From: a bacterium
GTDB taxonomy: Bacteria > Desulfobacterota > Desulfovibrionia > Desulfovibrionales > Desulfovibrionaceae
DNA length: 64,000 nt
NCBI GenBank assembly: GCA_037230945.1
Contig: JAXUUT010000104.1
Location: 26,504-90,503 of the forward strand
Direction: 5' to 3'
The notes beneath the pieces were generated by a model. The model was not told where the DNA came from. It saw nothing but the letters and a program-made list of their open reading frames with translations, and made no database searches. The position numbers were made by a program, and so were the translations under genes. Positions 1 through 64,000 of this stretch are shown piece after piece (the stretch's first letter is position 1; the number at the start of each line of letters is the position of its first letter).

Positions 1-1
1 G

Positions 2-820
2 CTCGCCCATCTCATCGACGCCGACGACATACAGTTCGCCACGCCCGAACAGGTGCAGGCCATGACCGGTGCGCCCGTGGGCTTTGCCGGTCCCGTCGGA
101 CTTGCCGGAGTGGAAAAGATCTACGCCGACAAGGAACTCATGGCCGCCAACGACTGGATTGCCGGAGCCAACAAGGCCGACGCCCATGTGCGGCACGTGA
201 GCCTCGTGCGCGACGTCACCCTGCCCATCGAATGGGCGGATCTGCGCAACGCCGTGGCCGGCGATCCCTGCCCCTGCTGCGGACGTCCGCTGGAAATCAA
301 GCGCGGCATCGAGGTGGGCCACATCTTCAAGCTCGGCACCAAGTACAGCGAAGCGCTGCACGCCGTGTTCCTTGACGAAAACGGCAAGGAAAAGCTCATG
401 ATCATGGGCTGCTACGGCATCGGCGTGTCCCGCGTGGTGGCTGCCTGCATCGAACAGAACTTCGACGAGCACGGCATCATGTTCCCGCCGCAGCTCGCGC
501 CCTTCGACGCGCACATCGTCTGCCTCGACCCGAAGAACGCCGACGTGGCCGCCAAGTGCGACGCCATCGACGCCTTCCTCACCGCGCGCGGCATGGAAAC
601 GCTGTACGACGACCGCGAGGAGCGCCCCGGCGTGAAGTTCAAGGACGCCGACCTCATCGGTCTGCCCATCCAGATCACCGTGGGCGGCAAGGGCCTTGCT
701 CAGGGCGTGGTGGAAGTGAAGAACCGCCGCACCGGCGAAAAGTCCACCATTCCCGCCGACAGCTTCGAGCAGGACTTCCCCGCCTGGTATCAGTCCGTGC
801 TGGAATGCTGGAAGCGCTGA
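2..820 (+). CDS. proS: Prolyl-tRNA synthetase, C-terminal part (5' end lies outside the window)
   Basis: The frame is open from the window edge. Motifs GIEVGHIFKLGTKYSEAL and MGCYGIGVSRVVAA are typical of bacterial class II ProRS. Confidence 0.9.
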   Translation, partial: LAHLIDADDIQFATPEQVQAMTGAPVGFAGPVGLAGVEKIYADKELMAANDWIAGANKADAHVRHVSLVRDVTLPIEWADLRNAVAGDPCPCCGRPLEIKRGIEVGHIFKLGTKYSEALHAVFLDENGKEKLMIMGCYGIGVSRVVAACIEQNFDEHGIMFPPQLAPFDAHIVCLDPKNADVAAKCDAIDAFLTARGMETLYDDREERPGVKFKDADLIGLPIQITVGGKGLAQGVVEVKNRRTGEKSTIPADSFEQDFPAWYQSVLECWKR

Positions 821-1028
821 CATGACGCCGCCGGGGCTCTGCCCCGGCGGCATTTTCCGCTCCGCGCTTCTTCCTTCACGGGAAGACGCCCGGGGCGGAC
901 ACGTTTATCCCGCGGATGCGCCAAGAAGAGAACTTTTCCCTTTTTCTGAAGCCGCAGACGCACGTCCTCCGCGCCGAAAGCGTTTTTCTCCCGCACTTTT
1001 CGACACGGACGTTTTTCGGAGACGAGAC

Positions 1029-2498
1029 ATGGACGCCATTCTCAGTGTGCGACAGGTGACGGAGCGGCTGCGCCAGACCGTGGAGGCCCGCTTTCCGTAC
1101 GTCTGGGTGCAGGGCGAGGTGACCAACCTCTCCCGTCCCTCCTCCGGCCATGTCTATTTTTCCCTGAAGGAAGACGACAGCCTGCTGAACTGCGTCTGGT
1201 TCAAAAGGCAGCAGAAGGACGAAGCCTTCGACCCGCTCACCGGGGAAGTCTGGGAAGACGGCCCCCGGCCGAGCCTGGCGCGCACCATGGAAAACGGCCA
1301 GACGCTCGTCTGCGCCGGACGTCTTACGGTCTACGGAGCGCGCGGCCAGTATCAGATGATCGTCGATCTTGCGCAGGCCGCGGGACTCGGCCTGTGGCAT
1401 CAGGAGTTTGAAGCTCTCAAGCGCAGGCTCGAGGCCGAAGGCCTGTTCGATGCCGCCAGAAAAAGGCCCATTCCCCGCGAGCCCCGGAGAGTCGCCGTCA
1501 TCACCGCGCCCGGCGGAGCCGCCATACGCGACTTCATCCGCATAAGCTCGACGCGCGGCCTCGGCTCGGAAATACGCATCTATCCCGTGCCCGTGCAGGG
1601 GGAAGACGCGCCCCCGCGCATCGTGGAGGCGCTGGACAAGGCCGGACGCGACGCCTGGGCCGAAGTCGTCGTGCTCATTCGTGGCGGCGGTTCCGTACAG
1701 GATCTCTGGGCCTTCAACGACGAACGCGTGGCCCGGGCCGTATACCGCTGTCCCATTCCCGTCCTTGCGGGCATAGGCCACGAAATAGACCACAGCATCA
1801 CCGACTTCACGGCCGACTATTCCGCCGCCACGCCGAGCCACACCGCTCAGATTCTCTGGCAGGAACGTCACGTTCTCGCTCAGCACGTCGACGGGCTGGA
1901 AACGGCGCTTCAGGCGGCCCTCTCCCGCAGGATGAACACGCTGTCCCTCCGGCTCGAACATGCCCGCCGCGCGCTCTCCCTTCTCTCGCTCTCCGAAAGG
2001 ATGCGGGCTCAGAGCGAACGACTGGATGCGCTGACGCGGCGCATGCGCGCCGGACTGGAAAGCCGCGTGGAAAAAGACGCGCGCACCGTGGAAAAACTGA
2101 GCGCGGCACTGCGTTCCCAATCCTCCCGCATGGATGCTCTCGCTTCAACGCTGGAGCGGCTTTCCCTGCGCCTTGCCGGCGCGGGCGAAGCCCGTCTTCA
2201 ACGGGCCCGGGCAGAGGTGGAGCGGCGACAGGCGGCGCTGCTGCCGCTCGGCCGCATGGCGGGCATGGCCGAAGAAAAGGCGCTCACGCGTCTGGAAGCG
2301 CGCCTTCAGGCGCTCGATCCCTTTGCCCCCCTGCGCCGGGGCTACGCCATGGCCTGCGACGAACGGGGAAAGCTCCTGCGTTCCGTCACGCAGACCGCAC
2401 CGGGGCGCACGCTTTCCGTCATGCTTGCCGACGGACGCATTCTCGGCACGGTGACCGGCGTGGAGCCGTCGGAGTCCGACACTGCCCGGCAGTCATGA
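1029..2498 (+). CDS. xseA: Exodeoxyribonuclease VII large subunit
   Basis: N-terminal OB-fold pattern VWVQGEVTNLS..GHVYFSLKE, a catalytic region (VITAPGGAAIRDF, RGGGSVQDLWAFNDE, GIGHEIDHSITD) and a long coiled-coil tail. I chose ATG 1029 (MDAILSVRQVTE) because the similarity starts there; the ORF-track start at 822 adds an Arg/Pro-rich extension. Confidence 0.9.
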   Translation: MDAILSVRQVTERLRQTVEARFPYVWVQGEVTNLSRPSSGHVYFSLKEDDSLLNCVWFKRQQKDEAFDPLTGEVWEDGPRPSLARTMENGQTLVCAGRLTVYGARGQYQMIVDLAQAAGLGLWHQEFEALKRRLEAEGLFDAARKRPIPREPRRVAVITAPGGAAIRDFIRISSTRGLGSEIRIYPVPVQGEDAPPRIVEALDKAGRDAWAEVVVLIRGGGSVQDLWAFNDERVARAVYRCPIPVLAGIGHEIDHSITDFTADYSAATPSHTAQILWQERHVLAQHVDGLETALQAALSRRMNTLSLRLEHARRALSLLSLSERMRAQSERLDALTRRMRAGLESRVEKDARTVEKLSAALRSQSSRMDALASTLERLSLRLAGAGEARLQRARAEVERRQAALLPLGRMAGMAEEKALTRLEARLQALDPFAPLRRGYAMACDERGKLLRSVTQTAPGRTLSVMLADGRILGTVTGVEPSESDTARQS

Positions 2499-2538
2499 TT
2501 TTCCCGAACCTTTTCAACGCATCCGAACGGATTGTCTC

Positions 2539-3447
2539 ATGAAACGTCTTCTGCTCTCGCTCATGCTCGTTTTCGCGCTCTCAGCAAATGCGGAGGCCGC
2601 GGAAATCTCCGTACCCGCAAAAGTAAGTCAGGGCCACGCCTTTCCGGCAGCCGTCACGGACTCCGCGCCCTTTGAAGCGGTCTTTGCCTGGCGAGGCGAA
2701 AGCTTCCGCGTACATGCCCTGCGCGAAGCAGAAAATCTCTGGAAGGCGGAAATGCTTCTGGCCATGCCGCTGGACGCACGGGGAAAACATTCCCTCACGC
2801 TGACGATCAACGGAAAAAGGCAGTCCGTCGCCGTGACGGCCGTATCCGTGCCGTGGCCCGAAAGCATTCTGAAGGTGGCCCCCAAATACGTGGAACCGCC
2901 CCGCGAGGTACGGGAACAGATAGCCCGCGACGTGAAGCACAGCCGCGCGGCGCTTGCCACCCGCACGGAAAAGCGCTGGACGCTGCCGCTGCTGAAGCCG
3001 GTTCCCGGCGGCGTGACCAGCCCCTTCGGAGGTCGCCGCGTGTTCAACGGCAAGCCCCGCGCACCGCACAAGGGCACGGACATGCGCAGTCCGGGAGGCG
3101 CAAAGGTTCTCGCCGTGGCCGACGGCACCGTCATTCTTGCCGAAGCGCAGTATTTCGGAGGCAATACCGTATACATCGACCACGGTCAGGGCGTCGTGAG
3201 CACCTATGCGCATCTCTCGGCCTTTGACGTCGCGCCCGGACAGAGCGTAAGAAGAGGACAGGTCATCGGTCGTTCCGGCTCCACGGGACGCGTGACCGGG
3301 CCGCATCTGCATCTCGGTCTTCTGATTCAGGGCACGGCTGTGGACGCCATGCCTCTTTTCTCGGAGCCGCCGCAGCTTGTGGGCGGTCCTACCCGCAGCA
3401 TTTTCGACAACAAGCAACCGGCCGGGAAAAACCGGAGTGCCCGATGA
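2539..3447 (+). CDS. M23/LytM family metallopeptidase, secreted
   Basis: Signal peptide [21 protein letters not shown]23 motifs HKGTDM, YIDHGQG and [15 protein letters not shown]. Confidence 0.85.
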
Positions 3448-3677
3448 AAAAGAAAGAACCCACCTTTGAAGAACGACTGGCGCGACTTCAGGCCATAGTG
3501 ACCGCTCTGGAGACCGGCGACAGCCCGCTTGAAGAAAGCGTGGCCCTGTATAAGGAAGGCCTGGCCCACGCCGCCGCCTGCCGTGAGCAGCTGGAAAAGG
3601 CCCGGCACGACATACGCCTCTGCACGGAAGCGGGCACCGAGCCCTTCGACGCCGGCAGTCAGGAAGAAGACGAATAA
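3444..3677 (+). CDS. xseB: Exodeoxyribonuclease VII small subunit
   Basis: 77 aa with [32 protein letters not shown], typical of XseB. Its start overlaps the M23 stop (ATGA). It is followed by ispA-dxs, as in the classical xseB-ispA-dxs operon. Confidence 0.9.
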
Positions 3678-3722
3678 CCGAGCCGGAACGCGTTCCGGCG
3701 CCCCTCAGGGGCGGCTTTCATC

Positions 3723-4619
3723 ATGCAAGGGGGACATATGCCCGCAGATCTTCGCGGCAGAGTGGAACAGTACCTCTCCGCCTCTTTTCTCGACAAGGAA
3801 ATACCTTCCCGCCTGTCCGACGCCATGCGCTACAGCCTTCTTGCCGGGGGCAAGAGACTGCGACCCGTGCTCTGTCTTGCCGTGGCCCGCGCCTGCGCAA
3901 AGGACCGGGCCGAAGAAGTGACCGAGGCCGTTCTGCCCTTTGCCGCCGGTCTGGAAATGATACACACCTACTCGCTCATCCACGACGATCTGCCCGCCAT
4001 GGACGACGACGATCTCAGACGCGGACATCCCACCTGCCACAAGGCCTTTGACGAGGCTACGGCCATTCTTGCGGGCGACGCGCTGCTGACCAACGCCTTC
4101 AGTCACATGACGCGCGCAAACGTGCCCGTGCATGTGCTGCTCGAAGCCGTGCGGCTCACGGCGTACGCCGCAGGCGCGGCCGGCATGGTCGGGGGACAGA
4201 TGCTCGATCTGCAGGGAGAAGGAAAGAAACTTTCTCTGGAAGAGCTGCGCATTCTCAATGAAAAGAAGACCGGGGCTCTGTTGTTCAACGCCTGTGAATG
4301 CGGCGCGGTGCTTGCGCAGGCCTCTCCGGAACAACGTCATGCAGCGCGCTGCTACGGCAGTGAATTGGGCATTGCGTTTCAGATAACCGATGATATACTC
4401 GATGTCGTTGGCGACGAGGCCACGGTAGGCAAAGAGGTCCGGCACGACGCAGAAAGCGACAAGGCCACCTGGCCGTCCCTCGTCGGCCTGGATCAGGCCC
4501 GGGAACTGGCGCGCAGGCACTGCATGGCCGCAGAAAAGGCGCTGGACGGCGTCTTTTCCGGTCCCGACGCCGACTTTCTGCGCGAAACGTCCCGCAAACT
4601 CGTCAACCGCACGCATTAG
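3723..4619 (+). CDS. ispA: Farnesyl/geranyl diphosphate synthase (polyprenyl synthetase)
   Basis: Two Asp-rich motifs, LIHDDLPAMDDDDLRRG and FQITDDILD. A start at Met-6 (3738) is equally possible. Confidence 0.9.
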   Translation: MQGGHMPADLRGRVEQYLSASFLDKEIPSRLSDAMRYSLLAGGKRLRPVLCLAVARACAKDRAEEVTEAVLPFAAGLEMIHTYSLIHDDLPAMDDDDLRRGHPTCHKAFDEATAILAGDALLTNAFSHMTRANVPVHVLLEAVRLTAYAAGAAGMVGGQMLDLQGEGKKLSLEELRILNEKKTGALLFNACECGAVLAQASPEQRHAARCYGSELGIAFQITDDILDVVGDEATVGKEVRHDAESDKATWPSLVGLDQARELARRHCMAAEKALDGVFSGPDADFLRETSRKLVNRTH

Positions 4620-4636
4620 TCCGATCAAGGATTCCC

Positions 4637-6589
4637 ATGACAAGTACGCCCCTGCTCTCCAGCCTGCATCTTCCCGAAGATATTCCGGGCTTGTCCCTTT
4701 CCCTCAAGCAGGAACTGGCGCAGGAGCTGCGCGACACCATCATCCGCGTGGTCACGCAGAACGGCGGACATCTCGCGCCCTCCCTCGGCGTGGTGGAACT
4801 CACCATAGCCCTGCTCTCCTGCTTCGATCCCGCGCGCGATCCCATCGTCTGGGACGTGGGTCATCAAAGCTATCCCTGGAAGCTTCTCACGGGCAGAGCC
4901 GACCGCTTCGACACCCTGCGCCGCTACGGCGGTCTTTCCGGCTTTCCCAACCGTTCGGAAAGCCCCTACGACTATTTCGGCGTGGGGCACGCCTCCACCT
5001 CCATCTCCGCAGCCCTCGGCATGGCCGCAGCGCGTGACCTGCGCGGCGGCAAGGAACACGTGGTCGCCGTCATCGGCGACGGCGCGCTCTCCGGCGGCAT
5101 GGCTCTCGAGGCGCTGAATCAGGCCGGAGGCATGGGCAACAGGCTCATCGTCATTCTCAACGACAACAAGATGTCCATTTCCGAGAACACGGGAGCGCTC
5201 TCCCGCTTTCTCAGCCGCAACCTGTCCCACAGCACGGTCATGCACATCAAGCAGCACGTGGCCAAAGTGCTCTCGCGCCTGCCCAAGGGGGACTCCCTCG
5301 TGGACATCATCCGCAAGAGCGAAGTCAGCTTCAAGTCGTTCTTCACCCCGGGCATGCTCTTCGAGGCCTTCCAGTTCAACTACATAGGCCCCATCAACGG
5401 CCACGACATAGCCCAGCTCGAACGTCATCTCGAAGCCGCCAAGCAGCTCGACATGCCCGTGCTTCTGCACATACGCACGCGCAAGGGCAAGGGCTACGGC
5501 CCTGCCGAAAACGACCCCTCGCATTTTCACGGCATTTCCGCTTCCGTGGCCGACGAAATAGACGTGCCTCCCCAGCCCAAAGGCTGGAAGCCTTCCGGCC
5601 CGGGATTCAGTCAGGCCTTCGGCGAGGAACTCTGCCGCCTTGCCGAAAAGAATCCCAGAATTTTCGCCATCACGGCGGCCATGCCCGACGGTACCGGTCT
5701 CCAGACCTTCCATGAGCGCTTCCCGGAGCGCTTTGCCGACGTGGGCATCTGCGAAGAGCACGCCGTCACCTTTGCCGCAGGACTCGCCTCGCGCGGCTTT
5801 CATCCGGTAGTCGCCATCTATTCCACGTTCATGCAGCGCGCCTACGACCAGATCATACACGACGTCTGCCTGCAGAACCTGCCCGTCACCTTCTGCCTCG
5901 ACAGGGCCGGACTCGTGGGCGAGGACGGTCCCACGCACCACGGCGCGTTCGATCTGTCGTGGCTTCGCGTGGTTCCCAATCTCACGCTGGGCGCGCCCCG
6001 CGACGAGGCTTCGCTCCAAAAGGCGCTCGGCATCGCCCTTTCCATGAACAGGCCCGTGGCTCTGCGCTATCCGCGCGGAAGCGGCCGCAAGCTCGACGCC
6101 TCGCGCCTCAGATTTGCAGGCGCCCTTCAGACTCCCGGAGACTATCCCCCTCCCGGCGAAGGTCAGCTTCTTCTGCGCGGCAACGCGAAGGCGTGCATAC
6201 TGGCCGCCGGTCAGCGCGCCTTTCCCTGCGTGGAAGCCTCTCTCTGGACGGCGGAAAAAACCGGACTTCTCGCCTCCGTGTTCGACGCCTGCTGGGTAAA
6301 GCCTCTGCCGGAAAAACAGATACTCGAGCTGGCTCTTCAAAACGACGCGCTGCTGCTCGTGGAGGAAAACAGCCGTCTCGGCGGCTTCTCCTCCGCCGTT
6401 CTGGAACTTCTTGCCGATCACGACGCCCTCGGCCATCTCAAGATCCGCCGTCTCGGACTGCCCGACCGCTTCATTCCCCACGGTCCGGTGCGCCGACTGC
6501 GCGCCGACGTGGGACTCAACGTTTCCGGCATCGCGGCGGCGCTGAAAGAACTTCTGCAATACGCCGCGCCTGCCGATGAAAAAGCGTAA
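4637..6589 (+). CDS. dxs: 1-deoxy-D-xylulose-5-phosphate synthase
   Basis: 650 aa with GHQSYPWKLLTGR, the TPP-binding motif GDGALSGGMALEALN, and transketolase-like pyrimidine-binding and C-terminal domains. Confidence 0.95.
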   Translation: MTSTPLLSSLHLPEDIPGLSLSLKQELAQELRDTIIRVVTQNGGHLAPSLGVVELTIALLSCFDPARDPIVWDVGHQSYPWKLLTGRADRFDTLRRYGGLSGFPNRSESPYDYFGVGHASTSISAALGMAAARDLRGGKEHVVAVIGDGALSGGMALEALNQAGGMGNRLIVILNDNKMSISENTGALSRFLSRNLSHSTVMHIKQHVAKVLSRLPKGDSLVDIIRKSEVSFKSFFTPGMLFEAFQFNYIGPINGHDIAQLERHLEAAKQLDMPVLLHIRTRKGKGYGPAENDPSHFHGISASVADEIDVPPQPKGWKPSGPGFSQAFGEELCRLAEKNPRIFAITAAMPDGTGLQTFHERFPERFADVGICEEHAVTFAAGLASRGFHPVVAIYSTFMQRAYDQIIHDVCLQNLPVTFCLDRAGLVGEDGPTHHGAFDLSWLRVVPNLTLGAPRDEASLQKALGIALSMNRPVALRYPRGSGRKLDASRLRFAGALQTPGDYPPPGEGQLLLRGNAKACILAAGQRAFPCVEASLWTAEKTGLLASVFDACWVKPLPEKQILELALQNDALLLVEENSRLGGFSSAVLELLADHDALGHLKIRRLGLPDRFIPHGPVRRLRADVGLNVSGIAAALKELLQYAAPADEKA

Positions 6590-7277
6590 GTCCTTCTTGT
6601 CCCGCAGACGAAAGAGCTCCGGTCGCTACGGGCTGGAAGCCGCCGTTTTGTGCGTGCTTCTCATGGCGGCCGCCTACGTGGGGTCCGTGGACAGGCCGGA
6701 AGACGCCGTCCGGCAGGTCGCTCAGGAAGTCACCTCCCGGAAAAGCCAGCCTGTCGAAAAACACGTGACGGATGCCGCAAAAAGCGCGATCAAAAGCCTG
6801 CGTGCGGCCTCTGCCGGAAAATCGGCTCCTGCTGAGGATGACAGGGAATACCGCCTCGTCCGCGCCGCCGACGGTGACAGCTTCGAGCTGAAAGACGAAA
6901 GAAACCGCACCGTCCGCGTGCGCCTTTACGGCATTGATGCGCCGGAAAGCGCCCAGCGCTTCGGCAGACAGTCGCGCGAGCACCTGACAACGCTCATCAG
7001 GGGCAAGGATCTGCGCCTGAAGACCATGTACCTGGACAACTACAAGCGCTCCGTGGCCATCGTGTACCTTGTCGAGGGAAACGGCATCGATGAACGTTCC
7101 GTGAATCAGCGTCAGGTACAGGCAGGCATGGCCTGGGTGTACGATTACTTCTGCACAGGAGACATCTGCAAGACCTGGAAGGTGGAAGAGGCCATGGCCC
7201 GAAAAGAAAAACTCGGTCTGTGGAAGGACGACGACCCGACGCCCCCCTGGCAGTGGCGGAGAAGCCACAAACGCTGA
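6576..7277 (+). CDS. Membrane-anchored thermonuclease (SNase-fold) family protein
   Basis: N-terminal hydrophobic segment LEAAVLCVLLMAAAYV. SNase-like motifs VRLYGIDAPE, FGRQSREHL and AGMAWVY. The start overlaps the dxs stop by 14 nt. Confidence 0.75.
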   Translation: MKKRKSFLSRRRKSSGRYGLEAAVLCVLLMAAAYVGSVDRPEDAVRQVAQEVTSRKSQPVEKHVTDAAKSAIKSLRAASAGKSAPAEDDREYRLVRAADGDSFELKDERNRTVRVRLYGIDAPESAQRFGRQSREHLTTLIRGKDLRLKTMYLDNYKRSVAIVYLVEGNGIDERSVNQRQVQAGMAWVYDYFCTGDICKTWKVEEAMARKEKLGLWKDDDPTPPWQWRRSHKR

Positions 7278-7452
7278 GACAGGCCGGGCGACCACATCAA
7301 GGACGCAACTTCACATCTTTGAAAAAACGCAGAAGTCCAAACATCGCTTGACGGTTCTCCTCGTTCCCGTCTATCCTTTTCGCATTTCCCGAGATCATGG
7401 CCCCGCACGGCTTTTCGCGCCGGGCCTCAACCCTCTTTGCATCGAGGCGACC

Positions 7453-8016
7453 GTGAATCACATTGTCATTTCTGTCATCGGACGCGACTGTCCCGGCGTG
7501 GTCTATGCCATTGCCAGCGCCCTGTCCAAGGAAAAATGCAACATTGAGGAACTGAGCCAGACCATTCTGAAAGGTCAGTTCGCGTCCATATTCATCATAT
7601 CCGCCCCGGAAGACGTCACCGAGGAAGACATTCAGCGCGTGGTCAGCCTCAGCCTCGAAGCCCGTCACATGGATCTCACCGTTGCGGCGCGCACCTTCGA
7701 GACGGACACCTTCGCCAGCACCGAGGAGACCGAGCCCTTCGTCGTCACGGTCAACGGTTCCGACAGGCCCGAGATCATCGCCATGATTTCCGGCGTCTTT
7801 GCCGAACAGAAGGTAAACATCGAAAACCTCAAGGCCATCCGCATGGATGAGGACAGCAACGAATGCGTGCTGATGTTTGAAGTTGCGCTTCCGCTTTCCA
7901 TCAACCGCAATGCCTTCCGTCAGATGCTTCAGGCCAAGGCCCGCAGCGTGGGTCTTGCCATCAGCATCCAGCATGAAAACATCTTCGAAGCCATCCATCG
8001 CGTACCCATCGTCTAA
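7453..8016 (+). CDS. Tandem ACT-domain protein (GcvR/UPF0237-like)
   Basis: Two ACT-like repeats, VISVIGRDCPGVVYAIASALS and VVTVNGSDRPEIIAMISGVFA. I propose a GTG start at 7453; the ORF-track start at 7348 adds a non-conserved-looking leader. It sits directly upstream of a UPF0210 gene, a known conserved pairing. Confidence 0.7.
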   Translation: MNHIVISVIGRDCPGVVYAIASALSKEKCNIEELSQTILKGQFASIFIISAPEDVTEEDIQRVVSLSLEARHMDLTVAARTFETDTFASTEETEPFVVTVNGSDRPEIIAMISGVFAEQKVNIENLKAIRMDEDSNECVLMFEVALPLSINRNAFRQMLQAKARSVGLAISIQHENIFEAIHRVPIV

Positions 8017-8037
8017 CCCGCATCACAGGTCTGCCCC

Positions 8038-9408
8038 ATGCTTACTGAACGCGAAGTGCTCAGCACTATCAACATGCTCCGCAACGAACATCTCGATGTT
8101 CGCACCGTCACCCTCGGCATCAGCCTCTTCGACTGCGTCAGTCACGACTTCGACGTGTTCTCCTACAAGGTACGCGCCAAAATAGCCAAATATGCCGCCC
8201 ATCTCGTGGAACACTGCAACGAAGTGGGCGCAAGATACGGCATTCCCGTGGTGAACAAGCGCATCAGCATCAGTCCCATGGCCGTCGTCGGCGCGGGCTT
8301 CGATGCCGATCAGATGGTGCGCGCCTGCCAGATGCTCGACGAAGCCGCCAAGGAGGCGGGCGTCGACTTTCTCGGCGGTTTCGGCGCCCTTGTCGAAAAG
8401 GGCATGACTCCCGGCGACCGCGCGCTCATTGATTCCCTGCCCGAGGCCCTCGCCACCACCGACCGCGTATGCTCCTCCATCAACGTGGCATCCTCCAAGG
8501 CCGGCATCAACATGGACGCCGTGGCGCTCATGGGCCGTCAGATCGTCAAGGTGGCCGACGCCACCAGAGACCGCGACGGCATAGGCTGCGCCAAGCTCGT
8601 GGTGTTCGCCAACATTCCGCAGGACGTACCCTTCATGGCCGGCGCCTATCTCGGCATCGGCGAGCCCGACGTGGTCATCAACGTAGGCGTTTCCGGCCCC
8701 GGCGTGGTGAAGAAGGCCATCGACCGCGCCAAGGAAACCCATGAGAATCTCACGCTCAGCGACGTGGCCGAAGTCATCAAGTCCACGGCCTACAAGGTGA
8801 CCCGCGTGGGCGAGCTCATCGGCAAGGAAGTGGCCGGACGCATGAACATTCCCTTCGGCGTGGCCGACCTTTCTCTCGCCCCCACCCCCGCCGTGGGCGA
8901 CTCCGTGGGCGAAATCTTCCAGAGCGTGGGCCTCTCCTCCATCGGCGCTCCCGGCTCCACCGCCGTGCTCGCCATGCTCAACGACGCCGTGAAGAAGGGC
9001 GGCGTGTTCGCCTCCTCCCATGTGGGCGGACTTTCCGGCGCGTTCATCCCCGTTTCCGAAGACTCGAGCATCGAAGCCGCGGCCAACTGCGGCGCGCTCA
9101 CCATGGAAAAGCTCGAGGCCATGACCAGCGTCTGTTCCGTGGGCCTCGACATGATCGCCATTCCCGGCGACACCCCGGCCACCACCATTTCCGGCCTCAT
9201 CGCCGATGAAATGGCCATCGGCATGATCAACACCAAGACCACCGCCGTGCGCGTCATTCCCGTGCCCGGCAAGGGCGTGGGCGAAACCGCCATCTTCGGC
9301 GGCCTTCTCGGTCAGGCCAAGATCATTCCCGTGAACACCGGCGACGCGTCCGCCTTCATCAATCTCGGCGGCCGCATTCCCGCCCCCATTCACAGTCTGA
9401 AGAACTGA
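8038..9408 (+). CDS. UPF0210 (DUF711, PFL-like) family protein
   Basis: 456 aa. The N-terminus [30 protein letters not shown] is characteristic of the UPF0210 family, and the gene is paired with an ACT-domain gene. Confidence 0.8.
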
Positions 9409-9428
9409 TCCCGTTCACCATGCATTGA

Positions 9429-9474
9429 GATAAAGGGAGGAAAACAGCGTCCGTTTTCCTCCCTTTATCTTTCC
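9429..9474 (+). terminator. Rho-independent terminator after the UPF0210 gene
   Basis: Perfect 17-bp stem (GATAAAGGGAGGAAAAC / GTTTTCCTCCCTTTATC) with a 7-nt loop, followed by TTTCC. Confidence 0.75.
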
Positions 9475-9821
9475 GTCCGGCCGTTTCTCCGCAGTCCTGC
9501 CGACAGAACAGTAATTCTGGCCCCTCATCTGCACAGGCCTGGGCATTCAGTCCGACGCAGGAACCGCTCGTAACGCTGAAAAAAACGATTTCCCCTCTGC
9601 CGCCGTATGCGGCGGTCACTCCGGTCGGGATGGACATTCTGAAATAACAGACTCCGCCCGTCCTGCGCTGAAGGTACATTTTCATGCTCCATAGTTCCGA
9701 CAAGAAAAGTTCCATAACTGAAAATGAACAAAAAGTCGGAGCCGATTGAGAAGAATCAGTTGAGGGGAAGCAGTACAAACGTACGGTACAGGCGGATTTT
9801 CTGATTTCTTCTTTCAGCAGC

Positions 9822-9846
9822 AAAAAAAGCCGTGTAAAAACACGGC
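9822..9846 (-). terminator. Terminator downstream of tRNA-Leu
   Basis: Hairpin GCCGTG-loop-CACGGC (9829-9846), followed on the minus strand by a run of 7 T (9822-9828). Confidence 0.6.
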
Positions 9847-9868
9847 CTTGCTTTTGAATAATTTAAAA

Positions 9869-9955
9869 TGGTACCCGGTGCGGGGCTTGAACCCGCAAGT
9901 CCTTGCGGACGAGGGATTTTAAGTCCCTTGCGTATACCAGTTTCGCCACCCGGGC
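9869..9955 (-). tRNA. tRNA-Leu (anticodon TAA)
   Basis: The reverse complement reads GCCCGGGTGGCGAAACTGGTATACGCAAGGGACTTAAAATCCCTCGTCCGCAAGGACTTGCGGGTTCAAGCCCCGCACCGGGTACCA. It has a long variable arm, a TTCAAGC T-loop, an encoded CCA, and anticodon loop CTTAAAA. Confidence 0.9.
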
Positions 9956-10126
9956 ACCCTTCTTTCGTATCAGCACCGGCAAGGGATGACAAGAGAAAAG
10001 GTTGAAAGCGAATGCCGTGTTATGCATTCCGCGCTCTTCCCGCCTGCGGTCGTCGGCTTTTACTCCCCTTGCCAAGAGCGACGGGAGCTTCTATCCTGAG
10101 TCAAACTTTGACCTGCTGGAGTTTTC

Positions 10127-10642
10127 ATGATCTCCTTTGATTCCATCATCCTGCATTTCTGCCGTCTCGGTCCCGCGGGGCTTGCGCCCAAGGCTCCGGG
10201 CACCGCAGGAGCCTTTTTTGCGACGCTTCTCGCGCCTTTTCTCTATCTTCCCCTTTCCCTGCCGTGGCGGCTCGTTTTTCTGCTGGTGCTCTTCATTCTC
10301 GGCGGCTTTGCCGCCTCCCGTGCGGAAATTCTGCTGAATCGTCAGGACCCGGGCTGCGTGGTCATCGACGAGCTTGTCGGTCAGTGGGTGACCATGCTCT
10401 GCCTCGGCAGCTTTTCGTCCGCTTCCGGCTGGAGAAACGTGGCATTTCTCCTTGTTCCCTTTCTTTTCTTCCGCTTTTTCGACATCCTCAAGCCGTGGCC
10501 CGTGCATGCCTCGGAAAGCTGGCTTCCTTCCGGCTGGGGCATCATGATCGACGACGTGCTGGCCGGCGTGTGGGCTCTTTTGTGCACCAGCGTGGTCATG
10601 GTGATCATCAACCTTGTCCTTCCCGGCACTCTGACTCTGTAA
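10127..10642 (+). CDS. pgpA: Phosphatidylglycerophosphatase A
   Basis: Motifs GTAGAFFA, VVIDELVGQW, FRFFDILKPWP and GIMIDDVLAG. Confidence 0.85.
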   Translation: MISFDSIILHFCRLGPAGLAPKAPGTAGAFFATLLAPFLYLPLSLPWRLVFLLVLFILGGFAASRAEILLNRQDPGCVVIDELVGQWVTMLCLGSFSSASGWRNVAFLLVPFLFFRFFDILKPWPVHASESWLPSGWGIMIDDVLAGVWALLCTSVVMVIINLVLPGTLTL

Positions 10643-10646
10643 CTTT

Positions 10647-11075
10647 ATGAAATATCTGGCCATAGACTACGGGCTCAAGCGGGTGGGCATTGCCGTTTCG
10701 GACATGGACGGCGCCTTTGCCTTTCCCAGGTGCACCTTGAAAAGAGAAACCAAGGCTGCCTTTTTTGCCCAGCTCCTGGAGCTTCTGGACAAAGAACAGG
10801 CAGACGCCATTGTGGTCGGACTGCCCCTGTATACCGACGGAACGGAATGCCTCACTACCGTGCAGGTACGCCATTTCGTGGAGTCCCTGAAGCGGCGCAC
10901 GACGCTGCCCGTATACTGGATGAATGAAGTGCTGAGCAGCGCCGCCGCGGAACACGAACTCTACAACTTCGGCATGGGCTTTCGGGATGTCAAGAAGGTG
11001 GTGGATCAGCAGGCCGCCGTGCTCATTCTCGAGAGCTTTCTGAACCAGCCGGAAGAAAGGAGACTGAGGGCATGA
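10647..11075 (+). CDS. ruvX: Holliday junction resolvase-like / pre-16S rRNA nuclease (YqgF family)
   Basis: MKYLAIDYGLKRVGIAVSD N-terminus, 142 aa, typical YqgF. Confidence 0.9.
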   Translation: MKYLAIDYGLKRVGIAVSDMDGAFAFPRCTLKRETKAAFFAQLLELLDKEQADAIVVGLPLYTDGTECLTTVQVRHFVESLKRRTTLPVYWMNEVLSSAAAEHELYNFGMGFRDVKKVVDQQAAVLILESFLNQPEERRLRA

Positions 11076-12256
11076 CTTCTGAAAAACCAGAAAACGAGAC
11101 TCCCCTCAACGACAGCCCGGTAACCGGTTCTGCAATCGAAAAGGCCGATGAGTCTTCAACCGAAGACTCTCATGCGGCACAGAACAAAAAGCCGCAGGCT
11201 CCCCGTCGCAGACGGAGACCGCTGCTGTGGCTCATGGTCTTCGTGCTCGTGGTCTGCCTCGGTGCGGGCACCTGGGCATGGCGAGACGCGCGCAACTTTC
11301 TGGACACCCCGCCTCAGGAGCCGGGCAAAAGCCTCATCGTAGACATCGAGCCCGGCATGACGCTCGCGCAGGTAGCCGCCATGCTGGAAAAGGAAGACGT
11401 GATCACCGATGCCTGGCGCTTCCAGATGCTGGTCCGCTACAAGGAAAAAAGCCGGAACATTCAGGCCGGACGCTTCCTGGTAAGCACGGGCTGGCTTCCT
11501 GAAACGGTGCTGGACATGCTGGTATCCGGCAAGGCCATGCTCTACAGGCTGACCATACGCGAAGGGCTTGCCTGGTGGGACGTGGCGGAGCTTGTGGAGG
11601 AAGGCGGATTCTGCAAGGCCGCGGACTTCACCTCCGTCATTCACGATCCGGAATTTCTTCGTCACTGGGGCATTCCCTTCGACTCCGCAGAAGGCTTCCT
11701 GTATCCCGAGACCTATCTTCTGCCCCGTCCGCGCGAGCTGAACCGCGACGCGGCAAAAGCCGTGGCCAACCGTCTTGTGGAAATGTTCTGGCGCAGGGCC
11801 GACAAACTGTGGCCCAACGGCAAAAGGCCTTCCACGGAGGAACTCAAACGCCTCGTCACGCTGGCTTCCATCGTGGAAAAGGAAACCAGCGTGCCCGAAG
11901 AGCGTGCCCGCGTGGCCGGCGTGTATGCCAACAGACTGGAAAAGAACATGCTGCTGCAGGCCGATCCCACAGTCATCTACGGACTGGGACGCAGCTTTGA
12001 AGGACCGCTTCTGCGCAGTCAGCTGGACAACGCAAACAACCGCTACAACACCTATCAGAATCCCGGTCTGCCGCCCGGCCCCATATGCTCGTTCGGCGCT
12101 TCGGCGCTCAAGGCAGCCATCAGCCCGGAAAAGCACGACTATCTCTATTTCGTGGCCACAGGGCGAGACCGGGGACACACCTTCTCCAAAAACCTGAACG
12201 ACCATAACCGGGCCGTGCGCGACTACCGCGCAGCGCTCAGGGAAAACAGGAAATAG
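11072..12256 (+). CDS. mltG: Endolytic peptidoglycan transglycosylase (YceG-like)
   Basis: N-terminal TM segment LLWLMVFVLVVCLGAG. YceG motifs include EGFLYPETY, LASIVEKET and LQADPTVIYG. The start overlaps the ruvX stop. Confidence 0.9.
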   Translation: MTSEKPENETPLNDSPVTGSAIEKADESSTEDSHAAQNKKPQAPRRRRRPLLWLMVFVLVVCLGAGTWAWRDARNFLDTPPQEPGKSLIVDIEPGMTLAQVAAMLEKEDVITDAWRFQMLVRYKEKSRNIQAGRFLVSTGWLPETVLDMLVSGKAMLYRLTIREGLAWWDVAELVEEGGFCKAADFTSVIHDPEFLRHWGIPFDSAEGFLYPETYLLPRPRELNRDAAKAVANRLVEMFWRRADKLWPNGKRPSTEELKRLVTLASIVEKETSVPEERARVAGVYANRLEKNMLLQADPTVIYGLGRSFEGPLLRSQLDNANNRYNTYQNPGLPPGPICSFGASALKAAISPEKHDYLYFVATGRDRGHTFSKNLNDHNRAVRDYRAALRENRK

Positions 12257-12288
12257 CCGGGCCGCCAGGCTCCGGGGAGGACTTCCCC

Positions 12289-12384
12289 TTGAAACTTCTC
12301 TCCTCGCTTGTGCTCATGGTCTCCTGTCTTCTGGGACTCGGCGCGTGTCTCGTCATCCTGAAAATGCTGGGATTTTTTGCCTGA
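12289..12384 (+). CDS. Possible 31-aa hydrophobic small protein (TTG start)
   Basis: GGGGAGG Shine-Dalgarno at 12274-12280, 8 nt before the TTG. The peptide is MKLLSSLVLMVSCLLGLGACLVILKMLGFFA. I recognise no homology, so this is a low-confidence call. Confidence 0.25.
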   Translation: MKLLSSLVLMVSCLLGLGACLVILKMLGFFA

Positions 12385-12593
12385 TCCACCGCATGACGCC
12401 GAGGCCTGCACAGCCCCGGAACTGGAACCACGCCAAAGAGGAGCCACAAAAAGTCGCTTTCCGAATGCGGAAAAAAGGTCTGCCCGCCAACAAAAGACGC
12501 CGCGAGACGCCGGCGGGCATTCCCCCTCTCCGCTGAACGACAAAGTCCATGCGCGCCCGGTGGAAGAAAAGGATTCTTCTCCGGAACGTCATG

Positions 12594-12637
12594 AAAAAAC
12601 GGGGCTCCGCCGTCATGCGGAACCCCGTTTTGTGTTT
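12594..12637. terminator. Bidirectional terminator between convergent genes
   Basis: An 11-bp stem with one mismatch (CGGGGCTCCGC / GCGGAACCCCG), an A-run upstream and TTTTGTGTTTT downstream. Confidence 0.6.
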
Positions 12638-12678
12638 TCATGCGAAGGCGTCGCCTGTTTCCGCTTCCCAAGCAGCCA

Positions 12679-13746
12679 TCAGGACATGCCCGCCATGAAC
12701 GCGGGAATCTGGGAAACCAGCGCGAACTCGAGAATATAGAGCGGCAGCAGCGCAAGCACCGTGCGCGACCAGGAAAGGTTGAGCGCGAACTTGCAGCCCA
12801 TGAAGGCCGCCGCCACGAACCAGACGGACGCGATGAGGCTGCCCACCATGGGCACGATGCAGAACACGAGCGGAGCGGCGCTGTAGCACACCACGCGCAG
12901 CGTGGTGGAGAAGTCCGCCCGGTCCGGCTGCACCATGCGTATCATCAGATGATAAAGCCCCGCCAGAATCACCGCCTGAAAAATGGAGAAAAACGGCGTG
13001 ACCAGCAGCATGAGCGGCAGATTCATGCTTTTCATGAGCGCTTCGGCCATGGCCAGCGTCTGCGGATCGGTGGCCGTGCTCGTCAGCTCCTGCAGAGCCT
13101 TCATGGACCAGAGACGTGAGGCAAGCATCTGGAAAAGGCTCAGAAGCACATAAAAAAGAATGGGGCGGACAAGCGAAAAGCTGCAGCGCACATGCCGGAA
13201 GAAGTCCGGCGCGTGGAAGAGCACACCGAGCAGCGTGCGGGAAAAGCTGCCCCAGAACCCGTAATATTCGGGGCTTTCCCAGGGGGCGCCGTCCGGTCGG
13301 CCGTCGTGACGGGAAGCTGGTTCCTCCTGCCCCTCGTCATACTGGCGCACATGCTCGCGCACGCTCTGCCAGCGCTCCCAGAGGCTTTTCGGCCGCTGAG
13401 GGCTCTCCGGCTTCTCTACGTGCGTCTCCTCCTTCTTCTCCGCAGGCTCCTCCCTGTTGAACTGCGGAATCTCGGCTCCGGGAGGAAGCGGGTCATCCCC
13501 TTCCTGTTCCGTGGAAAGATGAGGAACAGCAGGCCTGGGTTCCGCAGCGGGAACGCCCGGCCCCGAGCTCTGAGCGGCTGCAACGTTCTTTTCCGGCTCA
13601 TCGGAAGAAGGCTGCGCTTCCTCCGGCAGGGCGAAATGAAACACGGTGGAGCAGCGCGGACAGGTCACCTTGTATTTCTTTCCGGGCCGTATGGAGGCCG
13701 TGGGCACGTCACGCCTGAAGCGGCAGGAAGGACATTCAATAATCAT
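12679..13746 (-). CDS. Zinc-ribbon (MJ0042-type) / Yip1-domain membrane protein
   Basis: The N-terminus MIIECPSCRFRRDVP...KVTCPRCSTVFHF has two CxxC pairs. A Pro/Glu-rich linker follows, then a C-terminal multi-TM region resembling Yip1/DUF1282. Confidence 0.7.
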   Translation of the reverse strand: MIIECPSCRFRRDVPTASIRPGKKYKVTCPRCSTVFHFALPEEAQPSSDEPEKNVAAAQSSGPGVPAAEPRPAVPHLSTEQEGDDPLPPGAEIPQFNREEPAEKKEETHVEKPESPQRPKSLWERWQSVREHVRQYDEGQEEPASRHDGRPDGAPWESPEYYGFWGSFSRTLLGVLFHAPDFFRHVRCSFSLVRPILFYVLLSLFQMLASRLWSMKALQELTSTATDPQTLAMAEALMKSMNLPLMLLVTPFFSIFQAVILAGLYHLMIRMVQPDRADFSTTLRVVCYSAAPLVFCIVPMVGSLIASVWFVAAAFMGCKFALNLSWSRTVLALLPLYILEFALVSQIPAFMAGMS

Positions 13747-13821
13747 GACAACCTCACAACGTATTTGCTTTCAACAAATATAGACCGGCCGGCCCCTCCG
13801 GGCAAGACGTAAGGCGAGCTT

Positions 13822-14343
13822 TTATCCCTTGAGCAGCATCTGATCGTCCGTCATGCCGAGAGCGCGGAGATGAAGATAGATTTTTGCGGCGGCCAGGGCG
13901 TCGGACGCCGCATTGTGATGATCCAGCTCCAGTCCGAGGTATGCGCACACATCATTGAGGCGATGATGAGGAAGATGAAGCCCCCGTCTCGAGCCCTTGA
14001 CCGTGCAGGCGAAGGGAAGATTCGGCGCTTCCAGCCCGAAGGCCCGGCAGCAGCCGAAAAGAACCCTTCGATCAAAGCTTGCGTTGTGCGCGACCAGAAG
14101 CTGCGCGCCGCCAAGGAAGGCGCGTATGTCCGGCCAAAGTTCGGCGAACGTGGGCTTGTCCTTCAGCATGTCCCAGGTGAGTCCGTGAATTTCGGTAAAG
14201 TACACCCGCGGGCGGGGCGGACGGATGAGGCTGTACCAGTTGGCCGTCACCTGTCCGTCTTCCATGCGGGTCATGCCCAGGGCGCACGCGCTGTCGGCAT
14301 GCTTGTCGGCAGTTTCAAAGTCCAGCGCCACCACGCAGGCCAT
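13822..14343 (-). CDS. DEDDh 3'-5' exonuclease (DnaQ/epsilon-like)
   Basis: Motifs VALDFETAD, VAHNASFDRRVL and HHNAASDALAAA. The ATG at 14343 lies 1 nt after the selB stop (TGAcATG), so I prefer it to the ORF-track start at 14427. Confidence 0.8.
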   Translation of the reverse strand: MACVVALDFETADKHADSACALGMTRMEDGQVTANWYSLIRPPRPRVYFTEIHGLTWDMLKDKPTFAELWPDIRAFLGGAQLLVAHNASFDRRVLFGCCRAFGLEAPNLPFACTVKGSRRGLHLPHHRLNDVCAYLGLELDHHNAASDALAAAKIYLHLRALGMTDDQMLLKG

Positions 14344-14344
14344 G

Positions 14345-16261
14345 TCACGCGCTCCTGCCGCGAAGAACCCGCTTGTCGCCCACGCGCATGGTGAGCTGCT
14401 CCTTGTCGAAGTGCTCGAGCAGGGCAATGCCGTTCTTTCGTGAGATGCCGGAAATGTCGCGGAAATCGCCGGGCGTTATTTCACTGTGTTCCTGAAGGAA
14501 CTGCCGCACCTTTGCCCTGAGCTCGTCCATGACGGAAGAAAGATAATAGAGATCCTCCTTGATCTTCACGAGCGAGCCTTCCGAAACGAGCAGCTTGAAT
14601 ATGGGCTGGGCCTGACGCGCCGTGATGCCGAGCTCGGCAAAGAGCTCGGTATGGTTCGGCGGCATGAGCGGCGAGGCCTCGTGAGCCTTCAAAAGAGCCT
14701 CCTTGAGCGCCTGCTGATCGTCGGCCAGAGACACCTTGTGATCAGGCAGGCGCAGAAGCTCGCCTTCGGCCACGAGTCTGCCCGAACGGATGAGCCTCTC
14801 AAGAACAAAATGCGCCAGCTTGGGCGGCACGCCGGCGCCCATGCCGGCAAGAATGACGCCCTTGGCCATGCCGTGTTCCAGAGGATTCTTCTTGTGGAAG
14901 GCCTCCGTGGCGGCAAGAGCACGATCAAGGAGCCTGTCCAGCCAGGCGGAGGAAATCCAGCAGCGGGCGTCCTTGTCCCAGCACAGGGCGCTGCCTTTGC
15001 CGGACATGGCCTGAAGATGCTTTTCCAGCGACTTCCGGCTGAGATCGGTCAGAATGGAAAGATCGGCCAGCGTTGCGCCGAAGCGTCCGGCAAGCTCGAG
15101 CTGCACGCCGATGCGCGTCTGCTCGTCGGCGTCGGGCAGGGCCATGAGACGCTCCTGCATGGCTTCGTCGATGTGACTGCGCCTTGGCGCGCCGTCCAGC
15201 GGATACAGGATGGAGCCGCCGGCCACGGTGCGCAGGGGCGAAAAGGCCCGCACGATGCATCGGTCGCCGAAAATGCCCGCCACGGGCTCGGAAAAATGCA
15301 CTTCCGCAAGCGCGGTGTCGCCGGGCTCGAGCCTGTCGCGGTCATAGAAGTACAGTCGCGCGGCAAGTTCCCGGGCGCTGTGATGGAAATGCACCTCACC
15401 GCGATGACGCAGTCCCCGGGGCGAGGATTTGAGGCAGGTCAGCTCCACAATCCAGCGCTTCGAGTTCTTCATGGTTCCCACATGGGTGACCACGTCGCCG
15501 CGGCTGATGTCCTCAACGCCGAGGCCGTGCAGATTGAGGGAGATGCGGTGACCGGCCTCGGCCACCTCCTGCGCCTGACCGTGGCTCTGAATGCTGCGGA
15601 TGTGCGAAAGTTTTCCGCTCGGCAGAAGCTCCACCTCGTCGCCGCACTTCGCGGAGCCGGAAACGAGCGTTCCCGTGACCACGGTGCCGTGCCCCTTGAG
15701 GGAAAACACGCGGTCCACGGGCAGACGGAAGAGGTCGGAACGCCTTCTCGGCTGACGGCGGCTTTCCTCGACTATGGCGGCGCGAAGGGCGTCGAGGCCC
15801 TCGCCGGTCACGGAGGACACGGGAAAAATGGGCGCGCCTTCAAGGAAGGTGCCCGTGAGGAACTCCCGCACGTCCTCCTTCGCAAGCTCCAGCATGTCGG
15901 CATCGACCATGTCTGTCTTGGTAAGCGCCACAATGCCGTGCTTCACGCCGAGCAGCGTGCATATTTCCAGATGCTCGCGGGTCTGCGGCATGACGCCCTC
16001 GTCGGCGGAAATGACGAGCAGCACGAAATCTATGCCGGAGGCCCCGGCCACCATGGTGCGCACGAATTTTTCATGGCCCGGCATGTCCACGATGCCCATG
16101 CGCTCCCCGCCGGGAAGATCGGCGTAGGCGAAGCCCAGCTCTATGGTGATGCCGCGGCGCTTCTCTTCACCGAGACGGTCGCAATCTATGCCAGTAAGCG
16201 CCCTGATGAGCGATGTTTTTCCGTGGTCGATGTGACCGGCGGTTCCCATGATGACGGACAT
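14345..16261 (-). CDS. selB: Selenocysteine-specific translation elongation factor
   Basis: GTPase motifs [21 protein letters not shown] and TKTD, plus a long C-terminal winged-helix region. The start [10 protein letters not shown] is at 16261. Confidence 0.92.
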
Positions 16262-16448
16262 GACAGCTCCTGAACGTTCATTTTTCCTGAGAGGAGCACA
16301 GGATACCCGTGCAGGCGCGCGAGGGCAAGAGGCGGAAGACGACGCGACAGGCAAAGGCGACACGGACGTCGGAGGCACGTTTGACTTGACTTGAGGGAAA
16401 AAGTTGCGTAACGGTTCTTAGTTCCAAGTCATAAGAACAGGAAAGACG

Positions 16449-17960
<1,512 letters not shown>

Positions 17961-17990
17961 CCCCGCTGCCTATCCTATCAGGAGTGAGAT

Positions 17991-18230
17991 ATGTCCGTTA
18001 AAGTGAGAATGACCCGCTCTGGTTCCAAGAAGCGTCCCTTCTACCGCATCGTGGCCATCAACAGTGACAGCCGCCGCGACGGCCGTCCGCTGGAATTTCT
18101 GGGCTACTACAACCCCAACACCAACCCCGGCACCCTGAGCCTCGACAACGAAAAGCTTCAGGCCTGGATCGGCAAGGGCGCCGAACTGTCCGACACCGTG
18201 CGCACCCTTCTCAAGAAGCTGGGCAAGTAA
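17991..18230 (+). CDS. rpsP: 30S ribosomal protein S16
   Basis: [22 protein letters not shown]..., 79 aa. Confidence 0.95.
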
Positions 18231-18253
18231 GGTCTTTCCTTCAAGGACTCGAT

Positions 18254-18285
18254 CCCGTCTCCCGCTTCGGCGGCTGACGGGTTTT
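18254..18285 (+). terminator. Rho-independent terminator after rpsP
   Basis: Hairpin CCCGTC...(inner CCGC-TTCG-GCGG)...GACGGG followed by TTTT. Confidence 0.7.
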
Positions 18286-18770
18286 CGAGTTTAAACGCTC
18301 GTCTGTCGCGAAAAACGCAGAAAAGCGCTTTTTTCGCCGCTTCACCTCCGACCTCTGCGCAATGCGGCGGCCACGGAAGGTCATGCGTGCGCACGACACG
18401 CCGGGCATCGCATATTCTGCTGCGGTCTCCCGCTTGCCGGATCGAGTTCAGAACGCGCAGCGGATCGTCCTTCCCGGCATCCCGGACTCCCGCAACCGTC
18501 CTCACAGTCCCGGCGGCTTTTCATTCACAGCAAAGACCGCTCGTCGTCCGCCCGAACTGACGGGCAGGACTCACTTTTCAGGGACGCTCGTCCCCGCATT
18601 TTCGCGCCTCCCACGCCTGAAACGCATTCAGAATGCTCTTCACGGCTGCCGGCGCCATCTTTCAAACCGTTGACCTGCAAAAGGGATGAGGTTCGAAACA
18701 GGGAAGCCGCGTTCTGCCGATCCGGCTTCTCTTCCCCGCAAGACCTCCTCTCCCATCGGGAGGAGACATC

Positions 18771-20138
18771 ATGTTCAGACATTTCAGCAGGCAGGAAGCC
18801 CGCAATCTGGTCTTTCTCGCCATTCCCGTCTTTCTCGGCCAGATCGCGCAGATCGCCATGTCCTTTGTGGACACCGTGGTGGCCGGCCGCGCCGGTACCG
18901 TCGACATGGCCGCCGTGGCCGTGGCCACGTCGTTCTGGATTCCCGGCACCATGTTCGGGCAGGGACTCATCATGGCCATAACGCCGCTCGTGGCCCAGGC
19001 CACGGGCTCCGGCAACCGCCTCCAGAGCAGACATTTTCTGCGTCAGGGCCTGTGGCTTGCCGTCGCCATTTCCCTGCTGCTCATGGCCATTTTCCTTATC
19101 ATCAGCCGGACCATTCCCCAGTGGGGCACCATGGATCCGCTGCTCGCCCAAAAGACGTCGGAATATCTTTTTGCCGTGCTCTGGGGCGTGCCTGCGCTCA
19201 TGTTCTTCGTGGTGCAGCGCTGCTTTCTGGAAGGACACGGCAGAACGCGGCCTGCCATGGTGTCCGGCTTCATCGGCCTGGCACTCAACGTGCCGCTCAA
19301 CATCATCTTCGTGTTCGGCAAGTTCGGCCTGCCCGCCATGGGAGCCGCGGGCTGCGGCGTGGCCACGGCCATTCTCTTCTGGTTCATGGCGGCATCCATG
19401 CTCTTCTTCGTCCGTCATACGGACAGGGCCGCCCTTGCGCCGGAAAAGCCCATGGTCGCCATTCTCAGACGACTGGTGCGCATCGGTCTGCCGAGCGCCT
19501 TTGCCATGCTCAACGAAACCGCAGCGTTTGCCCTCATCGCGCTCATCGTTTCCCCGCTCGGCGTCACCACCGTGTCGGGCCATCAAATCGCCATCAACGT
19601 GAGCGCCTTCGTGTGGATGTGTCCCTTTTCCATAGGAGCGGCCTCCACCATACGCGTAGGAACGCTGCTCGGCGCCGGAGACATGGCAGGCGCAAAAAAA
19701 GCCAGACTCACGGCCCTCACCATCACTCTGGGCATGGCCTGCGTTCTGGCCGTGCTCATCTATCTCGTGCGCTATCCCGTGGCGGCGCTCTACACCGAGG
19801 ATCAGGCCGTCATTCAGATGGCAAGTCTTCTGCTCATCTGCGAGGTCTTCTATCAGTTCCCCGACGGCGTGCAGACCAATACGCTCTGCTCTCTGCGCGG
19901 CTGGAACGACACAAGGGCCATTTTCTGCATATCCTTCGTCGCCTACTGGGTGGTGAGCCTGCCCGTGGGCTGGATTCTGTGCATGACCGACTTGTTCACG
20001 CCCGCCCCCCTCGGCGTGCTGGGCTTCTGGATAGCCCTCATTTTCGGTCTCAGCGTGGCCGCCCTGCTCTATCTTGTGCGCATCCACAAGCTGGAACAGC
20101 TCTCCGTGGAAGCCATGAAGAAAAAAATCGGCCGCTGA
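18771..20138 (+). CDS. MATE family multidrug/sodium efflux transporter
   Basis: 455 aa with about 12 hydrophobic segments. The N-terminus EARNLVFLAIPVFLGQIAQIAMSFVDTVVAGRAG is typical of NorM-like MATE proteins. Confidence 0.88.
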   Translation: MFRHFSRQEARNLVFLAIPVFLGQIAQIAMSFVDTVVAGRAGTVDMAAVAVATSFWIPGTMFGQGLIMAITPLVAQATGSGNRLQSRHFLRQGLWLAVAISLLLMAIFLIISRTIPQWGTMDPLLAQKTSEYLFAVLWGVPALMFFVVQRCFLEGHGRTRPAMVSGFIGLALNVPLNIIFVFGKFGLPAMGAAGCGVATAILFWFMAASMLFFVRHTDRAALAPEKPMVAILRRLVRIGLPSAFAMLNETAAFALIALIVSPLGVTTVSGHQIAINVSAFVWMCPFSIGAASTIRVGTLLGAGDMAGAKKARLTALTITLGMACVLAVLIYLVRYPVAALYTEDQAVIQMASLLLICEVFYQFPDGVQTNTLCSLRGWNDTRAIFCISFVAYWVVSLPVGWILCMTDLFTPAPLGVLGFWIALIFGLSVAALLYLVRIHKLEQLSVEAMKKKIGR

Positions 20139-20160
20139 GAGAGCAGCGGATCTTTTGGGG

Positions 20161-20205
20161 AAAAGCGCCGGAACACGCCGAAAGGACGTTTCCGGCGCTT
20201 TTCTT
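20161..20205 (+). terminator. Rho-independent terminator after the MATE gene
   Basis: AAAAGCGCCGGAA ... TTCCGGCGCTTTT stem followed by CTTCC. Confidence 0.7.
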
Positions 20206-20965
20206 CCACAAGGCGGCCTCTGACATGAAAAAATATCATATGTCAAAACCGCGCGGGGACGCCGTGCTCTCAGCGGGCTTTCAAGCCCGGCGCACGGCAG
20301 AAGCGCCGCCTTTTCCCCGCAGACCAGCCTGAAGGCAAACGGGAGAGGACCCCGCAGGGTCCTCTCTCGCACATGGGGGACGGGGAGAACAGGCCCCCAA
20401 AGAATGCAGGCCACAGGCTCTGCATTCAAAGATCTCATGACTGCCATGCCCAGTTTTCCTTCATTCGTCACCGTGAGCGACGGCATGAGCCTCACGCACA
20501 CCTTCTGAAGACTTAGCCGGCCATGGAAAACCGGATTCCGTACCTCTGCCGCCCTGCGCAGTCATGATGACTCTGCACGGCAACAGCGGTCTTTTCGGAA
20601 ACGGAGCTCCCCTGCTTCTGCTGCCACCATTCATGAAGCAAAAGTCATGCCAATATATAAATCATGGTATTTCAATATATTATACATTGATAATCTGCTA
20701 AAATGAAACATAATTGTTACAAAGGTCGTGTCCTTTGATATAAAAACGGGAAGACGAGAGACCGGAGGCCTTGAAGAACAGGATTCCGCCCATGAACAGC
20801 CCGCAGCCGACGCGCCGGGTACCGTGCACAGATGCGCAGCGCGAGGCCTTCGCCTCCTGCACGCACGCGAAATGAATTCCGAACGCCGTCTCTTCCGCCA
20901 TTTTTGCTTCCCCGTTCTTCCGAGAAGGCACAAAAGGCCGGAGGCATCCATTTGTCGGCGCGCTT

Positions 20966-21000
20966 AAAAAACAGGCCGCCCGCAAAATGCGGGCGGCCTG
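20966..21000 (-). terminator. Rho-independent terminator after hup
   Basis: Perfect 12-bp stem CAGGCCGCCCGC / GCGGGCGGCCTG with a 5-nt loop. On the minus strand it is followed by TTTTTT. Confidence 0.85.
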
Positions 21001-21023
21001 TTTCACAGACGCTTTGCGCGCTG

Positions 21024-21299
21024 TTACTTGATAGCATCCTTAAGAGCCTTGCCGGGAAGGAACTTCACAACGGAGCAGGCGGGGATTTCAATCTTCTCAT
21101 TGGTGCGAGGGTTACGGCCGGTACGAGGCGCACGCTTGACAACCTTGAAGCTGCCAAAGCCCATCAGGGTGATGGAATCGCCAGAAGCAAGACATTCAGA
21201 GATGGCAGAAATCACAGCGTCAAGAGCTGCTTCCGATTTTACTTTCGTCTCAAGTCCGCTTTTGGCGTAGATCTTCTCGACCAGTTCAGCTTTCGTCAT
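21024..21299 (-). CDS. hup: HU/IHF family DNA-binding protein
   Basis: MTKAELVEKIYAKSGL...GFGSFKVVKRAPRTGRNPRTNEKIEIPA, 91 aa from the ATG at 21299. Confidence 0.92.
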   Translation of the reverse strand: MTKAELVEKIYAKSGLETKVKSEAALDAVISAISECLASGDSITLMGFGSFKVVKRAPRTGRNPRTNEKIEIPACSVVKFLPGKALKDAIK

Positions 21300-21485
21300 G
21301 GTTTCACTCTCCCAAAAATTTTTTGACTCTTTCACTGAGTCACTTTTCAGTAGAATGAGAATCCCCGTATGTCAAGCTCAGCTCCGCTAACCAGAGAAAA
21401 TTTTTATGAAAAAGCTTTTAATGGTTTTTTTTGCGAACTTCCGGCGAAATGCCGAAAACGCAAGCGCCGCAAGCATTGTCCCCCT

Positions 21486-22418
21486 TCAGCCCCTTTTTCG
21501 CCATTCTTCGAGGTTCACCCACGTCAGTTCATGCTTGTTGCATGAAAGATGCATGACGCAGGAGCCCGGAATGTCCCGGAAGGCCTGCACGACATCATGA
21601 TCGGTGCGGCCCTGAAGCTTGAGCGTGCAGACGAAGTTCGCCGCGGCATCGGTCTTCAGCCATTCCTTTACGGCGCCGAGAAGACGGGCGGGATAGCAGG
21701 CCATGTCCGAAAAAAGCCAGTCCACTCTTCCCGCCGTCTGCGGCTCCAGACCGAAGCCGCTGCCGAGGCAGTGATCGACGCCGGGCATGGCCGCCACCTT
21801 CGGATCTATGGGCGACTTGTCTATGCTGAACACCCGCGCGCCCATGCCGGCAATGACCCAGGTCCAGCCTCCGGGCGCGGAACCGAGATCCAGGCAGAGC
21901 TCTCCGGGACGGGGCCCGCGACCGAGCAGCGTAAAGGTTTCCCAGAGCTTGAGATAGGCGCGGCTCGGCGGATTGACCTTGTCTTCCTCGAAGCGGACCT
22001 CCCCGTCGGGAAAGGCGGAGGAACACGCGGCGGACACGAGCAGGGTATCGTGATCCCACAGCGTCCATGAACCGAGCGGAGAAGAGGGAACGCTCTCACC
22101 GAAGCGAAGCGGTCTCGCCTTCACCGGCGGAAGCTGCTGCTCAATGAGCGCTGCCCTGCGGTGAAAGTCCACGGCATGAAGCTTCCAGTTTCTCTGAATG
22201 GACTTGAGCGTGCGCACCGCGTTGCCCACGGAGGCGACAGGCTGAAAAAAGGGCTCGAGCCAGATGTTCTGCGCCCATGCGGAACGAAACAGACCCTCGG
22301 CCAGAACAAGCCGCTCCTTCACCTCGAGCACGCGCACGCCGTGAAGCTTCAGCTCGTCCACGAGATCCGCTTCAAAGCCCCGTGCCGCCAGATAAACGAT
22401 GAGAGGCCTACTTGACAT
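21486..22418 (-). CDS. rlmM: FtsJ-like SAM-dependent RNA methyltransferase, RlmM-like
   Basis: N-terminal THUMP-like region (LAARGFEADLVDEL). SAM-binding motif CLDLGSAPGGWTWV and DMACYPARL, as in 23S rRNA C2498 2'-O-methyltransferases. The exact substrate is not proven. Confidence 0.65.
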   Translation of the reverse strand: MSSRPLIVYLAARGFEADLVDELKLHGVRVLEVKERLVLAEGLFRSAWAQNIWLEPFFQPVASVGNAVRTLKSIQRNWKLHAVDFHRRAALIEQQLPPVKARPLRFGESVPSSPLGSWTLWDHDTLLVSAACSSAFPDGEVRFEEDKVNPPSRAYLKLWETFTLLGRGPRPGELCLDLGSAPGGWTWVIAGMGARVFSIDKSPIDPKVAAMPGVDHCLGSGFGLEPQTAGRVDWLFSDMACYPARLLGAVKEWLKTDAAANFVCTLKLQGRTDHDVVQAFRDIPGSCVMHLSCNKHELTWVNLEEWRKRG

Positions 22419-24057
22419 TGGGGAACAGCTCCGCCGCCATTTCGCGCAGCTTGAACTTCTGCACCTTGCCGTTGGCCGTCTTGGGAAAGTCGTCCACCAC
22501 GGCGACGTAGCGGGGAATCTTGTGCCAGGCCACGCGGCCGCGGCAAAAATCGCGCACGTCTTCCGGCTTCACTGTTCTTCCCTCGCGGGGAATGAGAAAG
22601 GCCGCCACGTCCTCGCCGTAGCGACGGGAGGGAATGCCGAGCACCTGCACGTCTCGCACGGAATCCATTTCAAGCAGGAACTCTTCAATTTCGCGGGGAT
22701 AAATGTTTTCGCCGCCGCGCACTATCATGTCCTTGATGCGTCCGGTGATGCGAAGATACCCCTCGGCGTCCATGACGCCGAGATCGCCGGTATGCAGCCA
22801 GCCCTCGGCGTCTATGGTTTCCGCCGTGGCCTCGGGCATGTTGAAGTAGCCCTTCATCACGTTGTAGCCGCGGCAGCAGATTTCGCCCTGCACGCCGCGG
22901 GCGACCGTCTCATGAGTCACCGGATCGCGGAGCTTCACTTCCACGCCTTCCAGCACGCTGCCCACGGAGCGGCAGCGATGCTCGTCGCTCTCCTCAATGC
23001 CGGTCATGGTGATGACCGGAGAACACTCGGTAAGGCCGTAGGGAATGACCACGGCATCAAGCCCCATGGATTCCATGACCTGACGGATGAGAGGCTCGGG
23101 ACAGACCGAACCGCTCATCAGGGCAAAGCGCAGGCTCGAGAAGTCGTACTGACTGAAGCGGCGATGCCCCAGCATGGAAATGTAGGTGGAAGGCACGCCG
23201 TACACGCCGGTGCACTTTTCATCCTGTATGGCGGCCATGACCCGCTCAGGCGAAAAGGTTTCCGTAATGACCATGGTCGAGCCGTGGCTCACGCAGGCCA
23301 GAACGCCCACCACGCAGCCGAGGCAGTGGAAGAGCGGCAGCGGAATGATGACGCGATCCTCTTCCGTGAGACGCTCGCGTTCCCCCACGCTGAAGCCGTT
23401 GTTGCCTATGCCCACGTGCGTGAGCATGACGCCCTTGGGAAAACCCGTGGTGCCCGAGGTGTACTGCATGTTGACCACGTCATAGGGGCCGACCAGACGC
23501 TTGCGGGCCTCGTACTCGGCTTCGGACACTTCTCCGGCCTTCTCCAGAATGGCGGAAATGGGCAGCACGCCGGGATGCGGAATGTCCTTGAGACTCATGA
23601 CCCGGCGAAGATGGGGGAACTTCTCGCAGTGAAGCTCGCCCTCGTGCTGATCCTTCAGATTGGGAATGACGCGATAGAGCGCCGAAACGTAGTCATAGTC
23701 GAGAAAGCCGTCGATGCAGAAGAAGTTTTCGCATTCCGACTGACGGATGAGATATTCAAGCTCGCTGTCGCGATAGTTGGTGTTCACCGCAAGGAGCGTG
23801 GCTCCTATGCGGGCGGCGGCAAACATGAGCGTCACCCAGTTGGGCACGTTGGTGGCCCACAGGGCGATTTTTTCTCCGGGCTGCACGCCCAGCGCCATCA
23901 GGCCTCGTCCCAGCCTGTCCACAGTGTCGGCAAACTCGCTCCAGGTCTGCCGGTAATCGTGTCCCACGTAAACAAGGGCCTCACGATCAGGAAAGCGCCC
24001 TACGGTTTCATCAAGCATCTGACCGAGGGTGCGTTCCTGCAACTTAAATTCTGACAT
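22408..24057 (-). CDS. AMP-forming acyl-CoA synthetase / fatty-acid-CoA ligase
   Basis: AMP-binding motifs YTSGTTGFPKGV, GWLHTGDLG and KTANGKVQKF. The start MSEFKLQERT is at 24057. Confidence 0.88.
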   Translation of the reverse strand: MSEFKLQERTLGQMLDETVGRFPDREALVYVGHDYRQTWSEFADTVDRLGRGLMALGVQPGEKIALWATNVPNWVTLMFAAARIGATLLAVNTNYRDSELEYLIRQSECENFFCIDGFLDYDYVSALYRVIPNLKDQHEGELHCEKFPHLRRVMSLKDIPHPGVLPISAILEKAGEVSEAEYEARKRLVGPYDVVNMQYTSGTTGFPKGVMLTHVGIGNNGFSVGERERLTEEDRVIIPLPLFHCLGCVVGVLACVSHGSTMVITETFSPERVMAAIQDEKCTGVYGVPSTYISMLGHRRFSQYDFSSLRFALMSGSVCPEPLIRQVMESMGLDAVVIPYGLTECSPVITMTGIEESDEHRCRSVGSVLEGVEVKLRDPVTHETVARGVQGEICCRGYNVMKGYFNMPEATAETIDAEGWLHTGDLGVMDAEGYLRITGRIKDMIVRGGENIYPREIEEFLLEMDSVRDVQVLGIPSRRYGEDVAAFLIPREGRTVKPEDVRDFCRGRVAWHKIPRYVAVVDDFPKTANGKVQKFKLREMAAELFPNVK

Positions 24058-24346
24058 ATTCCGTTCCTTTACATCAGTGCGCGGAAAAACCGGGGCCATC
24101 GGCCGAACGCCGGAAGGGCCGCGTCATGGGAGCAGACCTCGACATGGAGGTTCCCCGGCAGGAGCTGCCGTTTCCGCCGATCCACAGGAAAATACGGCGA
24201 AAAAACCTCTCGCGGCAGCGTCCGAGGCGGTTATCTTATGGCATCCCGCGGGCTTTCTCAAGGAGAAAAGCGCTCCCTTCCCCGTGGGAAAAGGCGGCGC
24301 TTTTCTTTGGAGAACTTGGCGGCTATAGTCGCACGCGGAGGACCAC

Positions 24347-26815
24347 ATGACGGCAAGGCATATCTACATTGTGACCGGGCAGGTGCAGGGCGTGGGCTTC
24401 AGGCCCTTTGTCTACAGGGAAGCCGCAAGACTGGGACTGACGGGCTTTGTGGGCAACACGCCCGAGGGCGTGCGCATAGAGGTGCAGGGCGAAGAAGACG
24501 CGCTTGAAATGTTCTCCGCCTTTCCGGAGCGCGTGCCGCCGCTGGCCCGCATCGCCTCGCTGGAAAGGCGCGAATCCTCCATTGTTGCGGATGAGAAGGA
24601 CTTCGTCATTCATGCCAGTCACGGCGGCGACCATCACGGGCACAGCGTGCTCGTGAGTCCCGACGTGGCTCCCTGCGACGACTGCCTGGCCGACATGGCC
24701 GATCCCGGCAACCGCCGCTTCGGCTACGCCTTCACCAACTGCACGAACTGCGGGCCGCGCTACACCATCACGCGTTCCATCCCCTACGACAGGCCGGTGA
24801 CGAGCATGGCCTGCTTTCCCATGTGTCCCCCCTGCGAGAAGGAATATCACGACCCTGCGGACAGACGCTTTCACGCCCAGCCCAACGCCTGCCCCACCTG
24901 CGGCCCCATGCTCTGGCTGGAAGGAAAAAAAGAAGCGATCGCCGAAGCTCTGTCCGACGCCCCGCATATTCCCGCCATGCTGAACGGCAGGAATGAATAC
25001 AAGCCGATGCATGAAGAACGCAGAAAGCGCTACGGCCTGCCGAATGACGCCGTCATGGGCAACGCCGCCGTTCTCGTGCTTCTTGCCGCGCTGCGCAGAG
25101 GATGCATCGCGGCCGTACGCGGACTCGGCGGATTCCACCTCGTATGCGACGCCCGAAACGAACGCGCCGTAGCGGAACTTCGCCGCCGCAAGGCGCGTCC
25201 GCACAAGGCCCTTGCCGTCATGGTGGCGGACATCGAACACGCGCGACGCCTTGCCGTCGTGAGCAGGGATGCGGAAGAAAAGCTTCTCTCGCCGAGACGC
25301 CCCATCGTCATCTGTCCCCGCAGAACGGAACCCTCGGAAGACGTTTCCCCGCTTCCCCCGATTCTCGCCCCGGACACCGCGAGCATCGGCCTCATGCTGC
25401 CGTCAACGCCGCTTCATCATCTGCTCTTTCACCCGGAATGGACGGGCGGAGACAAAAAAGACGCCCTGCCGGCCCTCGTCATGACGTCGGGGAACCCGCA
25501 CGGCGCGCCCATCTGTCTCGGCAACCGTGAAGCGAAGACGCGTCTTGCGGACATGGCCGACCTCTTTCTTTTCCACGACCGGGACATTCTCGTGCGCGTG
25601 GACGATTCCGTGCTCTTCCCGGCCGGGGACGGTGATGCCTCCGAACCGGCCGCTCCCACGCTCATGGTGCGCCGGGCGCGCGGCTTCGTTCCCGAGCCCG
25701 TGCTTCTGCCCGATCGCCCTTTTCTTTCCCCGGGAGATTCGGTGTTCGCCGCCGGGGCGGAGCTCAAGCACACCTTCTGCATCACGCGCGGAAACGAAGC
25801 CTTTCTGAGCCAGCACGCGGGCGACGTGAGCAGACCTGAGAACCTCGCGTTCTTTGAGGAAACGCTGCATCACCTGCTCGGACTTCTGGAGGTGGAACCC
25901 TCTCTCGTGGTGCGCGACCTGCACCCCGACTATCTTTCCAGCCGCCTTGCCGACGACTTCGCCGGACAGCGCGGACTTCAGGAACTGACACTCCAGCACC
26001 ATGCTGCGCACGTGTGCGCCGTCATGGCGGAGCACCGTGTGGTCACCCCCGTGCTCGGCCTCGCACTGGACGGCTCGGGCCTCGGCGACGACGACACCAT
26101 ATGGGGCGGGGAACTGCTGCTCGTTCAGCCCGGCTTCTGGCAGAGGCTCGGGCGCTTCTCCCCCTTCGCACTGCCGGGAGGCGAATCCGCCATACGCTCA
26201 CCGTGGCGCACCGCGCAGGGGCTGTGGCGCAAGGCCGGACTTTCCGACGCGGCGCTGCCGTGGCTCACCGGTTCGCCGGAAAGGGAAAAGCTCGCGCCCA
26301 TGATGGACGAAATGCTCAAGCATGACATACGCTGCCCGAAGACCTCAAGCTGCGGCCGTCTTTTCGACGCCGTCGCCGCCCTCGCCGGTCTGTGCTTCGA
26401 CATCACCTACGAAGGACAGGCCGCCATTCGTCTGGAAGAAGCGCAGGACAAAACAGAGCAGGGAGCCTACCATCTTCCTGTCCTGGAAAGGGACGGGCTG
26501 CTCGAAGCCGACGTGGCCGCGTTTTTTGCCGAGGCCGCACGGGACAGAAACGCACCCGCCATCCTCGCGCGCCGCTTCCACCGCGGCCTTGCCGCAGGCC
26601 TTGCCCGCTGGGCGCGCATGGCGGCGGACGTATGCGGCGTCACCACCGTCGCGCTCTGCGGCGGCGTGTTCAACAACCGCACGCTCCTTGCAGAACTGCC
26701 CGTCGAGCTCCGCGCTCTCGGTCTCACGCCGCTCATCCCCTCCCGCATCCCTTCCGGCGACGGCGGCATCGCCCTCGGTCAGGCTCTCTGGGGCGACTGG
26801 TTCCTCGGCGCGTAA
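24347..26815 (+). CDS. hypF: [NiFe]-hydrogenase maturation carbamoyltransferase
   Basis: Acylphosphatase domain (VTGQVQGVGFRPFVY), two zinc-finger pairs (CDDC..CTNCGPRY, CPPC..CPTCGP), then YrdC-like and Kae1-like domains. 822 aa. Confidence 0.93.
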   Translation: MTARHIYIVTGQVQGVGFRPFVYREAARLGLTGFVGNTPEGVRIEVQGEEDALEMFSAFPERVPPLARIASLERRESSIVADEKDFVIHASHGGDHHGHSVLVSPDVAPCDDCLADMADPGNRRFGYAFTNCTNCGPRYTITRSIPYDRPVTSMACFPMCPPCEKEYHDPADRRFHAQPNACPTCGPMLWLEGKKEAIAEALSDAPHIPAMLNGRNEYKPMHEERRKRYGLPNDAVMGNAAVLVLLAALRRGCIAAVRGLGGFHLVCDARNERAVAELRRRKARPHKALAVMVADIEHARRLAVVSRDAEEKLLSPRRPIVICPRRTEPSEDVSPLPPILAPDTASIGLMLPSTPLHHLLFHPEWTGGDKKDALPALVMTSGNPHGAPICLGNREAKTRLADMADLFLFHDRDILVRVDDSVLFPAGDGDASEPAAPTLMVRRARGFVPEPVLLPDRPFLSPGDSVFAAGAELKHTFCITRGNEAFLSQHAGDVSRPENLAFFEETLHHLLGLLEVEPSLVVRDLHPDYLSSRLADDFAGQRGLQELTLQHHAAHVCAVMAEHRVVTPVLGLALDGSGLGDDDTIWGGELLLVQPGFWQRLGRFSPFALPGGESAIRSPWRTAQGLWRKAGLSDAALPWLTGSPEREKLAPMMDEMLKHDIRCPKTSSCGRLFDAVAALAGLCFDITYEGQAAIRLEEAQDKTEQGAYHLPVLERDGLLEADVAAFFAEAARDRNAPAILARRFHRGLAAGLARWARMAADVCGVTTVALCGGVFNNRTLLAELPVELRALGLTPLIPSRIPSGDGGIALGQALWGDWFLGA

Positions 26816-27194
26816 AAATCGCCGTCGGCACGCCAAAGAAGCCCCGGGCCTTTTGAAAGAAGGCCGCCTTTTCCCGCGGCTCACGCCCCCTCCGAACAAA
26901 GGGAACGATGAACAGAAAAACGAGCAGATACGACGGTCCCGCAAGACAGCGCCCGGCAGACCATCATCACGAAAGACCCGGGCGCCTGCCCTTTCCGCCC
27001 GTCATCCTCAGCGCCGCAAAAAAAAACGTTCCGCTCACGCTTTTTCCTCCTGCCCGGCCCGCCCTGCACGCACATCGTCCGCCCGTCCCGACGACGACCG
27101 GAAGAACCTTGCGCTTTTCATGCCTTCATCCCGTCGCCGCGCCCTTTCGCCCACAAAATTCTCAGCGCCGCTTTTCTTTGCCCGCCAACGCTTC

Positions 27195-27223
27195 TTGACT
27201 ATATGAAGATAAACGGATATATT
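27195..27223 (+). promoter_or_regulatory. Sigma-70-type promoter upstream of sahR
   Basis: TTGACT (27195-27200), a 17-nt spacer, then TATATT (27218-27223), set in an AT-rich patch about 40 nt upstream of the ATG. Confidence 0.55.
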
Positions 27224-27263
27224 GTATCGATAAAACTTGATATTTGTTATATTTCAAAAAGTT

Positions 27264-28205
27264 ATGAAAGCTCTTCGGTATCTCAAGGCCCTTTCTGATG
27301 AAACGCGTCTGCGTCTGGCGCTGGTGCTTTTCCACTATGAGCTGTCCGTCAACGAGCTGGTTTCGCTTCTCAACATGGGGCAGTCGCGCATATCGCGGCA
27401 TCTCAAGATTCTTACGGAAGCGGGCCTGCTGCATTCCCGGAGGGACGGCCTGTGGGTGTTCTACTCTGCCGAGACGGAAGGCCCGGGACACGATTTTCTG
27501 AGCAGCGTCGTCACGTTCGCGCAGGATGACGAAGCCTGCCGAGCCGACCTCGACATGGCCTCCCGCATCATTGAGGAAAGAACGCTCAAGACACGGCAGT
27601 TCTTCAATGAGATCGCCGACGACTGGGACGAGATGAACCGGGAAATTCTCGGCGACTTCTCCCTGCCCGACGTGATCCTGCACGCCGTGCCGGAAAACTG
27701 CGGCGTGGCCGCCGATCTCGGCTGCGGCACGGGCGAGGTGCTCGAGCATCTGCGCGGCGCCTGCCGGGAGCTCATAGGCGTGGACGATTCGCCGCGCATG
27801 CTGGAGCTGGCCCGCCGCCGCTTCGGCGAGAACATGAACGGCATTTCCCTGCGCATAGGAGAGCTCGACTATCTTCCCCTGCGCGACGGCGAAGCGGATT
27901 TCATCTGCATCAACCTCGTGCTGCATCATCTTTCCCGTCCTTCCGCCTCGCTGGGAGAAATCGCCCGGGTGCTGCATCCCGGAGGCCTCGTGCTTGTCAC
28001 GGACTTTGATCAGCACAGTCAGGAATCCATGCGCACCATGTACGGAGACCGCTGGCTCGGCTTCACCCTCGACGAGCTTTCTTCCGCACTGACCAGAACG
28101 GGACTCACCATCGTGGACTACCGTCGTCAGCCGGTAAAGAAGGATCTGGCTCTGCATCTCATTCTGGCCCGCAAGGGGACAAACGCGTCTTCCGCCGGGC
28201 TGTGA
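27264..28205 (+). CDS. sahR: ArsR-family HTH fused to a class I SAM-methyltransferase-like domain (SahR-type regulator)
   Basis: N-terminal ArsR/SmtB HTH ([16 protein letters not shown]...[22 protein letters not shown]). The C-terminal domain has a SAM-binding motif ([12 protein letters not shown]). The gene lies immediately upstream of ahcY, the arrangement described for SahR in Desulfovibrio-type genomes. Confidence 0.75.
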
Positions 28206-28234
28206 CCCTTTTTCAACCTCTATCTGGAGCAATC

Positions 28235-29659
28235 ATGTCCGCCAAGAATCTTGATCTGTCCCTCGACTACAAAGTCGCCGACATCTCTCTTGCCGACTTC
28301 GGCAAAAAGGAAATTCAGCTTTCCGAGCGCGAAATGCCCGGTCTCATGGAGCTCATGCACCGTTACGGCGACAAGAAGCCTCTGAAGGGCCTGAAGATCA
28401 GCGGCTCCCTGCACATGACCATTCAGACGGCCATGCTCATCCGCACCCTCTACGAACTCGGCGCAGACATCCGCTGGGCTTCCTGCAACATCTTTTCCAC
28501 GCAGGATCATGCCGCCGCAGCCATTGCCGAACAGGGCATGGCCAAGGTGTTCGCCTGGAAGGGCGAATCGCTGGAAGACTACTGGTGGTGCACGGAAATG
28601 GCCCTCACCTGGCCCGACGGCTCCGGCCCCGACCTCATCGTGGACGACGGCGGCGACGCCACGCTGCTCATCCACAAGGGCGTGGAGGCTGAAAACGATC
28701 CCTCCGTGCTGAACCGCGAGCCTTCCTGCAAGGAAGAGGGCATCATCATGGAACGCCTCGCCCTTTCCCTCACGTACGACCCCTACCGCTGGCACCGCGT
28801 GGCCGCCGCCGTCCGCGGCGTGTCCGAGGAAACCACCACCGGCGTGCATCGTCTCTATCAGATGGAAAAGGAAGGAAAGCTTCTCTTCCCGGCCATCAAC
28901 GTGAACGACTCCGTCACCAAGTCCAAGTTCGACAATCTCTACGGCTGCCGTGAATCGCTGGCCGACGGCATCAAGCGCGCCACCGACATCATGGTGGCCG
29001 GCAAGGTCGTGGTCATCTGCGGCTACGGCGACGTGGGCAAGGGCTGCGCCGCCTCCATGCGCGGCTTCGGCGCCCGCGTGCTCGTCACGGAAATCGACCC
29101 CATCTGCGCCCTTCAGGCCGCCATGGAAGGCTATCAGGTGGTCACCATGGAAGACGCCCTTCCCTATGGCGACATCTACGTCACCTGCACCGGCAACTGC
29201 GACGTCATTACCGGCGAACACATGATGGGCATGAAGGATGAAGCCATCGTGTGCAACATCGGTCACTTCGACAGCGAAATTCAGATGTCCTGGCTGGAAT
29301 CCAATCCCGAATGCCGCAAGATGGAAATCAAGCCGCAGGTGGACAAGTGGTTCCTGCCTTCCGGCCGTTCCATCATCGTGCTTGCCGAAGGCCGCCTCGT
29401 GAACCTCGGCTGCGCCACGGGTCATGCGAGCTTCGTCATGTCCAATTCCTTCACCAATCAGGTGCTCGCTCAGATGGACCTTGCGGCGAACAAGCACGAA
29501 GCGCGCGTGTATACGCTGCCCAAGAAGCTCGATGAGGAAGTAGCGCGCCTCCATCTCGCCCGCCTCGGCGCCAAGCTCTCCACCCTCACCCAGAAGCAGG
29601 CCGACTACATCGGCGTTCCCGTGGACGGTCCCTTCAAGAACGACATGTACCGCTACTAA
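28235..29659 (+). CDS. ahcY: Adenosylhomocysteinase
   Basis: 474 aa with [37 protein letters not shown], the NAD-binding motif [10 protein letters not shown] and GHFDSEI. Confidence 0.95.
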
Positions 29660-29704
29660 GCCCCGTCCGGTTCCGCCTCCGGCAGAGCTGAGACAGGCAT
29701 GAAG

Positions 29705-29742
29705 AAAGGGCTTCCGCCGCTGGCGGAAGCCCTTTCTCTTTT
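29705..29742. terminator. Bidirectional terminator between ahcY and the pyridoxal kinase gene
   Basis: 14-bp stem AAAGGGCTTCCGCC / GGCGGAAGCCCTTT, followed by CTCTTTT. Confidence 0.8.
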
Positions 29743-29767
29743 CTGACTTCACGACTGAAAAAACGCG

Positions 29768-30634
29768 CTAGAACTCCGTGTAGCTTCCCCCGGTGAAGGG
29801 CATCCTGAGCGAGGGAAGCGTTCTTTCCAGAAGCACGCCGTCGCGGTGCGGCGTGTCGTAGCCGTAGGTGGCCTGAATGCCGAGATAAACGAAGTGCACG
29901 GCCCGGTCCACGGCCACGGGAAGGGAATCTCCGAGAAGGAGGCTGCCCGTGAGCACGCTTGCAAAAGCGTCGCCCGTGCCGGGATAAAAGGCGTTCAGAT
30001 GCGGCACTTCCACCTGCCAGAACCGGCGTCCGTCGAACGCCACGGTGGCCGTTCCCCCGGCAAAGGACGCGGGCGCACTGGTGATGACCACGGCCGACGG
30101 CCCCATGGCCGCCAGAGCGCGGAGCTCGTCGCGCAGCGCCTCGCGGCTGATGTCGGCACGGTACGGCTCTCCCAGCAGAAACGCCGCTTCCGTAAGATTC
30201 GGCGTGATGATGTCGGCCTGACGCACGAGGCTGCGCATGGCCTCCACCATTTCCGGCGTCTGCGTGGGATCGAGCGTTCCGTTGTCGCCGAGCACGGGAT
30301 CGACCACGGCAATGCCTCCCGGCGCGCGGAATTCCCGTATGCAGCGCCTTGCCAGCTCCGACTGATCCGGGCTTCCCAGAAATCCCGAGTAGACGGCGTC
30401 GAACTTCAGGCCCATGCGCGCCCAGTGATCCATCATGGGCCCCATCTGATCGGTGAGATCGAGAAAGGTGAAGTCGTCCACGCCCGAAGTCTGCGAGGAA
30501 AGCACGGCCGTGGGCAGCGGACAGACCTGTATGCCCATGGTAGCCAGAATGGGAATGGCCACGGTGAGAGAGGCCCGGCCGAAACCGGAAAGATCGTGTA
30601 TGGCCGCAACGCGGAGAACGGGAACGCCCTGCAT
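29768..30634 (-). CDS. Pyridoxal/pyridoxamine kinase family (ribokinase fold)
   Basis: VAAIHDLSGFGRASLTVAIPIL N-terminus and C-terminal GTGDAFASVL anion-hole motif. The start MQGVPVLRV is at 30634. Confidence 0.75.
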   Translation of the reverse strand: MQGVPVLRVAAIHDLSGFGRASLTVAIPILATMGIQVCPLPTAVLSSQTSGVDDFTFLDLTDQMGPMMDHWARMGLKFDAVYSGFLGSPDQSELARRCIREFRAPGGIAVVDPVLGDNGTLDPTQTPEMVEAMRSLVRQADIITPNLTEAAFLLGEPYRADISREALRDELRALAAMGPSAVVITSAPASFAGGTATVAFDGRRFWQVEVPHLNAFYPGTGDAFASVLTGSLLLGDSLPVAVDRAVHFVYLGIQATYGYDTPHRDGVLLERTLPSLRMPFTGGSYTEF

Positions 30635-30870
30635 GACTGCTCCTTCGCCGCCAAGGCGGCTGAACTTGTGGGCGAAGTCTAAGCGCAAACGTCCGTTTTG
30701 TCATCCGCAAGGGACTGCAAGCGCCCGAAAAAGCTCAAAAGTCCCGAAAGGCGCGTTTTTCCGGCGAAAACCCCTTTTTAATGCTTGCCCGGAAGCATGA
30801 GTCGGCATACACATAGACCTTGCCGCGCCCCTTCCGGGGGGAGGCTTTCTTTGCGCCCTGCGCTTCCGAC

Positions 30871-30899
30871 TTGACGGGAACAGCAAGGCGCGCTATACC
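30871..30899 (+). promoter_or_regulatory. Sigma-70-type promoter upstream of rpmH
   Basis: TTGACG (30871-30876), a 17-nt spacer, then TATACC (30894-30899), about 35 nt upstream of the rpmH ATG. Confidence 0.45.
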
Positions 30900-30934
30900 C
30901 GAATGTTCCAATCTCAGTAAGGAGACCGCGCGTC

Positions 30935-31069
30935 ATGAAAAGAACGTATCAGCCCAGCAAGATCAGCAGAAAGCGTACTCACGGCTTCCGCGCCCGCATG
31001 AGCACCCCCAACGGTCGTGCCGTCATCAGCCGCCGTCGTGCCAAGGGCCGCAAGACCCTGTCCGCCTAG
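30935..31069 (+). CDS. rpmH: 50S ribosomal protein L34
   Basis: Absent from the ORF track because it is shorter than 60 aa. It translates to [44 protein letters not shown], with an AAGGAG SD upstream. Confidence 0.95.
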
Positions 31070-31190
31070 TCAAAGCGGTGCGCTTCCCGGTTGCTTTCCT
31101 CGGGGAAAGTCCGGGCAGACCATGCAAATGTTTCGGGCGCGGCGTTCCGCCACGCCCACATTTTGCGTTTAAATTCTGTCAAAGCGCAGC

Positions 31191-31601
31191 ATGGATTGCC
31201 TTTCCATGTCACTGACCTGGCCCAGAGAACGACGCATCACCCGCCGGGCGGAATATACCGCCTGCTACAGCGGGGGAGAACGCCTGTTCACCAAATACTT
31301 TGTTGTGTTCGCCCGTAGTTCCGGCACGGCCGGAGCCGGGCGTCTCGGGCTTGCTGTCACAAAAAAATGCGGCAATGCCGTTGCCAGGAACCGCATCAAG
31401 CGCGTTCTTCGCTCCTTCTTCCGCCTGCATCAGAATGAAATGCCCGCCATGGACATTGTCGTCACGCCCAAGAAGCATCTGCGTGCCGACAAGTTCAGTC
31501 TCTGCCTTGCGGAAGCCGAACTTCTGCCCCTGCTTGCCGAACTTTCCCCGGCCGCAGACGCAGGGCCCGACGCTTCCACGCCCTCGGGAGACGCGGCATG
31601 A
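31191..31601 (+). CDS. rnpA: Ribonuclease P protein component
   Basis: [12 protein letters not shown]... and [17 protein letters not shown], in the position after rpmH. The start is ambiguous between ATG 31191 and ATG 31206. Confidence 0.85.
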
Positions 31602-31873
31602 CTCTCGCCCAGCGGCTTCTCATTCTGCCCATCCGGTTCTACAAGCGTTGCATCTCGCCGCTTTATCCTCCCTGCTGCCGCTTCTATCCCTCCTGTTCCA
31701 CCTACGCCATCCAGGCCATAGAAATCCACGGCCCCGTCAAGGGACTGTGGCTGGCCGTCAGGCGCATCCTGCGCTGCCATCCCGGCAACCCGGGTGGCTT
31801 CGATCCTGTGCCCCCTCTCTCAAACGATCATCCCTCTGCGCACGACGCAGACTCTCAGGAACGTCATGGATAA
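31598..31873 (+). CDS. yidD: Membrane protein insertion efficiency factor
   Basis: [48 protein letters not shown]. It overlaps the rnpA stop and the yidC start. Confidence 0.9.
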
Positions 31874-33467
31874 CCGTCGCCTCATCATTTCCGTCGTCCT
31901 CTGCATCGCCCTTCTCATCGGCTGGCAGACCTTTTCCGAATACATGGGCTGGATTCCCGAACAGCCCCAGCCCACGGCCACCGAAGAACAGGCTCAGGCC
32001 GAAGCTCCGGCTCCCGCGCCTGCCGCTCCCGTGGTTCCCGTGGCCAAGTTCGTGCCTTCCGAAGGCCGCGAAGTGCATGTGAACACGCCTCTCTACGAAG
32101 CCGTGTTTCATTCCGGCGGCGGCGTGCTCCAGTCGTTCAAGCTGAAGAACTACAACGCCTCCATCACGCCCGGCTCTCCGCTGCTCAACATGGTTTCCCC
32201 CGCTGCCGCCACCGTGGCTCCCATGGGCCTGCTCATCAACGGTCAGCCTTCGTGGAACATGGGCCAGTGGAGCTTTGACGGCTCCGACGTCAATCTTGAA
32301 AGCGGCGACGCCACGCTGACCTTCACGGGCGAGATGAACGGCATCCGCATCAGCCGCGCCATCACCTTCCATGCCGACACCTATCTCATGGATGAAAAGG
32401 TGACCCTCACCTCCGCCGCCGGCAATCCCGCCGCCCGCGTGTCCTACAGCCTCGGCGCCACGGACATGAGCGGCAAGAGCAACTACGACACCATGAGCAT
32501 GGCCTGGGACCTCAAGGGCTCGCTCAAGCGCGACACCGACAAGGAAGACCTCACCAAGGAAGGCGTGATGAGCTCCGGCGAAATCTACTGGGCCGGTCTC
32601 ATGACCAACTACTTCCTCTCCGCCGTGCTGCCGGAAATGGGCCAGAACACCGTGTTCAAGGGCCGCATCACCGAAGGCGGCGTATGGCGTGCCGCCGTGG
32701 AGCTGCAGGACATCAACCTGGCCGCCGGTCAGCCCGCCGAGCTCAAGACCTCCTGGTGGATAGGCCCCAAGAGCCGCGATCTGCTCGACGCTGCGCCGAA
32801 CTCCCTCAAGTCCTCCATCGACATGGGCATCTTCACCTTCCTCGCGGTGCCGCTGCTCAAGCTGCTCACCTTCTTTGAAGGCTTCCTCGGCAACTGGGGC
32901 CTTGCCATCATTCTGCTGACCATCCTCATCAAGATCGTGTTCTGGCCTCTCTCCCGCAAGAGCTTCAAGTCCATGGAGCAGATGAAGAAGCTCCAGCCCA
33001 TGATGAAGCAGCTGCAGGAGAAGTACAAGAACGACAAGGAAGCGCTCAGCCGCGAAATGATGCAGCTCTACAAGACCTACGGCGTCAACCCCATGGGCGG
33101 CTGCCTGCCCATTCTCATTCAGCTCCCCGTGTTCGTAGCCCTCTATCAGGCTCTTCTCAACTGCATCGAGCTGCGTCATGCCGCCTTCATCACCTACCTG
33201 CCCGGCACCGATCTGCTCTGGCTGGCCGACCTTTCCGTGAAGGATCCCTTCTACATCACGCCGCTCATCATGGGCGCCACCATGTTCCTGCAGCAGTGGC
33301 TGAGCCCCGCCATGGGCGATCCCCAGCAGCGCAAGATCATGATGATCATGCCCGTGGTCTTCACGGTCATGTTCATCAACTTCCCTGCCGGCCTCGTGCT
33401 GTACTGGCTGTGCAACAACATTCTGTCCATCATCCAGCAGTCCTGGACCCTGCACAAAGCCAAGTAG
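31866..33467 (+). CDS. yidC: Membrane protein insertase YidC
   Basis: N-terminal anchor [20 protein letters not shown], a large periplasmic domain, and a C-terminal 60-kDa IMP core ([33 protein letters not shown]). Confidence 0.93.
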
Positions 33468-33479
33468 CAGGGGCAAGAC

Positions 33480-34568
33480 ATGAGTGAATCCAAAGAATTC
33501 CTGGGGAAAACCCTGGATGCGGCCATTGCGGAGGCCTGCGCCTACTACGATGTGCCCAGAGAAAAGCTTGAAATAGACATCATTGAAGACGCAAAAACCG
33601 GCATTTTCGGCATCGTAGGCGCGCGCAAGGCAAAAATCCGCGCCCGTCTGGCCAAGCTCCCCGACTTTATGCAGAACCCGCTTCAGCAGGAAAAGCCCGA
33701 ACGTCAGGAAGGACGCCGCCGCGGACGCGGCGAACGCCGTCGCGAAAAGACCGAAAGCGCGGAAGCTGCGAAGGAAGAGAACAGAGAACGCAGGGAAGGC
33801 GCCAAAGAAAAGCGCCAGGACGACGAGAAGGAACGCGAAGTTCCCGCCGGGGAAACACGCGTGCTGCCCGCCCTCCGCACGGCGGGCGTTCCCGCCCTTG
33901 CCCCGGTCGTTGAACCTCCCGCCGGAGAAATTCCGGCAGAAGAAGAAACGCAGGAAGAGCCCGACGCTCCGACGGAAGAAGCTCCCCGTTCCCGTCGTTC
34001 CCGTCAGAGCCGCGCATCCCGAAAGGAATCCGCGCCGAAGAACGAGGACGCCGACGCTCTCGAAAGCACCCTGCCCCGCGTTCCTCTTGCAGAGCTCGAT
34101 CAGGAAAGGCTTGCGGGCACGACGAAGAACATCATCAGCCGTCTCGTCGCCCCCATACTCGACGTGGACGCCGAAAACGTGGATCTCTCCCTGGAAATCG
34201 GCGAAGACCGCGTGCAGGTTTCCGTGAAGAGCGAAGACACGGGCCTTCTCATCGGCCGCGACGGGCAGAATCTTGCCGCCGTGCAGTATCTGGCCTCCCG
34301 CATGATCACGCGGGCCATGGGCTCGCAGGTTCGCCTGCAGGTCGATGCCGGAGACTACCATGTACGGCAGGACTCCCGACTGCAGGAGCTTGCCCTTTCC
34401 CTCGCCGAAAAGGTGAAGGCCACGGGCAAGGTGCAGACCACAAGGCCGCTCAGCGCCTACCAGCGCAGGGTCATCCATCTGGCTCTTCAGGATGATCCCG
34501 ACGTACAGACGCGCAGCTCCGGCGACGGACCGCTCAAGCACGTCGTCATCCTGCGCCGCAAAGACTGA
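33480..34568 (+). CDS. jag: Jag/KhpB-type RNA-binding protein (Jag_N, KH, R3H) with a long charged insert
   Basis: It follows yidC. The N-terminus is LDAAIAEACAYYDVPREKLEIDIIED. The C-terminal part has KH/R3H-like regions (GLLIGRDGQNLAAVQYL, YQRRVIHLAL). About 140 aa of Arg/Glu/Lys-rich linker lies between them. Confidence 0.85.
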   Translation: MSESKEFLGKTLDAAIAEACAYYDVPREKLEIDIIEDAKTGIFGIVGARKAKIRARLAKLPDFMQNPLQQEKPERQEGRRRGRGERRREKTESAEAAKEENRERREGAKEKRQDDEKEREVPAGETRVLPALRTAGVPALAPVVEPPAGEIPAEEETQEEPDAPTEEAPRSRRSRQSRASRKESAPKNEDADALESTLPRVPLAELDQERLAGTTKNIISRLVAPILDVDAENVDLSLEIGEDRVQVSVKSEDTGLLIGRDGQNLAAVQYLASRMITRAMGSQVRLQVDAGDYHVRQDSRLQELALSLAEKVKATGKVQTTRPLSAYQRRVIHLALQDDPDVQTRSSGDGPLKHVVILRRKD

Positions 34569-34845
34569 CCACATCGCCCGGCAGACCCCATGTCTGTCGG
34601 GCGATTTTCTCATACGTTCCGCCCGCCCTTTTCCGACAGGCCGGTCTCTTCTTCCCGCTGTCGCTCCCTTGCGCGTCGACGCTTCCTGGTTTAGAACAGA
34701 GAGCTCTTGGAAGAATGTGCGGCTTCATGAATCCCGCTTTCCGCGCGCGTTGCGGAAGAACTCGTCTTTTTTCTGTATCCGGGCGCGGTCGACCCCGCCC
34801 GTCCGAGCGGCATGCCTTGCACGATACGCTCGAAAGGAGTTTCTG

Positions 34846-35502
34846 ATGAACAAGCCCGGCATCGGCCTCGCGCCCGAAGGTGCGCCCGTCATCGGTCTGC
34901 TTACGGTCCTTTCTCTCTGCTCCGCCCTTCTCGACTGGTGGCCCGTCACCGTCGTTGCGCTCATCCTTCTGTGGTTTTCCGTCCATTTCTTCCGCGACCC
35001 CGAACGCGTGGTCCCCCAGGAAGAAAACATTGCCGTCAGCCCTGCGGACGGCCGCGTCGTGCGCATGGAGCCCCGCACGGATCCCATGACCGGCGAAATC
35101 AGGCTGTGCATTTCCATCTTCATGAACATCTTCAGCGTGCACGTGAACCGCGCTCCCGTTTCCGGCACGGTCACCGGCATACGCTACCTGCCCGGCAAAT
35201 TCTTCAACGCCGCTCTGGACAAGGCTTCCACGGACAATGAACAGTGCCGCTGGCTCATGCGCGATGAAAACGGCGATGAATGGACTTTCGTGCAGATCGC
35301 CGGACTCATCGCCCGCCGCATCGTACCGCACGCCGAACAGGGCGACTCGCTCAGGAGGGGACAGCGCTTCGGCATGATACGCTTCGGCTCCCGCGTTGAC
35401 GTCTATCTGCCCGCCGACTATACTTCTTCAGTTTCCATCGGTGAAAATGTCTTTGCCGGTCAGACTGTTCTGGCCAAAAAGTCCGCTTCCGAAGAAGCGT
35501 AA
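34846..35502 (+). CDS. psd: Phosphatidylserine decarboxylase (short, archaetidylserine-decarboxylase-like type)
   Basis: VHFFRDPERV, NIFSVHVNRAP, and FGSRVD, the self-cleavage GS site. I used ATG 34846 (MNKPGIG); the ORF-track start at 34492 overlaps jag. Confidence 0.88.
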   Translation: MNKPGIGLAPEGAPVIGLLTVLSLCSALLDWWPVTVVALILLWFSVHFFRDPERVVPQEENIAVSPADGRVVRMEPRTDPMTGEIRLCISIFMNIFSVHVNRAPVSGTVTGIRYLPGKFFNAALDKASTDNEQCRWLMRDENGDEWTFVQIAGLIARRIVPHAEQGDSLRRGQRFGMIRFGSRVDVYLPADYTSSVSIGENVFAGQTVLAKKSASEEA

Positions 35503-35513
35503 AAGAGGCTCTC

Positions 35514-36329
35514 ATGCACGATCCCAACAAGCCCGTTCCCCGCGGCGTCTATATTCTGCCGAACCTTTTCACCACCGCGAGTCTCTTTGCCGGCTTCTTC
35601 AGCATCATTCTCGCCTTCAAGGATCAGTTCGACATGGCGGCCTGGGCCATTCTCGTCGGCGCCGCCATGGACGGCCTCGACGGCAAGGTGGCCCGTCTTA
35701 CCGGCACTGCCAGCCAGTTCGGCATCGAATACGATTCCCTGGCCGACGACGTGACCTTCGGCGTGGCCCCCGGCCTTCTGGCCTATGCCTGGCAGCTTCA
35801 CAACTTCGGGCGTCTCGGACTGGCCGTGGCCTTTCTGTTCTGCGGCTGCGCGGCCCTGCGCCTGGCCCGCTTCAACGTGGGCGTTTCCACCACGTCCAAG
35901 CGTTTCTTCGTCGGCCTGCCCAGCCCGGCCTGTGCCTGCGTCCTGGCCACCTTCGTGCTGTTCATGCCCTACTATCCCGACTTCCTCATGCCCATCCTGC
36001 CCGGCCTCACGCTGATTCTCTCCGTCATCGTGCCGCTGCTCATGGTGAGCCGGGTGCGCTACTTCTCCTTCAAGGAATTCGGATTCATCAAGGCCCATCC
36101 CTTCCAGACCATGGTCGCCACGCTCATCGTGCTCAGCATGGTGTTCTCGCTGCCGCGTCTGTTCTGCTTCCTCATTCTCATAGGCTACGTCATTTCCGGC
36201 CCGGCCTACACCTACATTCTGCGCCGCAGAGGACGTCAGATCGATCCTGAAGCCGCCGACGCCGCAAAGGCTGCGACCCGCAAGGCTGAACAGGCAGCGG
36301 AATCCGCCGCCGGGAAAGCCGCAGAATGA
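35514..36329 (+). CDS. pssA: CDP-diacylglycerol--serine O-phosphatidyltransferase
   Basis: CDP-alcohol phosphatidyltransferase motif DGLDGKVARLTGTASQFGIEYDSLADDV, multiple TM segments, and adjacency to psd. Confidence 0.9.
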   Translation: MHDPNKPVPRGVYILPNLFTTASLFAGFFSIILAFKDQFDMAAWAILVGAAMDGLDGKVARLTGTASQFGIEYDSLADDVTFGVAPGLLAYAWQLHNFGRLGLAVAFLFCGCAALRLARFNVGVSTTSKRFFVGLPSPACACVLATFVLFMPYYPDFLMPILPGLTLILSVIVPLLMVSRVRYFSFKEFGFIKAHPFQTMVATLIVLSMVFSLPRLFCFLILIGYVISGPAYTYILRRRGRQIDPEAADAAKAATRKAEQAAESAAGKAAE

Positions 36330-36349
36330 TTCTGCCCTGAAAAACGCCG

Positions 36350-36381
36350 AAGGCCGCCGTCCATAAGACGGCGGCCTTTTT
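36350..36381 (+). terminator. Rho-independent terminator after pssA
   Basis: 12-bp stem AAGGCCGCCGTC / GACGGCGGCCTT followed by TTT. Confidence 0.8.
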
Positions 36382-36576
36382 CATGTCCGAGGAGCAGCAG
36401 GAGCAACGGACCTTGTCCCCGTCCTTTGTTGCTGAAAAACGCGCCGACAAGCTCGACTCCCTTCCCGGCAAAAAACGCCCTTCCTTGCGTATCCGCATGC
36501 CGGCCCGTATTCCCGAACGTCATGCCGACTCTTCCGGCCATCAAATGCCCGGCACCATTCTGCGTTCCGCCCGTTC

Positions 36577-36613
36577 AAAAAGGCCGCGCTCCCGGGAGGA
36601 GCGCGGCCTTTTT
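36577..36613. terminator. Bidirectional terminator (serves the minus-strand hypothetical gene)
   Basis: AAAAAGGCCGCGCTCC / GGAGCGCGGCCTTTTT with a 5-nt loop. T-runs are present on both strands. Confidence 0.8.
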
Positions 36614-36632
36614 GAATGGCAATCCGAACCCG

Positions 36633-37691
36633 CTACCGGTAATTCTCCAGCAGAAACATGGGCTTGATGGCCACGACTTCGTCGTATTCCGTCTGACTGA
36701 CCTTCACGCTGGAATTGAGAGAGCGGAGCACGGCCTTCATGTCTTCGTAGGCCCCGGAAACCGTCTCGGAACGTCCCTCCCTAATGGAACGGATCATGCG
36801 CGAAAGCGTGGCGGGATGCGCATAGCGGGCAGGCAGAGGGAAATCGGGATAGTCCTTTATGTAGTCCTCCATGTCGGCGCGGGCTCTGTCCAGCGCGGCC
36901 GCTATGGCCCGGCTGTTGTTGCGGGCCGTAGGCAGAACGTTGGCCCCGGCAAAAAAGAACAGCACAGCGAGACCTATGAGCGTGACGTATATGCCGTAGT
37001 CGCCTTCACCGGAAAACCACGTGTACGCACCGTAGGCGGATGCAACGAGGGCAAGACAGAAAATGGCGAGCGCCACCCACTTGTGCACGGGATTAGTCAG
37101 TTGATCGACGCGTCTGGCCTTGCTTGCCGCGGCAAGGCGCGTGGCAAGGTCGGGGCGCTTTTCCAGAAACGCCATGGCGTCGCGAAGCATGGCAAGACTT
37201 TTCTCAGCCTCGGCAGAAAGATGCTTCACATATCTCGCCTCTTCCGCGGCTCTGGCTTCGGCGAGCCTTTTTGCCGCAGCCTCGGACATGGTCTTGATGT
37301 GGGGGAAACGGTGCTGAATTTCGGCAAGCATCATGTCCACATGGCTTTCATGCTTGAACGTGCACTGCACCTTCTCTCCGTTGTCGTATTCCACCACGAG
37401 ATAGGGAATGGAACCGAAGATGCCCTTGCCGGTAAAACCGCCCTTGCTCATGGCCACGCGCTTGTAGGCCCGCTGAATGTTGGAGGCGGGCACATAAAAA
37501 CGGCGCTCCATGAACAGACTGTTCAGATACAGAGCCTTGTGCCCGACGCCGCAGGGACCGAACACGAGACAGGACTTCCGATCGTCCCTGAGCTCCTTGT
37601 CGCCCAGCCCTGCACTGCCGAGTCTGGCTGGTTTGAAATACAGCATCATGCGCTCTCCGGGGAAGTGAATTTCGCACTCGTGCGGCACCAT
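36633..37691 (-). CDS. Hypothetical membrane protein (N-terminal globular domain, coiled coil, 2 TM helices, C-terminal domain)
   Basis: The ORF has coding-like composition and TM segments WVALAIFCLALVASAYGAYTWF and IYVTLIGLAVLFFFAGANVL. I recognise no family. The true start may be Met-15 (37649), which has GGAGAG upstream. Confidence 0.6.
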   Translation of the reverse strand: MVPHECEIHFPGERMMLYFKPARLGSAGLGDKELRDDRKSCLVFGPCGVGHKALYLNSLFMERRFYVPASNIQRAYKRVAMSKGGFTGKGIFGSIPYLVVEYDNGEKVQCTFKHESHVDMMLAEIQHRFPHIKTMSEAAAKRLAEARAAEEARYVKHLSAEAEKSLAMLRDAMAFLEKRPDLATRLAAASKARRVDQLTNPVHKWVALAIFCLALVASAYGAYTWFSGEGDYGIYVTLIGLAVLFFFAGANVLPTARNNSRAIAAALDRARADMEDYIKDYPDFPLPARYAHPATLSRMIRSIREGRSETVSGAYEDMKAVLRSLNSSVKVSQTEYDEVVAIKPMFLLENYR

Positions 37692-37699
37692 GCCGCAAG

Positions 37700-37741
37700 A
37701 CAGAAATAAAGAAAAGGGGGCCGCCCGTAAAGGCGGCCCCC
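37700..37741 (-). terminator. Rho-independent terminator after cstA
   Basis: 10-bp GC stem GGGGGCCGCC / GGCGGCCCCC. On the minus strand it is followed by TTTTCTTTATTT. Confidence 0.8.
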
Positions 37742-37863
37742 GTACGCTCTGAACAAGAGGGGGTCGGAGCGCCTCGGCGTTCCGTCACTGCATGTTTCTC
37801 AAAAGGCGACTGACTCTTTCAGAGTGTTCCGTCATGCCGCTTCTGCAAAAAAGCGGCTCCTCG

Positions 37864-39312
37864 TCAGGCGCGACGAGCGCGGGTCGCACGCAGGAACAGG
37901 GTCAGGAACAGCGCGGCCACGACCACGCCGATCACATAGGAAACGGCGACGGGCAGCTGCACCACAAGGCCGAGACACTCGGGAGCCATGCAGAAGTAGG
38001 TGCTGGACACGGCGCTCATGAAGGTGGCGGGCACGGCGGTGATCCAGAAGTTCTTCTTGTTGAGGAAGAGGTACATGGAGGCGGCCCACAGCACGATCAT
38101 GGCCAGAGTCTGGTTGGTCCAGCTGAAGTAACGCCACACGATGGTGTAGTCGAGCTGGCTGATGAGAGCACCGGCACCGAGCAGCGGCACGCAGAAGATG
38201 AGACGGTTCTTGTAGCTGGTCTGCGAAACCTTGAACCAGTCGGCCAGCACCAGACGGGCGGAACGGAAGGCCGTGTCGCCGGAGGTGATGGGGCAGGCGA
38301 TGACGCCGACCATGGCAAGGCCGATGCCTATGCCGCCCATGGTCTTGCTGCACACGTCGTAAATGGCGGCGGACTGGCCGGCGGCGAGGCTGGCAAGAAG
38401 ACCGGTGGTCTGACCGTCGGTGATTTCATAGATGGTGCAGCCGGCAGCGGCCCAGATGAGGGCGATGATGCCTTCGCACACCATGGCGCCGTAGAACACG
38501 AAGTGTCCCTGATGTTCGCTCTTCATGCAGCGGGCCATAAGAGGAGACTGCGTGGCATGGAAACCGGAAATGGCGCCGCAGGCCACGGTGATGAACATGA
38601 AGGCCCAGATGGGCGTACCCTTGGGATGCATGTTGGTGAAGTGATCCCAGAGTTCAGGAATCTGATAAGCGGGGTTCACCACGATGCCGGCGCCCACGCC
38701 CACAGCCATGATGATGAGGCAGATGCCGAACACGGGATAGATCTTGCCGATGATCTTGTCGATGGAAATGAAGGTGGCGATGAAGTAATACACCAGCACG
38801 ACCGTCAGCCAGAAGGAAGCGTTCAGCAGAATGCCGGAAGCGCCGGCTTCGCTGCACAGCTTGACGATGAGGCCGGCAGGACCCACCGCAAACACGGTAC
38901 CCACCATGACGAGCAGCACCACGGAGAAGACGCGCATGATGGTCTTCATCGTGGAGCCGAGGTAGATGCCGGTGATTTCGGATACGGAAGCACCGTTGTT
39001 GCGCTCACTGGTCATGCCGGAGAAGAAGTCGTGAACGCCGCCGGCAAAAATGGTGCCGAAGGTGATCCACAAAAACACGACGGGCCCCCAGAGCGCACCC
39101 TGAAGCGCACCGAAAATGGGGCCGAGACCGGCGATGTTCAAAAGCTGAATGAGGAACAGCTTCCACTGAGGAAGCACCACATAGTCGACGCCGTCATTGA
39201 TGACCACGGCGGGAGTCTCCCGGTCGTCCGGACCAAAGGTATTCTCTACCAACTTGCCGTAGGTAAAGTAACCGATGATCAGCAGGGCCAGGCACAGAAA
39301 GAAACTTACCAT
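37864..39312 (-). CDS. cstA: Carbon starvation protein A family transporter (peptide/pyruvate uptake)
   Basis: 482 aa and polytopic, with FGPDDRETPA, HWGLFxxLxNIAGxGPIxG-like LNIAGLGPIFGALQGALWGP, and ACGAISGFHATQSP. Confidence 0.9.
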   Translation of the reverse strand: MVSFFLCLALLIIGYFTYGKLVENTFGPDDRETPAVVINDGVDYVVLPQWKLFLIQLLNIAGLGPIFGALQGALWGPVVFLWITFGTIFAGGVHDFFSGMTSERNNGASVSEITGIYLGSTMKTIMRVFSVVLLVMVGTVFAVGPAGLIVKLCSEAGASGILLNASFWLTVVLVYYFIATFISIDKIIGKIYPVFGICLIIMAVGVGAGIVVNPAYQIPELWDHFTNMHPKGTPIWAFMFITVACGAISGFHATQSPLMARCMKSEHQGHFVFYGAMVCEGIIALIWAAAGCTIYEITDGQTTGLLASLAAGQSAAIYDVCSKTMGGIGIGLAMVGVIACPITSGDTAFRSARLVLADWFKVSQTSYKNRLIFCVPLLGAGALISQLDYTIVWRYFSWTNQTLAMIVLWAASMYLFLNKKNFWITAVPATFMSAVSSTYFCMAPECLGLVVQLPVAVSYVIGVVVAALFLTLFLRATRARRA

Positions 39313-39620
39313 ACAAACAACCTCTCAAGGGCCTGCAAGTCCTCCGTACCACCAGAGCCGGAGGGGCATGCCGATAATCTTAGATGCCAAGTAGTCCACT
39401 TGACAAAATTATGCAAGACGATACATTGACCGGCCCTTGAACTTTTTGAGAAAAAAAACTCTAATCAGGCCATATTACATATTTTTATTTTTCCGGTATT
39501 TTTTGATGCCCGACTGAGGTGAAAAAGAGCCCTTATTCCCGCCGCAAAGCCTGAAAAGCGCGGCATGCAGGCGGCAAAGAGACCGTCGACCACGCACACC
39601 GCCACCTTCTCTGAAAAAAA

Positions 39621-40112
39621 TCATGCGTTCCGGAAGGCAAGACGCATCTGATGCCACGCGACATTGCCGTGCGTGGAGGAGGAAAGTCCCTCGTCCTCAA
39701 AGCCGAGGGAAGCATAATAGGGAACAAGTCTCTCCTTGCAGGTGAGCACCACGCCCGCCTTCCCTCTTTTCCGGGCCTCTTCCGTCAGTCGCCTGACGAG
39801 CATGGCGGCATAGCCTCTCCTCCGGAACTCGGGAAGCGTATTGAGTCCGAAAACCATCTGCCAGCGTCCGTCCTTTCTGTGCAGCGAAGCGTCGGCGTAC
39901 ATCTCGTCGCGCAGATCGCGTTCATCCGTGGCCATGCCGTCGATGAAGGATACCAGCCGCCCACCCTCAAACAGCAGCCAGAAACAGTCGGCATAGGCCG
40001 CAAGCCTTTCGCGAAATTCCTCTTCCGTGGCCGCCTCGGCGGCAGGAAAGCAGCGCCGTTCCACCTCGGCTATGGCCGCAAGATCGGCCATGGTCGCATT
40101 TCTTATGAACAT
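39621..40112 (-). CDS. GNAT family N-acetyltransferase
   Basis: MFIRNATMADLAAIAEVERRCFP..., with the acetyl-CoA binding motif RRRGYAAMLVRRL. I used the ATG at 40112, which has GGGAGGA upstream. Confidence 0.85.
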   Translation of the reverse strand: MFIRNATMADLAAIAEVERRCFPAAEAATEEEFRERLAAYADCFWLLFEGGRLVSFIDGMATDERDLRDEMYADASLHRKDGRWQMVFGLNTLPEFRRRGYAAMLVRRLTEEARKRGKAGVVLTCKERLVPYYASLGFEDEGLSSSTHGNVAWHQMRLAFRNA

Positions 40113-40252
40113 GCATCCTCCCGGCTCCTGCAATGAACAATGAGGAGCCGCCTGTTTTTAATCGTCAGACGCTGCGGCGCCGCACAAGGCATCCCGCAAA
40201 CGCCGATGGCAGATTCCGGTTCAGAAAAACGGACGCCCTTCCCCGCCCGGAC

Positions 40253-41314
40253 CTATCTCGCTTCCTCATGCAGGGCGCAGGGAGCCTCAAACCGCTTGGC
40301 GCAGGACACGCAGGCGTCCGGAGGATCGGCCGTCTGCACGGATGCGCGAAAGCTTGCGTATTCCGAATCGGCCCATATGTCTGCAGGGCTTTTCTCCCGC
40401 ACGCAGCCGAAGACCGTGCGGTTCGGCTGCGGCTCCTTGAGCGGCACGTTCAGATACACGCAGGGCGAAACAAGCCCGTCGGCGTCCACGTACAGCGTTC
40501 GATGCGCCCTCTCACGGCAGCACGGTGCGGGCTCCGGCGCGGGAAGCGACGCATAGAAATCGCGGCCCCCGGCTCGAACGCGCGCGCCCACCTCCTCAAG
40601 CACCGCGCGCGCAGCCTCTATCTTGTCCCGTTCATGGGGCGCAAAGGCCTCCTTCGCCATGTCTGGCGAAGGAATGTAGTCCATGGTGCTGATGACCGCC
40701 GCATGCACGCCCCAGTCCTCCATGAGTTCAGGCAGCCCGCGCACGGCCTCCACGTTTGAGGCAAGCATGAGATAGGCCAGATGAATTTCCAGATGCACGG
40801 CATTTTTTTCCCGGCGGATCTTCTGCAGAGTTTTCACGGCGTTCTCCACGCGGGAAAAGGGAATGCCGGCACGGGCCCCGTTGCTCTGCTCGTCCGTGCC
40901 CACCAGAGAAAAGGCCACAATGTCCATGCCGCTTGCCACAATGTCTTCCGCCAGCTTCTCATTCATGACCATGCCGCAGGTCGTCGTGGAGACGGCGCAT
41001 CCGGCTCTGCGGGCAAGCGACACCAAGTCCATGAAATGCGGATTGAGAAAAGGTTCTCCCCAGCCCTGCAGATGCACGCGTCCCGCCCGCGTCATGACGG
41101 GCCAGAGCGCGGCAAAGGTCTCGGCCTCCATGTGTCTGCTCTTCCACACGTCCGCACGCGTGGTGTGCGGGCAGTACACGCACTTTCCCATGCAGCATGA
41201 GGTTACTTCCACCTGCAGACATTCCAGCTCACGCGGCCGAAGAAAGTCGCGCAGATCCTGCAGAATTCCGGGAGCCCGAAACCTTGAGAAAAGCCGTTTG
41301 ACGTCGGTTGCCAT
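40253..41314 (-). CDS. Radical SAM enzyme with a SPASM/twitch-like C-terminal Cys cluster
   Basis: CxxxCxxC motif (CMGKCVYCPH), then GWGEPFLNP. The C-terminal auxiliary-cluster region is PCCRERAHRTLYVDADGLVSPC...FGC...CVSCAKRFEAPC, with a GxxxxC element. The ATG has an AGGAG SD and lies 13 nt after the stop of the upstream gene. Confidence 0.85.
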   Translation of the reverse strand: MATDVKRLFSRFRAPGILQDLRDFLRPRELECLQVEVTSCCMGKCVYCPHTTRADVWKSRHMEAETFAALWPVMTRAGRVHLQGWGEPFLNPHFMDLVSLARRAGCAVSTTTCGMVMNEKLAEDIVASGMDIVAFSLVGTDEQSNGARAGIPFSRVENAVKTLQKIRREKNAVHLEIHLAYLMLASNVEAVRGLPELMEDWGVHAAVISTMDYIPSPDMAKEAFAPHERDKIEAARAVLEEVGARVRAGGRDFYASLPAPEPAPCCRERAHRTLYVDADGLVSPCVYLNVPLKEPQPNRTVFGCVREKSPADIWADSEYASFRASVQTADPPDACVSCAKRFEAPCALHEEAR

Positions 41315-41327
41315 GCATTTTCTCCTG

Positions 41328-44003
41328 CTAGAGCGTCCAGCTCGTTTCCAGATGCGGCATGAGCTCGAAGGCTCCCCACTTCTTCTTGAAGAAGGTGATG
41401 CCGCCGTCTATGCCGAGCCCGAGGTTCAGCACGCTCTGCCCGCGGCGCACGGCCTCGTCTGCAAGCGCCTGCAAAAGCGCGTCGCTCACGCCGGGAGGAC
41501 AGTCGTCCTGCCGGAAGGCAAACATGTAGAAGGCCGTGCAAAGCGCGCTGTAGTCGCCCACGGCCATGGCGAGCAGCCTGCCCGAGGCATTGCGCGCGGC
41601 AAAGAGCACGGCATCCGGCGATGCCTGCACATATGCCCCGACTCTGCCGAAGATGTGCCTGGTTCCGGGGGCGAGCGTACGTACCTTGAGGTAATGATCC
41701 ACCAGCGCGTCGTGTTCCGGTCCCCAGTTCTCCACGGCAACGACGGCTTCCCTCTGCGCACGGCGGAGCATGTTGCGCAGCTTCTGCCCCGGCGTGTGAG
41801 GAAGATTCACGCACCACCACGCGTCGCGCTCCACCACGGCCCTGTCCGGCGCGGCGGCGGGCACGACAGGCGCGAGCACCGTGATTCTGCGAAGGTTCGG
41901 CATGGCAAGCGCGCAGGCAACGGCCTTTCCCAGCCGTTCGTCATACGCCGCGGAGCCGACGGCGCAGAAAGTCTGCTCATCCTGCGCGGGAAAGGCCACC
42001 AGCGTGCAGCTGTCGGCCGTGGTCCAGGCGGCAAAGCCCTCGCACGAACGCAGCGTGCGTCCCGACACCGCTCTCACGTAGGAAGGAATCTGTTCCGGCA
42101 CCACGGCCCTCGCACCGAGATCGGCGAGTCTTCTGCCGGAAGACGGACCGCGGGACGCCACAACCCGTTCCGCGCGTTCTCCGGCGCCTTCCCTGCGCAG
42201 CGCGGACGAGCGCACGTTTTCCGCCGGAGCCTTTTCCCACGCGGGCGCGTCGGGGTTGCCCGGCAGCACCACGGAATCGTCCCTCCGGATCCAGGCGGAG
42301 AATCGGTGCTTCCAGGTCGGCAGCACGCGGGTCACGGTAAAGCCGTCCTCGGACAGCATCTGCCGCAGATTGATCATGTGGGCCGAGCCCACGAACACCG
42401 CCGTTCCTCCCCGCTCGATGTACGGACGCATTCTCTCGCGGAAGCGCTGATCGCGCACGCTGATGATGGTGCCCGTGCGGGTGGGAAATTCTGCGCTCGT
42501 CCCCATCATGCCCATGAGGTCTCCCGCAAGATAGCGGGAACGGTTGCTCTTCATGAGCTTCGGCCAGAAGGAACACTCCTTCATGAATCGTACGATGCGC
42601 TCCATGGGCGCGGACTCAAGCGAAGCTATCTGCTCGGCAAGACTCTCCATGCCCATGACCGACTTGCCCATGTCGAGCGCGACGTCCCACACTTCGAGAT
42701 CCACGGAGTTCGTCCAGCCGTTGCGCTCAAGATACGACGTCCAGAGCGAGAAGAAGGCGTACCACTGACGGCTTTGTGCAAGCACGGCGCGCACGTCGAT
42801 GCGCCGCTCCTGCTGCACGCCGACAAGCCGTGCAAGAAATCCTTCCGGCCCGTAGACCATGCGTTCAAGCCGGACGACGTCCTCTTCGGAAAGAAACTGC
42901 GCCACGCGCGGCGCATCGGGCTCGGGAGAACGGCCGATGCGCGCCACCTCGTCCATGCTGTCGGAATCTATGGGCCCTTCCAGAAGCACGGTGTCCACGT
43001 TTTCAAACAGTCGCCGCAGGGAATGTTCAAAGGAATAGCAGAAGAAGTGTGCGGAGCCGCCTATCCACGACGTGCGTCCGTTCTTGTCGAGGCGCCAGAG
43101 CATGGCGCAGGGACGCTGCTGGGGAAGGGAATCAAAGAACTTCCAGCGCGACATTTCATAGATGCTCGACGAGGAGCCTATGCTTATGGCGAGATACGCC
43201 GCCATGTCGAAAAAGCCGCCGCTGCCCGTGAGACTTGCGGAAGGCTGCCACACGGCAAGCTCATAGGGCGCATCCTTCACGCCGCCCCACTTTTTCTTGA
43301 AGCGGGTTATGCCCTCGTTCACGCCGAGTCCGAGCAGCACGGTGCTCTTTCCCTCGGCCCGGGCCCGCTCCAGCATTTCGGCAAAAAGAAGGTCGGGCGC
43401 GTGCGGGACGTAATGGGTCTTGGAGTGTGCGCCGAGCACATAGCTCACGTGCTCCGGCAGGGAATAGTCCAGCAGAAGACAGGCAGCAAGCTGTCCCTCG
43501 GCGTCCCAGGCGTTGAGCAGCCTGAGATCGGCCTTTCCGCGGAGGGCCGAAGCCGTGCCGGAATAGAGCTGGCGTATGCGCGGAGGAAGCGGAATGCGGG
43601 AGAGAAATTCCGCCCACAGCCGCCTGTGCTCCGGCGAAAACTCCCGCGTTTCATCCACCGTAAGGCGTTCCCCCGCATGCCGCACAGGCCCGCGCAGCTT
43701 TGCGGGTACGGCAGCAGAGGCGGAAAGCGTGTAGTATACGTCGCGATCCTGCACGCAGTCCTTCAGTCTCTCGGGCATCTGCGGCGCTATGGCGAAGCAG
43801 TCGGAAGGCTTGACCCGGCGCAGGGCTTCGTCAAGCGCCTTCTCGAACCTCTGTACGGAAAACTCTCCTTCCAGCGGATAGCCTATGGCCATGAGCCAGT
43901 CGCCGTCCGCGACGAATATGTGACTGTCCAGCTCGAAGGAATGACCTGCCGACAAGGCCTCAAGAAGGGGCCGTGAATGTTCGGGAACGGTGACTGCGGA
44001 CAT
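41328..44003 (-). CDS. 891-aa fusion protein: FemAB/CelD-like GNAT-fold module + TraB/GumN (TIKI-superfamily) domain + second GNAT-fold module
   Basis: The central region has TraB/GumN-type motifs: MLWRLDKNGRTSWIGGSAH, VLLEG, VDLEVWDVALDMGKSVMGMES, YLAGDL and AVFVGSAHM..EDGFTV. Both termini end in LGLG[VI]..GIT.FKKKWG, typical of FemAB/BioF2-like acyltransferase folds. The ATG at 44003 has an AAGGAG SD. The ORF-track start at 44135 is also possible. Confidence 0.8.
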   Translation of the reverse strand: MSAVTVPEHSRPLLEALSAGHSFELDSHIFVADGDWLMAIGYPLEGEFSVQRFEKALDEALRRVKPSDCFAIAPQMPERLKDCVQDRDVYYTLSASAAVPAKLRGPVRHAGERLTVDETREFSPEHRRLWAEFLSRIPLPPRIRQLYSGTASALRGKADLRLLNAWDAEGQLAACLLLDYSLPEHVSYVLGAHSKTHYVPHAPDLLFAEMLERARAEGKSTVLLGLGVNEGITRFKKKWGGVKDAPYELAVWQPSASLTGSGGFFDMAAYLAISIGSSSSIYEMSRWKFFDSLPQQRPCAMLWRLDKNGRTSWIGGSAHFFCYSFEHSLRRLFENVDTVLLEGPIDSDSMDEVARIGRSPEPDAPRVAQFLSEEDVVRLERMVYGPEGFLARLVGVQQERRIDVRAVLAQSRQWYAFFSLWTSYLERNGWTNSVDLEVWDVALDMGKSVMGMESLAEQIASLESAPMERIVRFMKECSFWPKLMKSNRSRYLAGDLMGMMGTSAEFPTRTGTIISVRDQRFRERMRPYIERGGTAVFVGSAHMINLRQMLSEDGFTVTRVLPTWKHRFSAWIRRDDSVVLPGNPDAPAWEKAPAENVRSSALRREGAGERAERVVASRGPSSGRRLADLGARAVVPEQIPSYVRAVSGRTLRSCEGFAAWTTADSCTLVAFPAQDEQTFCAVGSAAYDERLGKAVACALAMPNLRRITVLAPVVPAAAPDRAVVERDAWWCVNLPHTPGQKLRNMLRRAQREAVVAVENWGPEHDALVDHYLKVRTLAPGTRHIFGRVGAYVQASPDAVLFAARNASGRLLAMAVGDYSALCTAFYMFAFRQDDCPPGVSDALLQALADEAVRRGQSVLNLGLGIDGGITFFKKKWGAFELMPHLETSWTL

Positions 44004-44218
44004 GAGAGACTCCTTGGCACGCTTGTGAGGAATATGCCATATCCATGCCGGACGGTAAAGAAGACCCTGCTGCCGCCCGTCTGCAGCGCCGTACCGCAAA
44101 CGACGCAACGCCGGACAGGCCGCCCCAGGCGTCATGCCCGGGATTGCCGAGGGAAACTTTCTGTTATAGGGTATCCGGATATCCCTTTGTTTCCCTTAAA
44201 AATTTTTTTGGTGTCTTC

Positions 44219-45031
44219 ATGACAAGCTTCCTTCAGATCGTGCTCATACTCGTCTGCGGCGGTTCGCTCGTCGGTCTTCTGTCCGGCATGTTCGGCGTGG
44301 GCGGAGCCTTCATCATCGTGCCGCTTTTGAACATTCTCTTCACGCAGATGGGCATTTCACAGGACATCGTGCAGCATCTGGCCGTGGGTACCGCGCCTTC
44401 GACCATGCTCATCACCTCCCTGACCACCTTCATCGCGCACACGCGCATGGGCTCCATGCGCTGGGACGTCTGGAGAATCATGCTTCCCGGCATCATCGTG
44501 GGCGCAGTCTCCGGCGCGCTTCTGGCCCATCACGTCAACGGCCGCACGCTCGAAGCGCTCTTCGGCGTCATTCTCCTGATCATATCCTCGCAGATGTTCA
44601 TCGGACGCACCCCGCGCCCCAACGAAAAAATGAAGAAGTTTTATGTGCCGGTCAGTCTGTTCGTGGGCATGATCGCCAGCATGACCGGCGTGGCGGGTTC
44701 CATGCAGATCATCATCTTTCTCGTGTGGGCCGGTCACGACTGGTGCGACAGCGTGAGCACGGCTGCCGCCCTCACGCTGCCCATATCGCTCACGGCCACC
44801 ATAAGCTATGCAATCCTCGGCTGGAATCAGCCGGGGCTTCCCGAATGGTCTCTCGGCTATGTCTATTTTCCCGGCACGCTTTCGCTCATGATCCCAGGCG
44901 TCATCATGGCCGTGGTGGGGGCAAGGCTCGCCCACTGGTCCGGCCTGCCGCTGACGAACCTGAAACGCTTCTTCGCCCTGTTCAGCCTCTTCATCGGCGT
45001 GTCCTCCCTGTATCGGGCTTTCTTCGCCTGA
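44219..45031 (+). CDS. TauE/SafE (DUF81) family anion/sulfite exporter
   Basis: MTSFLQIVLILVCGGSLVGLLSGMFGVGGAFIIVPLL, about 8 TM segments, 270 aa. I used ATG 44219. Confidence 0.8.
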   Translation: MTSFLQIVLILVCGGSLVGLLSGMFGVGGAFIIVPLLNILFTQMGISQDIVQHLAVGTAPSTMLITSLTTFIAHTRMGSMRWDVWRIMLPGIIVGAVSGALLAHHVNGRTLEALFGVILLIISSQMFIGRTPRPNEKMKKFYVPVSLFVGMIASMTGVAGSMQIIIFLVWAGHDWCDSVSTAAALTLPISLTATISYAILGWNQPGLPEWSLGYVYFPGTLSLMIPGVIMAVVGARLAHWSGLPLTNLKRFFALFSLFIGVSSLYRAFFA

Positions 45032-45185
45032 TGCGGCACGGAACGCCGCGCTGCCCTTCTGTTCAAGACTTTTTTCTCATGGTTCTGACATATTGCCTTT
45101 TTTGAAAGGCCGTCTACAGTTACCCGCAGAAGCACGGCGTGCCTCAGGCCCGCCGCTCCCCACTCCGCAAGAAAACGAGGTTCCC

Positions 45186-46694
45186 ATGTTTGAAACAGTC
45201 GTACTTGGCAGACGTTGCAGCGACAGGGAATACAAGGAACAGGCCCCGGATCTGCGCATGAAGTTTTTTGAGGCGCAACGGCAGTGCATGGACCGCAAGA
45301 TTCCTCTGCTCATCATCATAGCCGGCATAGACGGCGCAGGCCGCGGCGCGGTCATCAACCTGCTGTCGGAGTGGATGGACAGCAAGCACGTGCACAACCA
45401 TGTGTTCTGGATGGAAACCGACGAGGAGCGTGAACGCCCCGAAGACTGGCGCTACTGGCGCAGGCTCCCGGAGGCCGGAAGCGTGGGCGTATTTTTCGGC
45501 GGATGGTACGGCCTTGCCATGCGCAAGTTCAGCTCGGGCGACATGAGCGAGATGGCCTTCAGCTCCCACATGCATCACTGCCGCGGACTTGAGGAAAGTC
45601 TCGCCGCTTCGGGCATGGCCATAGCCAAGATATGGCTGCACCTCGACCGGAAAGAGCATGAAAAACGGCTCAAGAAGCGTCTGGCACACAAGGAAGTGCT
45701 TCATTTCACGCCCTACGACAAAAAGGCCTCCGAAAATTACGACGGCCTTGCCAGCGCCGCGGCACGAGCCATCACGCTGACCGACCGTGCCTTCGCCCCC
45801 TGGACCGTCGTTGACGCGGCGGACGCAAACTACCGCAATCTTGCCGTGGCAAAGGCCGTCATCGCCACGGTGGAGCGCGCCGTTGCCGGACAGGAGGCCA
45901 GAAAGGCCCGTCTTGCAGAAAAAGCCGCCGCGCCGCAAAACGTCATTTCCACGCTGGATGCCATAGACCTGAGCGCAAAGGCAGATCCTGATACCTACAA
46001 AAAGGATCTGGCCGATCTGCAGACCGAGCTGCATGAACTCACCTACCACGCCTGGCGCAAGGGAATTTCGAGCACGCTCGTGTTCGAGGGCTGGGACGCC
46101 TCGGGCAAGGGCGGCAGCATACGACGCCTCATGGACGGCATAGACGCCCGCATAAGCCGGGCCATTCCCATAGGCGTTCCGTCCGACGAAGAGCTGGCTC
46201 ATCACTACCTGTGGCGCTTCTGGCGACATGTGCCCCGTGCCGGATTCATCACGGTGTACGACCGCTCCTGGTACGGCCGCGTGCTGGTGGAACGCGTGGA
46301 AGGGCTTACGCCTCAGGAGGACTGGAGCCGGGCCTACTCGGAAATCAATCTTTTTGAGGAACAGCTCATAAATCAGGGCAACGTGCTTCTGAAATTCTGG
46401 CTGCACATTTCCCCGGACGAGCAGCTGCGCCGCTTCAAGGAACGGGAGTCGACGCCGTGGAAGCAGTACAAGATCACGCCCGACGACTGGCGCAACAGAG
46501 AAAAATGGCCGGAATACGTGCTTGCCGCCGACGAAATGTTCCTTCGGACCAGCACGGACTACGCGCCATGGCACATCATTCCCGCGGAAGACAAGAAATA
46601 CGCCAGACTTTCGGTACTGCGCACCTATCGTGACGCGCTGAAGAAGGCCCTGAAGCAGGCCGACGGGAAAAAGGACGGCCGCGACAAGAAATAG
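45186..46694 (+). CDS. Two-domain polyphosphate kinase 2 (polyphosphate:AMP phosphotransferase type)
   Basis: Two PPK2 repeats. The N-terminal repeat has a degenerate P-loop (GIDGAGRG); the C-terminal repeat has GWDASGKGGSIRRL and DRSWYGRVLVERVEG. I used ATG 45186. Confidence 0.88.
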   Translation: MFETVVLGRRCSDREYKEQAPDLRMKFFEAQRQCMDRKIPLLIIIAGIDGAGRGAVINLLSEWMDSKHVHNHVFWMETDEERERPEDWRYWRRLPEAGSVGVFFGGWYGLAMRKFSSGDMSEMAFSSHMHHCRGLEESLAASGMAIAKIWLHLDRKEHEKRLKKRLAHKEVLHFTPYDKKASENYDGLASAAARAITLTDRAFAPWTVVDAADANYRNLAVAKAVIATVERAVAGQEARKARLAEKAAAPQNVISTLDAIDLSAKADPDTYKKDLADLQTELHELTYHAWRKGISSTLVFEGWDASGKGGSIRRLMDGIDARISRAIPIGVPSDEELAHHYLWRFWRHVPRAGFITVYDRSWYGRVLVERVEGLTPQEDWSRAYSEINLFEEQLINQGNVLLKFWLHISPDEQLRRFKERESTPWKQYKITPDDWRNREKWPEYVLAADEMFLRTSTDYAPWHIIPAEDKKYARLSVLRTYRDALKKALKQADGKKDGRDKK

Positions 46695-46854
46695 CGGATG
46701 CCATGCAGCCGCCTGCACCGGTCTCTACCGGCGACGCTGCGGTCCGCCGGACATCAATGGTCTGTTTTTTCAAGCGATTTTCTTGCTTCCCCCTCTATTA
46801 ATGAGTACAGTGCACAGAACGCACATCTTTCCGAGACAAGCATAAGGAGGCCTC

Positions 46855-48042
46855 ATGCCCGAACTCTCTCATGAAAAAAAACTTCTCCTGGATGAAATCC
46901 AAAATCTGTCCGACCAGATGAGGGAAACAGCCTCCGCCATCTTTGCCGAACCGGAGCTGGGATATCAGGAATTCAAGTCTTCCGCCCGTCTTGCCGACCT
47001 TCTCGAGTCAAACGGCTTCAAGGTGGAACGCAACCTGCTTGACATGCCCACGGCCTTCCACGCCAGTTTCGGTTCCGGAGAAGGACCGCAGGTAGCGTTT
47101 CTTGCCGAGTTCGACGCGCTTCCCGGCCTCGGGCACGCCTGCGGGCACAATCTTTTCGGCACGGCAGCCTGCGGCGCCGCCGTGGCGCTTGCCCGTCATC
47201 TTCCCGCCGGAACCGTGCACGTGTTCGGCACACCCGCCGAGGAAGGCAACGTCAGAGACGCTGGCGGCAAGGTTCCCATGGCCGACGCCGGCCTCTTCGA
47301 CAACATGGACGCCGTCATTGCCGCCCATGCCGAAGGACGCACCATTCTCAAGCAGCAGCTCATTTCCCGCGCCAATCTTGAAATGGACTTCAAGGGCAAG
47401 GCCGCCCATGCCGCCGGCGCTCCGGAAAAGGGCATCAACGCCATGGACGCCGCGGCCCTTGCCGTCATGGGCATCAACAGCCTGCGCCAGCACATGACCC
47501 GCGACGTGCGCATTCACGGCCTGCTCACCGACACCGGCACCTCCATCAACACCATTCCCGAGTTCGCCCGTCTGCGCTACGGCGTGCGCGCCCGCAAGCC
47601 GGAAACGCTCAACAACGCCATCGAACGCGTGGTCAACTGCGCGCGCTGCTGCGCCATGGCCCTCGGCTGCCAGTTCTCCTATCGCCATTCCGCACATCCC
47701 TACTACACCATGCGCCACAATATGCCTCTGCTGCACGCCTTTGCCGCCAACCTTGACCTGCTCGGAGAGGACTACATCGAAGAAGTGCAGAGCAGCTATT
47801 CCACCGACATGGGCAACGTCAGCTTCAAGGCTCCTTCCATCCATCCCTACATTTCCATCGGCGGAGCGCACCTTGTGGGCCACACGCCCGAATTCGCCGA
47901 GGCCTGCAACGGCGAAGGCGGCTTCAAGGGGATGATCCTCGCCGCAAAATCCATGTGCCTGACCGGATTCGACGTGCTCACCAATGAAGAGCTCCGCAAG
48001 GCTGCGCGCAAGGCGTTTGAAACGCTTGACGACTTCGACTGA
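46855..48042 (+). CDS. M20 family amidohydrolase (AbgB / aminoacylase-like)
   Basis: GHACGHNLFG, FGTPAEEG, and a dimerisation-lid region. It is followed by an AbgT-family transporter. Confidence 0.8.
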   Translation: MPELSHEKKLLLDEIQNLSDQMRETASAIFAEPELGYQEFKSSARLADLLESNGFKVERNLLDMPTAFHASFGSGEGPQVAFLAEFDALPGLGHACGHNLFGTAACGAAVALARHLPAGTVHVFGTPAEEGNVRDAGGKVPMADAGLFDNMDAVIAAHAEGRTILKQQLISRANLEMDFKGKAAHAAGAPEKGINAMDAAALAVMGINSLRQHMTRDVRIHGLLTDTGTSINTIPEFARLRYGVRARKPETLNNAIERVVNCARCCAMALGCQFSYRHSAHPYYTMRHNMPLLHAFAANLDLLGEDYIEEVQSSYSTDMGNVSFKAPSIHPYISIGGAHLVGHTPEFAEACNGEGGFKGMILAAKSMCLTGFDVLTNEELRKAARKAFETLDDFD

Positions 48043-48150
48043 TATCCCTATCCCTAATACCCCGGCGCATCACGTCGCGGACCTTCCGCGCCGTGATGCT
48101 TTGTATAAGGACCTTTTTACATCTGCACCACGCCCAAGGAGCTCCAGGCC

Positions 48151-49665
48151 ATGGCGAAAGAACAAATCGAAAACCTTTCCGGCATACTCGGCTTCATCGA
48201 ACGAGCCGGCAACAGGCTGCCGCATCCCGTCACCATCTTTCTGATCCTTACGCTGATCGTCATGGTCATCTCCTACCTTCTGCAGGGAATCACCATGGTC
48301 GACCCCAAGGGAAAAACGCTGGTCGTGCAGAGCCTCGTCTCGGTGGACGGCCTCACCTGGTTCCTTAAAAACTGCGTGGACAACTTCGTGCGCTTCAAGC
48401 CCCTCGGCCTCGTGCTCGTCATGATGCTCGGCCTCGGCGTGGCCGAAGAGGTGGGTCTTCTCTCCGCCGTGCTTCGCGCCACCATTCTCAGCGCGCCCCG
48501 CAGCATGGTCACGGCCATCATCGCCTTCTGCGGCGTCATGGGCAACATGGCTTCCAGCGCGGCCTTCGTGGTGGTTCCTCCCCTCGGCGCCATGATATTC
48601 AAGGGACTCGGACGCAATCCTCTGGCCGGCATGGCCACGGGCTTCGCCGGCTGCGCCGCCGGTCTCAACGCCAACCTTCTGGTGGTGGGCACCGACGTGG
48701 GCCTTGCCGCCATCACGCAGCAGGCCGCCCAGATCATCGATCCTTCCATCACCGTGCATCCTGCCGTCAACTGGTACTTCATGTCGGCCTCGACCTTCCT
48801 CGTCACGGCCATCATCGTCTTCCTCACGGAAAAGTTCGTCGAGCCCCGGCTTGAAGGCGTGGTCATGCACGAAGGCGCCATGGGCAGCGAAGACATGACC
48901 GTCACGCCCGAAGAGCGCCGCGGACTGCGCGCCGCCCTCATCGGCGGACTCATCTACATCTGCCTCATTCTGCTCACCGTGGTGCCCGAACACGGCATTC
49001 TGCGCAACCCCAAGACCTTCAGCATCGTGCCTTCCCCCTTCCTTGACTCTCTCGTGCCCATCCTGCTGGTGTTCTTCCTTGCCGTGTCCATTCCCTACGG
49101 CGTGAGCACCAAGGTCATACGCAACGACAAGGACGTGGTCCGCTTCATGGGGCAGGCCATGCGGGAATTCTCCTCCTTCATCGTGCTGTGCTTTGCCGCC
49201 GGTCAGTTCGTTTCCAGCTTCGCCTACACGCATCTTGACATGTACCTGTCCATACAGGGCGCGGCATTCCTCAACGACACGGGCTTTTCCGGCATTCCGC
49301 TCGTGGTGAGCTTCCTCATCCTCACCGCCTGCATCAACTTCTTCATCGGCAGCGCCATGGCCAAGTGGGCGCTTCTGGCCCCCATCTTCGTGCCCATGCT
49401 CATGCAGATGCAGCTTTCGCCCTACTTCGTTCAGGCCGCCTACCGCGTGGCCGACTCCACCACCAACGCCATCTCGCCGCTCGAGCCCTTCATGGCCTTC
49501 ATCATCGGCGTGGCTCAGAAGTATGCAAAAAACGCGGGCCTCGGCACCATCATTTCCCTCATGCTGCCCTATGCGCTCGGCATCCTCTTCTTCTGGGGGC
49601 TGTTCCTCATCCTCTGGATGGAAATGGATCTGCCCCTCGGTCCCGGCGCACCCGTGTTCCTGTAA
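48151..49665 (+). CDS. AbgT family (p-aminobenzoyl-glutamate type) transporter
   Basis: 504 aa and polytopic. The N-terminus LGFIERAGNRLPHPVTIFLIL is typical of AbgT/MtrF. Confidence 0.85.
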   Translation: MAKEQIENLSGILGFIERAGNRLPHPVTIFLILTLIVMVISYLLQGITMVDPKGKTLVVQSLVSVDGLTWFLKNCVDNFVRFKPLGLVLVMMLGLGVAEEVGLLSAVLRATILSAPRSMVTAIIAFCGVMGNMASSAAFVVVPPLGAMIFKGLGRNPLAGMATGFAGCAAGLNANLLVVGTDVGLAAITQQAAQIIDPSITVHPAVNWYFMSASTFLVTAIIVFLTEKFVEPRLEGVVMHEGAMGSEDMTVTPEERRGLRAALIGGLIYICLILLTVVPEHGILRNPKTFSIVPSPFLDSLVPILLVFFLAVSIPYGVSTKVIRNDKDVVRFMGQAMREFSSFIVLCFAAGQFVSSFAYTHLDMYLSIQGAAFLNDTGFSGIPLVVSFLILTACINFFIGSAMAKWALLAPIFVPMLMQMQLSPYFVQAAYRVADSTTNAISPLEPFMAFIIGVAQKYAKNAGLGTIISLMLPYALGILFFWGLFLILWMEMDLPLGPGAPVFL

Positions 49666-49778
49666 TCCTTTCAGGCCGCGCCGGGGCGATTCGCCGCTTC
49701 GGCGCGGCAGGCGTCACAAACCTGCCCTGCTCCCGCAAGGTCATGCCCCTCAACCCTGTTTAAAAATTCTCTTTCAAT

Positions 49779-50378
49779 ATGCTCTATGCAGGAGGCCATG
49801 TGGAATACTTCGACTTTGAAATCATGGGACTCAAGCGCAAGCTGCCCTTCGTCAAGATAGGGGAAAATCTCGCTCTTGCCAGCTTCGTCGTGCTTTCCGA
49901 CACCGAACTCATCCAGACCGTCGCTCCCGAACTCATGAAGCGCCTGCCGGAAGTGGACGTCCTCATGACGGCCGAGGCAAAAGGCATATGCCTCACCTAC
50001 GAAATCAGCCGGCTCATGGGCATGAAGGATTTTGTGGTGGCCCGCAAGAGCCGCAAGCCCTACATGCAGAACCCCATCTCCCATTCCGTGTTCTCCGTCA
50101 CCACGCAGAAGGAACAGACCCTCTGGCTCGACGGATGCGAGGCGGAAAAAATCCGCGGCAAGCGGGTCGCCCTCATCGACGACGTCATCGCCACCGGCGA
50201 ATCCATTGAAGCCATCGAGTCTCTGGCCAAGTCCGCAGGAGCCAACGTGGTGGCCCGAGCCGCCATTCTGGCCGAGCTTCAGTCCGTGCACCGCAAGGAC
50301 ATCATCTATCTGAAGGAGCACTATGTGTTCCGTCCCAATCCCGACGGGACCTACACGCCTCTGGACAGGCTCGACTGA
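49779..50378 (+). CDS. Type I phosphoribosyltransferase family protein (purine/adenine PRTase-like)
   Basis: PRPP-binding loop VALIDDVIATGES. The real start may be the GTG at 49800, 4 nt after AGGAGG. Confidence 0.7.
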   Translation: MLYAGGHVEYFDFEIMGLKRKLPFVKIGENLALASFVVLSDTELIQTVAPELMKRLPEVDVLMTAEAKGICLTYEISRLMGMKDFVVARKSRKPYMQNPISHSVFSVTTQKEQTLWLDGCEAEKIRGKRVALIDDVIATGESIEAIESLAKSAGANVVARAAILAELQSVHRKDIIYLKEHYVFRPNPDGTYTPLDRLD

Positions 50379-50665
50379 TTCCGCCTGAAGCTCTTCTTTC
50401 CGGTTCATCCCGCAAAAAGGCGGCCGCCTCCGTGCGAGCCGCCTTTTTTTCGACTCCCGCCGGCGATATCTGCAGGCATCCCTGCCCCTGTATTCAACAG
50501 CAGGCATCCGTCACGCTGCCGAAACAAGATCTCCCTTCCGTGTTCCGGCCTGCATACGCAATCTCCCTCTCAGCAACGCCGACGTCTTCTTTCACGTCTC
50601 TCCAGTTCCCGCATTCTTCCGGCATCCTTCAGCCGTGTGCTTGCAAACCACGTAAAAAACAAGTC

Positions 50666-51346
50666 ATGAAAAACGTCGTCTCCCTCCCGTTCATGATTCT
50701 CGGCATCGTGTTCTGCGTATGCCTCATCGCCTCCAACCTTCTGGAAACCAAGGTCATTCAGATCGGTCCCGTCACCATCACCGCCGGTTTTCTGGTCTTT
50801 CCCGTTTCCTACATCATCAACGACTGCATAGCCGAGGTCTGGGGCTTCGGCAGGGCGCGCCTCATCATATGGCTCGGCTTTGCCACGAACTTCGCCATGG
50901 TGGCCCTGTTCCGGCTTGCCGTGGCTCTTCCCTCCGCTCCCTTCTGGGAAGGCGACGCCGCCTTCCGCTTTGTCTTCGGCCTTGCACCGCGCATCGCCGC
51001 GGCCAGCCTTGCGGCCTTTCTTCTCGGCTCCTTTCTGAACGCCTACGTCATGAGCAGAATGAAGATTGCCAGCCGGGGAAAACACTTTTCCCTGCGCGCC
51101 GTTCTCTCCACGCTCGTGGGTGAAAGCGCCGATTCCCTCATCTTCTTTCCTCTCGCCTTCGGCGGACTCGTGCCCGTGCATGAACTTCTGAACATGATGG
51201 CCATTCAGGTATTTGCCAAAACAGCCTATGAAATTCTCGTGCTGCCCGTGACCATCCGGGTGGTGGCACGGCTCAAACGTCTGGAGGGACTCGACGTCTA
51301 CGATACGGGCATTTCCTACAACATATGGAAAATAAAAGAAATTTAA
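50666..51346 (+). CDS. yhhQ: Queuosine-precursor transporter (YhhQ/VUT family)
   Basis: SNLLETKVIQIGPVTITAGFLVFPVSYIINDCIAEVWG, GESADSLIFFPLAF, 6 TM segments. I used ATG 50666. Confidence 0.8.
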   Translation: MKNVVSLPFMILGIVFCVCLIASNLLETKVIQIGPVTITAGFLVFPVSYIINDCIAEVWGFGRARLIIWLGFATNFAMVALFRLAVALPSAPFWEGDAAFRFVFGLAPRIAAASLAAFLLGSFLNAYVMSRMKIASRGKHFSLRAVLSTLVGESADSLIFFPLAFGGLVPVHELLNMMAIQVFAKTAYEILVLPVTIRVVARLKRLEGLDVYDTGISYNIWKIKEI

Positions 51347-51586
51347 AATATCTTCATAACTTGACCCCATACAGCCCTACAGACACCCCCTTTTCTTCCG
51401 GCGGCCGGGCCCCGGCGGACGCCGGACGGACTTCATGACATGCCCCCTCAGACGCAGTGAAAGCGCCTGAGCCGTACTCTTTCTTTCCACGCTGTGGACT
51501 TTCTTCCGGCTCACGACGCGCGGCCGTCGGAAACGCCGGATTCCGCAGTCCGTAAATGACGATAGTGCCGTTTTCCCCCTTCCGAG

Positions 51587-51626
51587 ACACAAAAGGCTCC
51601 GGCGGACCTGTTTGTCCGCCGGAGCC
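51587..51626 (-). terminator. Rho-independent terminator ending the sigma-54 operon
   Basis: Perfect 13-bp stem GGCTCCGGCGGAC / GTCCGCCGGAGCC. On the minus strand it is followed by TTTTGTGT. Confidence 0.8.
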
Positions 51627-51658
51627 CTAAGGGGGATGACGCGTTTCTGCAAAAGCTG

Positions 51659-52519
51659 TTAGAGCTTCAGCAGATAGGCGGCATTGTCATAGAGGGTGAG
51701 CTGCAAAGACTCGTGCGTGAGCCCGCGTTCATGCCAGTTTTCCACGCACTGCTCAAAGCCTCTAATGGGATAGCCGGTACCGAAGAGCGTGCGATACTTC
51801 ATGAAGGAGTTGGCAGCCTTCACATACTGTTCCGCAAACGGCATGTTGCGGACATAAAAATAGCAGTCTGGAATGATATAGAGGTTGGGGCAGACGGCGG
51901 CCACACCCATGACTTCCTGAACATGAGGCCAGCAGCCGTGACTGAGGACGAAGGGCAGCTTGGGGAACTGCTTCAGCACGGGCATGAGGCGACTGGGATC
52001 GCAGAAGGTGAGATCGGGGCCGGTGTAGGCGCTCATGGCAATGCCGACGACCGTATCGAGCTGCTGGCACAGATCCAGAATGGGCAGAATCTTTTCATCA
52101 TACGCATAAATAGCGGGGTCGCACCAGCCCGGATCGAGAGAAATGCCCTTGAAACCATACTCCTTGATGCAGCGCTCAACCTCTTCGAGCGCATGCGGAT
52201 CGTGGGGGCACACGCCACCGAAGCCGAAGAAGCGTCCCGGAAAACGCTGCGTGAGCTCATAAATGTCCTCGTTGGGTACGCCGCCGTATACGGGATTTTT
52301 GGTTTCGCGTCCCATGATGACGCCGTAGGTGATGCCCGCCTCATCCATTTCCTTGACCATGAGATCAATGTCCGCCTCCGCCACGGAAGGCACGTGACGC
52401 CGCTCGAATCCCGTGGGACGCATGGCTCTGGGATCCGTGGGAATGTTGCGCCAGGCCTTGATGATGCCGAGATTCATGAAACCTTTGAAGGGAGGACGAA
52501 TGCGAAAGTCGATGATCAT
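51659..52519 (-). CDS. Amidohydrolase-2 (PF04909-like TIM-barrel) fold protein, paralogue B
   Basis: MIIDFRIRPPFKGF..., HGCWPH, IIPDCYFY, FGTGYPI. It is a paralogue of 57495-58340. The canonical HxH and GxDxP metal-ligand motifs appear to be substituted. Confidence 0.7.
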   Translation of the reverse strand: MIIDFRIRPPFKGFMNLGIIKAWRNIPTDPRAMRPTGFERRHVPSVAEADIDLMVKEMDEAGITYGVIMGRETKNPVYGGVPNEDIYELTQRFPGRFFGFGGVCPHDPHALEEVERCIKEYGFKGISLDPGWCDPAIYAYDEKILPILDLCQQLDTVVGIAMSAYTGPDLTFCDPSRLMPVLKQFPKLPFVLSHGCWPHVQEVMGVAAVCPNLYIIPDCYFYVRNMPFAEQYVKAANSFMKYRTLFGTGYPIRGFEQCVENWHERGLTHESLQLTLYDNAAYLLKL

Positions 52520-52592
52520 GAAAAACTCCTTCGGGTGGTGAAAGATGGGGGAACCCTGCCGGGGCCGGGTTCCGAAAGCAAATCCGTCGCCG

Positions 52593-53591
52593 TTACTTGA
52601 TCAGGCCTGCTTCCCGGTAATAGCGTTCCGCACCGGGATGCAGAGGAGCCACGAGGCCCTTGGGCATGGTTTCAGGCTTCAGAGTGTCCCATGCCGACTG
52701 AATCTGATGCATGTATTCATAGTTTTCGCAGAGCATCTTGGTGATCTTGTAGACGCTCTCTTCGGGCATGTCCTTGCGGCATATCATGTGCACGGTATCG
52801 GCAAGCGCGAGAATGTCCCGTCCCACGGCACCATTGTAGAGTGATCCGGGAATGATGGCCGTCTGTATGCCGGCTTCCGCCGCCACCTTCTTCAGGGTTT
52901 CGGGATTGACGCTGAGCCACTTGATGCCGGCGGAGGTGACCATTTCCTGCAGATGCGCCTGATTGAGAGAGCCGAGCATGAAGCACGCGTTTATAGTGCC
53001 GTCCTGCATCATGCCCACTCTGTCGGCGGACGAAACGGGCATGACCTTTCCGCCCCACTTCCGTATGTCGTCATAGGAAGCGCCCATGGCATTCAGCAGC
53101 ATTTCGCCGAGCACGAAGTGCAGCGTGCCCTTGGCTCCGGGATCAAGGCGAATGGGAATCTTCTTGGCTATGACCTCTTCCAGAGAGTCGGCTTCCAATG
53201 ACTTGGAAGCGTAGATGTGAATGACCGTCACATCGTTGATGTTGGCGATGGATGCAATCTGCGTAAGGGGCTTCTTGAAGGGGGGCTTGCCCTTGAGGCC
53301 GTTGACGATGTTGAAGGACTGCGTGCACGTCACGTCGCCGCCGTTGACTTCAAGCTTGAGGGGATTGCTGAGCGCGGCCCCGAGAAGCACGTTCACGTTG
53401 CTGCCGGGATAGTTCTTCTTGAGCAGATTGCCGAGCCCCGTAAAGGCCACATTCCAGGTGCCGCCCATGACGGAACCGCCGATGGCGCGGAAGGTCACGG
53501 GAGACTTGTCTTCGGCCATGGCCGTGCCGGAAAGGGTCAGCGAAAGCGCTATGGCTCCCATGCAGAAGGTGCGCATGAATCGGGCAAACAT
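52593..53591 (-). CDS. TRAP transporter solute receptor, TAXI family
   Basis: Signal peptide MFARFMRTFCMGAIALSLTLSGTAMA, a mature protein of about 300 aa, and adjacency to a fused TRAP permease, as is typical for TAXI systems. Confidence 0.75.
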   Translation of the reverse strand: MFARFMRTFCMGAIALSLTLSGTAMAEDKSPVTFRAIGGSVMGGTWNVAFTGLGNLLKKNYPGSNVNVLLGAALSNPLKLEVNGGDVTCTQSFNIVNGLKGKPPFKKPLTQIASIANINDVTVIHIYASKSLEADSLEEVIAKKIPIRLDPGAKGTLHFVLGEMLLNAMGASYDDIRKWGGKVMPVSSADRVGMMQDGTINACFMLGSLNQAHLQEMVTSAGIKWLSVNPETLKKVAAEAGIQTAIIPGSLYNGAVGRDILALADTVHMICRKDMPEESVYKITKMLCENYEYMHQIQSAWDTLKPETMPKGLVAPLHPGAERYYREAGLIK

Positions 53592-53615
53592 GAAAGGCCT
53601 CCTTGCGTTGAAAGT

Positions 53616-55535
53616 TCAGGATTGGGATGTTTCGATTTCGGGGGTCTGTTCAGGGACGGGAAGCTTCTTTCTGCGGACGAGCTGAAGAGCAAGTCCGAGA
53701 CATACGGAGCCGAGTCCCAGAATGTCCGTGATGATGCCGGGATAGATCAGGCATATGCCGCCGCCGAAGAACAGCAGTCTTTCCAGTCTGGTCGAGGTAA
53801 TGAGCATGAAACCCTGCATGCCGGAAGCAATGCACACGGTGCCCACAATGGCCGTACAGATGGCGGGCAGCACGGTATCCCATGAACCGATAAGCAGAAG
53901 CGCCGGTTCAAAAATGAAGAAGTAGGGCACAAGATAGGCGGCAATGCCGAGCCGGAACGCCGTAAAGCCCGTCTTCATGGGGTTGGCTTCGGCTATGGAC
54001 GCTCCGGCATAGGCGACCAGGCAGACCGGAGGAGTAATGCCGGACACAATGGCGAAGTACATGACGAACATATGCGCCGCAATGAGAGGAACGCCGGCAT
54101 TGACCAGTGTGGGCGCGCCGAAGGTGGCCACAAGCAGGTAGGCGGGAAGCGCGGGAACGCCCATGCCGAAAATAAGGCAGGTGATGGTGAGCACGAAGAG
54201 GAACAGCAGAATGCTGACGTGCGCCAGGCCTTCCATCATGCTCACGAAGCCGAAACCGAAGCCGGTCATGCCCACAACGCCGATGATGATGCCTACGCAG
54301 GCGCAGCAGGCGGCGATCATGAGCATGTTGGAAGCCGCATCTTCCATGGCATTCAGGAACTTCTTCACGGTAAAACGCGTTTCAGCGTGGAAGATGGAAA
54401 GCACGAGGATGGACAGACTCGCCGCTATGGCGGAAAAGTTGACGCTCATGCCCGACACCATGAGCACGACCAGAATGACCAGGGGCGCAAGATAATACAG
54501 GCGCTTCAGCAGTCTGGCCTTGTCGGGTACAAGCTCCTTGGGAGTGCCGCCGATGTTGCAGCGCATGGCCTCAAAGTGGATCATGGCGAACAGGCCGAGA
54601 TAATACAGAATGGCGGGGAACAGCGCGGCCTTGCATATGCCCGTGTAGGAAATGTTGGTATACTCGGCCATGACGAAGGCTATGCTGCCCATAACCGGAG
54701 GCATGATGAGCCCGCCGGAGGAGGCCACGGCCTCGACGGCTCCGGCAAAGGGAGCCGAATAGCCCACTCTCTTCATGAGGGGAATGGTGAAGATGCCCGT
54801 AGCATAGACGTTGGCCGCCGCGCTGCCCGACACGCTTCCGAAAAGGGCTGAACCGAAGATGGACGCCTTTGCCGGACCGCCCTTGGCGTTTTTGGTGCAC
54901 AAACAGGCCAGTTCGAGAAACACGCTGGACATGCCGCTTTTGTCCAGAAGGGAACCGAAGAGCACGAACAGATAGATTATGGTGGCGCTTGCGCCGATGC
55001 TCACGCCCCAGATGCCGTCCGGCATGATGTAGAGAGACTCGATGATGCGCTGAGGTTCGAGGTATAGATGCCCGAAGGATGCGGGCAGCATGTGGCCGAA
55101 CACCGCGTAGGCCAGCGCGACCAGCGTGACGATGACGAGCGAAAGTCCGGCGGTGCGCCTTGTGGCCTCAAGAATGCAGAGGACCATGATGATTCCGCAG
55201 ACCATCTGCTCCGTGGTAAGCTCGTCGATGCCGGGCATCATGTCCTGAATGAAGGTCAGATCCCGTATGATGTAAAGTGCACTCAGGGAGCTTGCCGCAA
55301 CAAGCACCATATCCAGCGCCAGCCAGAACCTGGGTTCTTCCTCGGGCGCTTTTCTGTAGCGGTCCAGAGGCGGACGCCAGAGAAAGATGAGTGCGAAGAT
55401 GATTCCCACATGGCCCGCCCGAACCATCATGGGATCAATCAGAAGCAGTCCCAAGGAGGTGGAGAGCTGAAAAAGGCACAAGGCCACGGCCAGTGCAAGA
55501 ATAACGGGCCGGAACGTCTTTCTCGTAAATTTCAT
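53616..55535 (-). CDS. TRAP transporter fused permease (TAXI-associated 4TM/12TM fusion)
   Basis: 639 aa and highly hydrophobic. Conserved stretches include GPAKASIFGSALFGSVSGSAAANV and VPALPAYLLVATF. I used ATG 55535 (MKFTRKTF). Confidence 0.85.
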   Translation of the reverse strand: MKFTRKTFRPVILALAVALCLFQLSTSLGLLLIDPMMVRAGHVGIIFALIFLWRPPLDRYRKAPEEEPRFWLALDMVLVAASSLSALYIIRDLTFIQDMMPGIDELTTEQMVCGIIMVLCILEATRRTAGLSLVIVTLVALAYAVFGHMLPASFGHLYLEPQRIIESLYIMPDGIWGVSIGASATIIYLFVLFGSLLDKSGMSSVFLELACLCTKNAKGGPAKASIFGSALFGSVSGSAAANVYATGIFTIPLMKRVGYSAPFAGAVEAVASSGGLIMPPVMGSIAFVMAEYTNISYTGICKAALFPAILYYLGLFAMIHFEAMRCNIGGTPKELVPDKARLLKRLYYLAPLVILVVLMVSGMSVNFSAIAASLSILVLSIFHAETRFTVKKFLNAMEDAASNMLMIAACCACVGIIIGVVGMTGFGFGFVSMMEGLAHVSILLFLFVLTITCLIFGMGVPALPAYLLVATFGAPTLVNAGVPLIAAHMFVMYFAIVSGITPPVCLVAYAGASIAEANPMKTGFTAFRLGIAAYLVPYFFIFEPALLLIGSWDTVLPAICTAIVGTVCIASGMQGFMLITSTRLERLLFFGGGICLIYPGIITDILGLGSVCLGLALQLVRRKKLPVPEQTPEIETSQS

Positions 55536-55546
55536 AGGCACTCCGT

Positions 55547-57478
55547 TTAGATGGCCTTTGCGGCATGATAACCCTGATGTACGGCGGCCATGATCTTGTC
55601 CGCCTTCACGCAGTCTCCTATGGCAACGAAGGACATGCCTTCCCTGGTCAGTTCGGCGCACAGGCTCTGTTCCGAACGGTAGCCCACGGCCGCAATCAGC
55701 GTATCGCAACGGGGAAGCTGGTATTCGTTGCCGTAGCGGTCCTTCACGGTGACCACGCCGTCTGCGTCTACGTTTCTGACTTCAAGTCCCGTCATGAGCG
55801 TCACATGACGCGCGGCGAGTTCCTCCATGAGAAACGCTCTGGCACGCCCCTGCATGTCCGGCGCGATCTCGTCCCTCATTTCGAGCACGGCGACGTCCTT
55901 GCCCTGCTCTGCCAGGAATTCCGCCGTTTCCGCCCCCACAAGACCTCCGCCGAGAATGAGCGTCTTCTGTCCGGTCGGGCTTCCCGAAAGAACGTCGGCA
56001 GCCGTCACGAAGGGAGCGTTTTTCAAGAATCCCGGAATCACGGGACGACTTCCGGTGGCAACCATGATCACATCGGGGGCCATGGCCTTCAGGTCTGCTG
56101 CGGAAACCGCGTTTCCAAGCACCAGCTTCACGCCGTTTTCCACAAGCTCGTGGGACATATGATCAATGAGGCGGAGGAAAATATCCTTGTGCGGAGGAAC
56201 GGTAGCGATGTTGACAAGTCCACCGAGCCTGTTGTCCTTTTCAAGCAGAGTAACGGAATGACCGATCTTCGCGGCCGTGAGCGCGGCTTCCATGCCGGCC
56301 ACGCCCGCACCGACGATGACGACGCGCCTGGCGTTTTCCGCATGTCTTGCGGCTTGCTGTTCAAAACCCACGCGGGGATTGACGGCACAGCTCAGGGGTC
56401 TGTTTTTGCCTATGTTGCCCACACAACCCTCGTTGCAGCTCAGACAGGGCGTGATTTTCTGCATCTGACCGGCTTCGAGCTTGTGAGGCAGCCACGGATC
56501 GGCAATAAGGGCACGGCCTATGGACACGAGATCCGTCTTGCCTTCTCTCAAAATGCGCTCCGCCGTGTCTCCGTCATGTATGCGTCCCGCCACGGTGACG
56601 AGTGCGTTCGTGCCCTCGAGTGCCTTACGGATGACGGCCGCATTGTCGGCGTTCCAGCCCATGGGCAGGACGGGAGGCGGCCCCGTAAAGCGGTTGGTGG
56701 CAATCATGCCGGCGCTGACGTGCACCAGATCGACGCCGCAGCGCACGACGTACGCAGCTATTTTTGCGGCCAGATCCACGGTGATGCCGCCGGGCAGAAA
56801 CTCATCGGAGCTCAGACGGAAGGACAGGGGAAAGTCCGGACCGAGTCTGCGACGTATGCCCTTAATGACGACTTCGGCAAAGCGCATACGGTTTTCAAAG
56901 CTTCCCCCCCATTCGTCCGTGCGTCTGTTGGTGAAGGGAGAAAGGAAGGAACCTATGAGGTAGCCGTGAGCACCGTGAATTTCCACGATGTCGAACCCGG
57001 CCTGAACCGCTCGCTCCGCCGCCTGAATGAAACAGTCCGCAAGACGCTCTATCTCGTCCTTGTCCAGAACTCTGGCGTCCTCTTCCGGGGATATCCCCGG
57101 AAGATAGGACACGAGTCTCCGCGCTGTGCGCGAAAATTCCGGCTGAGCGTAGCGGCCGCCGTGACCGAGCTGTATGCCGGCCCGCCCCCCGTGTTCATGA
57201 ATGGCCCTTGCCAGTTTTTTCAGCCCGGGAACATAGCGGTCATGGGCTATGCTGAGTCCGCGAAAATACGACAGACCGGAATCATCCACGGCGGTCGCTT
57301 CGGGAAAAATCAGCCCCGTGCCTCCTCTGGCTCTTTCCGCATAGTATGCCACAAGTCTGTCGGTGACTTCACCATTGACGGAGGCCATGTGCGTAAGCAT
57401 GGAAGGCATGACGATCCGGTTCTTCAGGGTCATTCCCCGAATGTTCACGGGGGTAAACAGCTCGGTGCAAAGAGTCAT
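55547..57478 (-). CDS. Fe-S flavoenzyme of the 2,4-dienoyl-CoA reductase / 2-enoate reductase family
   Basis: OYE-like FMN domain (LKNRIVMPSM, HGAHGYL), [4Fe-4S] motif CLSCNEGCVGNIGKNRPLSC (Cx2Cx3Cx11C), and two Rossmann motifs (VIVGAGVAGMEAA; ILGGGLVGAETAE). Confidence 0.88.
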   Translation of the reverse strand: MTLCTELFTPVNIRGMTLKNRIVMPSMLTHMASVNGEVTDRLVAYYAERARGGTGLIFPEATAVDDSGLSYFRGLSIAHDRYVPGLKKLARAIHEHGGRAGIQLGHGGRYAQPEFSRTARRLVSYLPGISPEEDARVLDKDEIERLADCFIQAAERAVQAGFDIVEIHGAHGYLIGSFLSPFTNRRTDEWGGSFENRMRFAEVVIKGIRRRLGPDFPLSFRLSSDEFLPGGITVDLAAKIAAYVVRCGVDLVHVSAGMIATNRFTGPPPVLPMGWNADNAAVIRKALEGTNALVTVAGRIHDGDTAERILREGKTDLVSIGRALIADPWLPHKLEAGQMQKITPCLSCNEGCVGNIGKNRPLSCAVNPRVGFEQQAARHAENARRVVIVGAGVAGMEAALTAAKIGHSVTLLEKDNRLGGLVNIATVPPHKDIFLRLIDHMSHELVENGVKLVLGNAVSAADLKAMAPDVIMVATGSRPVIPGFLKNAPFVTAADVLSGSPTGQKTLILGGGLVGAETAEFLAEQGKDVAVLEMRDEIAPDMQGRARAFLMEELAARHVTLMTGLEVRNVDADGVVTVKDRYGNEYQLPRCDTLIAAVGYRSEQSLCAELTREGMSFVAIGDCVKADKIMAAVHQGYHAAKAI

Positions 57479-57494
57479 GGGCGCACTCCGTCGC

Positions 57495-58340
57495 TTACAG
57501 GGAGAGAAGTCGCTTGGCGTTCAGATACATGGTGTGTTCCAGCGCATCGCTGGTGAAGTTGCGGCTCATCCAGCCTTCCTTTGCCTGCTTCAGGCTGCGG
57601 ACGGGATACGTGGAGCAGTAGAGCATGCGATATTTCAGATAGCCGTTGGCCGCGTTCACGTATTCCTCGCTCATGGGGAAACCGGGAATGTAGACGTAGC
57701 AGTCGGGCATGAGATAGACGTTGGGGCAGCGGATGGCCATGGCGAGCGCATAGTTCACATGCGGCCAGCAGGCATGAGGAACGACGATCTTGAGCTTGGG
57801 ATATTTGGCGGCCACATGCCAGATGAGGTCAGGCTGACTGAAGCTGAAGTCATCGCCGAGCATGAAGCTGCAGGTAATGGAGGCAATCATGCCGAGTCTC
57901 TGGCAGGTCTCGTATATGGGATCAATGATCTTGTCGTCGATCATGAGCTGCTTGCGCAGCCATGCCACGTCGAGGCCTATGCCGCGGAAGCCCAGCGCAG
58001 CGCAGCGCTCGATTTCCTCCACCTGACCGGCGTGAAGCGGATTGATGCCTGCAAAGCCGATGAACCGGCCGGGATACTTCTGCATGAGCTCATAGGTTTC
58101 GTCGTTGTCCACTTCGCCGTTGTCGTCGGCCTTGCGCCCCATGATGACGGCCTGCTCCGTTTCGGTCTCATCGAGTTCCTGCATGAACAGATCCATGGAC
58201 TTCTGCTGCTTGGACGGAATGGGCTCCTTGCCGACATCGAAAATGGACATGTCTTCCGGCGCGCAGGCAGGAGAATCCTGAAATATGACGGTGCTCATTT
58301 CACTTTTGTAGGGGGGACGGGTGCGGAAATCGATGATCAT
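57495..58340 (-). CDS. Amidohydrolase-2 (PF04909-like TIM-barrel) fold protein, paralogue A
   Basis: MIIDFRTRPPYKSE..., HACWPH, LMPDCYVY, YCSTYPV. It is the first gene of the operon, with a GAGGAG SD. Confidence 0.7.
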   Translation of the reverse strand: MIIDFRTRPPYKSEMSTVIFQDSPACAPEDMSIFDVGKEPIPSKQQKSMDLFMQELDETETEQAVIMGRKADDNGEVDNDETYELMQKYPGRFIGFAGINPLHAGQVEEIERCAALGFRGIGLDVAWLRKQLMIDDKIIDPIYETCQRLGMIASITCSFMLGDDFSFSQPDLIWHVAAKYPKLKIVVPHACWPHVNYALAMAIRCPNVYLMPDCYVYIPGFPMSEEYVNAANGYLKYRMLYCSTYPVRSLKQAKEGWMSRNFTSDALEHTMYLNAKRLLSL

Positions 58341-58391
58341 GACATTATCTCCTCGGGTAACAGGCTGTAATGGGTAACCTGTGAATTATTA

Positions 58392-58407
58392 TGCAAAAGA
58401 CATGCCA
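58392..58407 (-). promoter_or_regulatory. Sigma-54 (-24/-12) promoter of the amidohydrolase/TRAP operon
   Basis: The minus strand reads TGGCATGTCTTTTGCA, against the consensus TGGCAC-N5-TTGCA. It lies about 50 nt upstream of the ATG at 58340, with a divergent sigma-54 activator gene. Confidence 0.8.
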
Positions 58408-58468
58408 AAAGAGTATAATGTTTAATATATGGGAATTATTTGATATTTTTTATTATTGACCAAATATA

Positions 58469-58517
58469 TGTAATTTTTATATGACATGTATATATAACAT
58501 GTCATATAAAAATTACA
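58469..58517. promoter_or_regulatory. 49-bp palindrome (21-bp arms, 7-nt spacer); candidate enhancer-binding-protein site
   Basis: TGTAATTTTTATATGACATGT-ATATATA-ACATGTCATATAAAAATTACA, with perfect arms. Its centre is about 95 bp upstream of the -24/-12 element, and it ends 12 nt before the activator ATG. Confidence 0.65.
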
Positions 58518-58528
58518 GGATGCCCGTC

Positions 58529-60502
58529 ATGAAAAGAAGCGAACTTCACCAAAAACTGCTCGAGCAGAAAAGACGTCTGCTCAAGGGAGAACATCCTGAT
58601 CCCGGCATCGTGAGGGATTTCATTCTTCGATCATGGGAACGCTCCGCAGCCTGCGGCATCTCCATGTACAATACGGAGACCCTCACACTTGACCCCGGGC
58701 TTCTCCGACACATTCAGGAGCACCATCAGCCGCTCATTCAGTGCACCACGGAAGTGCTGAAGCACATGTTTTCGGGCATACGTCCCTTTTCCTCAAACAT
58801 GGCGCTCGCCAATGCCGAGGGCATCACCATCGCCGCATTCATCCCGGAAGGCGACGGGGCTCTCATGCCGTATATAGCGCCAGGCGTGCTGAGCAGTGAA
58901 AACATCATCGGCACGAACGGCATCGGTACCTGTCTCGCGGAAAAACGGCCCGTCGAAATCATAGGAGCGGAACATTATCGTCGTCTCGGAGAAAACTGGA
59001 GCTGCTCCGCCGCGCCCATTTTCGACGAGGAGCAGAACATCATTGCGGTACTCAACGTCGGCCAGCACAGGGAGCACTACCACGCGCACACCTTCGGCAT
59101 GGTCAAGGCTGCGGCCTACGCCATTTCGGAGCAGATGCGTCTTCGTTCTCTGCTGCGCAGACAGGAAAGCATCATAGAACTTCTCGATGAAGGCATTCTG
59201 GTTATCGCCAGAAACGGCATCATCCGCATGATGAACCGCATAGCTGCTCACATCATGGGCCTCCAGGCACCGGAGACCGGCAAAAACATAAAGGCACTGA
59301 TAGGGGAAAGCACTCTTCCCCTGTTCCGGGAACTTCTTGAGACCGTCGTTCCCGTGCGGGATCGGGAGGGACGCTTCGAGTTTCTAACGCACGGCAAGGC
59401 ATGCCTCTATTCCGTTCTTCCCGTCGCCGACACCGACGATGTGATCTTCGTCTTCAAGGAATCCCAGAAGGTCCGCAAACTGGCCGTCCGCATGACCGGC
59501 AACCGGGCAACGTACACCTTTGACGACATCATCGGACGATCCCCGAAGCTGAGAAAGGCCATCTCCGAGGCACAGGCCGTAGCGCCGCGTTCATCCACGG
59601 TACTTCTTCTCGGAGAATCGGGAACAGGCAAGGAACTCTTTGCCCAGTCCATACACAACGCAGGAGAGCACGCGTCCGGGCCGTTCATCACCGTCAACTG
59701 CGGAGCCATCCCGCGGGATCTTCTGGAAAGCGAGCTGTTCGGCTATGAATACGGCGCCTTTACCGGCGCAAGCAAAAGCGGCAAGCCCGGCAAGTTCGAG
59801 CTTGCTTCCGGCGGTACCATTTTTCTCGACGAAATCGGAGAAATGCCGCTGGATGCTCAGGTGGCCCTGCTGCGGCTGCTGCAGAACGGTGAGGTCACGC
59901 GCGTGGGAGGCTCCGTAAGCCGCAAGGTCGACGTGCGCGTCATCGCTGCAACCAACAGGAACCTTGAACACATGATGAAGGAAGGTACGTTCAGGGAGGA
60001 TCTCTTCTACCGCCTCAACGTTTACCCCATTGTAATTCCTCCCCTGCGCGAGAGGGAGGGCGATATACGTCTTCTGTCAGAACACTTTCTGAAAACGTTC
60101 GACAGAAAGCTGAACAAGGACGTCGCTTCCATGGATGAAAAAGTCATTTCATCCATGGAAGGCTATTTCTGGCCGGGCAATGTGCGCGAGCTGGAAAACG
60201 TCATGGAAAGAATGGTACATCTTGCCAAGGGGCAGATCATCAGCATGACGGACGTGCCGGAAATCATCACTGTGAAAAACGAAGCAGACAGGAAAAACGA
60301 CGACGATGCCACACTTGAAGGACATCGCCATTCGGCGGAGGCGCAGCATGTGCGAAAGATGCTTCTGGAGAACGGCGGAAACGTGCGAAAGACGGCGGAG
60401 GCGCTGGGGCTGTCGCGCCCCTACGTATACAGCAAAATGAAAAGCCTCGGCATAGACATAGCCGAAGTGCGCCGTGCGGCGCACCAGAATGAGCAGGCCT
60501 GA
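58529..60502 (+). CDS. Sigma-54-dependent transcriptional activator (AcoR/PrpR-like: GAF/PAS sensor, AAA+, Fis HTH)
   Basis: Walker A GESGTGKELFA, the GAFTGA motif (YEYGAFTGAS), RVIAATN, and a C-terminal HTH (GNVRKTAEALGLSRPYVYSKMK). I used ATG 58529. Confidence 0.92.
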   Translation: MKRSELHQKLLEQKRRLLKGEHPDPGIVRDFILRSWERSAACGISMYNTETLTLDPGLLRHIQEHHQPLIQCTTEVLKHMFSGIRPFSSNMALANAEGITIAAFIPEGDGALMPYIAPGVLSSENIIGTNGIGTCLAEKRPVEIIGAEHYRRLGENWSCSAAPIFDEEQNIIAVLNVGQHREHYHAHTFGMVKAAAYAISEQMRLRSLLRRQESIIELLDEGILVIARNGIIRMMNRIAAHIMGLQAPETGKNIKALIGESTLPLFRELLETVVPVRDREGRFEFLTHGKACLYSVLPVADTDDVIFVFKESQKVRKLAVRMTGNRATYTFDDIIGRSPKLRKAISEAQAVAPRSSTVLLLGESGTGKELFAQSIHNAGEHASGPFITVNCGAIPRDLLESELFGYEYGAFTGASKSGKPGKFELASGGTIFLDEIGEMPLDAQVALLRLLQNGEVTRVGGSVSRKVDVRVIAATNRNLEHMMKEGTFREDLFYRLNVYPIVIPPLREREGDIRLLSEHFLKTFDRKLNKDVASMDEKVISSMEGYFWPGNVRELENVMERMVHLAKGQIISMTDVPEIITVKNEADRKNDDDATLEGHRHSAEAQHVRKMLLENGGNVRKTAEALGLSRPYVYSKMKSLGIDIAEVRRAAHQNEQA

Positions 60503-60702
60503 CCCCATGCGGCAGAAAGTTTTTCCCCATCGTCACGGCGTATACGGCACAAGAGATGAAAGCGCCACGTCCGTGACGGTCTGACCGCGCGGCAAACAGA
60601 CATCGCCTGTTTTTCTCCCCGACGGGAGATGTCTGAGCCGACCGCCGGCCGTACCGAGGAAACTGTCGTCCTTTAGGCCTCTTCCTGCGCCCCGGATTGC
60701 AG

Positions 60703-60745
60703 AAGGAAAAAGCCCCACAAGGCATCAGCGACCTTATGGGGCTTT
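60703..60745 (-). terminator. Possible terminator downstream of tRNA-Sec
   Basis: 9-bp stem AAAGCCCCA / TGGGGCTTT with a 19-nt loop. On the minus strand it is followed by TTTTTCC. Confidence 0.45.
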
Positions 60746-60758
60746 ATGACAGTATTGC

Positions 60759-60852
60759 TGGCGGAAGCGTATAGGAGTCGAACCTACCTCAGACCTCTCA
60801 GCCTGACACTGGTTTTGAAGACCAGGCGCAACACCGGTTACGAGACGCCTCC
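60759..60852 (-). tRNA. selC: tRNA-Sec (selenocysteine, anticodon TCA)
   Basis: The reverse complement reads GGAGGCGTCTCGTAACCGGTGTTGCGCCTGGTCTTCAAAACCAGTGTCAGGCTGAGAGGTCTGAGGTAGGTTCGACTCCTATACGCTTCCGCCA. It has an 8-bp acceptor stem, anticodon loop CTTCAAA, a long variable arm, and the AGGTTCGACTCCT T-arm also found in E. coli selC. Confidence 0.92.
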
Positions 60853-61010
60853 GCCCGCGAAAATAGAAAAAAGCGGCTTCGCCGTCAAGCTTTGCCATTT
60901 TCTTCCGTCCGGCCTCCTTGCATTATACCGGAAGAAGCCTTATCGTCATAATGAATCCGCAGAATTGTTGCGGTGAACCTTGCCATTTACCCCTTCGGGA
61001 GGAAACATTC

Positions 61011-61718
61011 ATGAATAACGCTTCTCGTGACCAGGTGCAGAGCTACGGGCGCTCCAGCGTTGCCGTCTACATGCAGCAGGTCTATCTCTGGATGACTGCC
61101 GCCCTTGGCGTGACCGCGCTTGCCGCCGTGTTCACGGCCTCCAACATGGCCATCATGCAGTTTCTTTTCACCAACACCATCATGATGGTTCTGCTCATGG
61201 TGGCCGTCATCGGTCTTTCCATGTTCATCACGGCCAGAATGCACGTGCTTTCTGCCGGAACGGCCACTGGCCTGTTCCTGCTGTACTCCGCGCTCATGGG
61301 CGTGTTCCTCGGACCGGTGCTTCTCGTGTATACCGGGGCCTCCGTGGCTCAGGCCTTCATCGTCACCGCCGGCATGTTCGGCGGCATGAGCGTGTTCGGC
61401 ATGGTCACCAAGCGTGACCTTTCCGGCATGGGCAGCTTCCTCATCATGGGTCTGTGGGGCATTCTGCTCGCGAGCCTCGTCAACGCCTTCATCGGCAACA
61501 CCGCCGTCGACCTCACCATCAGCGTGCTCGGCGTCATCATCTTCACCGGCCTCACCGCCTTTGACACCCAGAAGCTGCGCATGATGGGTGAAAGCGCTCC
61601 CGTGGACGACAGCCTTGCCATGCGCCGCGGTGCCCTGCTCGGCGCGCTTACGCTGTACCTCGACTTCATCAACATGTTCCTCATGCTGCTGCGGCTTCTC
61701 GGCAACCGCAACAACTGA
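61011..61718 (+). CDS. BAX inhibitor-1 / YccA family membrane protein
   Basis: 235 aa with 7 TM segments. It has FMQQVYLWM-type N-terminus (YMQQVYLWMTAAL) and the C-terminal motif GALTLYLDFINMFLMLLRLLG. The ATG at 61011 has a GGGAGGA SD. Confidence 0.85.
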   Translation: MNNASRDQVQSYGRSSVAVYMQQVYLWMTAALGVTALAAVFTASNMAIMQFLFTNTIMMVLLMVAVIGLSMFITARMHVLSAGTATGLFLLYSALMGVFLGPVLLVYTGASVAQAFIVTAGMFGGMSVFGMVTKRDLSGMGSFLIMGLWGILLASLVNAFIGNTAVDLTISVLGVIIFTGLTAFDTQKLRMMGESAPVDDSLAMRRGALLGALTLYLDFINMFLMLLRLLGNRNN

Positions 61719-61734
61719 CATCCGGACATTCAGG

Positions 61735-61775
61735 GAGGCCGCGACAATTCGCGGCCTCCCTTCACGTTTTTCCCG
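61735..61775 (+). terminator. Rho-independent terminator after the BI-1 gene
   Basis: 11-bp stem GGGAGGCCGCG / CGCGGCCTCCC followed by TTCACGTTTTT. Confidence 0.75.
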
Positions 61776-61842
61776 GCCGTTTTCGTGCCGGCCGTTATCT
61801 CATCAGGGGGCTGTTCCGTCCGCCCCGCAAAGAGCCTTTCCC

Positions 61843-62193
61843 ATGAAAAGGGTCAGAATCACCGTTCTGAAAACGACATTCGATCAGGAACTCGCCCGCG
61901 AATACGGCGTGAAGGGCCTTGGTCCCTGTCCCATGATGAAGGCCGGCGACGTTTTTCTTGCCGACTACGCAAAACCCGACCATTTCTGCGACGAAGCCTG
62001 GAAGGCCATCTACCAGTATGTCTTCGCTCTGGCCCACGGTTCCAGAACCGAACTTTTCTACTACGGCGACTGGATAAGAACGCCGGGCGTGGCCATAGTG
62101 AGCTGCAACGACGGTCTGCGCCCCGTCATCTTCAAGTTGGAACGCACGGACGAAGATTCCGTCATAAACTACACGCCCGTTCAGCGCGCCTGA
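61843..62193 (+). CDS. Small conserved Cys-containing protein resembling the TIGR04076 family
   Basis: MKRVRITVLKTTFDQELAREYG..GPCP...FCDEAW..I......HG....VSCNDGLRPVIFKLERTDE matches my recollection of TIGR04076-type proteins. I used ATG 61843. Confidence 0.6.
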   Translation: MKRVRITVLKTTFDQELAREYGVKGLGPCPMMKAGDVFLADYAKPDHFCDEAWKAIYQYVFALAHGSRTELFYYGDWIRTPGVAIVSCNDGLRPVIFKLERTDEDSVINYTPVQRA

Positions 62194-62256
62194 CGCGCGG
62201 TCCGTCACCGTCCGACGGCCCATGTGGGCACGAACGTCTTTCCGCCCGGTGCCGCC

Positions 62257-63393
62257 ATGGCGAAACGCCATCCTCTCCAAAATATTCTCTCTCCTCTTCT
62301 TCTGCCTCTCTCCCTGCTCTACGGTCTGGGGGGAAGTTTTCGGAGACACCTTGCCCGAAACGGTACGCTCAGACAGTGGAAACCTCCTCGTCCCTGCATT
62401 TCCGTAGGAAACATCTCCTGGGGAGGCACGGGCAAAACTCCTGTTACGGACTGGCTGCTCTCCCAGGCATCGAAGAGGAATCTGCGAGCCGCCGTGCTCA
62501 CGCGCGGCTACGGCGCCCATCCTTCCACCCTTCCCCTGCGCGCCTGTCCCGGCGTCCCCGCCTCGGAGTGCGGGGACGAACCGCTCATGCTGGCTTCTGC
62601 TCATCCCGATGCCGTCGTCATGGTCGACCCGGACAGAAACCGGGCCGGACGTTTTCTTGAGGAACACGATCCGCCCGACTTCTATCTGCTTGACGACGGA
62701 TTTCAGCATCTTTCCACGGGCCGGGATCTCGACATCGTGCTTCTCGACAAAGACGACGTGCCCTTCACCCCCTTCCCCGGATGCCCCCCGACCAACTGGA
62801 ACAGGGTCATTCCTGCAGGAAGCTGGCGGGAACGGGAAACGGCGCTGGATGACGCCGATATTTTTCTCATAAAAACCGAGCCCGAAGACTGGCCCGCCCT
62901 CGTTCCCGCTCTGAAAGCGCGACTTTCGAGCCGGCCCCGACCGGTGTTCGCATTCCGCATGGCCCCTGTCGGCCTGCGGTCTCTCGCCGTGCATGAGGCA
63001 GGCCATGGCGGCACCCTGCATGAGGATGCCTCTGCCATTGCCGGTCCCTACGCGTTCGTCTGCGGCATCGGCGACCCTGCCCAGGCCCTGCGCACGGTCA
63101 CCGAATTTTTCCGCAGGCCCCCGGAAAACATACTTTCCTTTCCCGATCATCACGACTTCCGCAGGGAAAAGGCCACCATCGAAGCCATGGGCCTTCCCGT
63201 TGTCTGCACCGGCAAGGACGCCGTCAAGCTCACGTCTCTCGATCTTGCCGTTCCCGCCTTTTCTCTCGAGGTATCGGCCGAGTTCTTCGCCTCCCTGAGC
63301 GCGGAAGCCGTTGCCGGAGACTCTTCTTCGTGCGAACCGGAAACGGACTTTGAAACCTGGTGGAACGGCTGGCTCACCCGTCATCTCATCTGA
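62257..63393 (+). CDS. lpxK: Tetraacyldisaccharide 4'-kinase
   Basis: P-loop VGNISWGGTGKTPV and LDDGFQH. The start could be 62257 (MAKRHPLQ) or 62224. Confidence 0.88.
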   Translation: MAKRHPLQNILSPLLLPLSLLYGLGGSFRRHLARNGTLRQWKPPRPCISVGNISWGGTGKTPVTDWLLSQASKRNLRAAVLTRGYGAHPSTLPLRACPGVPASECGDEPLMLASAHPDAVVMVDPDRNRAGRFLEEHDPPDFYLLDDGFQHLSTGRDLDIVLLDKDDVPFTPFPGCPPTNWNRVIPAGSWRERETALDDADIFLIKTEPEDWPALVPALKARLSSRPRPVFAFRMAPVGLRSLAVHEAGHGGTLHEDASAIAGPYAFVCGIGDPAQALRTVTEFFRRPPENILSFPDHHDFRREKATIEAMGLPVVCTGKDAVKLTSLDLAVPAFSLEVSAEFFASLSAEAVAGDSSSCEPETDFETWWNGWLTRHLI

Positions 63394-63459
63394 CGGAACG
63401 CCGCCGTCTTCCCACATCTGCAAACCGGGCATTTTCCTGCCCGAAAAGATAAGAACATC

Positions 63460-64000
63460 ATGAAAAAACAGGAAGATTTCGACGAACAGCTTTTGTTCGA
63501 CATTCTCAGAAACGCAGGACGCCCCCTGCGACTCGACGACATTCTCCGCATCGGCTCCTTTTCCCGCAAGCTCAAAAGGGACGTTCAGGAAGCGCTGCAC
63601 GATCTTGCGCGCAACGGCGAGGTCGTCCGTCTCGAGGGCGGGAGCTGGGTTCTGGCTGAACACCTGAAAAGACGCCGCGGCGTACTGGCTGCTCAGCGAT
63701 CCGGCGCGGCCTTCGTCACTCCAGAAGACGCGCAGGCAAAATCCGGACAGGACATCTACATCGCGCCCGAGGACGTGGGCGACGCCTGGAACGGCGACAT
63801 TGTGGACGTCATGCTCCTTCCCAAAAAGCGCGGTTCGCTCAAAAAGCAGGAAGGCCGCGTCATCGCCGTGGTGAGCCGCGCCCGGACGGACATCGTGTGC
63901 CGCGTTCTGCGCAAAGGCAGCAAAGAAAACGCCATGATCTGCCGCCCCGCGGACTCCCGGCTTTGCTTCGACGTTCTGACCGACGTGTCGGCTCTGGAAA
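63460..64000 (+). CDS. rnr: Ribonuclease R, N-terminal part (3' end lies outside the window)
   Basis: The frame is open from ATG 63460 to the window edge and is not in the ORF track. The N-terminal winged-helix region is LLFDILRNAGRPLRLDDIL, followed by cold-shock/OB-like GVLAAQRSGAAFVTPED...DIYIAPEDVGDAWNGDIV. Confidence 0.75.
   Translation, partial: MKKQEDFDEQLLFDILRNAGRPLRLDDILRIGSFSRKLKRDVQEALHDLARNGEVVRLEGGSWVLAEHLKRRRGVLAAQRSGAAFVTPEDAQAKSGQDIYIAPEDVGDAWNGDIVDVMLLPKKRGSLKKQEGRVIAVVSRARTDIVCRVLRKGSKENAMICRPADSRLCFDVLTDVSALE

Follow-up and report, generated by a model that had tools for sequence, protein, structure and literature searches.

The locus examined here raises the question whether three co-oriented genes, lying between cstA and a divergently transcribed TauE/SafE gene in a member of the Desulfovibrionaceae, constitute a functional unit, and if so, what this unit could do. 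The initial annotation proposed an undescribed three-gene module, composed of a GNAT-TraB-GNAT fusion, a radical SAM/SPASM enzyme and a GNAT acetyltransferase. The window, i.e. the whole stretch of DNA that was analysed, is 64,000 nucleotides long, and the features that matter here are the following.

37864-39312: cstA, which bounds the three-gene block
39621..40112, minus strand: small GNAT, 163 aa, AANAT-like (Pfam Acetyltransf_1); a neighbour, not part of the core
40230..40249, minus strand: terminator-like hairpin with T5, 3 nt 3' of the rSAM stop (consensus scan)
40253..41314, minus strand: radical SAM (rSAM) enzyme R, 353 aa, with a twitch-like C-terminal domain, a truncated SPASM (Pfam, AlphaFold, Foldseek)
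41328..44003, minus strand: A-T-B fusion gene, 891 aa, made up of A (tandem-GNAT), T (TIKI/TraB hydrolase) and B (tandem-GNAT) (ORF, Pfam, AlphaFold)
41331..42170, minus strand: domain B, residues 612-891, a paralogue of A and a separate gene elsewhere (hhalign)
42234..43121, minus strand: domain T, residues ~295-590, a TIKI/TraB/PrgY/GumN-family hydrolase (Pfam PF01963, motifs)
43236..44003, minus strand: domain A, residues 1-256, tandem-GNAT, FemX/MprF-C-like (Foldseek, motifs)
44021..44041, minus strand: 21-nt promoter- or operator-like motif, TATGGCATATTCNTCACAAGC, 18-38 nt 5' of the fusion ATG
44219..45031, plus strand: TauE/SafE-family permease, the divergent neighbour (Pfam TauE, E=8e-40)

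The coding layout is real: all three open reading frames are found in place between cstA and the TauE/SafE gene, and Pfam bears out every domain call of the initial annotation. The fusion and rSAM genes are indeed 13 nt apart, with a TAG stop at 41328-41330, a spacer containing AGGAG and the rSAM ATG at 41314, and a gap of 140 nt separates the rSAM stop codon (first base 40253) from the ATG of the small GNAT (40112). The fusion most likely starts at the ATG at 44003, which is preceded by AAGGAG and gives a protein of 891 aa, while the upstream limit of the reading frame at 44135 is probably not the start.

In a survey of orthologues in 80 species-representative genomes (80 loci, 62 of which had enough sequence to score gene order), the pair is retained in 59 of the 62 loci, as [A+TraB]-[B]-[rSAM] on a single strand. 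The outcome that the initial annotation named as refuting its module, a pair not kept across genomes, is thus not what is seen. The carriers belong to Mailhella, Desulfovibrio, Bilophila, Desulfobacterales and Syntrophobacteraceae. Outside the Mailhella clade, B is a separate gene of about 285 aa with overlapping stop and start codons, and in a Thermodesulfovibrio-like lineage A, TraB, B and rSAM are four separate genes. The stand-alone TraB gene of this lineage served to anchor 80 independent metagenome loci, and most of them show the order A-T-B-R or B-A-T-R. Three forms of fusion occur, namely A-TraB, A-TraB-B (in the Mailhella clade) and B-rSAM (in P0294 and P0315). A, T, B and R are thus inherited together, translationally coupled or fused in three combinations. 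The family is small (1.84 billion representative proteins yield only 559 matches at E<=1e-3), and the survey of neighbours revealed no further conserved gene beside A-T-B-R; in most Desulfovibrionaceae loci the module is flanked by unrelated housekeeping genes. R is not adjacent to A-T-B at six loci (L060, L073, L085, L093, L107 and L142), and R-T occurs without A or B at five others (L135, L156 and L162-L164), so the four parts possibly do not always serve one pathway. I found neither a curated family model nor a paper describing such a set, which is apparently undescribed.

What these enzymes do I can only infer. The reading that I tentatively favour is that of a self-contained, soluble four-module enzyme system combining aminoacyl transfer, hydrolysis and a radical step. 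A and B would resemble FemX, the MprF C-domain and Sbb17 in taking an aminoacyl group from aminoacyl-tRNA, and each would place it on an amine or a hydroxyl group; the acceptor, most likely a small metabolite, would be encoded or made elsewhere. T would be an active hydrolase of the TIKI/erythromycin-esterase type that trims, releases or proofreads the intermediate by cutting one of its ester or amide bonds. R, with one auxiliary cluster, may catalyse an oxidation or the formation of a bond, comparable to the reactions of BtrN, BlsE and DesII with small molecules. The adjacent transporter of the sulfur-anion type would probably move product or substrate.

Domain T matches PF01963 over its full length (102 bits against a cut-off of 26.8; TraB_PrgY_gumN, E=7e-29), and GxAH319, E342-G-P and GxAH542 are invariant, as are H31, E54 and H259 in the stand-alone T orthologues. 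T shares the full-length PF01963 match, the two GxxH motifs and the Glu of the catalytic set with the TIKI Wnt protease, the MARTX effector RRSP and the erythromycin esterases, but in contrast to these relatives it is cytoplasmic, without signal peptide or membrane anchor, and is fused to or located beside aminoacyl-transferase-like domains. Where the '2His/2Glu' set of RRSP has its first Glu, T has Ser/Thr. The TIKI-family proteases characterised so far all target proteins, which counts against the small-molecule reading.

It is possible, though less probable, that T is an endopeptidase (TIKI/RRSP-like) which cuts a protein or peptide encoded elsewhere, and that the whole serves protein or peptide maturation. 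In that case the freshly made terminus, or a side chain, would receive residues that A/B take from aminoacyl-tRNA, in the manner of L/F-transferase, Ate1 and FemX, and R would cross-link or oxidise a residue. The target might be one of the enzymes of sulfur metabolism. The His/Glu/His of domain T agree with the catalytic His/Glu set of the TIKI superfamily, in which characterised enzymes with the same residues are site-specific endopeptidases (PMC6254334), and coupling proteolysis to an aminoacyl-tRNA protein transferase follows the logic of N-degron pathways (PMC9351520). One lineage has the module adjoining dsrABDNC. Against such maturation, no lineage has a conserved precursor peptide gene, small open reading frame or candidate target gene adjacent to the module, and the commonest neighbours are small-anion transporters rather than substrate-like proteins.

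The radical SAM enzyme offers arguments to both sides. R matches Radical_SAM and SPASM in Pfam and carries the cluster motif CX3CX2C (C41/45/48), but only four of the seven SPASM cysteines, C266, C285, C335 and C338, are invariant in its C-terminal extension. Four such cysteines are the pattern of twitch enzymes with one auxiliary cluster (PMC9012708), and a twitch domain therefore fits R better than a full SPASM. Neither an RRE nor another peptide-recognition domain is found in R, and the first cluster cysteine, at residue 41, leaves no space for an RRE. In these respects, and in its length of ~350 aa, R resembles BtrN, BlsE, DesII and MoaA, and BlsE and DesII are among its best fold matches, yet Pfam scores its C-terminus as SPASM. 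The AlphaFold model (pLDDT 93) retrieves BlsE, SkfB, CteB, DesII, SuiB and PqqE in Foldseek, and lies equally near the peptide maturases SkfB, CteB, SuiB and PqqE as the small-molecule enzymes; PqqE is the best PDB sequence match, with the identity to any solved enzyme at 13-19% only. The nearest curated models, TIGR04317 (tungsten cofactor oxidoreductase radical SAM maturase) and TIGR04311 (Geobacter type), are putative metalloenzyme maturases and align end to end with R, but their cut-offs are 380 and 400 bits and R reaches 125 and 114 bits, respectively, which makes it a sister family rather than a member, and no aldehyde:ferredoxin oxidoreductase family is among the neighbour families listed. 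The PQQ (PqqA/D/E/F) and mycofactocin (MftA/B/C/E) cassettes likewise pair a SPASM-type radical SAM enzyme with a hydrolase; unlike these, the module lacks a precursor gene, a PqqD/RRE chaperone and a complete SPASM cysteine set, while the A/B domains have no counterpart in either cassette. The initial annotation had described R as a maturase-type enzyme; given its cysteines, the missing RRE and the missing precursor gene, a role of the RiPP-maturase type is not supported. The remark of the initial annotation that the locus fits no RiPP, Fem or Mpr system is upheld by membership tests.

Returning to the soluble small-molecule system, its first step depends on the donor used by A and B. Both domains are paralogous (hhalign probability 99.9, E=1e-32, 250 columns), each of about 250 aa, and domain A exists as a stand-alone gene in the Thermodesulfovibrio-like lineage. 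The AlphaFold model of the fusion (pLDDT 85) consists of three domains joined by low-confidence linkers, and, used as a query in its entire 891 aa, so that Foldseek is silent on which domain matched, it best resembles L-PGS/A-PGS, FemX and Sba18/Sbb17 of streptothricin-type pathways (E=6e-8 to 1e-6) as well as 2hqy, with modest TM-scores of about 0.5-0.57 of target length to known transferases. In the fusion protein, Acetyltransf_6 is found above the Pfam cut-off (E=3e-8) and LPG_synthase_C weakly, below the gathering threshold (17 bits against 27.5); across 58 members, these families match 51 and 28, respectively, and FemAB a single one. At the sequence level, the best PDB match of the A/B profile (5vrv, E=0.4) falls short of significance, and so does the similarity to solved members of this group of transferases. 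Domain A conserves the motifs VPEH, KLRxxxxRA, HRRLW and LGLGVNEGIxRFKxKWGG, with F235-K236 invariant, and both paralogues have the invariant Phe-Lys dyad, within a C-terminal GxxxFKxK(F/W), and the basic KLRxxxxRA helix. In FemX, Phe304-Lys305 are essential, and aminoacyl-tRNA transferases bind tRNA through a basic helix (PMC9351520); the likeness of dyad and helix suggests chemistry of the aminoacyl-tRNA type. By resemblance in fold and motif, A and B may use an aminoacyl-tRNA donor rather than CoA. What sets them apart from MprF (DUF2156) is the missing membrane domain, and from all these transferases the presence of two copies accompanied by a TraB hydrolase and a radical SAM enzyme.

Alternatively, A and B could be independent of tRNA, being acyl-CoA/acyl-ACP N-acyltransferases or non-catalytic scaffolds, as in the tandem-GNAT proteins MshD, Eis, N-myristoyltransferase and the clavulanate tandem GNAT, with an N-acylated compound made or recycled by the module and T acting as deacylase, which I consider unlikely. 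NCBI names proteins of the A/B type 'GNAT family N-acetyltransferase', and the CoA-dependent 4ius, VipF, 2wpw, NMT and Eis2 appear in the Foldseek list with E-values only ~10- to 100-fold weaker; moreover, a donor is not identifiable by fold alone. However, the pyrophosphate-binding CoA motif Q/RxxGxG/A is absent from both A and B and present in the neighbouring small GNAT, the aminoacyl-tRNA-dependent branch supplies the best fold matches as well as both Pfam families, and the invariant dyad is typical of that branch.

The three-gene operon of the initial annotation, with the small GNAT contributing to an N-acetylated amine or peptide that TauE exports, is improbable. The small GNAT carries the acetyl-CoA motif RRRGYA, its nearest solved structure is serotonin/arylalkylamine N-acetyltransferase (E=2e-10), so that it could cap a free amine, it lies close to the core on the same strand, and GNAT and core are syntenic in the 13 closest Mailhella loci (L001-L012 and L018). 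It is confined to these, however: more distant Mailhella (L013-L017 and L020), where cstA directly follows the rSAM gene, and all other lineages lack it, and the only other small GNATs near the module, in a single Desulfovibrio clade, lie 3 kb off on the opposite strand. The functionally linked unit thus consists of the fusion and rSAM genes, and the small GNAT is at most a lineage-specific add-on in Mailhella. The spacer of 57-170 nt that precedes it is not conserved, and the terminator-like site 3' of the rSAM gene possibly marks the end of the operon; with six such sites in the region against 4.9 expected, only its position is suggestive. The GGCTCCT(N13)AGGAGCC hairpin reported from the spacer exists, one base off at 40123-40149 instead of 40122-40148, but lacks a T-run, overlaps the Shine-Dalgarno of the small GNAT and is disrupted even in L001 and L002, the closest relatives. 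Likewise, the 10-bp palindrome TATCCGGATA is present at 44172-44181 but carries no signal, as this copy is unconserved in L001, L002, L003 and L018 and the window holds 82 perfect 10-bp palindromes where about 62 are expected; both elements are no more than chance. By contrast with the remaining intergenic sequence, which has diverged, TATGGCATATTCNTCACAAGC is retained exactly, its position unchanged, in 13 Mailhella-clade loci, with zero chance matches expected in the window, and the module has its own conserved upstream motif in Mailhella.

Very improbable is a role in the control of aminoacylated lipids, in which A/B would attach aminoacyl groups to phosphatidylglycerol or another lipid and T hydrolyse the resulting ester. 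Gene pairs of an aminoacyl-PG synthase and a hydrolase are found in Pseudomonas and Enterococcus, the best fold matches of the fusion model are Lys-PG and Ala-PG synthase domains, and LPG_synthase_C is found in 28 of the 58 members. TIKI/Ere-type enzymes also hydrolyse esters (PMC6254334). MprF synthase domains are membrane-tethered, though, whereas neither the fusion protein nor the rSAM enzyme has a transmembrane segment and no amphipathic anchor is found in any part of the module, and lipid aminoacylation has no role for an obligatory radical SAM partner; the LPG_synthase_C score of the fusion protein, below the gathering threshold, also speaks against it. That the genes are chance neighbours of unrelated function is effectively refuted by the conserved order and the three independent kinds of fusion.

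There remains the transporter. TauE itself, linked to the module in the initial annotation, is unconserved: it is found beside the module at eight Mailhella and two other Desulfovibrionaceae loci, and is missing in five of the 13 closest loci, which further argues against the three-gene operon. Yet the idea of a linked transporter is not baseless, as putative sulfur-anion transporters of three unrelated families (TauE, YeeE/TsuA-like and YeiH-like) recur beside the module in other clades, a point that the operon could also claim. Of the 28 de-duplicated metagenome groups whose flanks reach at least 4 kb, 12 encode a YeiH-like transporter within 3 kb of the module; such a transporter also occurs at five Desulfobacterales/Syntrophobacteraceae loci, and YeeE/TsuA-like genes adjoin the module at three Desulfobacterales loci. 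These are raw counts, from a minority of loci that are not phylogenetically independent. Just past the transporter, dsrABDN(C) occurs at five loci (L087, L088, L099, L130 and L141), while genes for DsrE-like proteins, TusA and rhodanese are near the module at L089 and L091, and for rhodanese at L114, L154 and L157. The fusion and the radical SAM enzyme form a tightly conserved enzyme set, seen so far only in sulfate-/sulfite-reducing bacteria (the named ones being Desulfobacterota and Thermodesulfovibrio-type bacteria), and if the proposed transport step is true, their pathway would be tied to sulfur metabolism.

The layout described in the initial annotation, three minus-strand genes between cstA and a divergent TauE/SafE permease, is borne out by open reading frame and Pfam analyses. 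The features of the region are:

37864-39312, cstA, flanking the three minus-strand genes on one side
39621-40112, minus strand, small GNAT acetyltransferase gene (163 aa; Pfam Acetyltransf_1), 140 nt beyond the radical SAM gene
40230-40249, minus strand, terminator-like GC-rich hairpin followed by T5, beginning 3 nt past the radical SAM stop codon
40253-41314, minus strand, radical SAM gene (353 aa), with its ATG 13 nt past the fusion stop and AGGAG in the spacer
44003 (start ATG) to 41328-41330 (stop), minus strand, fusion gene (891 aa), the start being preceded by AAGGAG and the most plausible choice
44021-44041, minus strand, 21-nt motif TATGGCATATTCNTCACAAGC, 18-38 nt upstream of the fusion ATG
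44219-45031, TauE/SafE permease, transcribed divergently from the fusion gene

The fusion protein consists of a tandem-GNAT domain (A), a TIKI/TraB hydrolase domain (T) and a second tandem-GNAT domain (B). It matches the full TraB_PrgY_gumN profile of Pfam (102 bits), Acetyltransf_6 and, weakly, LPG_synthase_C, and is covered by no NCBIfam model. The radical SAM protein (R) matches Radical_SAM and SPASM, and the closest homologues come from Mailhella (Desulfovibrionaceae). As the GC content of fusion and radical SAM genes (0.63) equals that around them, GC being uniform across the region, I rejected horizontal transfer. A 1037-aa plus-strand open reading frame (40863-43976), antisense to the fusion gene, was also discarded, since its low-complexity translation, rich in Arg, Gly and Ala, marks it as a shadow of GC-rich DNA. 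In the wider surroundings, a 352-aa protein encoded downstream of cstA (36633-37691, minus strand) is without Pfam or NCBIfam match, and the pair it forms with cstA is kept (70-100% identity) in most Mailhella-clade loci that reach far enough. On the other side, TauE is followed by a two-domain PPK2 gene (45093-46694, plus strand), a polyphosphate:AMP phosphotransferase (TIGR03708, 610 bits, above cut-off), which in Mailhella loci lacking TauE lies immediately upstream of the fusion gene, and by a 395-aa open reading frame (46855-48042, plus strand) that by eye resembles M20-type amidohydrolases.

In order to find out which of these genes belong together, one genome per GTDB species was scanned, and in the best 80 loci (numbered from L001) out of 276 relatives gene presence was scored by tblastn with the domains of the window. 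Among these best 80, the one-strand order A-TraB, B, radical SAM is observed in 59 of the 62 loci having at least 1.3 kb downstream; the exceptions (L060, L073 and L074) form one related lineage. The neighbourhood conservation that the initial annotation had proposed to examine is therefore clear for the fusion and radical SAM genes. Their carriers among these loci are Mailhella, Desulfovibrio, Bilophila, Desulfobacterales, Desulfatibacillum and Syntrophobacteraceae, and include the cultured Desulfovibrio piger ATCC 29098 (L038) and Bilophila wadsworthia ATCC 49260 (L034). A-TraB and B are fused in all 23 Mailhella-clade loci with both parts and split in the other 50; outside this clade, B is a separate gene of about 285 aa whose start overlaps the A-TraB stop, with the radical SAM gene close behind, so the 891-aa protein is a gene fusion.

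The remaining parts of the proposed three-gene module and its exporter fared differently. The small GNAT gene is present in only 13 of the 80 loci (L001-L012 and L018), its spacer is unconserved, and in more distant Mailhella cstA directly follows the radical SAM gene; it was therefore rejected as a third member. A TauE like that of the window occurs in 8 Mailhella loci and is not a member either. The hairpin GGCTCCT…AGGAGCC reported between the radical SAM and small GNAT genes does exist (40123-40149), but it lacks a T-run and overlaps the small GNAT gene's Shine-Dalgarno sequence; it is already broken in the nearest relatives, and a regulatory role was rejected. Likewise, the palindrome TATCCGGATA is present in the divergent promoter region (44172-44181) but is not kept in the close relatives L001, L002, L003 and L018, and perfect 10-bp palindromes are common in the window (82 found, about 62 expected), so that I discarded it as a regulatory element. 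Small GNAT, TauE, hairpin and palindrome thus lie outside the module, which consists of the fusion and radical SAM genes.

Two other short elements are more telling. TATGGCATATTCNTCACAAGC is identical and identically placed in 13 loci of the Mailhella clade, with the remaining spacer diverged; judged by its sequence, it could form, together with an upstream CTTTACC, a weak sigma-70 or extended -10 promoter. Its TGGCAT…TCACA part bears a loose likeness to a sigma-54 site. The hairpin at 40230-40249 may be an intrinsic terminator dividing the core operon from the small GNAT gene; it is kept only in part in L001, and as terminator-like sites in the region do not exceed chance, it is only suggestive. 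An Rfam search found no riboswitch or other known RNA in the region.

No further partner emerged from the flanks. Clustering of flanking open reading frames gave no other conserved neighbour, the flanks being mostly unrelated housekeeping genes (polA, arg genes, rplM), and in a Pfam tally of 376 neighbouring open reading frames within 4 kb no family occurred in more than about 8 of 58 non-Mailhella loci. Nor was a precursor peptide gene found: no small open reading frame within 600 nt of the module is conserved across genera, and clusters of small open reading frames within Mailhella were rejected as hidden precursors, being out-of-frame shadows of known genes. A gene for a cysteine-rich protein of 87 aa (…CNDCDRIREFEGEQFCSSYPIPERKWVGGRCNFATH…) closely follows the radical SAM gene in three related Desulfovibrionaceae MAGs (L041, 5648-5911; L044, 9469-9732; L055, about 130 nt after it) and is found at a distance of 4 kb in L042; the protein may be a partner peculiar to this lineage or no more than a neighbour.

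Among 1.84 billion representative proteins, searched exhaustively with HMMER, only 559 hits reached E<=1e-3 and 177 reached E<=1e-30. The family comprises fused A-T-B, A-T, stand-alone A, T and B (each about 270-300 aa) and B fused to a radical SAM domain, the latter in two proteins from this search (P0294, 633 aa; P0315, 615 aa) with the CxxxCxxC motif C-terminal to B. Stand-alone T proteins occur in Thermodesulfovibrio and Thermodesulfovibrionaceae, and on Thermodesulfovibrio-like contigs the four genes are separate and arranged A-T-B-R or B-A-T-R. A second and independent survey took stand-alone T as its anchor in JGI metagenomes and gave 80 loci; nearly all have A and T side by side, and the prevailing arrangement is A-T-B-R. 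R is missing next to A-T-B at some loci (e.g. L085, L093, L107, L142), and at others (L135, 7362-10807; L156; L162-L164) YeiH-like, R and T genes follow one another on one strand and neither A nor B lies within 6-9 kb; T and R may function independently of A and B. The three independent kinds of fusion, together with the order kept in lineages of sulfate and sulfite reducers, strongly indicate that the four modules act together, and they probably touch one another. What the data show is that A, T, B and R are a conserved, co-inherited gene set, repeatedly fused and without a substrate gene beside it.

The AlphaFold model of the fusion (mean pLDDT 85, pTM 0.64) shows three confident domains (residues 1-256, about 295-590 and about 612-891) separated by disordered linkers. 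A and B are paralogous over their whole length (hhalign probability 99.9, E=1e-32, 26% identity over 250 columns), each a degenerate GNAT half followed by a GNAT half. The top structural matches are the L-PGS/A-PGS domains of MprF, FemX, the peptide synthases Sba18/Sbb17 and the DUF2156 protein 2hqy (E=6e-8 to 1e-6; TM about 0.5-0.57 of target length), as matches to the whole fusion model and not to one given domain; CoA-dependent tandem GNATs rank below these aminoacyl-tRNA-dependent transferases, with E-values about 10- to 100-fold weaker. At the sequence level, LPG_synthase_C (DUF2156) scores 17 bits in the window fusion (gathering 27.5) and reaches E<=0.01 in 28 of 58 members, the FemAB model PF02388 matched one of 58 (E=0.0095), the A/B profile found only 5vrv (DUF2156) in the PDB, insignificantly (E=0.4), and the full fusion profile had no match to solved structures.

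In all sampled lineages, whose named members are Desulfobacterota and Thermodesulfovibrio, A and B share an N-terminal (V/I)PE(H/Q), a basic helix KLRxxxxRA, a His (H126), SD(L/A)L and a C-terminal LGLG(V/I)xxG(I/V)xxFKxKWG, in which the dyad F235-K236 is invariant in A and the equivalent FK near-invariant in B. In FemX, MprF and Ate1 the essential catalytic lysine belongs to an aromatic-Lys dyad near the C-terminus (Phe304-Lys305 in FemX), and tRNA is bound by a basic helix (PMC9351520); the dyad and basic helix of A and B recall these enzymes at the motif level only. The Q/RxxGxG/A acetyl-CoA pyrophosphate motif expected after strand beta-4 is absent from both A (…GAHSKTHYVPHAPD…) and B (…FAFRQDDCPPGVSD…), and is carried by the small GNAT as RRRGYA. 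In a single lineage, an AlaX-like stand-alone tRNA-editing gene (Pfam tRNA_SAD) lies directly upstream of A (L089, 7528-7968; L090, 1455-1895), a weak hint of a link to aminoacyl-tRNA.

T matches PF01963 over profile positions 1-263 of 263, its 102 bits exceeding the gathering score of 26.8; all 58 members match this profile. T also retains both GxxH motifs and the Glu (H319, E342 and H542, invariant in 58 sequences; H31, E54 and H259 in 24 stand-alone orthologues). It thus has both features of TIKI/TraB/PrgY/GumN proteins, a score above gathering and the catalytic His/Glu. Elsewhere in the superfamily, the same residues cleave peptide bonds, as in TIKI and RRSP, or esters, as in erythromycin esterases (PMC6254334).

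R (model pLDDT 93) has an invariant CX3CX2C cluster motif (C41/45/48) preceded by only a short helix. With the first cluster cysteine at residue 41 of 353 there is no room for an RRE, and no RRE or PqqD-like peptide-recognition domain was found in R or as a separate gene in the operon. In the C-terminal extension only C266, C285, C335 and C338 are invariant among 37 orthologues (C266-X13-G-X4-C285 … C335-X2-C338), the other cysteines of the window protein being unconserved; the full seven-cysteine SPASM motif, with its two auxiliary clusters, is not conserved among these orthologues. In the twitch subclass, the cysteines of the C-terminal extension serve one auxiliary cluster (PMC9012708), and the cysteine pattern of R fits such a domain. 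Its fold neighbours are mixed, comprising small-molecule enzymes (BlsE, DesII, BtrN, viperin) and peptide maturases (SkfB, CteB, SuiB, PqqE), and it scores 125.5 bits against TIGR04317 (tungsten-cofactor oxidoreductase radical SAM maturase; cut-off 380) and 114 bits against TIGR04311 (cut-off 400).

Every domain comes from a known superfamily, yet the whole set is outside all systems considered, and the view that it fits no RiPP, Fem or Mpr system holds, as the defining features of each are missing. RiPP, PQQ and mycofactocin cassettes have a precursor gene, an RRE and a complete SPASM domain, all absent here; MprF has a membrane (flippase) domain or anchor, whereas fusion and radical SAM proteins contain no transmembrane segment (19-residue windows, Kyte-Doolittle > 1.6); FemABX proteins match the FemAB family model, at which A and B fail; acetyl-CoA GNATs carry the CoA motif that A and B lack; and the TIGR04317 score is too low for that maturase family. 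PADLOC returned no match for the fusion, and R has only generic, viperin-level radical SAM similarity, so an anti-phage defence system was rejected. Full-text literature searches turned up no description of an A-T-B-R operon.

The neighbourhoods offer a clue to function. Among the top Pfam neighbour families of the 58 non-Mailhella loci are PF03601 (YeiH-like 'putative sulfate exporter'), YeeE/TsuA-like Sulf_transp and TauE. In L062, L068, L074 and L077 a PF03601 gene precedes the module by 1-2 kb, and in L075 by 3-4 kb. Once near-identical metagenome loci had been collapsed to 62 groups, 28 of these had at least 4 kb of flank, and 12 of the 28 carry PF03601 no more than 3 kb from the module, often separated by only 50-600 nt; of the 15 with at least 3 kb on both sides, 7 carry it within that same distance of 3 kb. 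In L087 (10823-15914), L088 (11820-17959), L099, L130 and L141, which belong to a Thermodesulfovibrio-like lineage with four separate module genes, the module is followed by an opposite-strand YeiH-like transporter and then dsrA-dsrB, with dsrD, dsrN and dsrC next in the loci that reach so far. Near the module, L089 and L091 have genes for rhodanese, TusA and DsrE-like proteins, and L114, L154 and L157 have one for rhodanese. The named carriers are without exception sulfate or sulfite reducers of the dsr type. These transporter, dsr and rhodanese/TusA/DsrE neighbours, seen in a minority of phylogenetically non-independent loci and without a genome-wide control, point to a link with sulfur-anion handling. 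Two single loci may be added: L135 has downstream a YeeE/YedE-like transporter (NCBIfam) and open reading frames that are DsrE-like by eye only, and L087 has directly upstream of the module (3959-6745) genes for a 2-hydroxyacid dehydrogenase, a 324-aa protein without Pfam match and ComA (phosphosulfolactate synthase).

Conservatively, I class the module as a biosynthetic or maturation cassette in which the fold of tRNA-dependent transferases is combined with a hydrolase and with radical SAM chemistry. The reading I tentatively favour, though I would put it somewhat short of even, is that A and B would load a metabolite with aminoacyl groups taken from charged tRNA, T would hydrolyse an ester or amide, R would carry out a radical oxidation or bond formation, and the neighbouring anion transporter would carry the product or substrate. 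In the main alternative, the target of such chemistry would be a protein or peptide encoded elsewhere, with T as an endopeptidase, A and B extending the new terminus and R cross-linking it. Its appeal lies in the likeness of R to putative metalloenzyme maturases and in the neighbouring dsr genes; I consider it unlikely, though to be taken seriously. CoA-dependent acyl transfer, for which the GNAT folds might speak, is improbable given the missing CoA motif and the weaker structural matches, and the original version with small GNAT and exporter, correct in its core pair, is more improbable still. Aminoacyl-lipid homeostasis, recalling MprF, seems very improbable for proteins lacking a membrane segment, and merely coincidental neighbours are hardly credible in view of the kept order and the fusions.

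The linkage of the parts is strongly supported, and their distribution is narrow and ecologically meaningful. That A-T-B-R is a categorically new, lineage-restricted pathway of dissimilatory sulfur metabolism, using charged tRNAs outside translation, is possible but rather doubtful. If true, it could make a new aminoacyl-derived cofactor or low-molecular-weight sulfur compound, handled by a YeiH-, YeeE- or TauE-type transporter, or the terminus of a sulfur-metabolism protein could be remodelled and cross-linked; either would be a new kind of system, beyond the logic of Fem, MprF, PQQ or RiPP. Should A and B use aminoacyl-tRNA, this would be further tRNA-dependent chemistry outside translation, here linked with a hydrolase of the TIKI fold and with a radical SAM enzyme, a combination not known from any described pathway. 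The present names, 'GNAT family N-acetyltransferase' and 'TraB/GumN family protein', mask a four-part system. Sulfate reducers matter for gut H2S (Bilophila, Desulfovibrio, Mailhella), corrosion and the global sulfur cycle, and parts of their cofactor, thiol and enzyme-maturation processes are still a gap in their biology. Through its compactness, strong conservation, restriction among named genomes to sulfate and sulfite reducers, Rosetta-stone fusions and sulfur-transporter neighbours, this gene set is a concrete and testable candidate for such a missing function.

Follow-up and report, generated by a model that had tools for sequence, protein, structure and literature searches.

We describe here a 353-aa radical SAM enzyme, encoded in a stretch of 64,000 nucleotides of Desulfovibrionaceae DNA (the window), that directly follows a gene combining two tandem-GNAT domains with a TraB-type hydrolase domain. 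We propose, with a probability that we place at about one half, that this enzyme serves as the fourth and dedicated component of a self-contained module, acting together with a FemX/MprF-like tandem-GNAT domain, a TraB/TIKI-type domain and a second tandem-GNAT domain, and that its role would be to remodel an aminoacylated intermediate. In the SPASM/twitch group most radical SAM enzymes lack an assigned function, and their gene neighbourhoods are usually read as those of a "RiPP maturase"; the partners found here are two domains resembling tRNA-dependent transferases and a TIKI-type hydrolase. Conservation of the module, which is fused in places, extends over hundreds of sulfidogenic bacterial genomes and takes in human gut species tied to hydrogen sulfide production. 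It occurs widely among Desulfobacterota that reduce sulfate or sulfite, with Bilophila, Desulfovibrio and Mailhella as gut genera. No description of a TraB/GNAT/radical SAM module, or of a transferase-TraB-transferase architecture, was found in the literature searched.

Results

The radical SAM gene starts with an ATG at position 41314, separated by 13 nt from the stop codon of the upstream fusion gene (41328-41330; TAG-caggagaaaatgc-ATG), and both this spacing and the AGGAG within it are as the original prediction had described them (Table 1). Its product matches the Pfam models Radical_SAM (PF04055; residues 35-167, 52.7 bits against a cut-off of 29.5) and SPASM (residues 266-338, 38.4 bits against 21.5), in both cases far above chance level. 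The AF2 model (pLDDT 94, pTM 0.91) displays the alternating beta and alpha elements of the radical SAM partial TIM barrel, which begins at about residue 30. Among 753 homologues, the nearest is from Mailhella and shares 94% identity. The canonical CxxxCxxC motif that had been noticed in this protein corresponds to C41, C45 and C48, which are invariant in 72 close sequences and retained in 96 of the 97 sequences of the wider family. A hairpin followed by a T-run directly after the stop codon may mark the end of a two-gene operon, a call weakened by the finding that terminator-like sites are no commoner in this region than in shuffled sequences; Rfam and tRNA scans of the window gave no match near the locus.

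Table 1. Features of the radical SAM locus and the upstream fusion gene, in window coordinates.
Feature	Coordinates	Strand	Evidence or remark
Radical SAM enzyme, 353 aa, probably of Twitch type	40253..41314	(-)	ORF, Pfam, AF2 model, homologues
CxxxCxxC motif (CMGKCVYC; C41, C45, C48), predicted site for the SAM-cleaving [4Fe-4S] cluster	41171..41194	(-)
Probable Twitch domain, residues 266-338 (C266-x13-G280-x4-C285 ... C335-x2-C338)	40301..40519	(-)
13-nt spacer	41315..41327	(-)	Contains AGGAG for the radical SAM gene; read from sequence
N-terminal tandem-GNAT domain, residues 1-256, FemX/MprF-like	43236..44003	(-)	PF13480, 31.1 bits (cut-off 22)
TraB/PrgY/GumN (TIKI-superfamily) hydrolase domain, residues 297-575	42279..43115	(-)	PF01963, 101.9 bits (cut-off 26.8)
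C-terminal tandem-GNAT domain, residues ~628-891, FemX/MprF-like	41328..42122	(-)	Pfam across relatives
Terminator-like hairpin and T-run	40230..40249	(-)	Directly after the radical SAM stop codon; possible operon end; weak

The cysteines of the C-terminal region give the clearest indication of the type of enzyme involved. Only C266, C285, C335 and C338 (C-x18-C...C-x2-C) are conserved there, in 95 of the 97 wider-family sequences, and the same four are the only auxiliary cysteines conserved in the 72 close sequences. The remaining ones that contribute to the cysteine-rich appearance of the window protein, namely C265, C305 (of the FGC) and C347 (of the APC), are confined to Mailhella, and 83 of the 97 family members have no cysteine after C338. 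In the AF2 model a beta-hairpin (273-283) and a helix (310-325) lie between the two cysteine pairs, and in a sequence-profile search of the PDB C335 and C338 align with the final CxxC of BtrN. Twitch domains have been defined by cysteines on both sides of a beta-hairpin and a CxxC after the next helix, without the motif for a second cluster (PMC9012708), and the alignment of 97 sequences together with the AF2 model reveals this same arrangement. Across these 97 sequences, neither the full seven-cysteine SPASM motif (CX9-15GX4C-gap-CX2CX5CX3C-gap-C) nor the CX2CX5CX3C motif characteristic of a second auxiliary cluster was found; the Pfam SPASM model nevertheless matches, because it also covers Twitch domains. 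This pattern suggests that the protein is probably a Twitch enzyme with one auxiliary [Fe-S] cluster rather than a full SPASM enzyme with two. The original assignment of a cysteine-rich C-terminus to the SPASM/twitch group thus stands, while its plural auxiliary clusters are narrowed to a four-cysteine site for what is probably a single one.

No curated family covers the enzyme: in an NCBIfam scan of the window protein and 17 relatives every model remained below its cut-off, and none reached a third of it, so that the subgroup classification originally suggested as a check yielded no clean fit. Membership of the anSME, PqqE, MoaA, NirJ/Ahb, mycofactocin, viperin and DesII/BlsE families was ruled out on NCBIfam score. 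For anSME, no model was present among the best 25 of the 35 NCBIfam matches, and neither the annotated loci nor the scanned parts of the window showed a sulfatase gene; for PqqE, the third-best match, the score was 63.9 bits against a cut-off of 381 and there was no pqq gene context nearby. A part in a defence system was likewise rejected, PADLOC returning weak, generic viperin-core matches for the enzyme and none for its partners.

The two best models, TIGR04317 (W_rSAM_matur, a tungsten cofactor oxidoreductase maturase; 125.5 bits, cut-off 380) and TIGR04311 (rSAM_Geo_metal; 114.2 bits, cut-off 400), describe putative metalloenzyme maturases rather than small-molecule enzymes. They match all 17 tested members over their full length (E ~1e-33 to 1e-37), with residues 30-349 of the window protein aligned to model positions 3-322 of 349, and tungsten and molybdenum enzymes are abundant in Desulfobacterota. 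The enzyme might accordingly be viewed as a maturase of a metallo-cofactor or metalloenzyme to which TraB and GNAT functions are accessory. We consider this quite improbable, given that the scores amount to only about a third of the cut-offs, that the partners are TraB and tandem-GNAT domains, and that no tungsten aldehyde:ferredoxin oxidoreductase-family gene or other metalloenzyme gene is conserved beside the module, nor was such an oxidoreductase seen in the annotated loci; moreover, the roles of the TIGR04317 and TIGR04311 families are themselves only predicted.

Structural comparisons point in another direction. By sequence profile the best relative in the PDB is BtrN (E 3e-12), and the top Foldseek matches of the AF2 model are DesII and BlsE, both small-molecule radical SAM enzymes (identity ~16%). 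The original prediction had argued from the premise that SPASM enzymes mostly modify peptides, a premise that is weakened here, since the protein appears to be a one-cluster Twitch enzyme and BtrN, DesII and BlsE all act on small molecules. The wider Twitch family also includes a member without a TraB neighbour, and the fold alone therefore does not imply a partnership with TraB and GNAT domains.

The absence of an adjacent precursor gene, noted earlier, holds for the flanks in the window, where 40134-40252 and 44004-44221 contain no convincing small ORF, and extends to other genomes: when small ORFs were clustered across genomes, none was conserved across clades, either among those of 18-110 aa lying up to 700 bp from the module or, in ~80 genomes, among those of 20-90 aa that unmasked intergenic DNA contains up to 10 kb away. 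Each small-ORF cluster that did show conservation was either rpmH or an out-of-frame shadow of a genuine gene, and occurred in close Mailhella relatives only. Clustering of all neighbouring ORFs, with a GC3 filter against the long antisense ORFs of GC-rich DNA, revealed no further partner gene, the clusters being present in at most 17 of 85 loci and representing clade-specific synteny. The 170-aa GNAT gene downstream (39621-40133) was rejected as part of the module, being present only in close Mailhella relatives.

These observations bear most directly on the possibility that the enzyme is a RiPP-like peptide or protein maturase acting on a precursor from a gene at another genomic location, with TraB as the processing protease and the GNAT-like domains modifying the peptide. 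Many peptide maturases belong to the SPASM/twitch group; the RiPP maturases CteB, SkfB, SuiB and PqqE, as well as anSME, share the overall fold and a Pfam SPASM match and are among the Foldseek matches with similar TM-scores (~0.6), PqqE ranks third among the NCBIfam models, and where the activity of a TIKI/TraB enzyme is known, it is that of a protease or is directed at peptide pheromones. Unlike these maturases, however, the enzyme lacks the second-cluster motif and probably carries a single auxiliary cluster; it has no RRE (PqqD-like) domain, because the barrel starts so early that only ~30 residues precede it, and no PqqD-like partner gene is conserved beside the module. With no precursor or sulfatase gene nearby, no small ORF conserved in the ~80 genomes, and small-molecule enzymes as the best relatives by both sequence and fold, we regard a RiPP-like role as unlikely. 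The substrate is probably not a gene-encoded peptide, and of the three origins originally offered for it (a peptide encoded elsewhere, a domain of the fusion protein, or a non-peptide) the last best fits the Twitch domain and the small-molecule relatives.

The upstream gene encodes 891 aa from an ATG at 44003, and since its homologues span 871-891 aa a longer 935-aa reading is unsupported. The domain order GNAT-TraB-GNAT was correctly predicted, although "GNAT" is better described as a pair of paralogous tandem-GNAT domains of FemX/MprF type (30% identity over 203 aa, E 1e-20). While the C-terminal domain of the window protein scores below the Pfam cut-offs (PF09924, 18.5 bits; PF13480, 17.5 bits), PF09924 (LPG_synthase_C) is matched by 11 of 11 aligned relatives (best E 2.7e-8) and PF13480 by 10 of 11. 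Searches of PDB sequences with the fusion protein or a C-domain profile returned nothing useful, and only the fold search was informative: the top Foldseek matches of the fusion model are MprF/aa-PG synthase domains and FemX (E ~1e-8), together with Sba18/Sbb17, and by fold both GNAT-like domains also match aminoacyl-tRNA-dependent peptide synthases. The 50 listed matches of the whole-fusion model include no TraB-type structure. Two types of motif, GLG..GI..FK.KWG and QKLRN..RRA, resemble those of FemABX. These profile matches and the modelled fold suggest that the partner domains may be FemX/MprF-like aminoacyl-tRNA transferases. The tandem-GNAT fold also serves acyl-CoA enzymes (Eis, NMT and VipF appear lower in the same Foldseek list), which counts against an aminoacyl-tRNA reading. 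In the central domain, all of 56 sequences retain H319, E342, E453/E457 and H542, which provide, in addition to the PF01963 match, the 2His/2Glu motif that marks active TIKI enzymes (PMC6254334).

The linkage between the radical SAM gene and the fusion gene is genuine. In a sample of Desulfovibrionaceae, Syntrophobacteraceae and Desulfobacterales, counted as three families of Desulfobacterota, the order N-domain, TraB, C-domain, radical SAM is kept in 70 of 76 informative genomes, by a strict count that avoids paralogous cross-matches between the two GNAT domains. Gaps between the C-domain and radical SAM genes are mostly -10 to +29 nt, with start and stop codons overlapping in many genomes, and the order persists down to 46% radical SAM identity, with all flanking genes different, as well as with a 41%-identical triple fusion that overlaps the radical SAM gene by 4 nt. 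In most genomes the module domains are separate proteins (split genes e.g. at loci L004 and L002), and in two lineages (L048/L079 and L058) the C-domain and the radical SAM enzyme share one frame; for one of these fusions the source annotation likewise gives one gene, of 615 aa.

The tight coupling that had been predicted is therefore upheld, with the qualification that it is not universal, since the full module is not adjacent in 6 of the 76 loci (L001 from Desulfocurvus, L064, L065, L073, L081 and L082). All of these except L081, where the C-domain is inverted, were found to have no complete module beside the radical SAM gene; L065 retains only an inverted C-domain next to it, and L082 only a C-domain ~2.6 kb away. 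In addition, L089 contains a further stand-alone radical SAM gene and L086 a fusion homologue with no radical SAM gene alongside. The few genomes in which the two are apart would be expected if adjacency had no functional meaning and the enzyme were an unrelated gene in a shared operon; we give this almost no credence, as conservation of order across three families to 46% identity amid entirely different flanks, together with the start/stop overlaps, argues against it and the gene fusions in two lineages already contradict it. A clean subgroup fit without conserved linkage had been named as the outcome that would count against the original prediction; neither half of it was observed.

Translational coupling and physical fusion to the C-domain could also be taken to indicate that the fusion protein itself is what the enzyme modifies or activates, perhaps by altering a residue of a GNAT or TraB domain. 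The suggestion that the substrate is one of its domains fares poorly, because the disordered linkers between them show no conservation and most genomes encode them as separate proteins. Furthermore, no conserved Gly or Cys motif typical of such targets was seen, and sequential action on one substrate explains the fusions equally well, which makes modification of the fusion protein very unlikely.

Discussion

Our favoured reading, in which the radical SAM enzyme acts as the fourth component of the module, can be framed as a sequence of reactions. The two FemX/MprF-like domains would transfer amino acids from aminoacyl-tRNA to an amine or hydroxyl of an acceptor encoded away from the module, possible acceptors being primary metabolites, envelope precursors and protein termini. 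The radical SAM enzyme, translationally coupled and sometimes fused to the C-terminal transferase, would then take a hydrogen atom from the aminoacylated intermediate and complete a two-electron oxidation or bond formation, its auxiliary cluster serving as electron acceptor in the manner proposed for BtrN. Finally, the 2His/2Glu TraB domain may cleave an ester or amide, either releasing the product or removing a transient aminoacyl group. On a broader and more tentative view, for which we hold out limited expectation, the module might constitute an undescribed ribosome-independent pathway, combining tRNA-dependent loading, remodelling by a Twitch radical SAM enzyme and TIKI-type release or trimming, whose product would be a small metabolite, a cofactor or an envelope modification not described before. 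Should the proposed coupling hold, tRNA-dependent, non-ribosomal amino-acid chemistry would gain a new type of reaction, and bacterial cytoplasmic TraB domains, the functions of which are largely unknown, would gain a concrete biochemical setting. The module comprises only two to four genes and is therefore directly testable by co-expression.

Among known systems, the archetypal Twitch enzyme BtrN, the 2-deoxy-scyllo-inosamine dehydrogenase of butirosin biosynthesis, resembles the present enzyme in having a barrel followed by a cysteine pair around a beta-hairpin and a CxxC after a helix. Its single auxiliary cluster has been proposed to act as the electron acceptor in a two-electron oxidation (PMC9012708). 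BtrN is shorter (~250 aa against 353 aa), shares ~17% identity (TM-score 0.47) and belongs to an aminoglycoside gene cluster, whereas the family described here is extended at its N-terminus by 30 residues and has other partners.

A second parallel is offered by blasticidin S, in which a radical SAM enzyme of the same fold is likewise combined with tRNA-dependent aminoacyl transfer and later hydrolytic removal, and by analogy the module could work in a similar manner. The radical SAM decarboxylase of this pathway, BlsE, is a Twitch enzyme. Transfer is performed by BlsK, a tRNA-dependent leucyl transferase, and deleucylation occurs late (PMC12710036). The blasticidin S genes form a Streptomyces antibiotic cluster with many more members and a hydrolase that is not of the TraB type, in contrast to a module of which only four domains are conserved and which is spread through Desulfobacterota chromosomes. 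More generally, the proposed logic may be likened to that of scaffold-based, amino-acid-derived natural products, although the enzymes are entirely different.

The predicted transferase domains of the fusion protein appear to have the tandem-GNAT fold in common with FemX/FemABX and the C-terminal part of MprF (DUF2156). The fusion protein differs from both in that its two putative transferase domains flank a TraB domain, and from MprF in having no membrane flippase domain. With the TIKI/TraB/PrgY hydrolases, this TraB domain shares the retained 2His/2Glu motif.

A conserved module of TraB, tandem-GNAT and radical SAM domains

The radical SAM gene follows a fusion gene whose product (891 aa counted from the ATG at 44003; 871-891 aa among homologues) joins an N-terminal tandem-GNAT domain (N-domain), a TraB domain and a C-terminal tandem-GNAT domain (C-domain). 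As the original prediction described, its stop codon lies 13 nt before the radical SAM ATG, and this spacer, caggagaaaatgc, contains an AGGAG. With each species represented by one genome, a pattern scan identified 514 genomes encoding a radical SAM relative, the best 80 loci coming from Desulfovibrionaceae (Mailhella, Bilophila wadsworthia and Desulfovibrio piger), Syntrophobacteraceae and Desulfobacterales. When these loci were searched by tblastn with the window proteins and subjected to a strict order test, the order N-domain, TraB, C-domain, radical SAM was kept on one strand in 70 of 76 informative loci; seven further loci, cut by contig ends, stand outside this count, and three of them show the module up to the edge. 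The tight coupling originally noted is borne out; the check suggested with it, whether orthologues always sit beside the GNAT and TraB domains, comes out positive for those 70 and negative for the remaining six and for a separately fetched locus where the gene stands alone (L089). Among the six exceptions, three have no module domain nearby (L001, L064, L073), and the others have only an inverted C-domain upstream (L065), only a C-domain about 2.6 kb away (L082) or an inverted C-domain (L081). Weighing these exceptions with the 70 ordered loci, we find it hardly credible that the adjacency is meaningless.

Spacing of the C-domain and radical SAM genes is mostly -10 to +29 nt, with a 4-nt overlap being common and also present where a distant triple fusion (41% identity) still precedes the radical SAM gene. 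A single N-domain/TraB/C-domain protein is confined to the Mailhella group; elsewhere, an N-domain-TraB protein of about 563-620 aa accompanies a separate C-domain gene, or all three are separate genes. In two lineages, represented by Syntrophobacteraceae MAGs and a Desulfovibrionaceae MAG, the C-domain and radical SAM protein form one ORF (Table), and protein collections likewise contain such fusions, with 615 aa (P0243; called as one gene in its source annotation) and 633 aa (P0245). Modification of the fusion protein itself by the radical SAM enzyme seems very improbable. What the loci show is a conserved gene order with translationally coupled genes, fused in two lineages; ORF clustering of the loci found no other gene conserved around it, and flanking genes vary by clade.

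One 790-aa fusion homologue (P0177, locus L086) has no adjoining radical SAM gene; its contig carries several split genes, e.g. rtcB in two pieces, and assembly errors may be involved. In the window, a RimI-like GNAT gene downstream of the radical SAM gene, beyond a weak terminator-like hairpin, is restricted to close Mailhella relatives and lies outside the module.

Table. Coordinates of features in the window and in homologous loci (L)
Feature	Location	Coordinates	Strand	Remarks
Radical SAM gene	Window	40253-41314	minus	ATG start, 353 aa
Fusion gene stop	Window	41328-41330		TAG
Hairpin	Window	40230-40249		
RimI-like GNAT gene	Window	39621-40133	minus	170 aa
352-aa protein gene	Window	36633-37691	minus	
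CstA gene	Window	37864-39312		
Polyphosphate kinase 2 gene	Window	45183-46694	plus	
M20 then AbgT genes	Window	46855-49665	plus	
Antisense ORF	Window	40863-43976	plus	1037 aa
Antisense ORF	Window	31758-34613	minus	951 aa
Antisense ORF	Window	37792-39429	plus	545 aa
tRNA-Sec	Window	60759-60852	minus	anticodon tca; Rfam 78 bits
tRNA-Leu	Window	9869-9955	minus	anticodon taa
C-domain-radical SAM ORF	L048	8966-11011		Syntrophobacteraceae MAG
C-domain-radical SAM ORF	L079	4696-6810		Syntrophobacteraceae MAG
C-domain-radical SAM ORF	L058	9008-10972		Desulfovibrionaceae MAG; same contig as L092 6001-7848
Radical SAM gene	L001	4052-5083		Desulfocurvus; directly after lptF and lptG
Radical SAM gene	L089	8001-9035		
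Fusion homologue	L086	7001-9373		
Wider-family gene	L090	2566-3585		Metallophos upstream, Peptidase_M3 downstream

Classification of the radical SAM protein

Residues 35-167 match Pfam Radical_SAM (52.7 bits, cut-off 29.5) and residues 266-338 match Pfam SPASM (38.4 bits, cut-off 21.5), which, together with the confirmed ORF and spacer, indicates that all features originally noted are real and not chance. An uncultured Mailhella (Desulfovibrionaceae) supplies the closest relative, at 94% identity. The canonical CxxxCxxC motif is present as CMGKCVYC (C41/C45/C48), and C41, C45, C48, C106, C266, C285, C335 and C338 are invariant among 72 aligned relatives; C106 is replaced by Ser in the fused homologues of L048 and L079, and in the wider family only about one sequence in two retains it. 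The original prediction of a cysteine-rich C-terminus with SPASM/twitch-type clusters stands in part: the cysteines are there, but C265, C305 (of "FGC") and C347 (of "APC") occur in Mailhella only, and the pattern, C-x13-G-x4-C ... C-x2-C without a CX2CX5CX3C segment, is that of Twitch, a truncated SPASM domain with one auxiliary cluster (PMC9012708). The protein is a radical SAM superfamily member and, by this pattern, belongs to the Twitch subgroup, with a predicted C-terminal Twitch domain.

The protein falls outside every named functional family tested. As scanned at curated cut-offs, no NCBIfam family accepts it, and 17 relatives gave the same outcome. The top model, TIGR04317 ("tungsten cofactor oxidoreductase radical SAM maturase"), reaches 125.5 bits where 380 are required, and a metallo-cofactor maturase of this kind is accordingly quite unlikely. 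TIGR04311 is second (114 bits, cut-off 400); PqqE, third, is rejected (64 bits, cut-off 381), as are MoaA, NirJ, AhbD and others, which score lower still.

By sequence profile, BtrN ranks first among solved structures (E 3e-12), its terminal CxxC pairing with C335/C338 in the alignment; in the AlphaFold model (pLDDT 94, pTM 0.91), a beta-hairpin (273-283) and a helix (310-325) lie between the cysteine pairs, both consistent with the Twitch assignment. Foldseek against the PDB returned DesII, BlsE, CteB, SkfB, SuiB, anSME, PqqE and BtrN at comparable TM-scores (about 0.5-0.67), so that the fold assigns the protein to the SPASM/twitch group and not to a substrate.

An HMM search through the full set of 1.84 billion representatives yielded 411 clusters with E < 1e-30. 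Of 97 full-length sequences taken from it, 95 keep C266/C285/C335/C338, and 83 of the 97 have no cysteine after C338. This wider family (about 400 clusters at 50% identity, including P0251-P0389; about 330-360 aa) shares the four-cysteine Twitch pattern, lacks a 30-residue N-terminal segment, and has Trp for C32 and Asn for C113. Its only member with usable context (L090), a more distant one, has no TraB neighbour; the TraB/GNAT partnership therefore marks a subfamily, which scores roughly at least 370 bits.

Partner domains and a possible pathway

The N- and C-domains are paralogues (30% identity over 203 aa, E 1e-20). The N-domain exceeds the PF13480 cut-off, and among aligned C-domains 11 of 11 match PF09924 (MprF synthase domain) and 10 of 11 PF13480, the window copy falling below the cut-offs. 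The AlphaFold model of the fusion protein (pLDDT 85) has three folded domains with disordered linkers (257-290, 590-612), and its best PDB matches are MprF, alanyl-/lysyl-phosphatidylglycerol synthase domains, FemX, and the aminoacyl-tRNA-dependent peptide synthases Sba18 and Sbb17, with acyl-CoA tandem GNATs lower. The TraB domain (Pfam, 101.9 bits) keeps H319, E342, E453/E457 and H542 in 56 of 56 aligned sequences, corresponding to the 2His/2Glu motif found in active members of the TIKI superfamily, hydrolases of peptide or ester bonds (PMC6254334). The module therefore combines two FemX/MprF-like tandem-GNAT domains with, as these residues indicate, an intact TIKI-type hydrolase domain.

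The original prediction reported no convincing small substrate ORF in the two flanking intergenic regions, and indeed all ORFs there overlap flanking genes. Across loci, no conserved small ORF was found within 700 bp of the module, nor in the unmasked intergenic sequence up to 10 kb away; recurring clusters, found in close relatives only, were rejected, being either rpmH or out-of-frame shadows of true genes. The barrel starts near residue 30, leaving no space for an N-terminal RRE. That the enzyme matures a peptide or protein encoded elsewhere in the genome, as its peptide-modifying fold neighbours might suggest, appears unlikely.

We infer, from fold and family resemblance only, that the tandem-GNAT domains use aminoacyl-tRNA, and give a probability of about one half to an aminoacyl-tRNA-dependent pathway. 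The transferase domains would transfer amino acids from aminoacyl-tRNA to an acceptor not encoded nearby; the radical SAM enzyme would abstract hydrogen from this aminoacylated intermediate and complete oxidation or bond formation, its auxiliary cluster acting as an electron sink, as proposed for BtrN (PMC9012708); and TraB would finally cleave an ester or amide bond. A precedent for this combination is blasticidin S biosynthesis, whose radical SAM enzyme BlsE is among the top fold matches; the pathway also employs BlsK, a tRNA-dependent leucyl transferase, and removes the leucine late (PMC12710036). No description of the module was found in the literature searched, which spans only part of the journals; it is a conserved, undescribed combination of known folds.

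Other features of the window

Three long antisense ORFs (Table) were rejected as genes, failing a GC3 filter that the opposite-strand genes pass, and are read as shadows of GC-rich coding DNA (window 60% GC). The 352-aa protein matches nothing in Pfam or NCBIfam; its gene lies beside the CstA transporter gene, a pair syntenic in the Mailhella group only. Divergent from the fusion gene is a TauE-family exporter gene, followed by that of a polyphosphate kinase 2 with two domains, in which two stretches match PPK2 (E 1.5e-121). The M20-family peptidase and AbgT-family transporter genes, whose products could take up and cleave dipeptides or aminobenzoyl-glutamate, are not conserved with the module outside Mailhella. 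The presence of tRNA-Sec indicates that the organism uses selenocysteine.

Follow-up and report, generated by a model that had tools for sequence, protein, structure and literature searches.

What might a single polypeptide do that carries a hydrolase-type domain between two transferase-like modules? The question is raised by an open reading frame (ORF) in the 64,000-nt stretch of Desulfovibrionaceae DNA analysed here, referred to as the window. An earlier note had described it as an 891-aa ORF with a TraB/GumN core between two GNAT-type modules. The description holds: the core gives a full-length match to PF01963 and the two ends are paralogous tandem-GNAT folds. The architecture is repeated in hundreds of homologues, far beyond chance. 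The motifs quoted in the note are also in place, i.e., WIGGSAH at aa 313-319, VGSAHM at aa 538-543, LGLGVNEGITRFKKKWG at aa 224-240 and LGLGIDGGITFFKKKWG at aa 861-877.

Architecture and start of the fusion gene

The features of the gene and its product are:

41328..44003, minus strand: fusion gene, whole ORF, 891 aa plus stop (N-module, TraB/TIKI domain, C-module)
44010..44015, minus strand: Shine-Dalgarno-like AAGGAG, 6 nt before the ATG at 44003, read directly from the sequence
43236..44003, minus strand (aa 1-256): N-module, tandem-GNAT, FemX/MprF-like transferase fold, with a basic helix at aa 101-113
43284..43334, minus strand (aa 224-240): N-module motif LGLGVNEGITRFKKKWG, of the LGLG...FKxKW type
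43137..43235, minus strand (aa 257-289): linker 1, predicted disordered (pLDDT <50)
42327..43103, minus strand (aa 301-559): TraB/PrgY/GumN (TIKI-superfamily) hydrolase domain, PF01963
43047..43058, minus strand: first GxxH motif, G316-S-A-H319; H319 is invariant in 76 sequences and its partner Glu is E342, in VLLEG
42378..42389, minus strand: second GxxH motif, G539-S-A-H542; H542 is invariant and lies downstream of the invariant basic residues R517, R520 and R524
42108..42317, minus strand (aa 563-632): linker 2, disordered around aa 590-610
41331..42107, minus strand (aa 633-891): C-module, paralogue of the N-module, tandem-GNAT, DUF2156/MprF-C-like fold, with the basic helix GQKLRNMLRRAQRE at aa 739-752
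41373..41423, minus strand (aa 861-877): C-module motif LGLGIDGGITFFKKKWG, counterpart of the N-module motif

Read from its first ATG, the ORF spans 41328..44135 on the minus strand and encodes 935 aa. The ATG at 44003, giving 891 aa, is the preferred start because of the AAGGAG 6 nt upstream and because homologues of 885-891 aa start at the same place. The AF2 model of the whole protein has a pLDDT of 84.8. As the earlier note had claimed, the fusion protein shows no TM segment (the Kyte-Doolittle 19-residue mean peaks at 1.41) and no signal peptide, the N-terminus MSAVTVPEHSRPLLE not being of that kind. Judged from sequence, every part of the cassette described below is soluble and cytoplasmic.

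The two transferase modules

The N- and C-modules are paralogous tandem-GNAT folds of the FemX/MprF-C (DUF2156) type. They share 30% identity over 203 aa (BLASTP, E 4e-20) and align end to end, aa 1-256 with aa 633-891. The D...LGLG...FKxKW motif is invariant in both; L224, G225, L226, G227, F235, K236, K238 and W239 of the N-module are family-invariant and common to the C-module. The C-terminal G-x-x-x-F-K-x-K-(F/W)-G motif presumably resembles the F-K motif of Fem enzymes. A reading in which each would be one lobe of a single FemX-like fold was rejected, since either module aligns by itself to full-length tandem-GNAT enzymes and is also encoded separately, as a protein of about 285 aa.

The Pfam scan gave what the earlier note had expected, PF01963 centrally, PF13480 in the N-module and a PF09924-type match at the C-module, the last below cutoff in the window sequence. 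PF13480 matches aa 108-229 with 34.5 bits (cutoff 22). PF09924 is weak on aa 739-863 of the window's C-module, 17-18 bits against a cutoff of 27.5 (E 0.003), and matches 27 of the 32 stand-alone C-module homologues at E<=0.01 (best 2.4e-8). Sequence searches of the PDB with the whole protein, a C-module profile and a combined N+C-module profile found nothing significant; the sole matches were L-PGS at E~1 and, by chance, the basic helix of ribosomal protein uL30. A PPGxxD...NLGLG loop aligns weakly to the APKGIMD...NMGMA segment of L-PGS.

Structure comparison places the modules with FemX and the MprF C-domain, in agreement with the FemAB/MprF-like GNAT fold that had been proposed. In Foldseek searches of the PDB, aminoacyl-tRNA transferases (L-PGS/A-PGS/MprF and FemX) take the first 21 places, with E 2e-8 to 7e-7 and probability 1.00. 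Close behind rank Sba18 and Sbb17, which are tRNA-dependent peptide synthases; CoA-dependent tandem GNATs, VipF among them, follow at E about 9e-7. The CoA users VipF, Eis, NMT and a clavulanate tandem GNAT are significant matches, at E 1e-6 to 1e-5. The CoA pyrophosphate-binding P-loop, [QR]xxGx[GA], is absent from both modules, and its sole match in the 891 aa is at aa 603, within a non-conserved disordered linker.

A positively charged helix for the tRNA acceptor stem is a common feature of aminoacyl-tRNA transferases (reviewed in PMC6103681). A conserved basic helix, predicted at aa 101-113 and 740-752, starts the second GNAT lobe in both modules and may correspond in position to the helix of FemX or MprF. 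In the C-module, K741 and R743 are conserved in 36/36 sequences, R748 in 35/36, R751 in 33/36 and R747 in 29/36; in the N-module, positions 102 and 109 are basic in about 90% of sequences.

At their C-terminus, stand-alone C-modules carry a basic amphipathic tail in which up to 8 of 10 residues are those of the MinD membrane-targeting sequence. The tail is missing in the window protein and in all other fused forms. A hydrophobic-moment shuffle test on C-module tails is uninformative for such short peptides, thus the likeness to MinD is one of sequence pattern only.

The modules resemble the MprF C-domain (DUF2156, PF09924) in their tandem-GNAT fold (best Foldseek matches 4v36, 4v35, 5vrv and 9j8s), PF09924 matches, basic helix, lack of the CoA P-loop and a PxGxxD...N(L/M)G(L/M) segment. 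However, MprF has an N-terminal integral-membrane flippase/TM domain that is lacking here, and the fusion protein is therefore not MprF, though its modules resemble the MprF soluble domain. A further likeness, to MprF and to fungal ErdS/ErdH, is that the transferase has a dedicated hydrolase as its genetic partner (PMC7334510). In contrast to these systems, whose hydrolases are secreted and of the alpha/beta type, the hydrolase here is TIKI/TraB-type, cytoplasmic and covalently fused; the fusion protein has two transferase modules where MprF has one, the cassette has an obligate radical SAM/SPASM partner, and the window sequence falls under the PF09924 cutoff.

FemX, FemA and FemB are likewise tandem GNATs (TM-scores of about 0.53 to Weissella FemX; 4ii9, 7z6a, 1ne9), with PF13480 above cutoff in the N-module and with paralogous enzymes that work in series. 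Unlike them, the cassette proteins have neither the coiled-coil insertion nor a cell-wall gene context, are fused to a hydrolase and coupled to a radical SAM enzyme, and come from Gram-negative hosts, which are without interpeptide bridges. Sba18, Sbb17 and Orf11 share the tandem-GNAT fold (16-18% identity, target TM 0.55-0.56; 9wqy, 9wqx), are soluble and have about 285 aa. They belong to large biosynthetic clusters, whereas the cassette comprises just three enzymes and is shared across a clade at order level. VlmA, PacB and DhpH/K are further tRNA-dependent peptide synthases of natural-product pathways.

The TraB/TIKI hydrolase domain

The central domain matches PF01963 (TraB_PrgY_gumN) over its full length, model positions 1-263 of 263, with 102 bits against a cutoff of 26.8 (E 6.5e-29). 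The match is also full-length in a split relative (L031) and an independently fused one (L004), and covers only model positions 1-196 in L034. In TIKI enzymes the active site is a His/Glu set with basic residues, and in the superfamily a His-Glu pair activates water for ester or peptide hydrolysis (PMC6254334). At the level of aligned residues, the domain keeps the His/Glu/Arg set of its family: H319, E342, H542, R517, R520 and R524 are invariant across 76 sequences. RRSP has a '2His/2Glu' set, and the likewise invariant E453 and E457 are tentative candidates for its second Glu.

The model of this domain has a pLDDT of 89 and a pTM of 0.86. A Foldseek search of the PDB with the domain alone found no convincing solved neighbour; the best match is a Tetrahymena complex IV subunit (E 8.5e-3, TM 0.40), and EreC and BcR135 reach only E 1.3-2.4. 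Thus TraB membership rests on the Pfam profile and the motifs. The full-length PF01963 match, the two GxxH motifs and the invariant His, Glu and Arg are shared with the TIKI/TraB/PrgY/GumN/erythromycin-esterase superfamily (TIKI1/2, RRSP, EreB/C, ChaN). The domain here differs in being cytoplasmic, with neither signal peptide nor anchor, in its permanent fusion to a transferase, and in having no close solved structure (best Foldseek E 8.5e-3).

A three-gene cassette and its fusion states

Desulfovibrio, Bilophila and Desulfobacterales carry these parts in a split form, as three adjacent genes that abut or overlap and encode a GNAT-TraB protein, a GNAT protein and a radical SAM/SPASM enzyme. 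The order N-module, TraB, C-module, radical SAM is kept in 69 of 85 loci, the remainder being mostly cut by contig ends. Scoring of 79 loci gave 53 in the split state and 26 with the fusion seen in the window; the fused loci belong to Mailhella and at least one unrelated lineage. The fusion in a lineage 41-45% identical (L004) is independent. Linker 2 corresponds to two segments of the split proteins, the C-terminal tail of GNAT-TraB and the N-terminal leader of the separate C-module protein. An alternative fusion of 640 aa joins the C-module to the radical SAM enzyme in L031 and L073, and P0244 and P0246 have the same arrangement. Cassette identity between Desulfovibrionales and Desulfobacterales is 50-60%.

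The fusion gene is thus a Mailhella-lineage merger of genes 1 and 2 of a self-contained Desulfobacterota three-gene cassette. The widespread architecture is the two-domain GNAT-TraB, rather than GNAT-TraB-GNAT. Taken jointly, the statements on architecture and cassette carry high confidence. The merger, the three-enzyme cassette with its downstream radical SAM gene and the wide distribution of GNAT-TraB go beyond the earlier note. The three fusion states (N-module-TraB-C-module, C-module-radical SAM, all split) make a clean Rosetta-stone case that the four modules act together.

That the long ORF is an artefact, a frameshift merging two genes, or a decaying pseudogene is extremely improbable. 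Most relatives do have two separate genes and the TraB match of L034 is truncated, but about 25 independent assemblies, ranging over 56-96% identity, carry this in-frame fusion, and the catalytic residues are intact in all three domains. L034, itself a fused locus, could be a merge artefact.

Clustering of ORFs of >=90 aa from 86 loci revealed no fourth conserved gene beside the cassette; the RimI-like GNAT (39621-40133), CstA and TauE neighbours are Mailhella-specific. A similar clustering of short ORFs (15-120 aa) lying up to 600 nt from the cassette in some 70 loci gave no small precursor ORF conserved across clades, only alternative-frame shadows and clade-specific ORFs. The lack of a conserved adjacent precursor-peptide gene sets the cassette apart from RiPP-type clusters. 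NCBIfam has no curated family for the fusion protein, and PADLOC gave no defence-system match other than a generic viperin-like radical SAM similarity. No curated family, solved structure or paper on the cassette was found in NCBIfam, PADLOC, the PDB or the full-text literature, nor did these sources yield a characterised pathway with this domain order, in line with the earlier note, which recognised none.

The radical SAM/SPASM neighbour

Downstream of the fusion gene lie:

40253..41314, minus strand: radical SAM/SPASM enzyme, 353 aa, starting 13 nt past the fusion-gene stop; conserved third component of the cassette
40230..40249, minus strand: terminator-like hairpin and T-run directly past the radical SAM stop codon, from a consensus scan only

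The hairpin and T-run probably end a two-gene operon of the fusion gene and the radical SAM gene; it should be noted that terminator-like sites are no more numerous in the region than in shuffles. The enzyme has CX3CX2C at C41/C45/C48 and seven Cys in its C-terminal SPASM region, and PF04055 (52.7 bits) and PF13186 (38.4 bits) are both above cutoff. SPASM enzymes act mostly on peptides or proteins. The best curated relatives are the putative metalloenzyme maturases TIGR04317 and TIGR04311, and PqqE. TIGR04317 (tungsten-cofactor oxidoreductase radical SAM maturase) and TIGR04311 have equal length, the same CX3CX2C and SPASM layout and a full-length alignment with the cassette enzyme. However, the scores of 125.5 bits for TIGR04317 (equivalog cutoff 380) and 114 bits for TIGR04311 (cutoff 400) are far under both cutoffs. 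Sister groups at about 40% identity (1.84 billion representatives searched; NCBIfam scans) are uncharacterised and lie in unrelated contexts, with neither transferase nor TraB genes, and are therefore uninformative on function.

Proposed function and alternatives

The cassette is a new combination assembled from known kinds of enzyme. For its chemistry we infer, at roughly even chances, a tRNA-dependent double aminoacyl-transferase and hydrolase that would act with the radical SAM enzyme on one shared, probably membrane-proximal substrate. Each module would take an aminoacyl group from aminoacyl-tRNA, not an acyl group from acyl-CoA, and place it on a hydroxyl or amine of an acceptor shared by both modules. 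The attached TIKI-type domain would hydrolyse an ester or amide linkage in this acceptor or in the product, perhaps to trim the acceptor ahead of transfer or to take the aminoacyl group off again, like the dedicated hydrolases that accompany MprF and ErdS. The same molecule would receive a radical modification from the radical SAM/SPASM enzyme. The likeliest guess for the acceptor is something membrane-proximal, e.g., the head group of a lipid, or an amine that is lipid-linked or membrane-bound.

In favour of tRNA dependence are the 21 best structural matches, PF09924 in 27 of 32 homologues, the basic helix and the missing CoA P-loop. The full-length PF01963 match and invariant residues matching the TIKI set (PMC6254334) argue for the hydrolase, the MinD-like tail of stand-alone C-modules hints at the membrane, and MprF with its aminoacyl-PG hydrolases and ErdS with ErdH are precedents for pairing transferase and hydrolase (PMC7334510). 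However, tRNA dependence rests on a fold ranking with a narrow margin, VipF following at E about 9e-7; the window's C-module is under the PF09924 cutoff, the profile searches against PDB sequences gave nothing significant, and solved-structure support for the TraB fold is weak. There is no flippase or TM domain, in contrast to MprF, and the fused forms are without the tail. A writer and an eraser in one chain would be futile unless regulated, and a lipid acceptor leaves the role of the SPASM enzyme unexplained.

The modules could instead be conventional N-acyltransferases that use acyl-CoA, which is what the public annotation 'GNAT family N-acetyltransferase' implies. PF13480 is named an acetyltransferase domain and the CoA-using tandem GNATs are significant in Foldseek, but the absence of [QR]xxGx[GA], the top 21 matches, the PF09924 matches and the conserved basic helix make this distinctly improbable. 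Maturation of a protein or peptide encoded elsewhere, which we consider possible but unlikely, would have the TIKI-type endopeptidase expose a new N-terminus or remove a leader, the modules add 1-2 residues from aminoacyl-tRNA to the amine thus exposed, following the logic of FemX, L/F-transferase or Ate1, and the SPASM enzyme cross-link or oxidise the product. Peptidase function is described for TIKI, TraB/PrgY and RRSP (PMC6254334), some RiPP-like loci contain both Tiki/TraB peptidases and SPASM maturases (PMC8939145), the radical SAM enzyme has a SPASM domain and TIGR04317, TIGR04311 and PqqE as curated relatives, and 50-60% identity between orders with variable flanks fits a housekeeping role. 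Against maturation, no clade has a conserved small ORF within 600 nt of the cassette (a precursor may be encoded elsewhere), and there is no conserved neighbouring candidate substrate gene. The radical SAM enzyme is minimal, its Fe-S motif at residue 41 of 353 leaving no room for an N-terminal peptide-recognition domain, and the MinD-like tail points to the membrane.

A small-molecule pathway, in which the modules condense amino acids from aminoacyl-tRNA onto a soluble amine in the manner of Sba18/Orf11, PacB, VlmA and DhpH/K, the radical SAM enzyme tailors the product and the hydrolase releases it, activates it or protects the cell, is improbable. All parts are soluble, and Sba18 and Sbb17 have the highest target TM-scores among aminoacyl-tRNA transferases (0.55-0.56, 16-18% identity). 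However, no transporter, regulator, resistance or further tailoring gene is conserved beside the cassette, which looks vertically conserved within families, not patchy like biosynthetic clusters, and sequence conservation is unusually high for secondary metabolism.

Significance

TraB/GumN/TIKI domains are widespread, and we know of almost no bacterial member with a known substrate; the permanent tie to a transferase narrows the search for one here. Outside translation, aminoacyl-tRNA transferases serve in cell-wall bridges, in lipid aminoacylation and antimicrobial-peptide resistance, in N-degron tagging and in antibiotic assembly, and a new branch coupled to radical SAM chemistry would lengthen this list. 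Bilophila, Desulfovibrio and Mailhella, all genera of the human gut, are among the hosts of the cassette. Two host species, Bilophila wadsworthia and Desulfovibrio piger, are medically relevant gut sulfidogens that can be cultured, thus the prediction is directly testable. Tentatively, and at somewhat less than even chances, the cassette may be a new tRNA-dependent modification system of sulfidogenic Desulfobacterota that makes or edits an aminoacylated lipid, metabolite or protein terminus. If so, TIKI/TraB hydrolases, aminoacyl-tRNA transferases and radical SAM chemistry would be linked for the first time.

A three-gene cassette and its fused forms

Comparison with related loci identifies the 891-aa protein encoded at 41328-44003 (-) as the fused form of genes within a three-gene cassette. 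Two genes stand in place of the one in Desulfovibrio sp. SGI.169 and in a Desulfobacterales MAG: a GNAT-TraB protein of 563-587 aa, followed by a protein of 284-295 aa with 41-49% identity to the C-terminal module (C-module) of the window protein. A radical SAM/SPASM gene (rSAM, 351-352 aa) lies directly after the second gene. When the four parts were used in tblastn searches, the order N-terminal module (N-module), TraB, C-module, rSAM was found in 69 of the 85 fetched loci, and most of the remainder are cut by contig ends. At one locus, L068, the contig runs on beyond the C-module, yet no rSAM follows; L082 and L083 are apparently similar.

Reading frames were followed through the loci, and the first two genes are split in 53 and fused in 26. 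The fused loci consist of the Mailhella clade and the lineage of L004/L005, whose identity to the window protein is only 41-45% and which is an independent fusion. A different joining is seen in L031 (7777-9699) and L073, where the C-module is fused to the rSAM in a 640-aa protein with PF09924, PF04055 and PF13186; a global rSAM search finds this architecture in 615-aa and 633-aa representatives as well. It should be noted that in the fused protein of L034 (6001-8502; 833 aa, from an uncultured "delta proteobacterium") the TraB match ends at model position 196 of 263; the truncation is either genuine or an artifact of assembly or a frameshift.

Two classes of Desulfobacterota keep the four catalytic modules together and in a single order. 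Their covalent joining in three different ways is strong evidence that all four act on one substrate or pathway.

Domain layout of the fusion protein

Read from its first ATG, the ORF at 41328..44135 (-) would encode 935 aa. AAGGAG is present 6 nt upstream of the ATG at 44003, and homologs of 885-891 aa share their first residues with the 891-aa version; thus the start at 44003, proposed in an earlier note made from the sequence alone, is favored. The motifs quoted in that note are all found where it placed them, and its TraB/GumN core corresponds to a complete TraB/PrgY/GumN domain in Pfam at aa 301-559 (102 bits, cutoff 26.8, E 6.5e-29, all 263 model positions covered). The GNAT-type Pfam matches expected at both ends were obtained in part: PF13480 is above cutoff at aa 108-229 of the N-module (34.5 bits), and PF09924, the MprF C-domain, matches the C-module weakly at aa 739-863. 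Hydropathy averaged over 19 residues peaks at 1.41 and the N-terminus is polar; the protein is therefore without a TM segment or signal peptide, in agreement with the same note.

BLASTP aligns the N-terminal 256 with the C-terminal 259 residues over 203 aa at 30% identity (E 4e-20). When ten modules of each type were aligned jointly, the alignment extended from end to end, with P7, D88, P100, D204, L224-G-L-G227, F235, K236, K238, W239 and W252 invariant in both types. By this comparison the two modules are true paralogs.

Fold and probable donor of the transferase modules

The full-length AlphaFold2 model (pLDDT 84.8, pTM 0.62) displays three folded domains; the linkers between them, at aa 257-289 and 590-610, are disordered. 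The 21 best Foldseek matches in the PDB (E 2e-8 to 7e-7) are exclusively MprF/PG-synthase and FemX structures, i.e., lysyl- and alanyl-phosphatidylglycerol synthase soluble domains and whole MprF (4v36, 4v35, 5vrv, 6lv0, 9j8s, 7f47), and Weissella FemX (4ii9, 7z6a, 1ne9). These are followed by the aminoacyl-tRNA-dependent peptide synthases Sba18 and Sbb17, and then by the CoA-using tandem GNATs VipF, Eis and NMT. The FemAB/MprF-like fold suggested earlier for both ends is thus recovered. Among 32 stand-alone C-module proteins, PF09924 is found in 27 and PF13480 in 17.

The CoA pyrophosphate loop [QR]xxGx[GA] is absent from both modules of the window protein, its sole match being in a disordered linker. 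In addition, both modules have a conserved basic helix that opens the second lobe. In the C-module (GQKLRNMLRRAxRE) K741, R743, R748 and R751 are nearly invariant, and about 90% of N-module sequences have basic residues at positions 102 and 109. The missing loop and the basic helix are two features by which tRNA-dependent GNATs differ from CoA-dependent ones, and each points to tRNA. The invariant F-K in the motif G-I-x-x-F-K-x-K-W-G resembles the Phe-Lys pair of FemX and may be its equivalent. Sequence-only searches of the PDB gave nothing significant, so the basis for assigning the transferase modules is their profiles, fold and motifs.

The hydrolase domain

Across 76 family members H319 (first GxxH), E342 (VLLEG), H542 (second GxxH) and R517/R520/R524 are invariant. 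Active enzymes of the TIKI superfamily have a His/Glu set and a conserved basic residue, which the invariant residues of the cassette hydrolase match; in that superfamily water is activated by a His-Glu pair, with cleavage of peptide or ester bonds (PMC6254334). Modeled alone, the TraB domain reaches pLDDT 89 and pTM 0.86. No close solved relative was found: the best match is a Tetrahymena complex IV subunit (E 8.5e-3), and the erythromycin esterase EreC and BcR135 match only at E>1.

The radical SAM partner and the local operon

The rSAM gene, 40253-41314 (-), starts 13 nt past the stop codon of the fusion gene and is followed by a terminator-like hairpin with a T-run (40230-40249). The local operon is therefore probably composed of these two genes.

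C41, C45 and C48 of the protein form its CX3CX2C motif, and seven Cys lie in the SPASM region. Its best curated relatives, the "metalloenzyme maturases" TIGR04317 and TIGR04311, score 125 and 114 bits against cutoffs of 380 and 400, so that identity with TIGR04317 is ruled out. Orthologs at 47% identity or above form a small group, all with F-(R/K)-x-P-G-x-x-E-x-L-(R/K) ahead of the Fe-S motif; the next relatives, at ~40% identity, are likewise unassigned and are found in unrelated contexts. The Mailhella rSAM N-terminus (window 41260-41314 (-)) reads MATDVKRLFSRFRAPG, in which LFSRF resembles the C-module tail motif WFSRF of other lineages; a tail-coding segment may have moved across the C-module/rSAM gene boundary in Mailhella.

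When all ORFs of 90 aa or longer from 86 loci were clustered, no further conserved gene emerged near the cassette, only cassette genes and alternative-frame shadows, and no small ORF common to different clades is present within 600 nt of it. RimI-like GNAT, CstA and TauE are neighbors in Mailhella only. The RimI-like acetyltransferase gene just downstream, 39621-40133 (-) (PF00583, E 3.8e-11), has a conserved position in the Mailhella clade alone and, given the hairpin at 40230-40249, is probably transcribed as a unit of its own. A 352-aa ORF at 36633-37691 (-) has a hydrophobic central stretch and no match in Pfam or NCBIfam; it adjoins CstA in Mailhella loci at 70-100% identity. The window also has a tRNA-Sec (anticodon TCA) at 60759-60852 (-) (Rfam RF01852, 78 bits), a tRNA-Leu(TAA) at 9869-9955 (-), and a three-gene run at 45093-49665 (+):

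45093-46694 (+), two-domain PPK2 polyphosphate kinase
46855-48042 (+), M20 peptidase/amidohydrolase
48151-49665 (+), AbgT-family transporter

The last two resemble an uptake/hydrolysis pair of the aminobenzoyl-glutamate type.

Hosts and annotation

Close homologs carry the name Mailhella (a Desulfovibrionaceae genus). With each GTDB species represented by a single genome, a pattern scan finds a relative encoded in 288 genomes. The best 80 of these are all Desulfobacterota, among them Mailhella, Bilophila wadsworthia ATCC 49260, Desulfovibrio piger ATCC 29098 and other Desulfovibrio, as well as Desulfatibacillum, Desulfobacterales and "delta proteobacteria"; C-module matches include Desulfobulbus alkaliphilus. 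Homologs are publicly annotated as "GNAT family N-acetyltransferase", "TraB/GumN family protein" or "DUF2156 domain-containing protein". Several stand-alone C-modules (P0145, P0147, P0161) are labeled "translation initiation factor IF-2" at NCBI, which looks like a propagated misannotation.

Possible activity and acceptors

All four modules look catalytically intact, and they are predicted to be cytoplasmic. The window protein would resemble in its action a Fem/MprF-type aminoacyl transferase with a TIKI-type hydrolase attached: each transferase module would move an aminoacyl group from aminoacyl-tRNA onto a hydroxyl or amine, the TIKI-type domain would cut the same molecule at an ester or amide, and the SPASM enzyme would add a radical modification. 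Such a pairing of transferase and hydrolase is natural in view of its precedents: genes for aminoacyl-lipid hydrolases usually flank MprF genes, and in fungi ErdS, which has a DUF2156 domain, has ErdH as its partner (PMC7334510). The window protein is not MprF itself, having no flippase domain, and FemABX of cell-wall synthesis is ruled out by gene context and host.

Where the genes are split, the C-terminus of the C-module protein is a conserved basic, aromatic, amphipathic tail of 12-25 residues (e.g., KKGFLARLFG, NKGWLARLLGR, KKSWFSRFID). Up to 8 of 10 positions in it are identical to KGFLKRLFGG, the membrane-targeting sequence of E. coli MinD. The tail has been lost from every fused form, the window protein among them; these proteins end right after ETSW(T/S)(L/V). 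Examples of the region at the C-terminal end of the stand-alone C-module gene, in three fetched loci, are:

L039, near 5477-5519
L001, 10612-10651
L047, 4365-4407

The tail is a hint that points to the membrane, and because of it a membrane-proximal acceptor, i.e., a lipid head group or a lipid-linked or membrane-bound amine, is placed first among the candidates. A protein or peptide encoded elsewhere ranks second; SPASM enzymes and TIKI peptidases would favor such a substrate, but no precursor gene is present, which also rules out a recognizable RiPP cluster. A soluble small molecule would come third, and acyl-CoA chemistry is placed last.

The cassette was not found in NCBIfam, PADLOC, the PDB or the literature searched, in keeping with the earlier note, in which the domain order was not recognized as that of any characterized pathway. 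It is real, well conserved and uncharacterized; its domains are of known kinds, and the combination and the obligate radical SAM partner are new. Direct tests of the cassette are possible in culturable gut sulfidogens.
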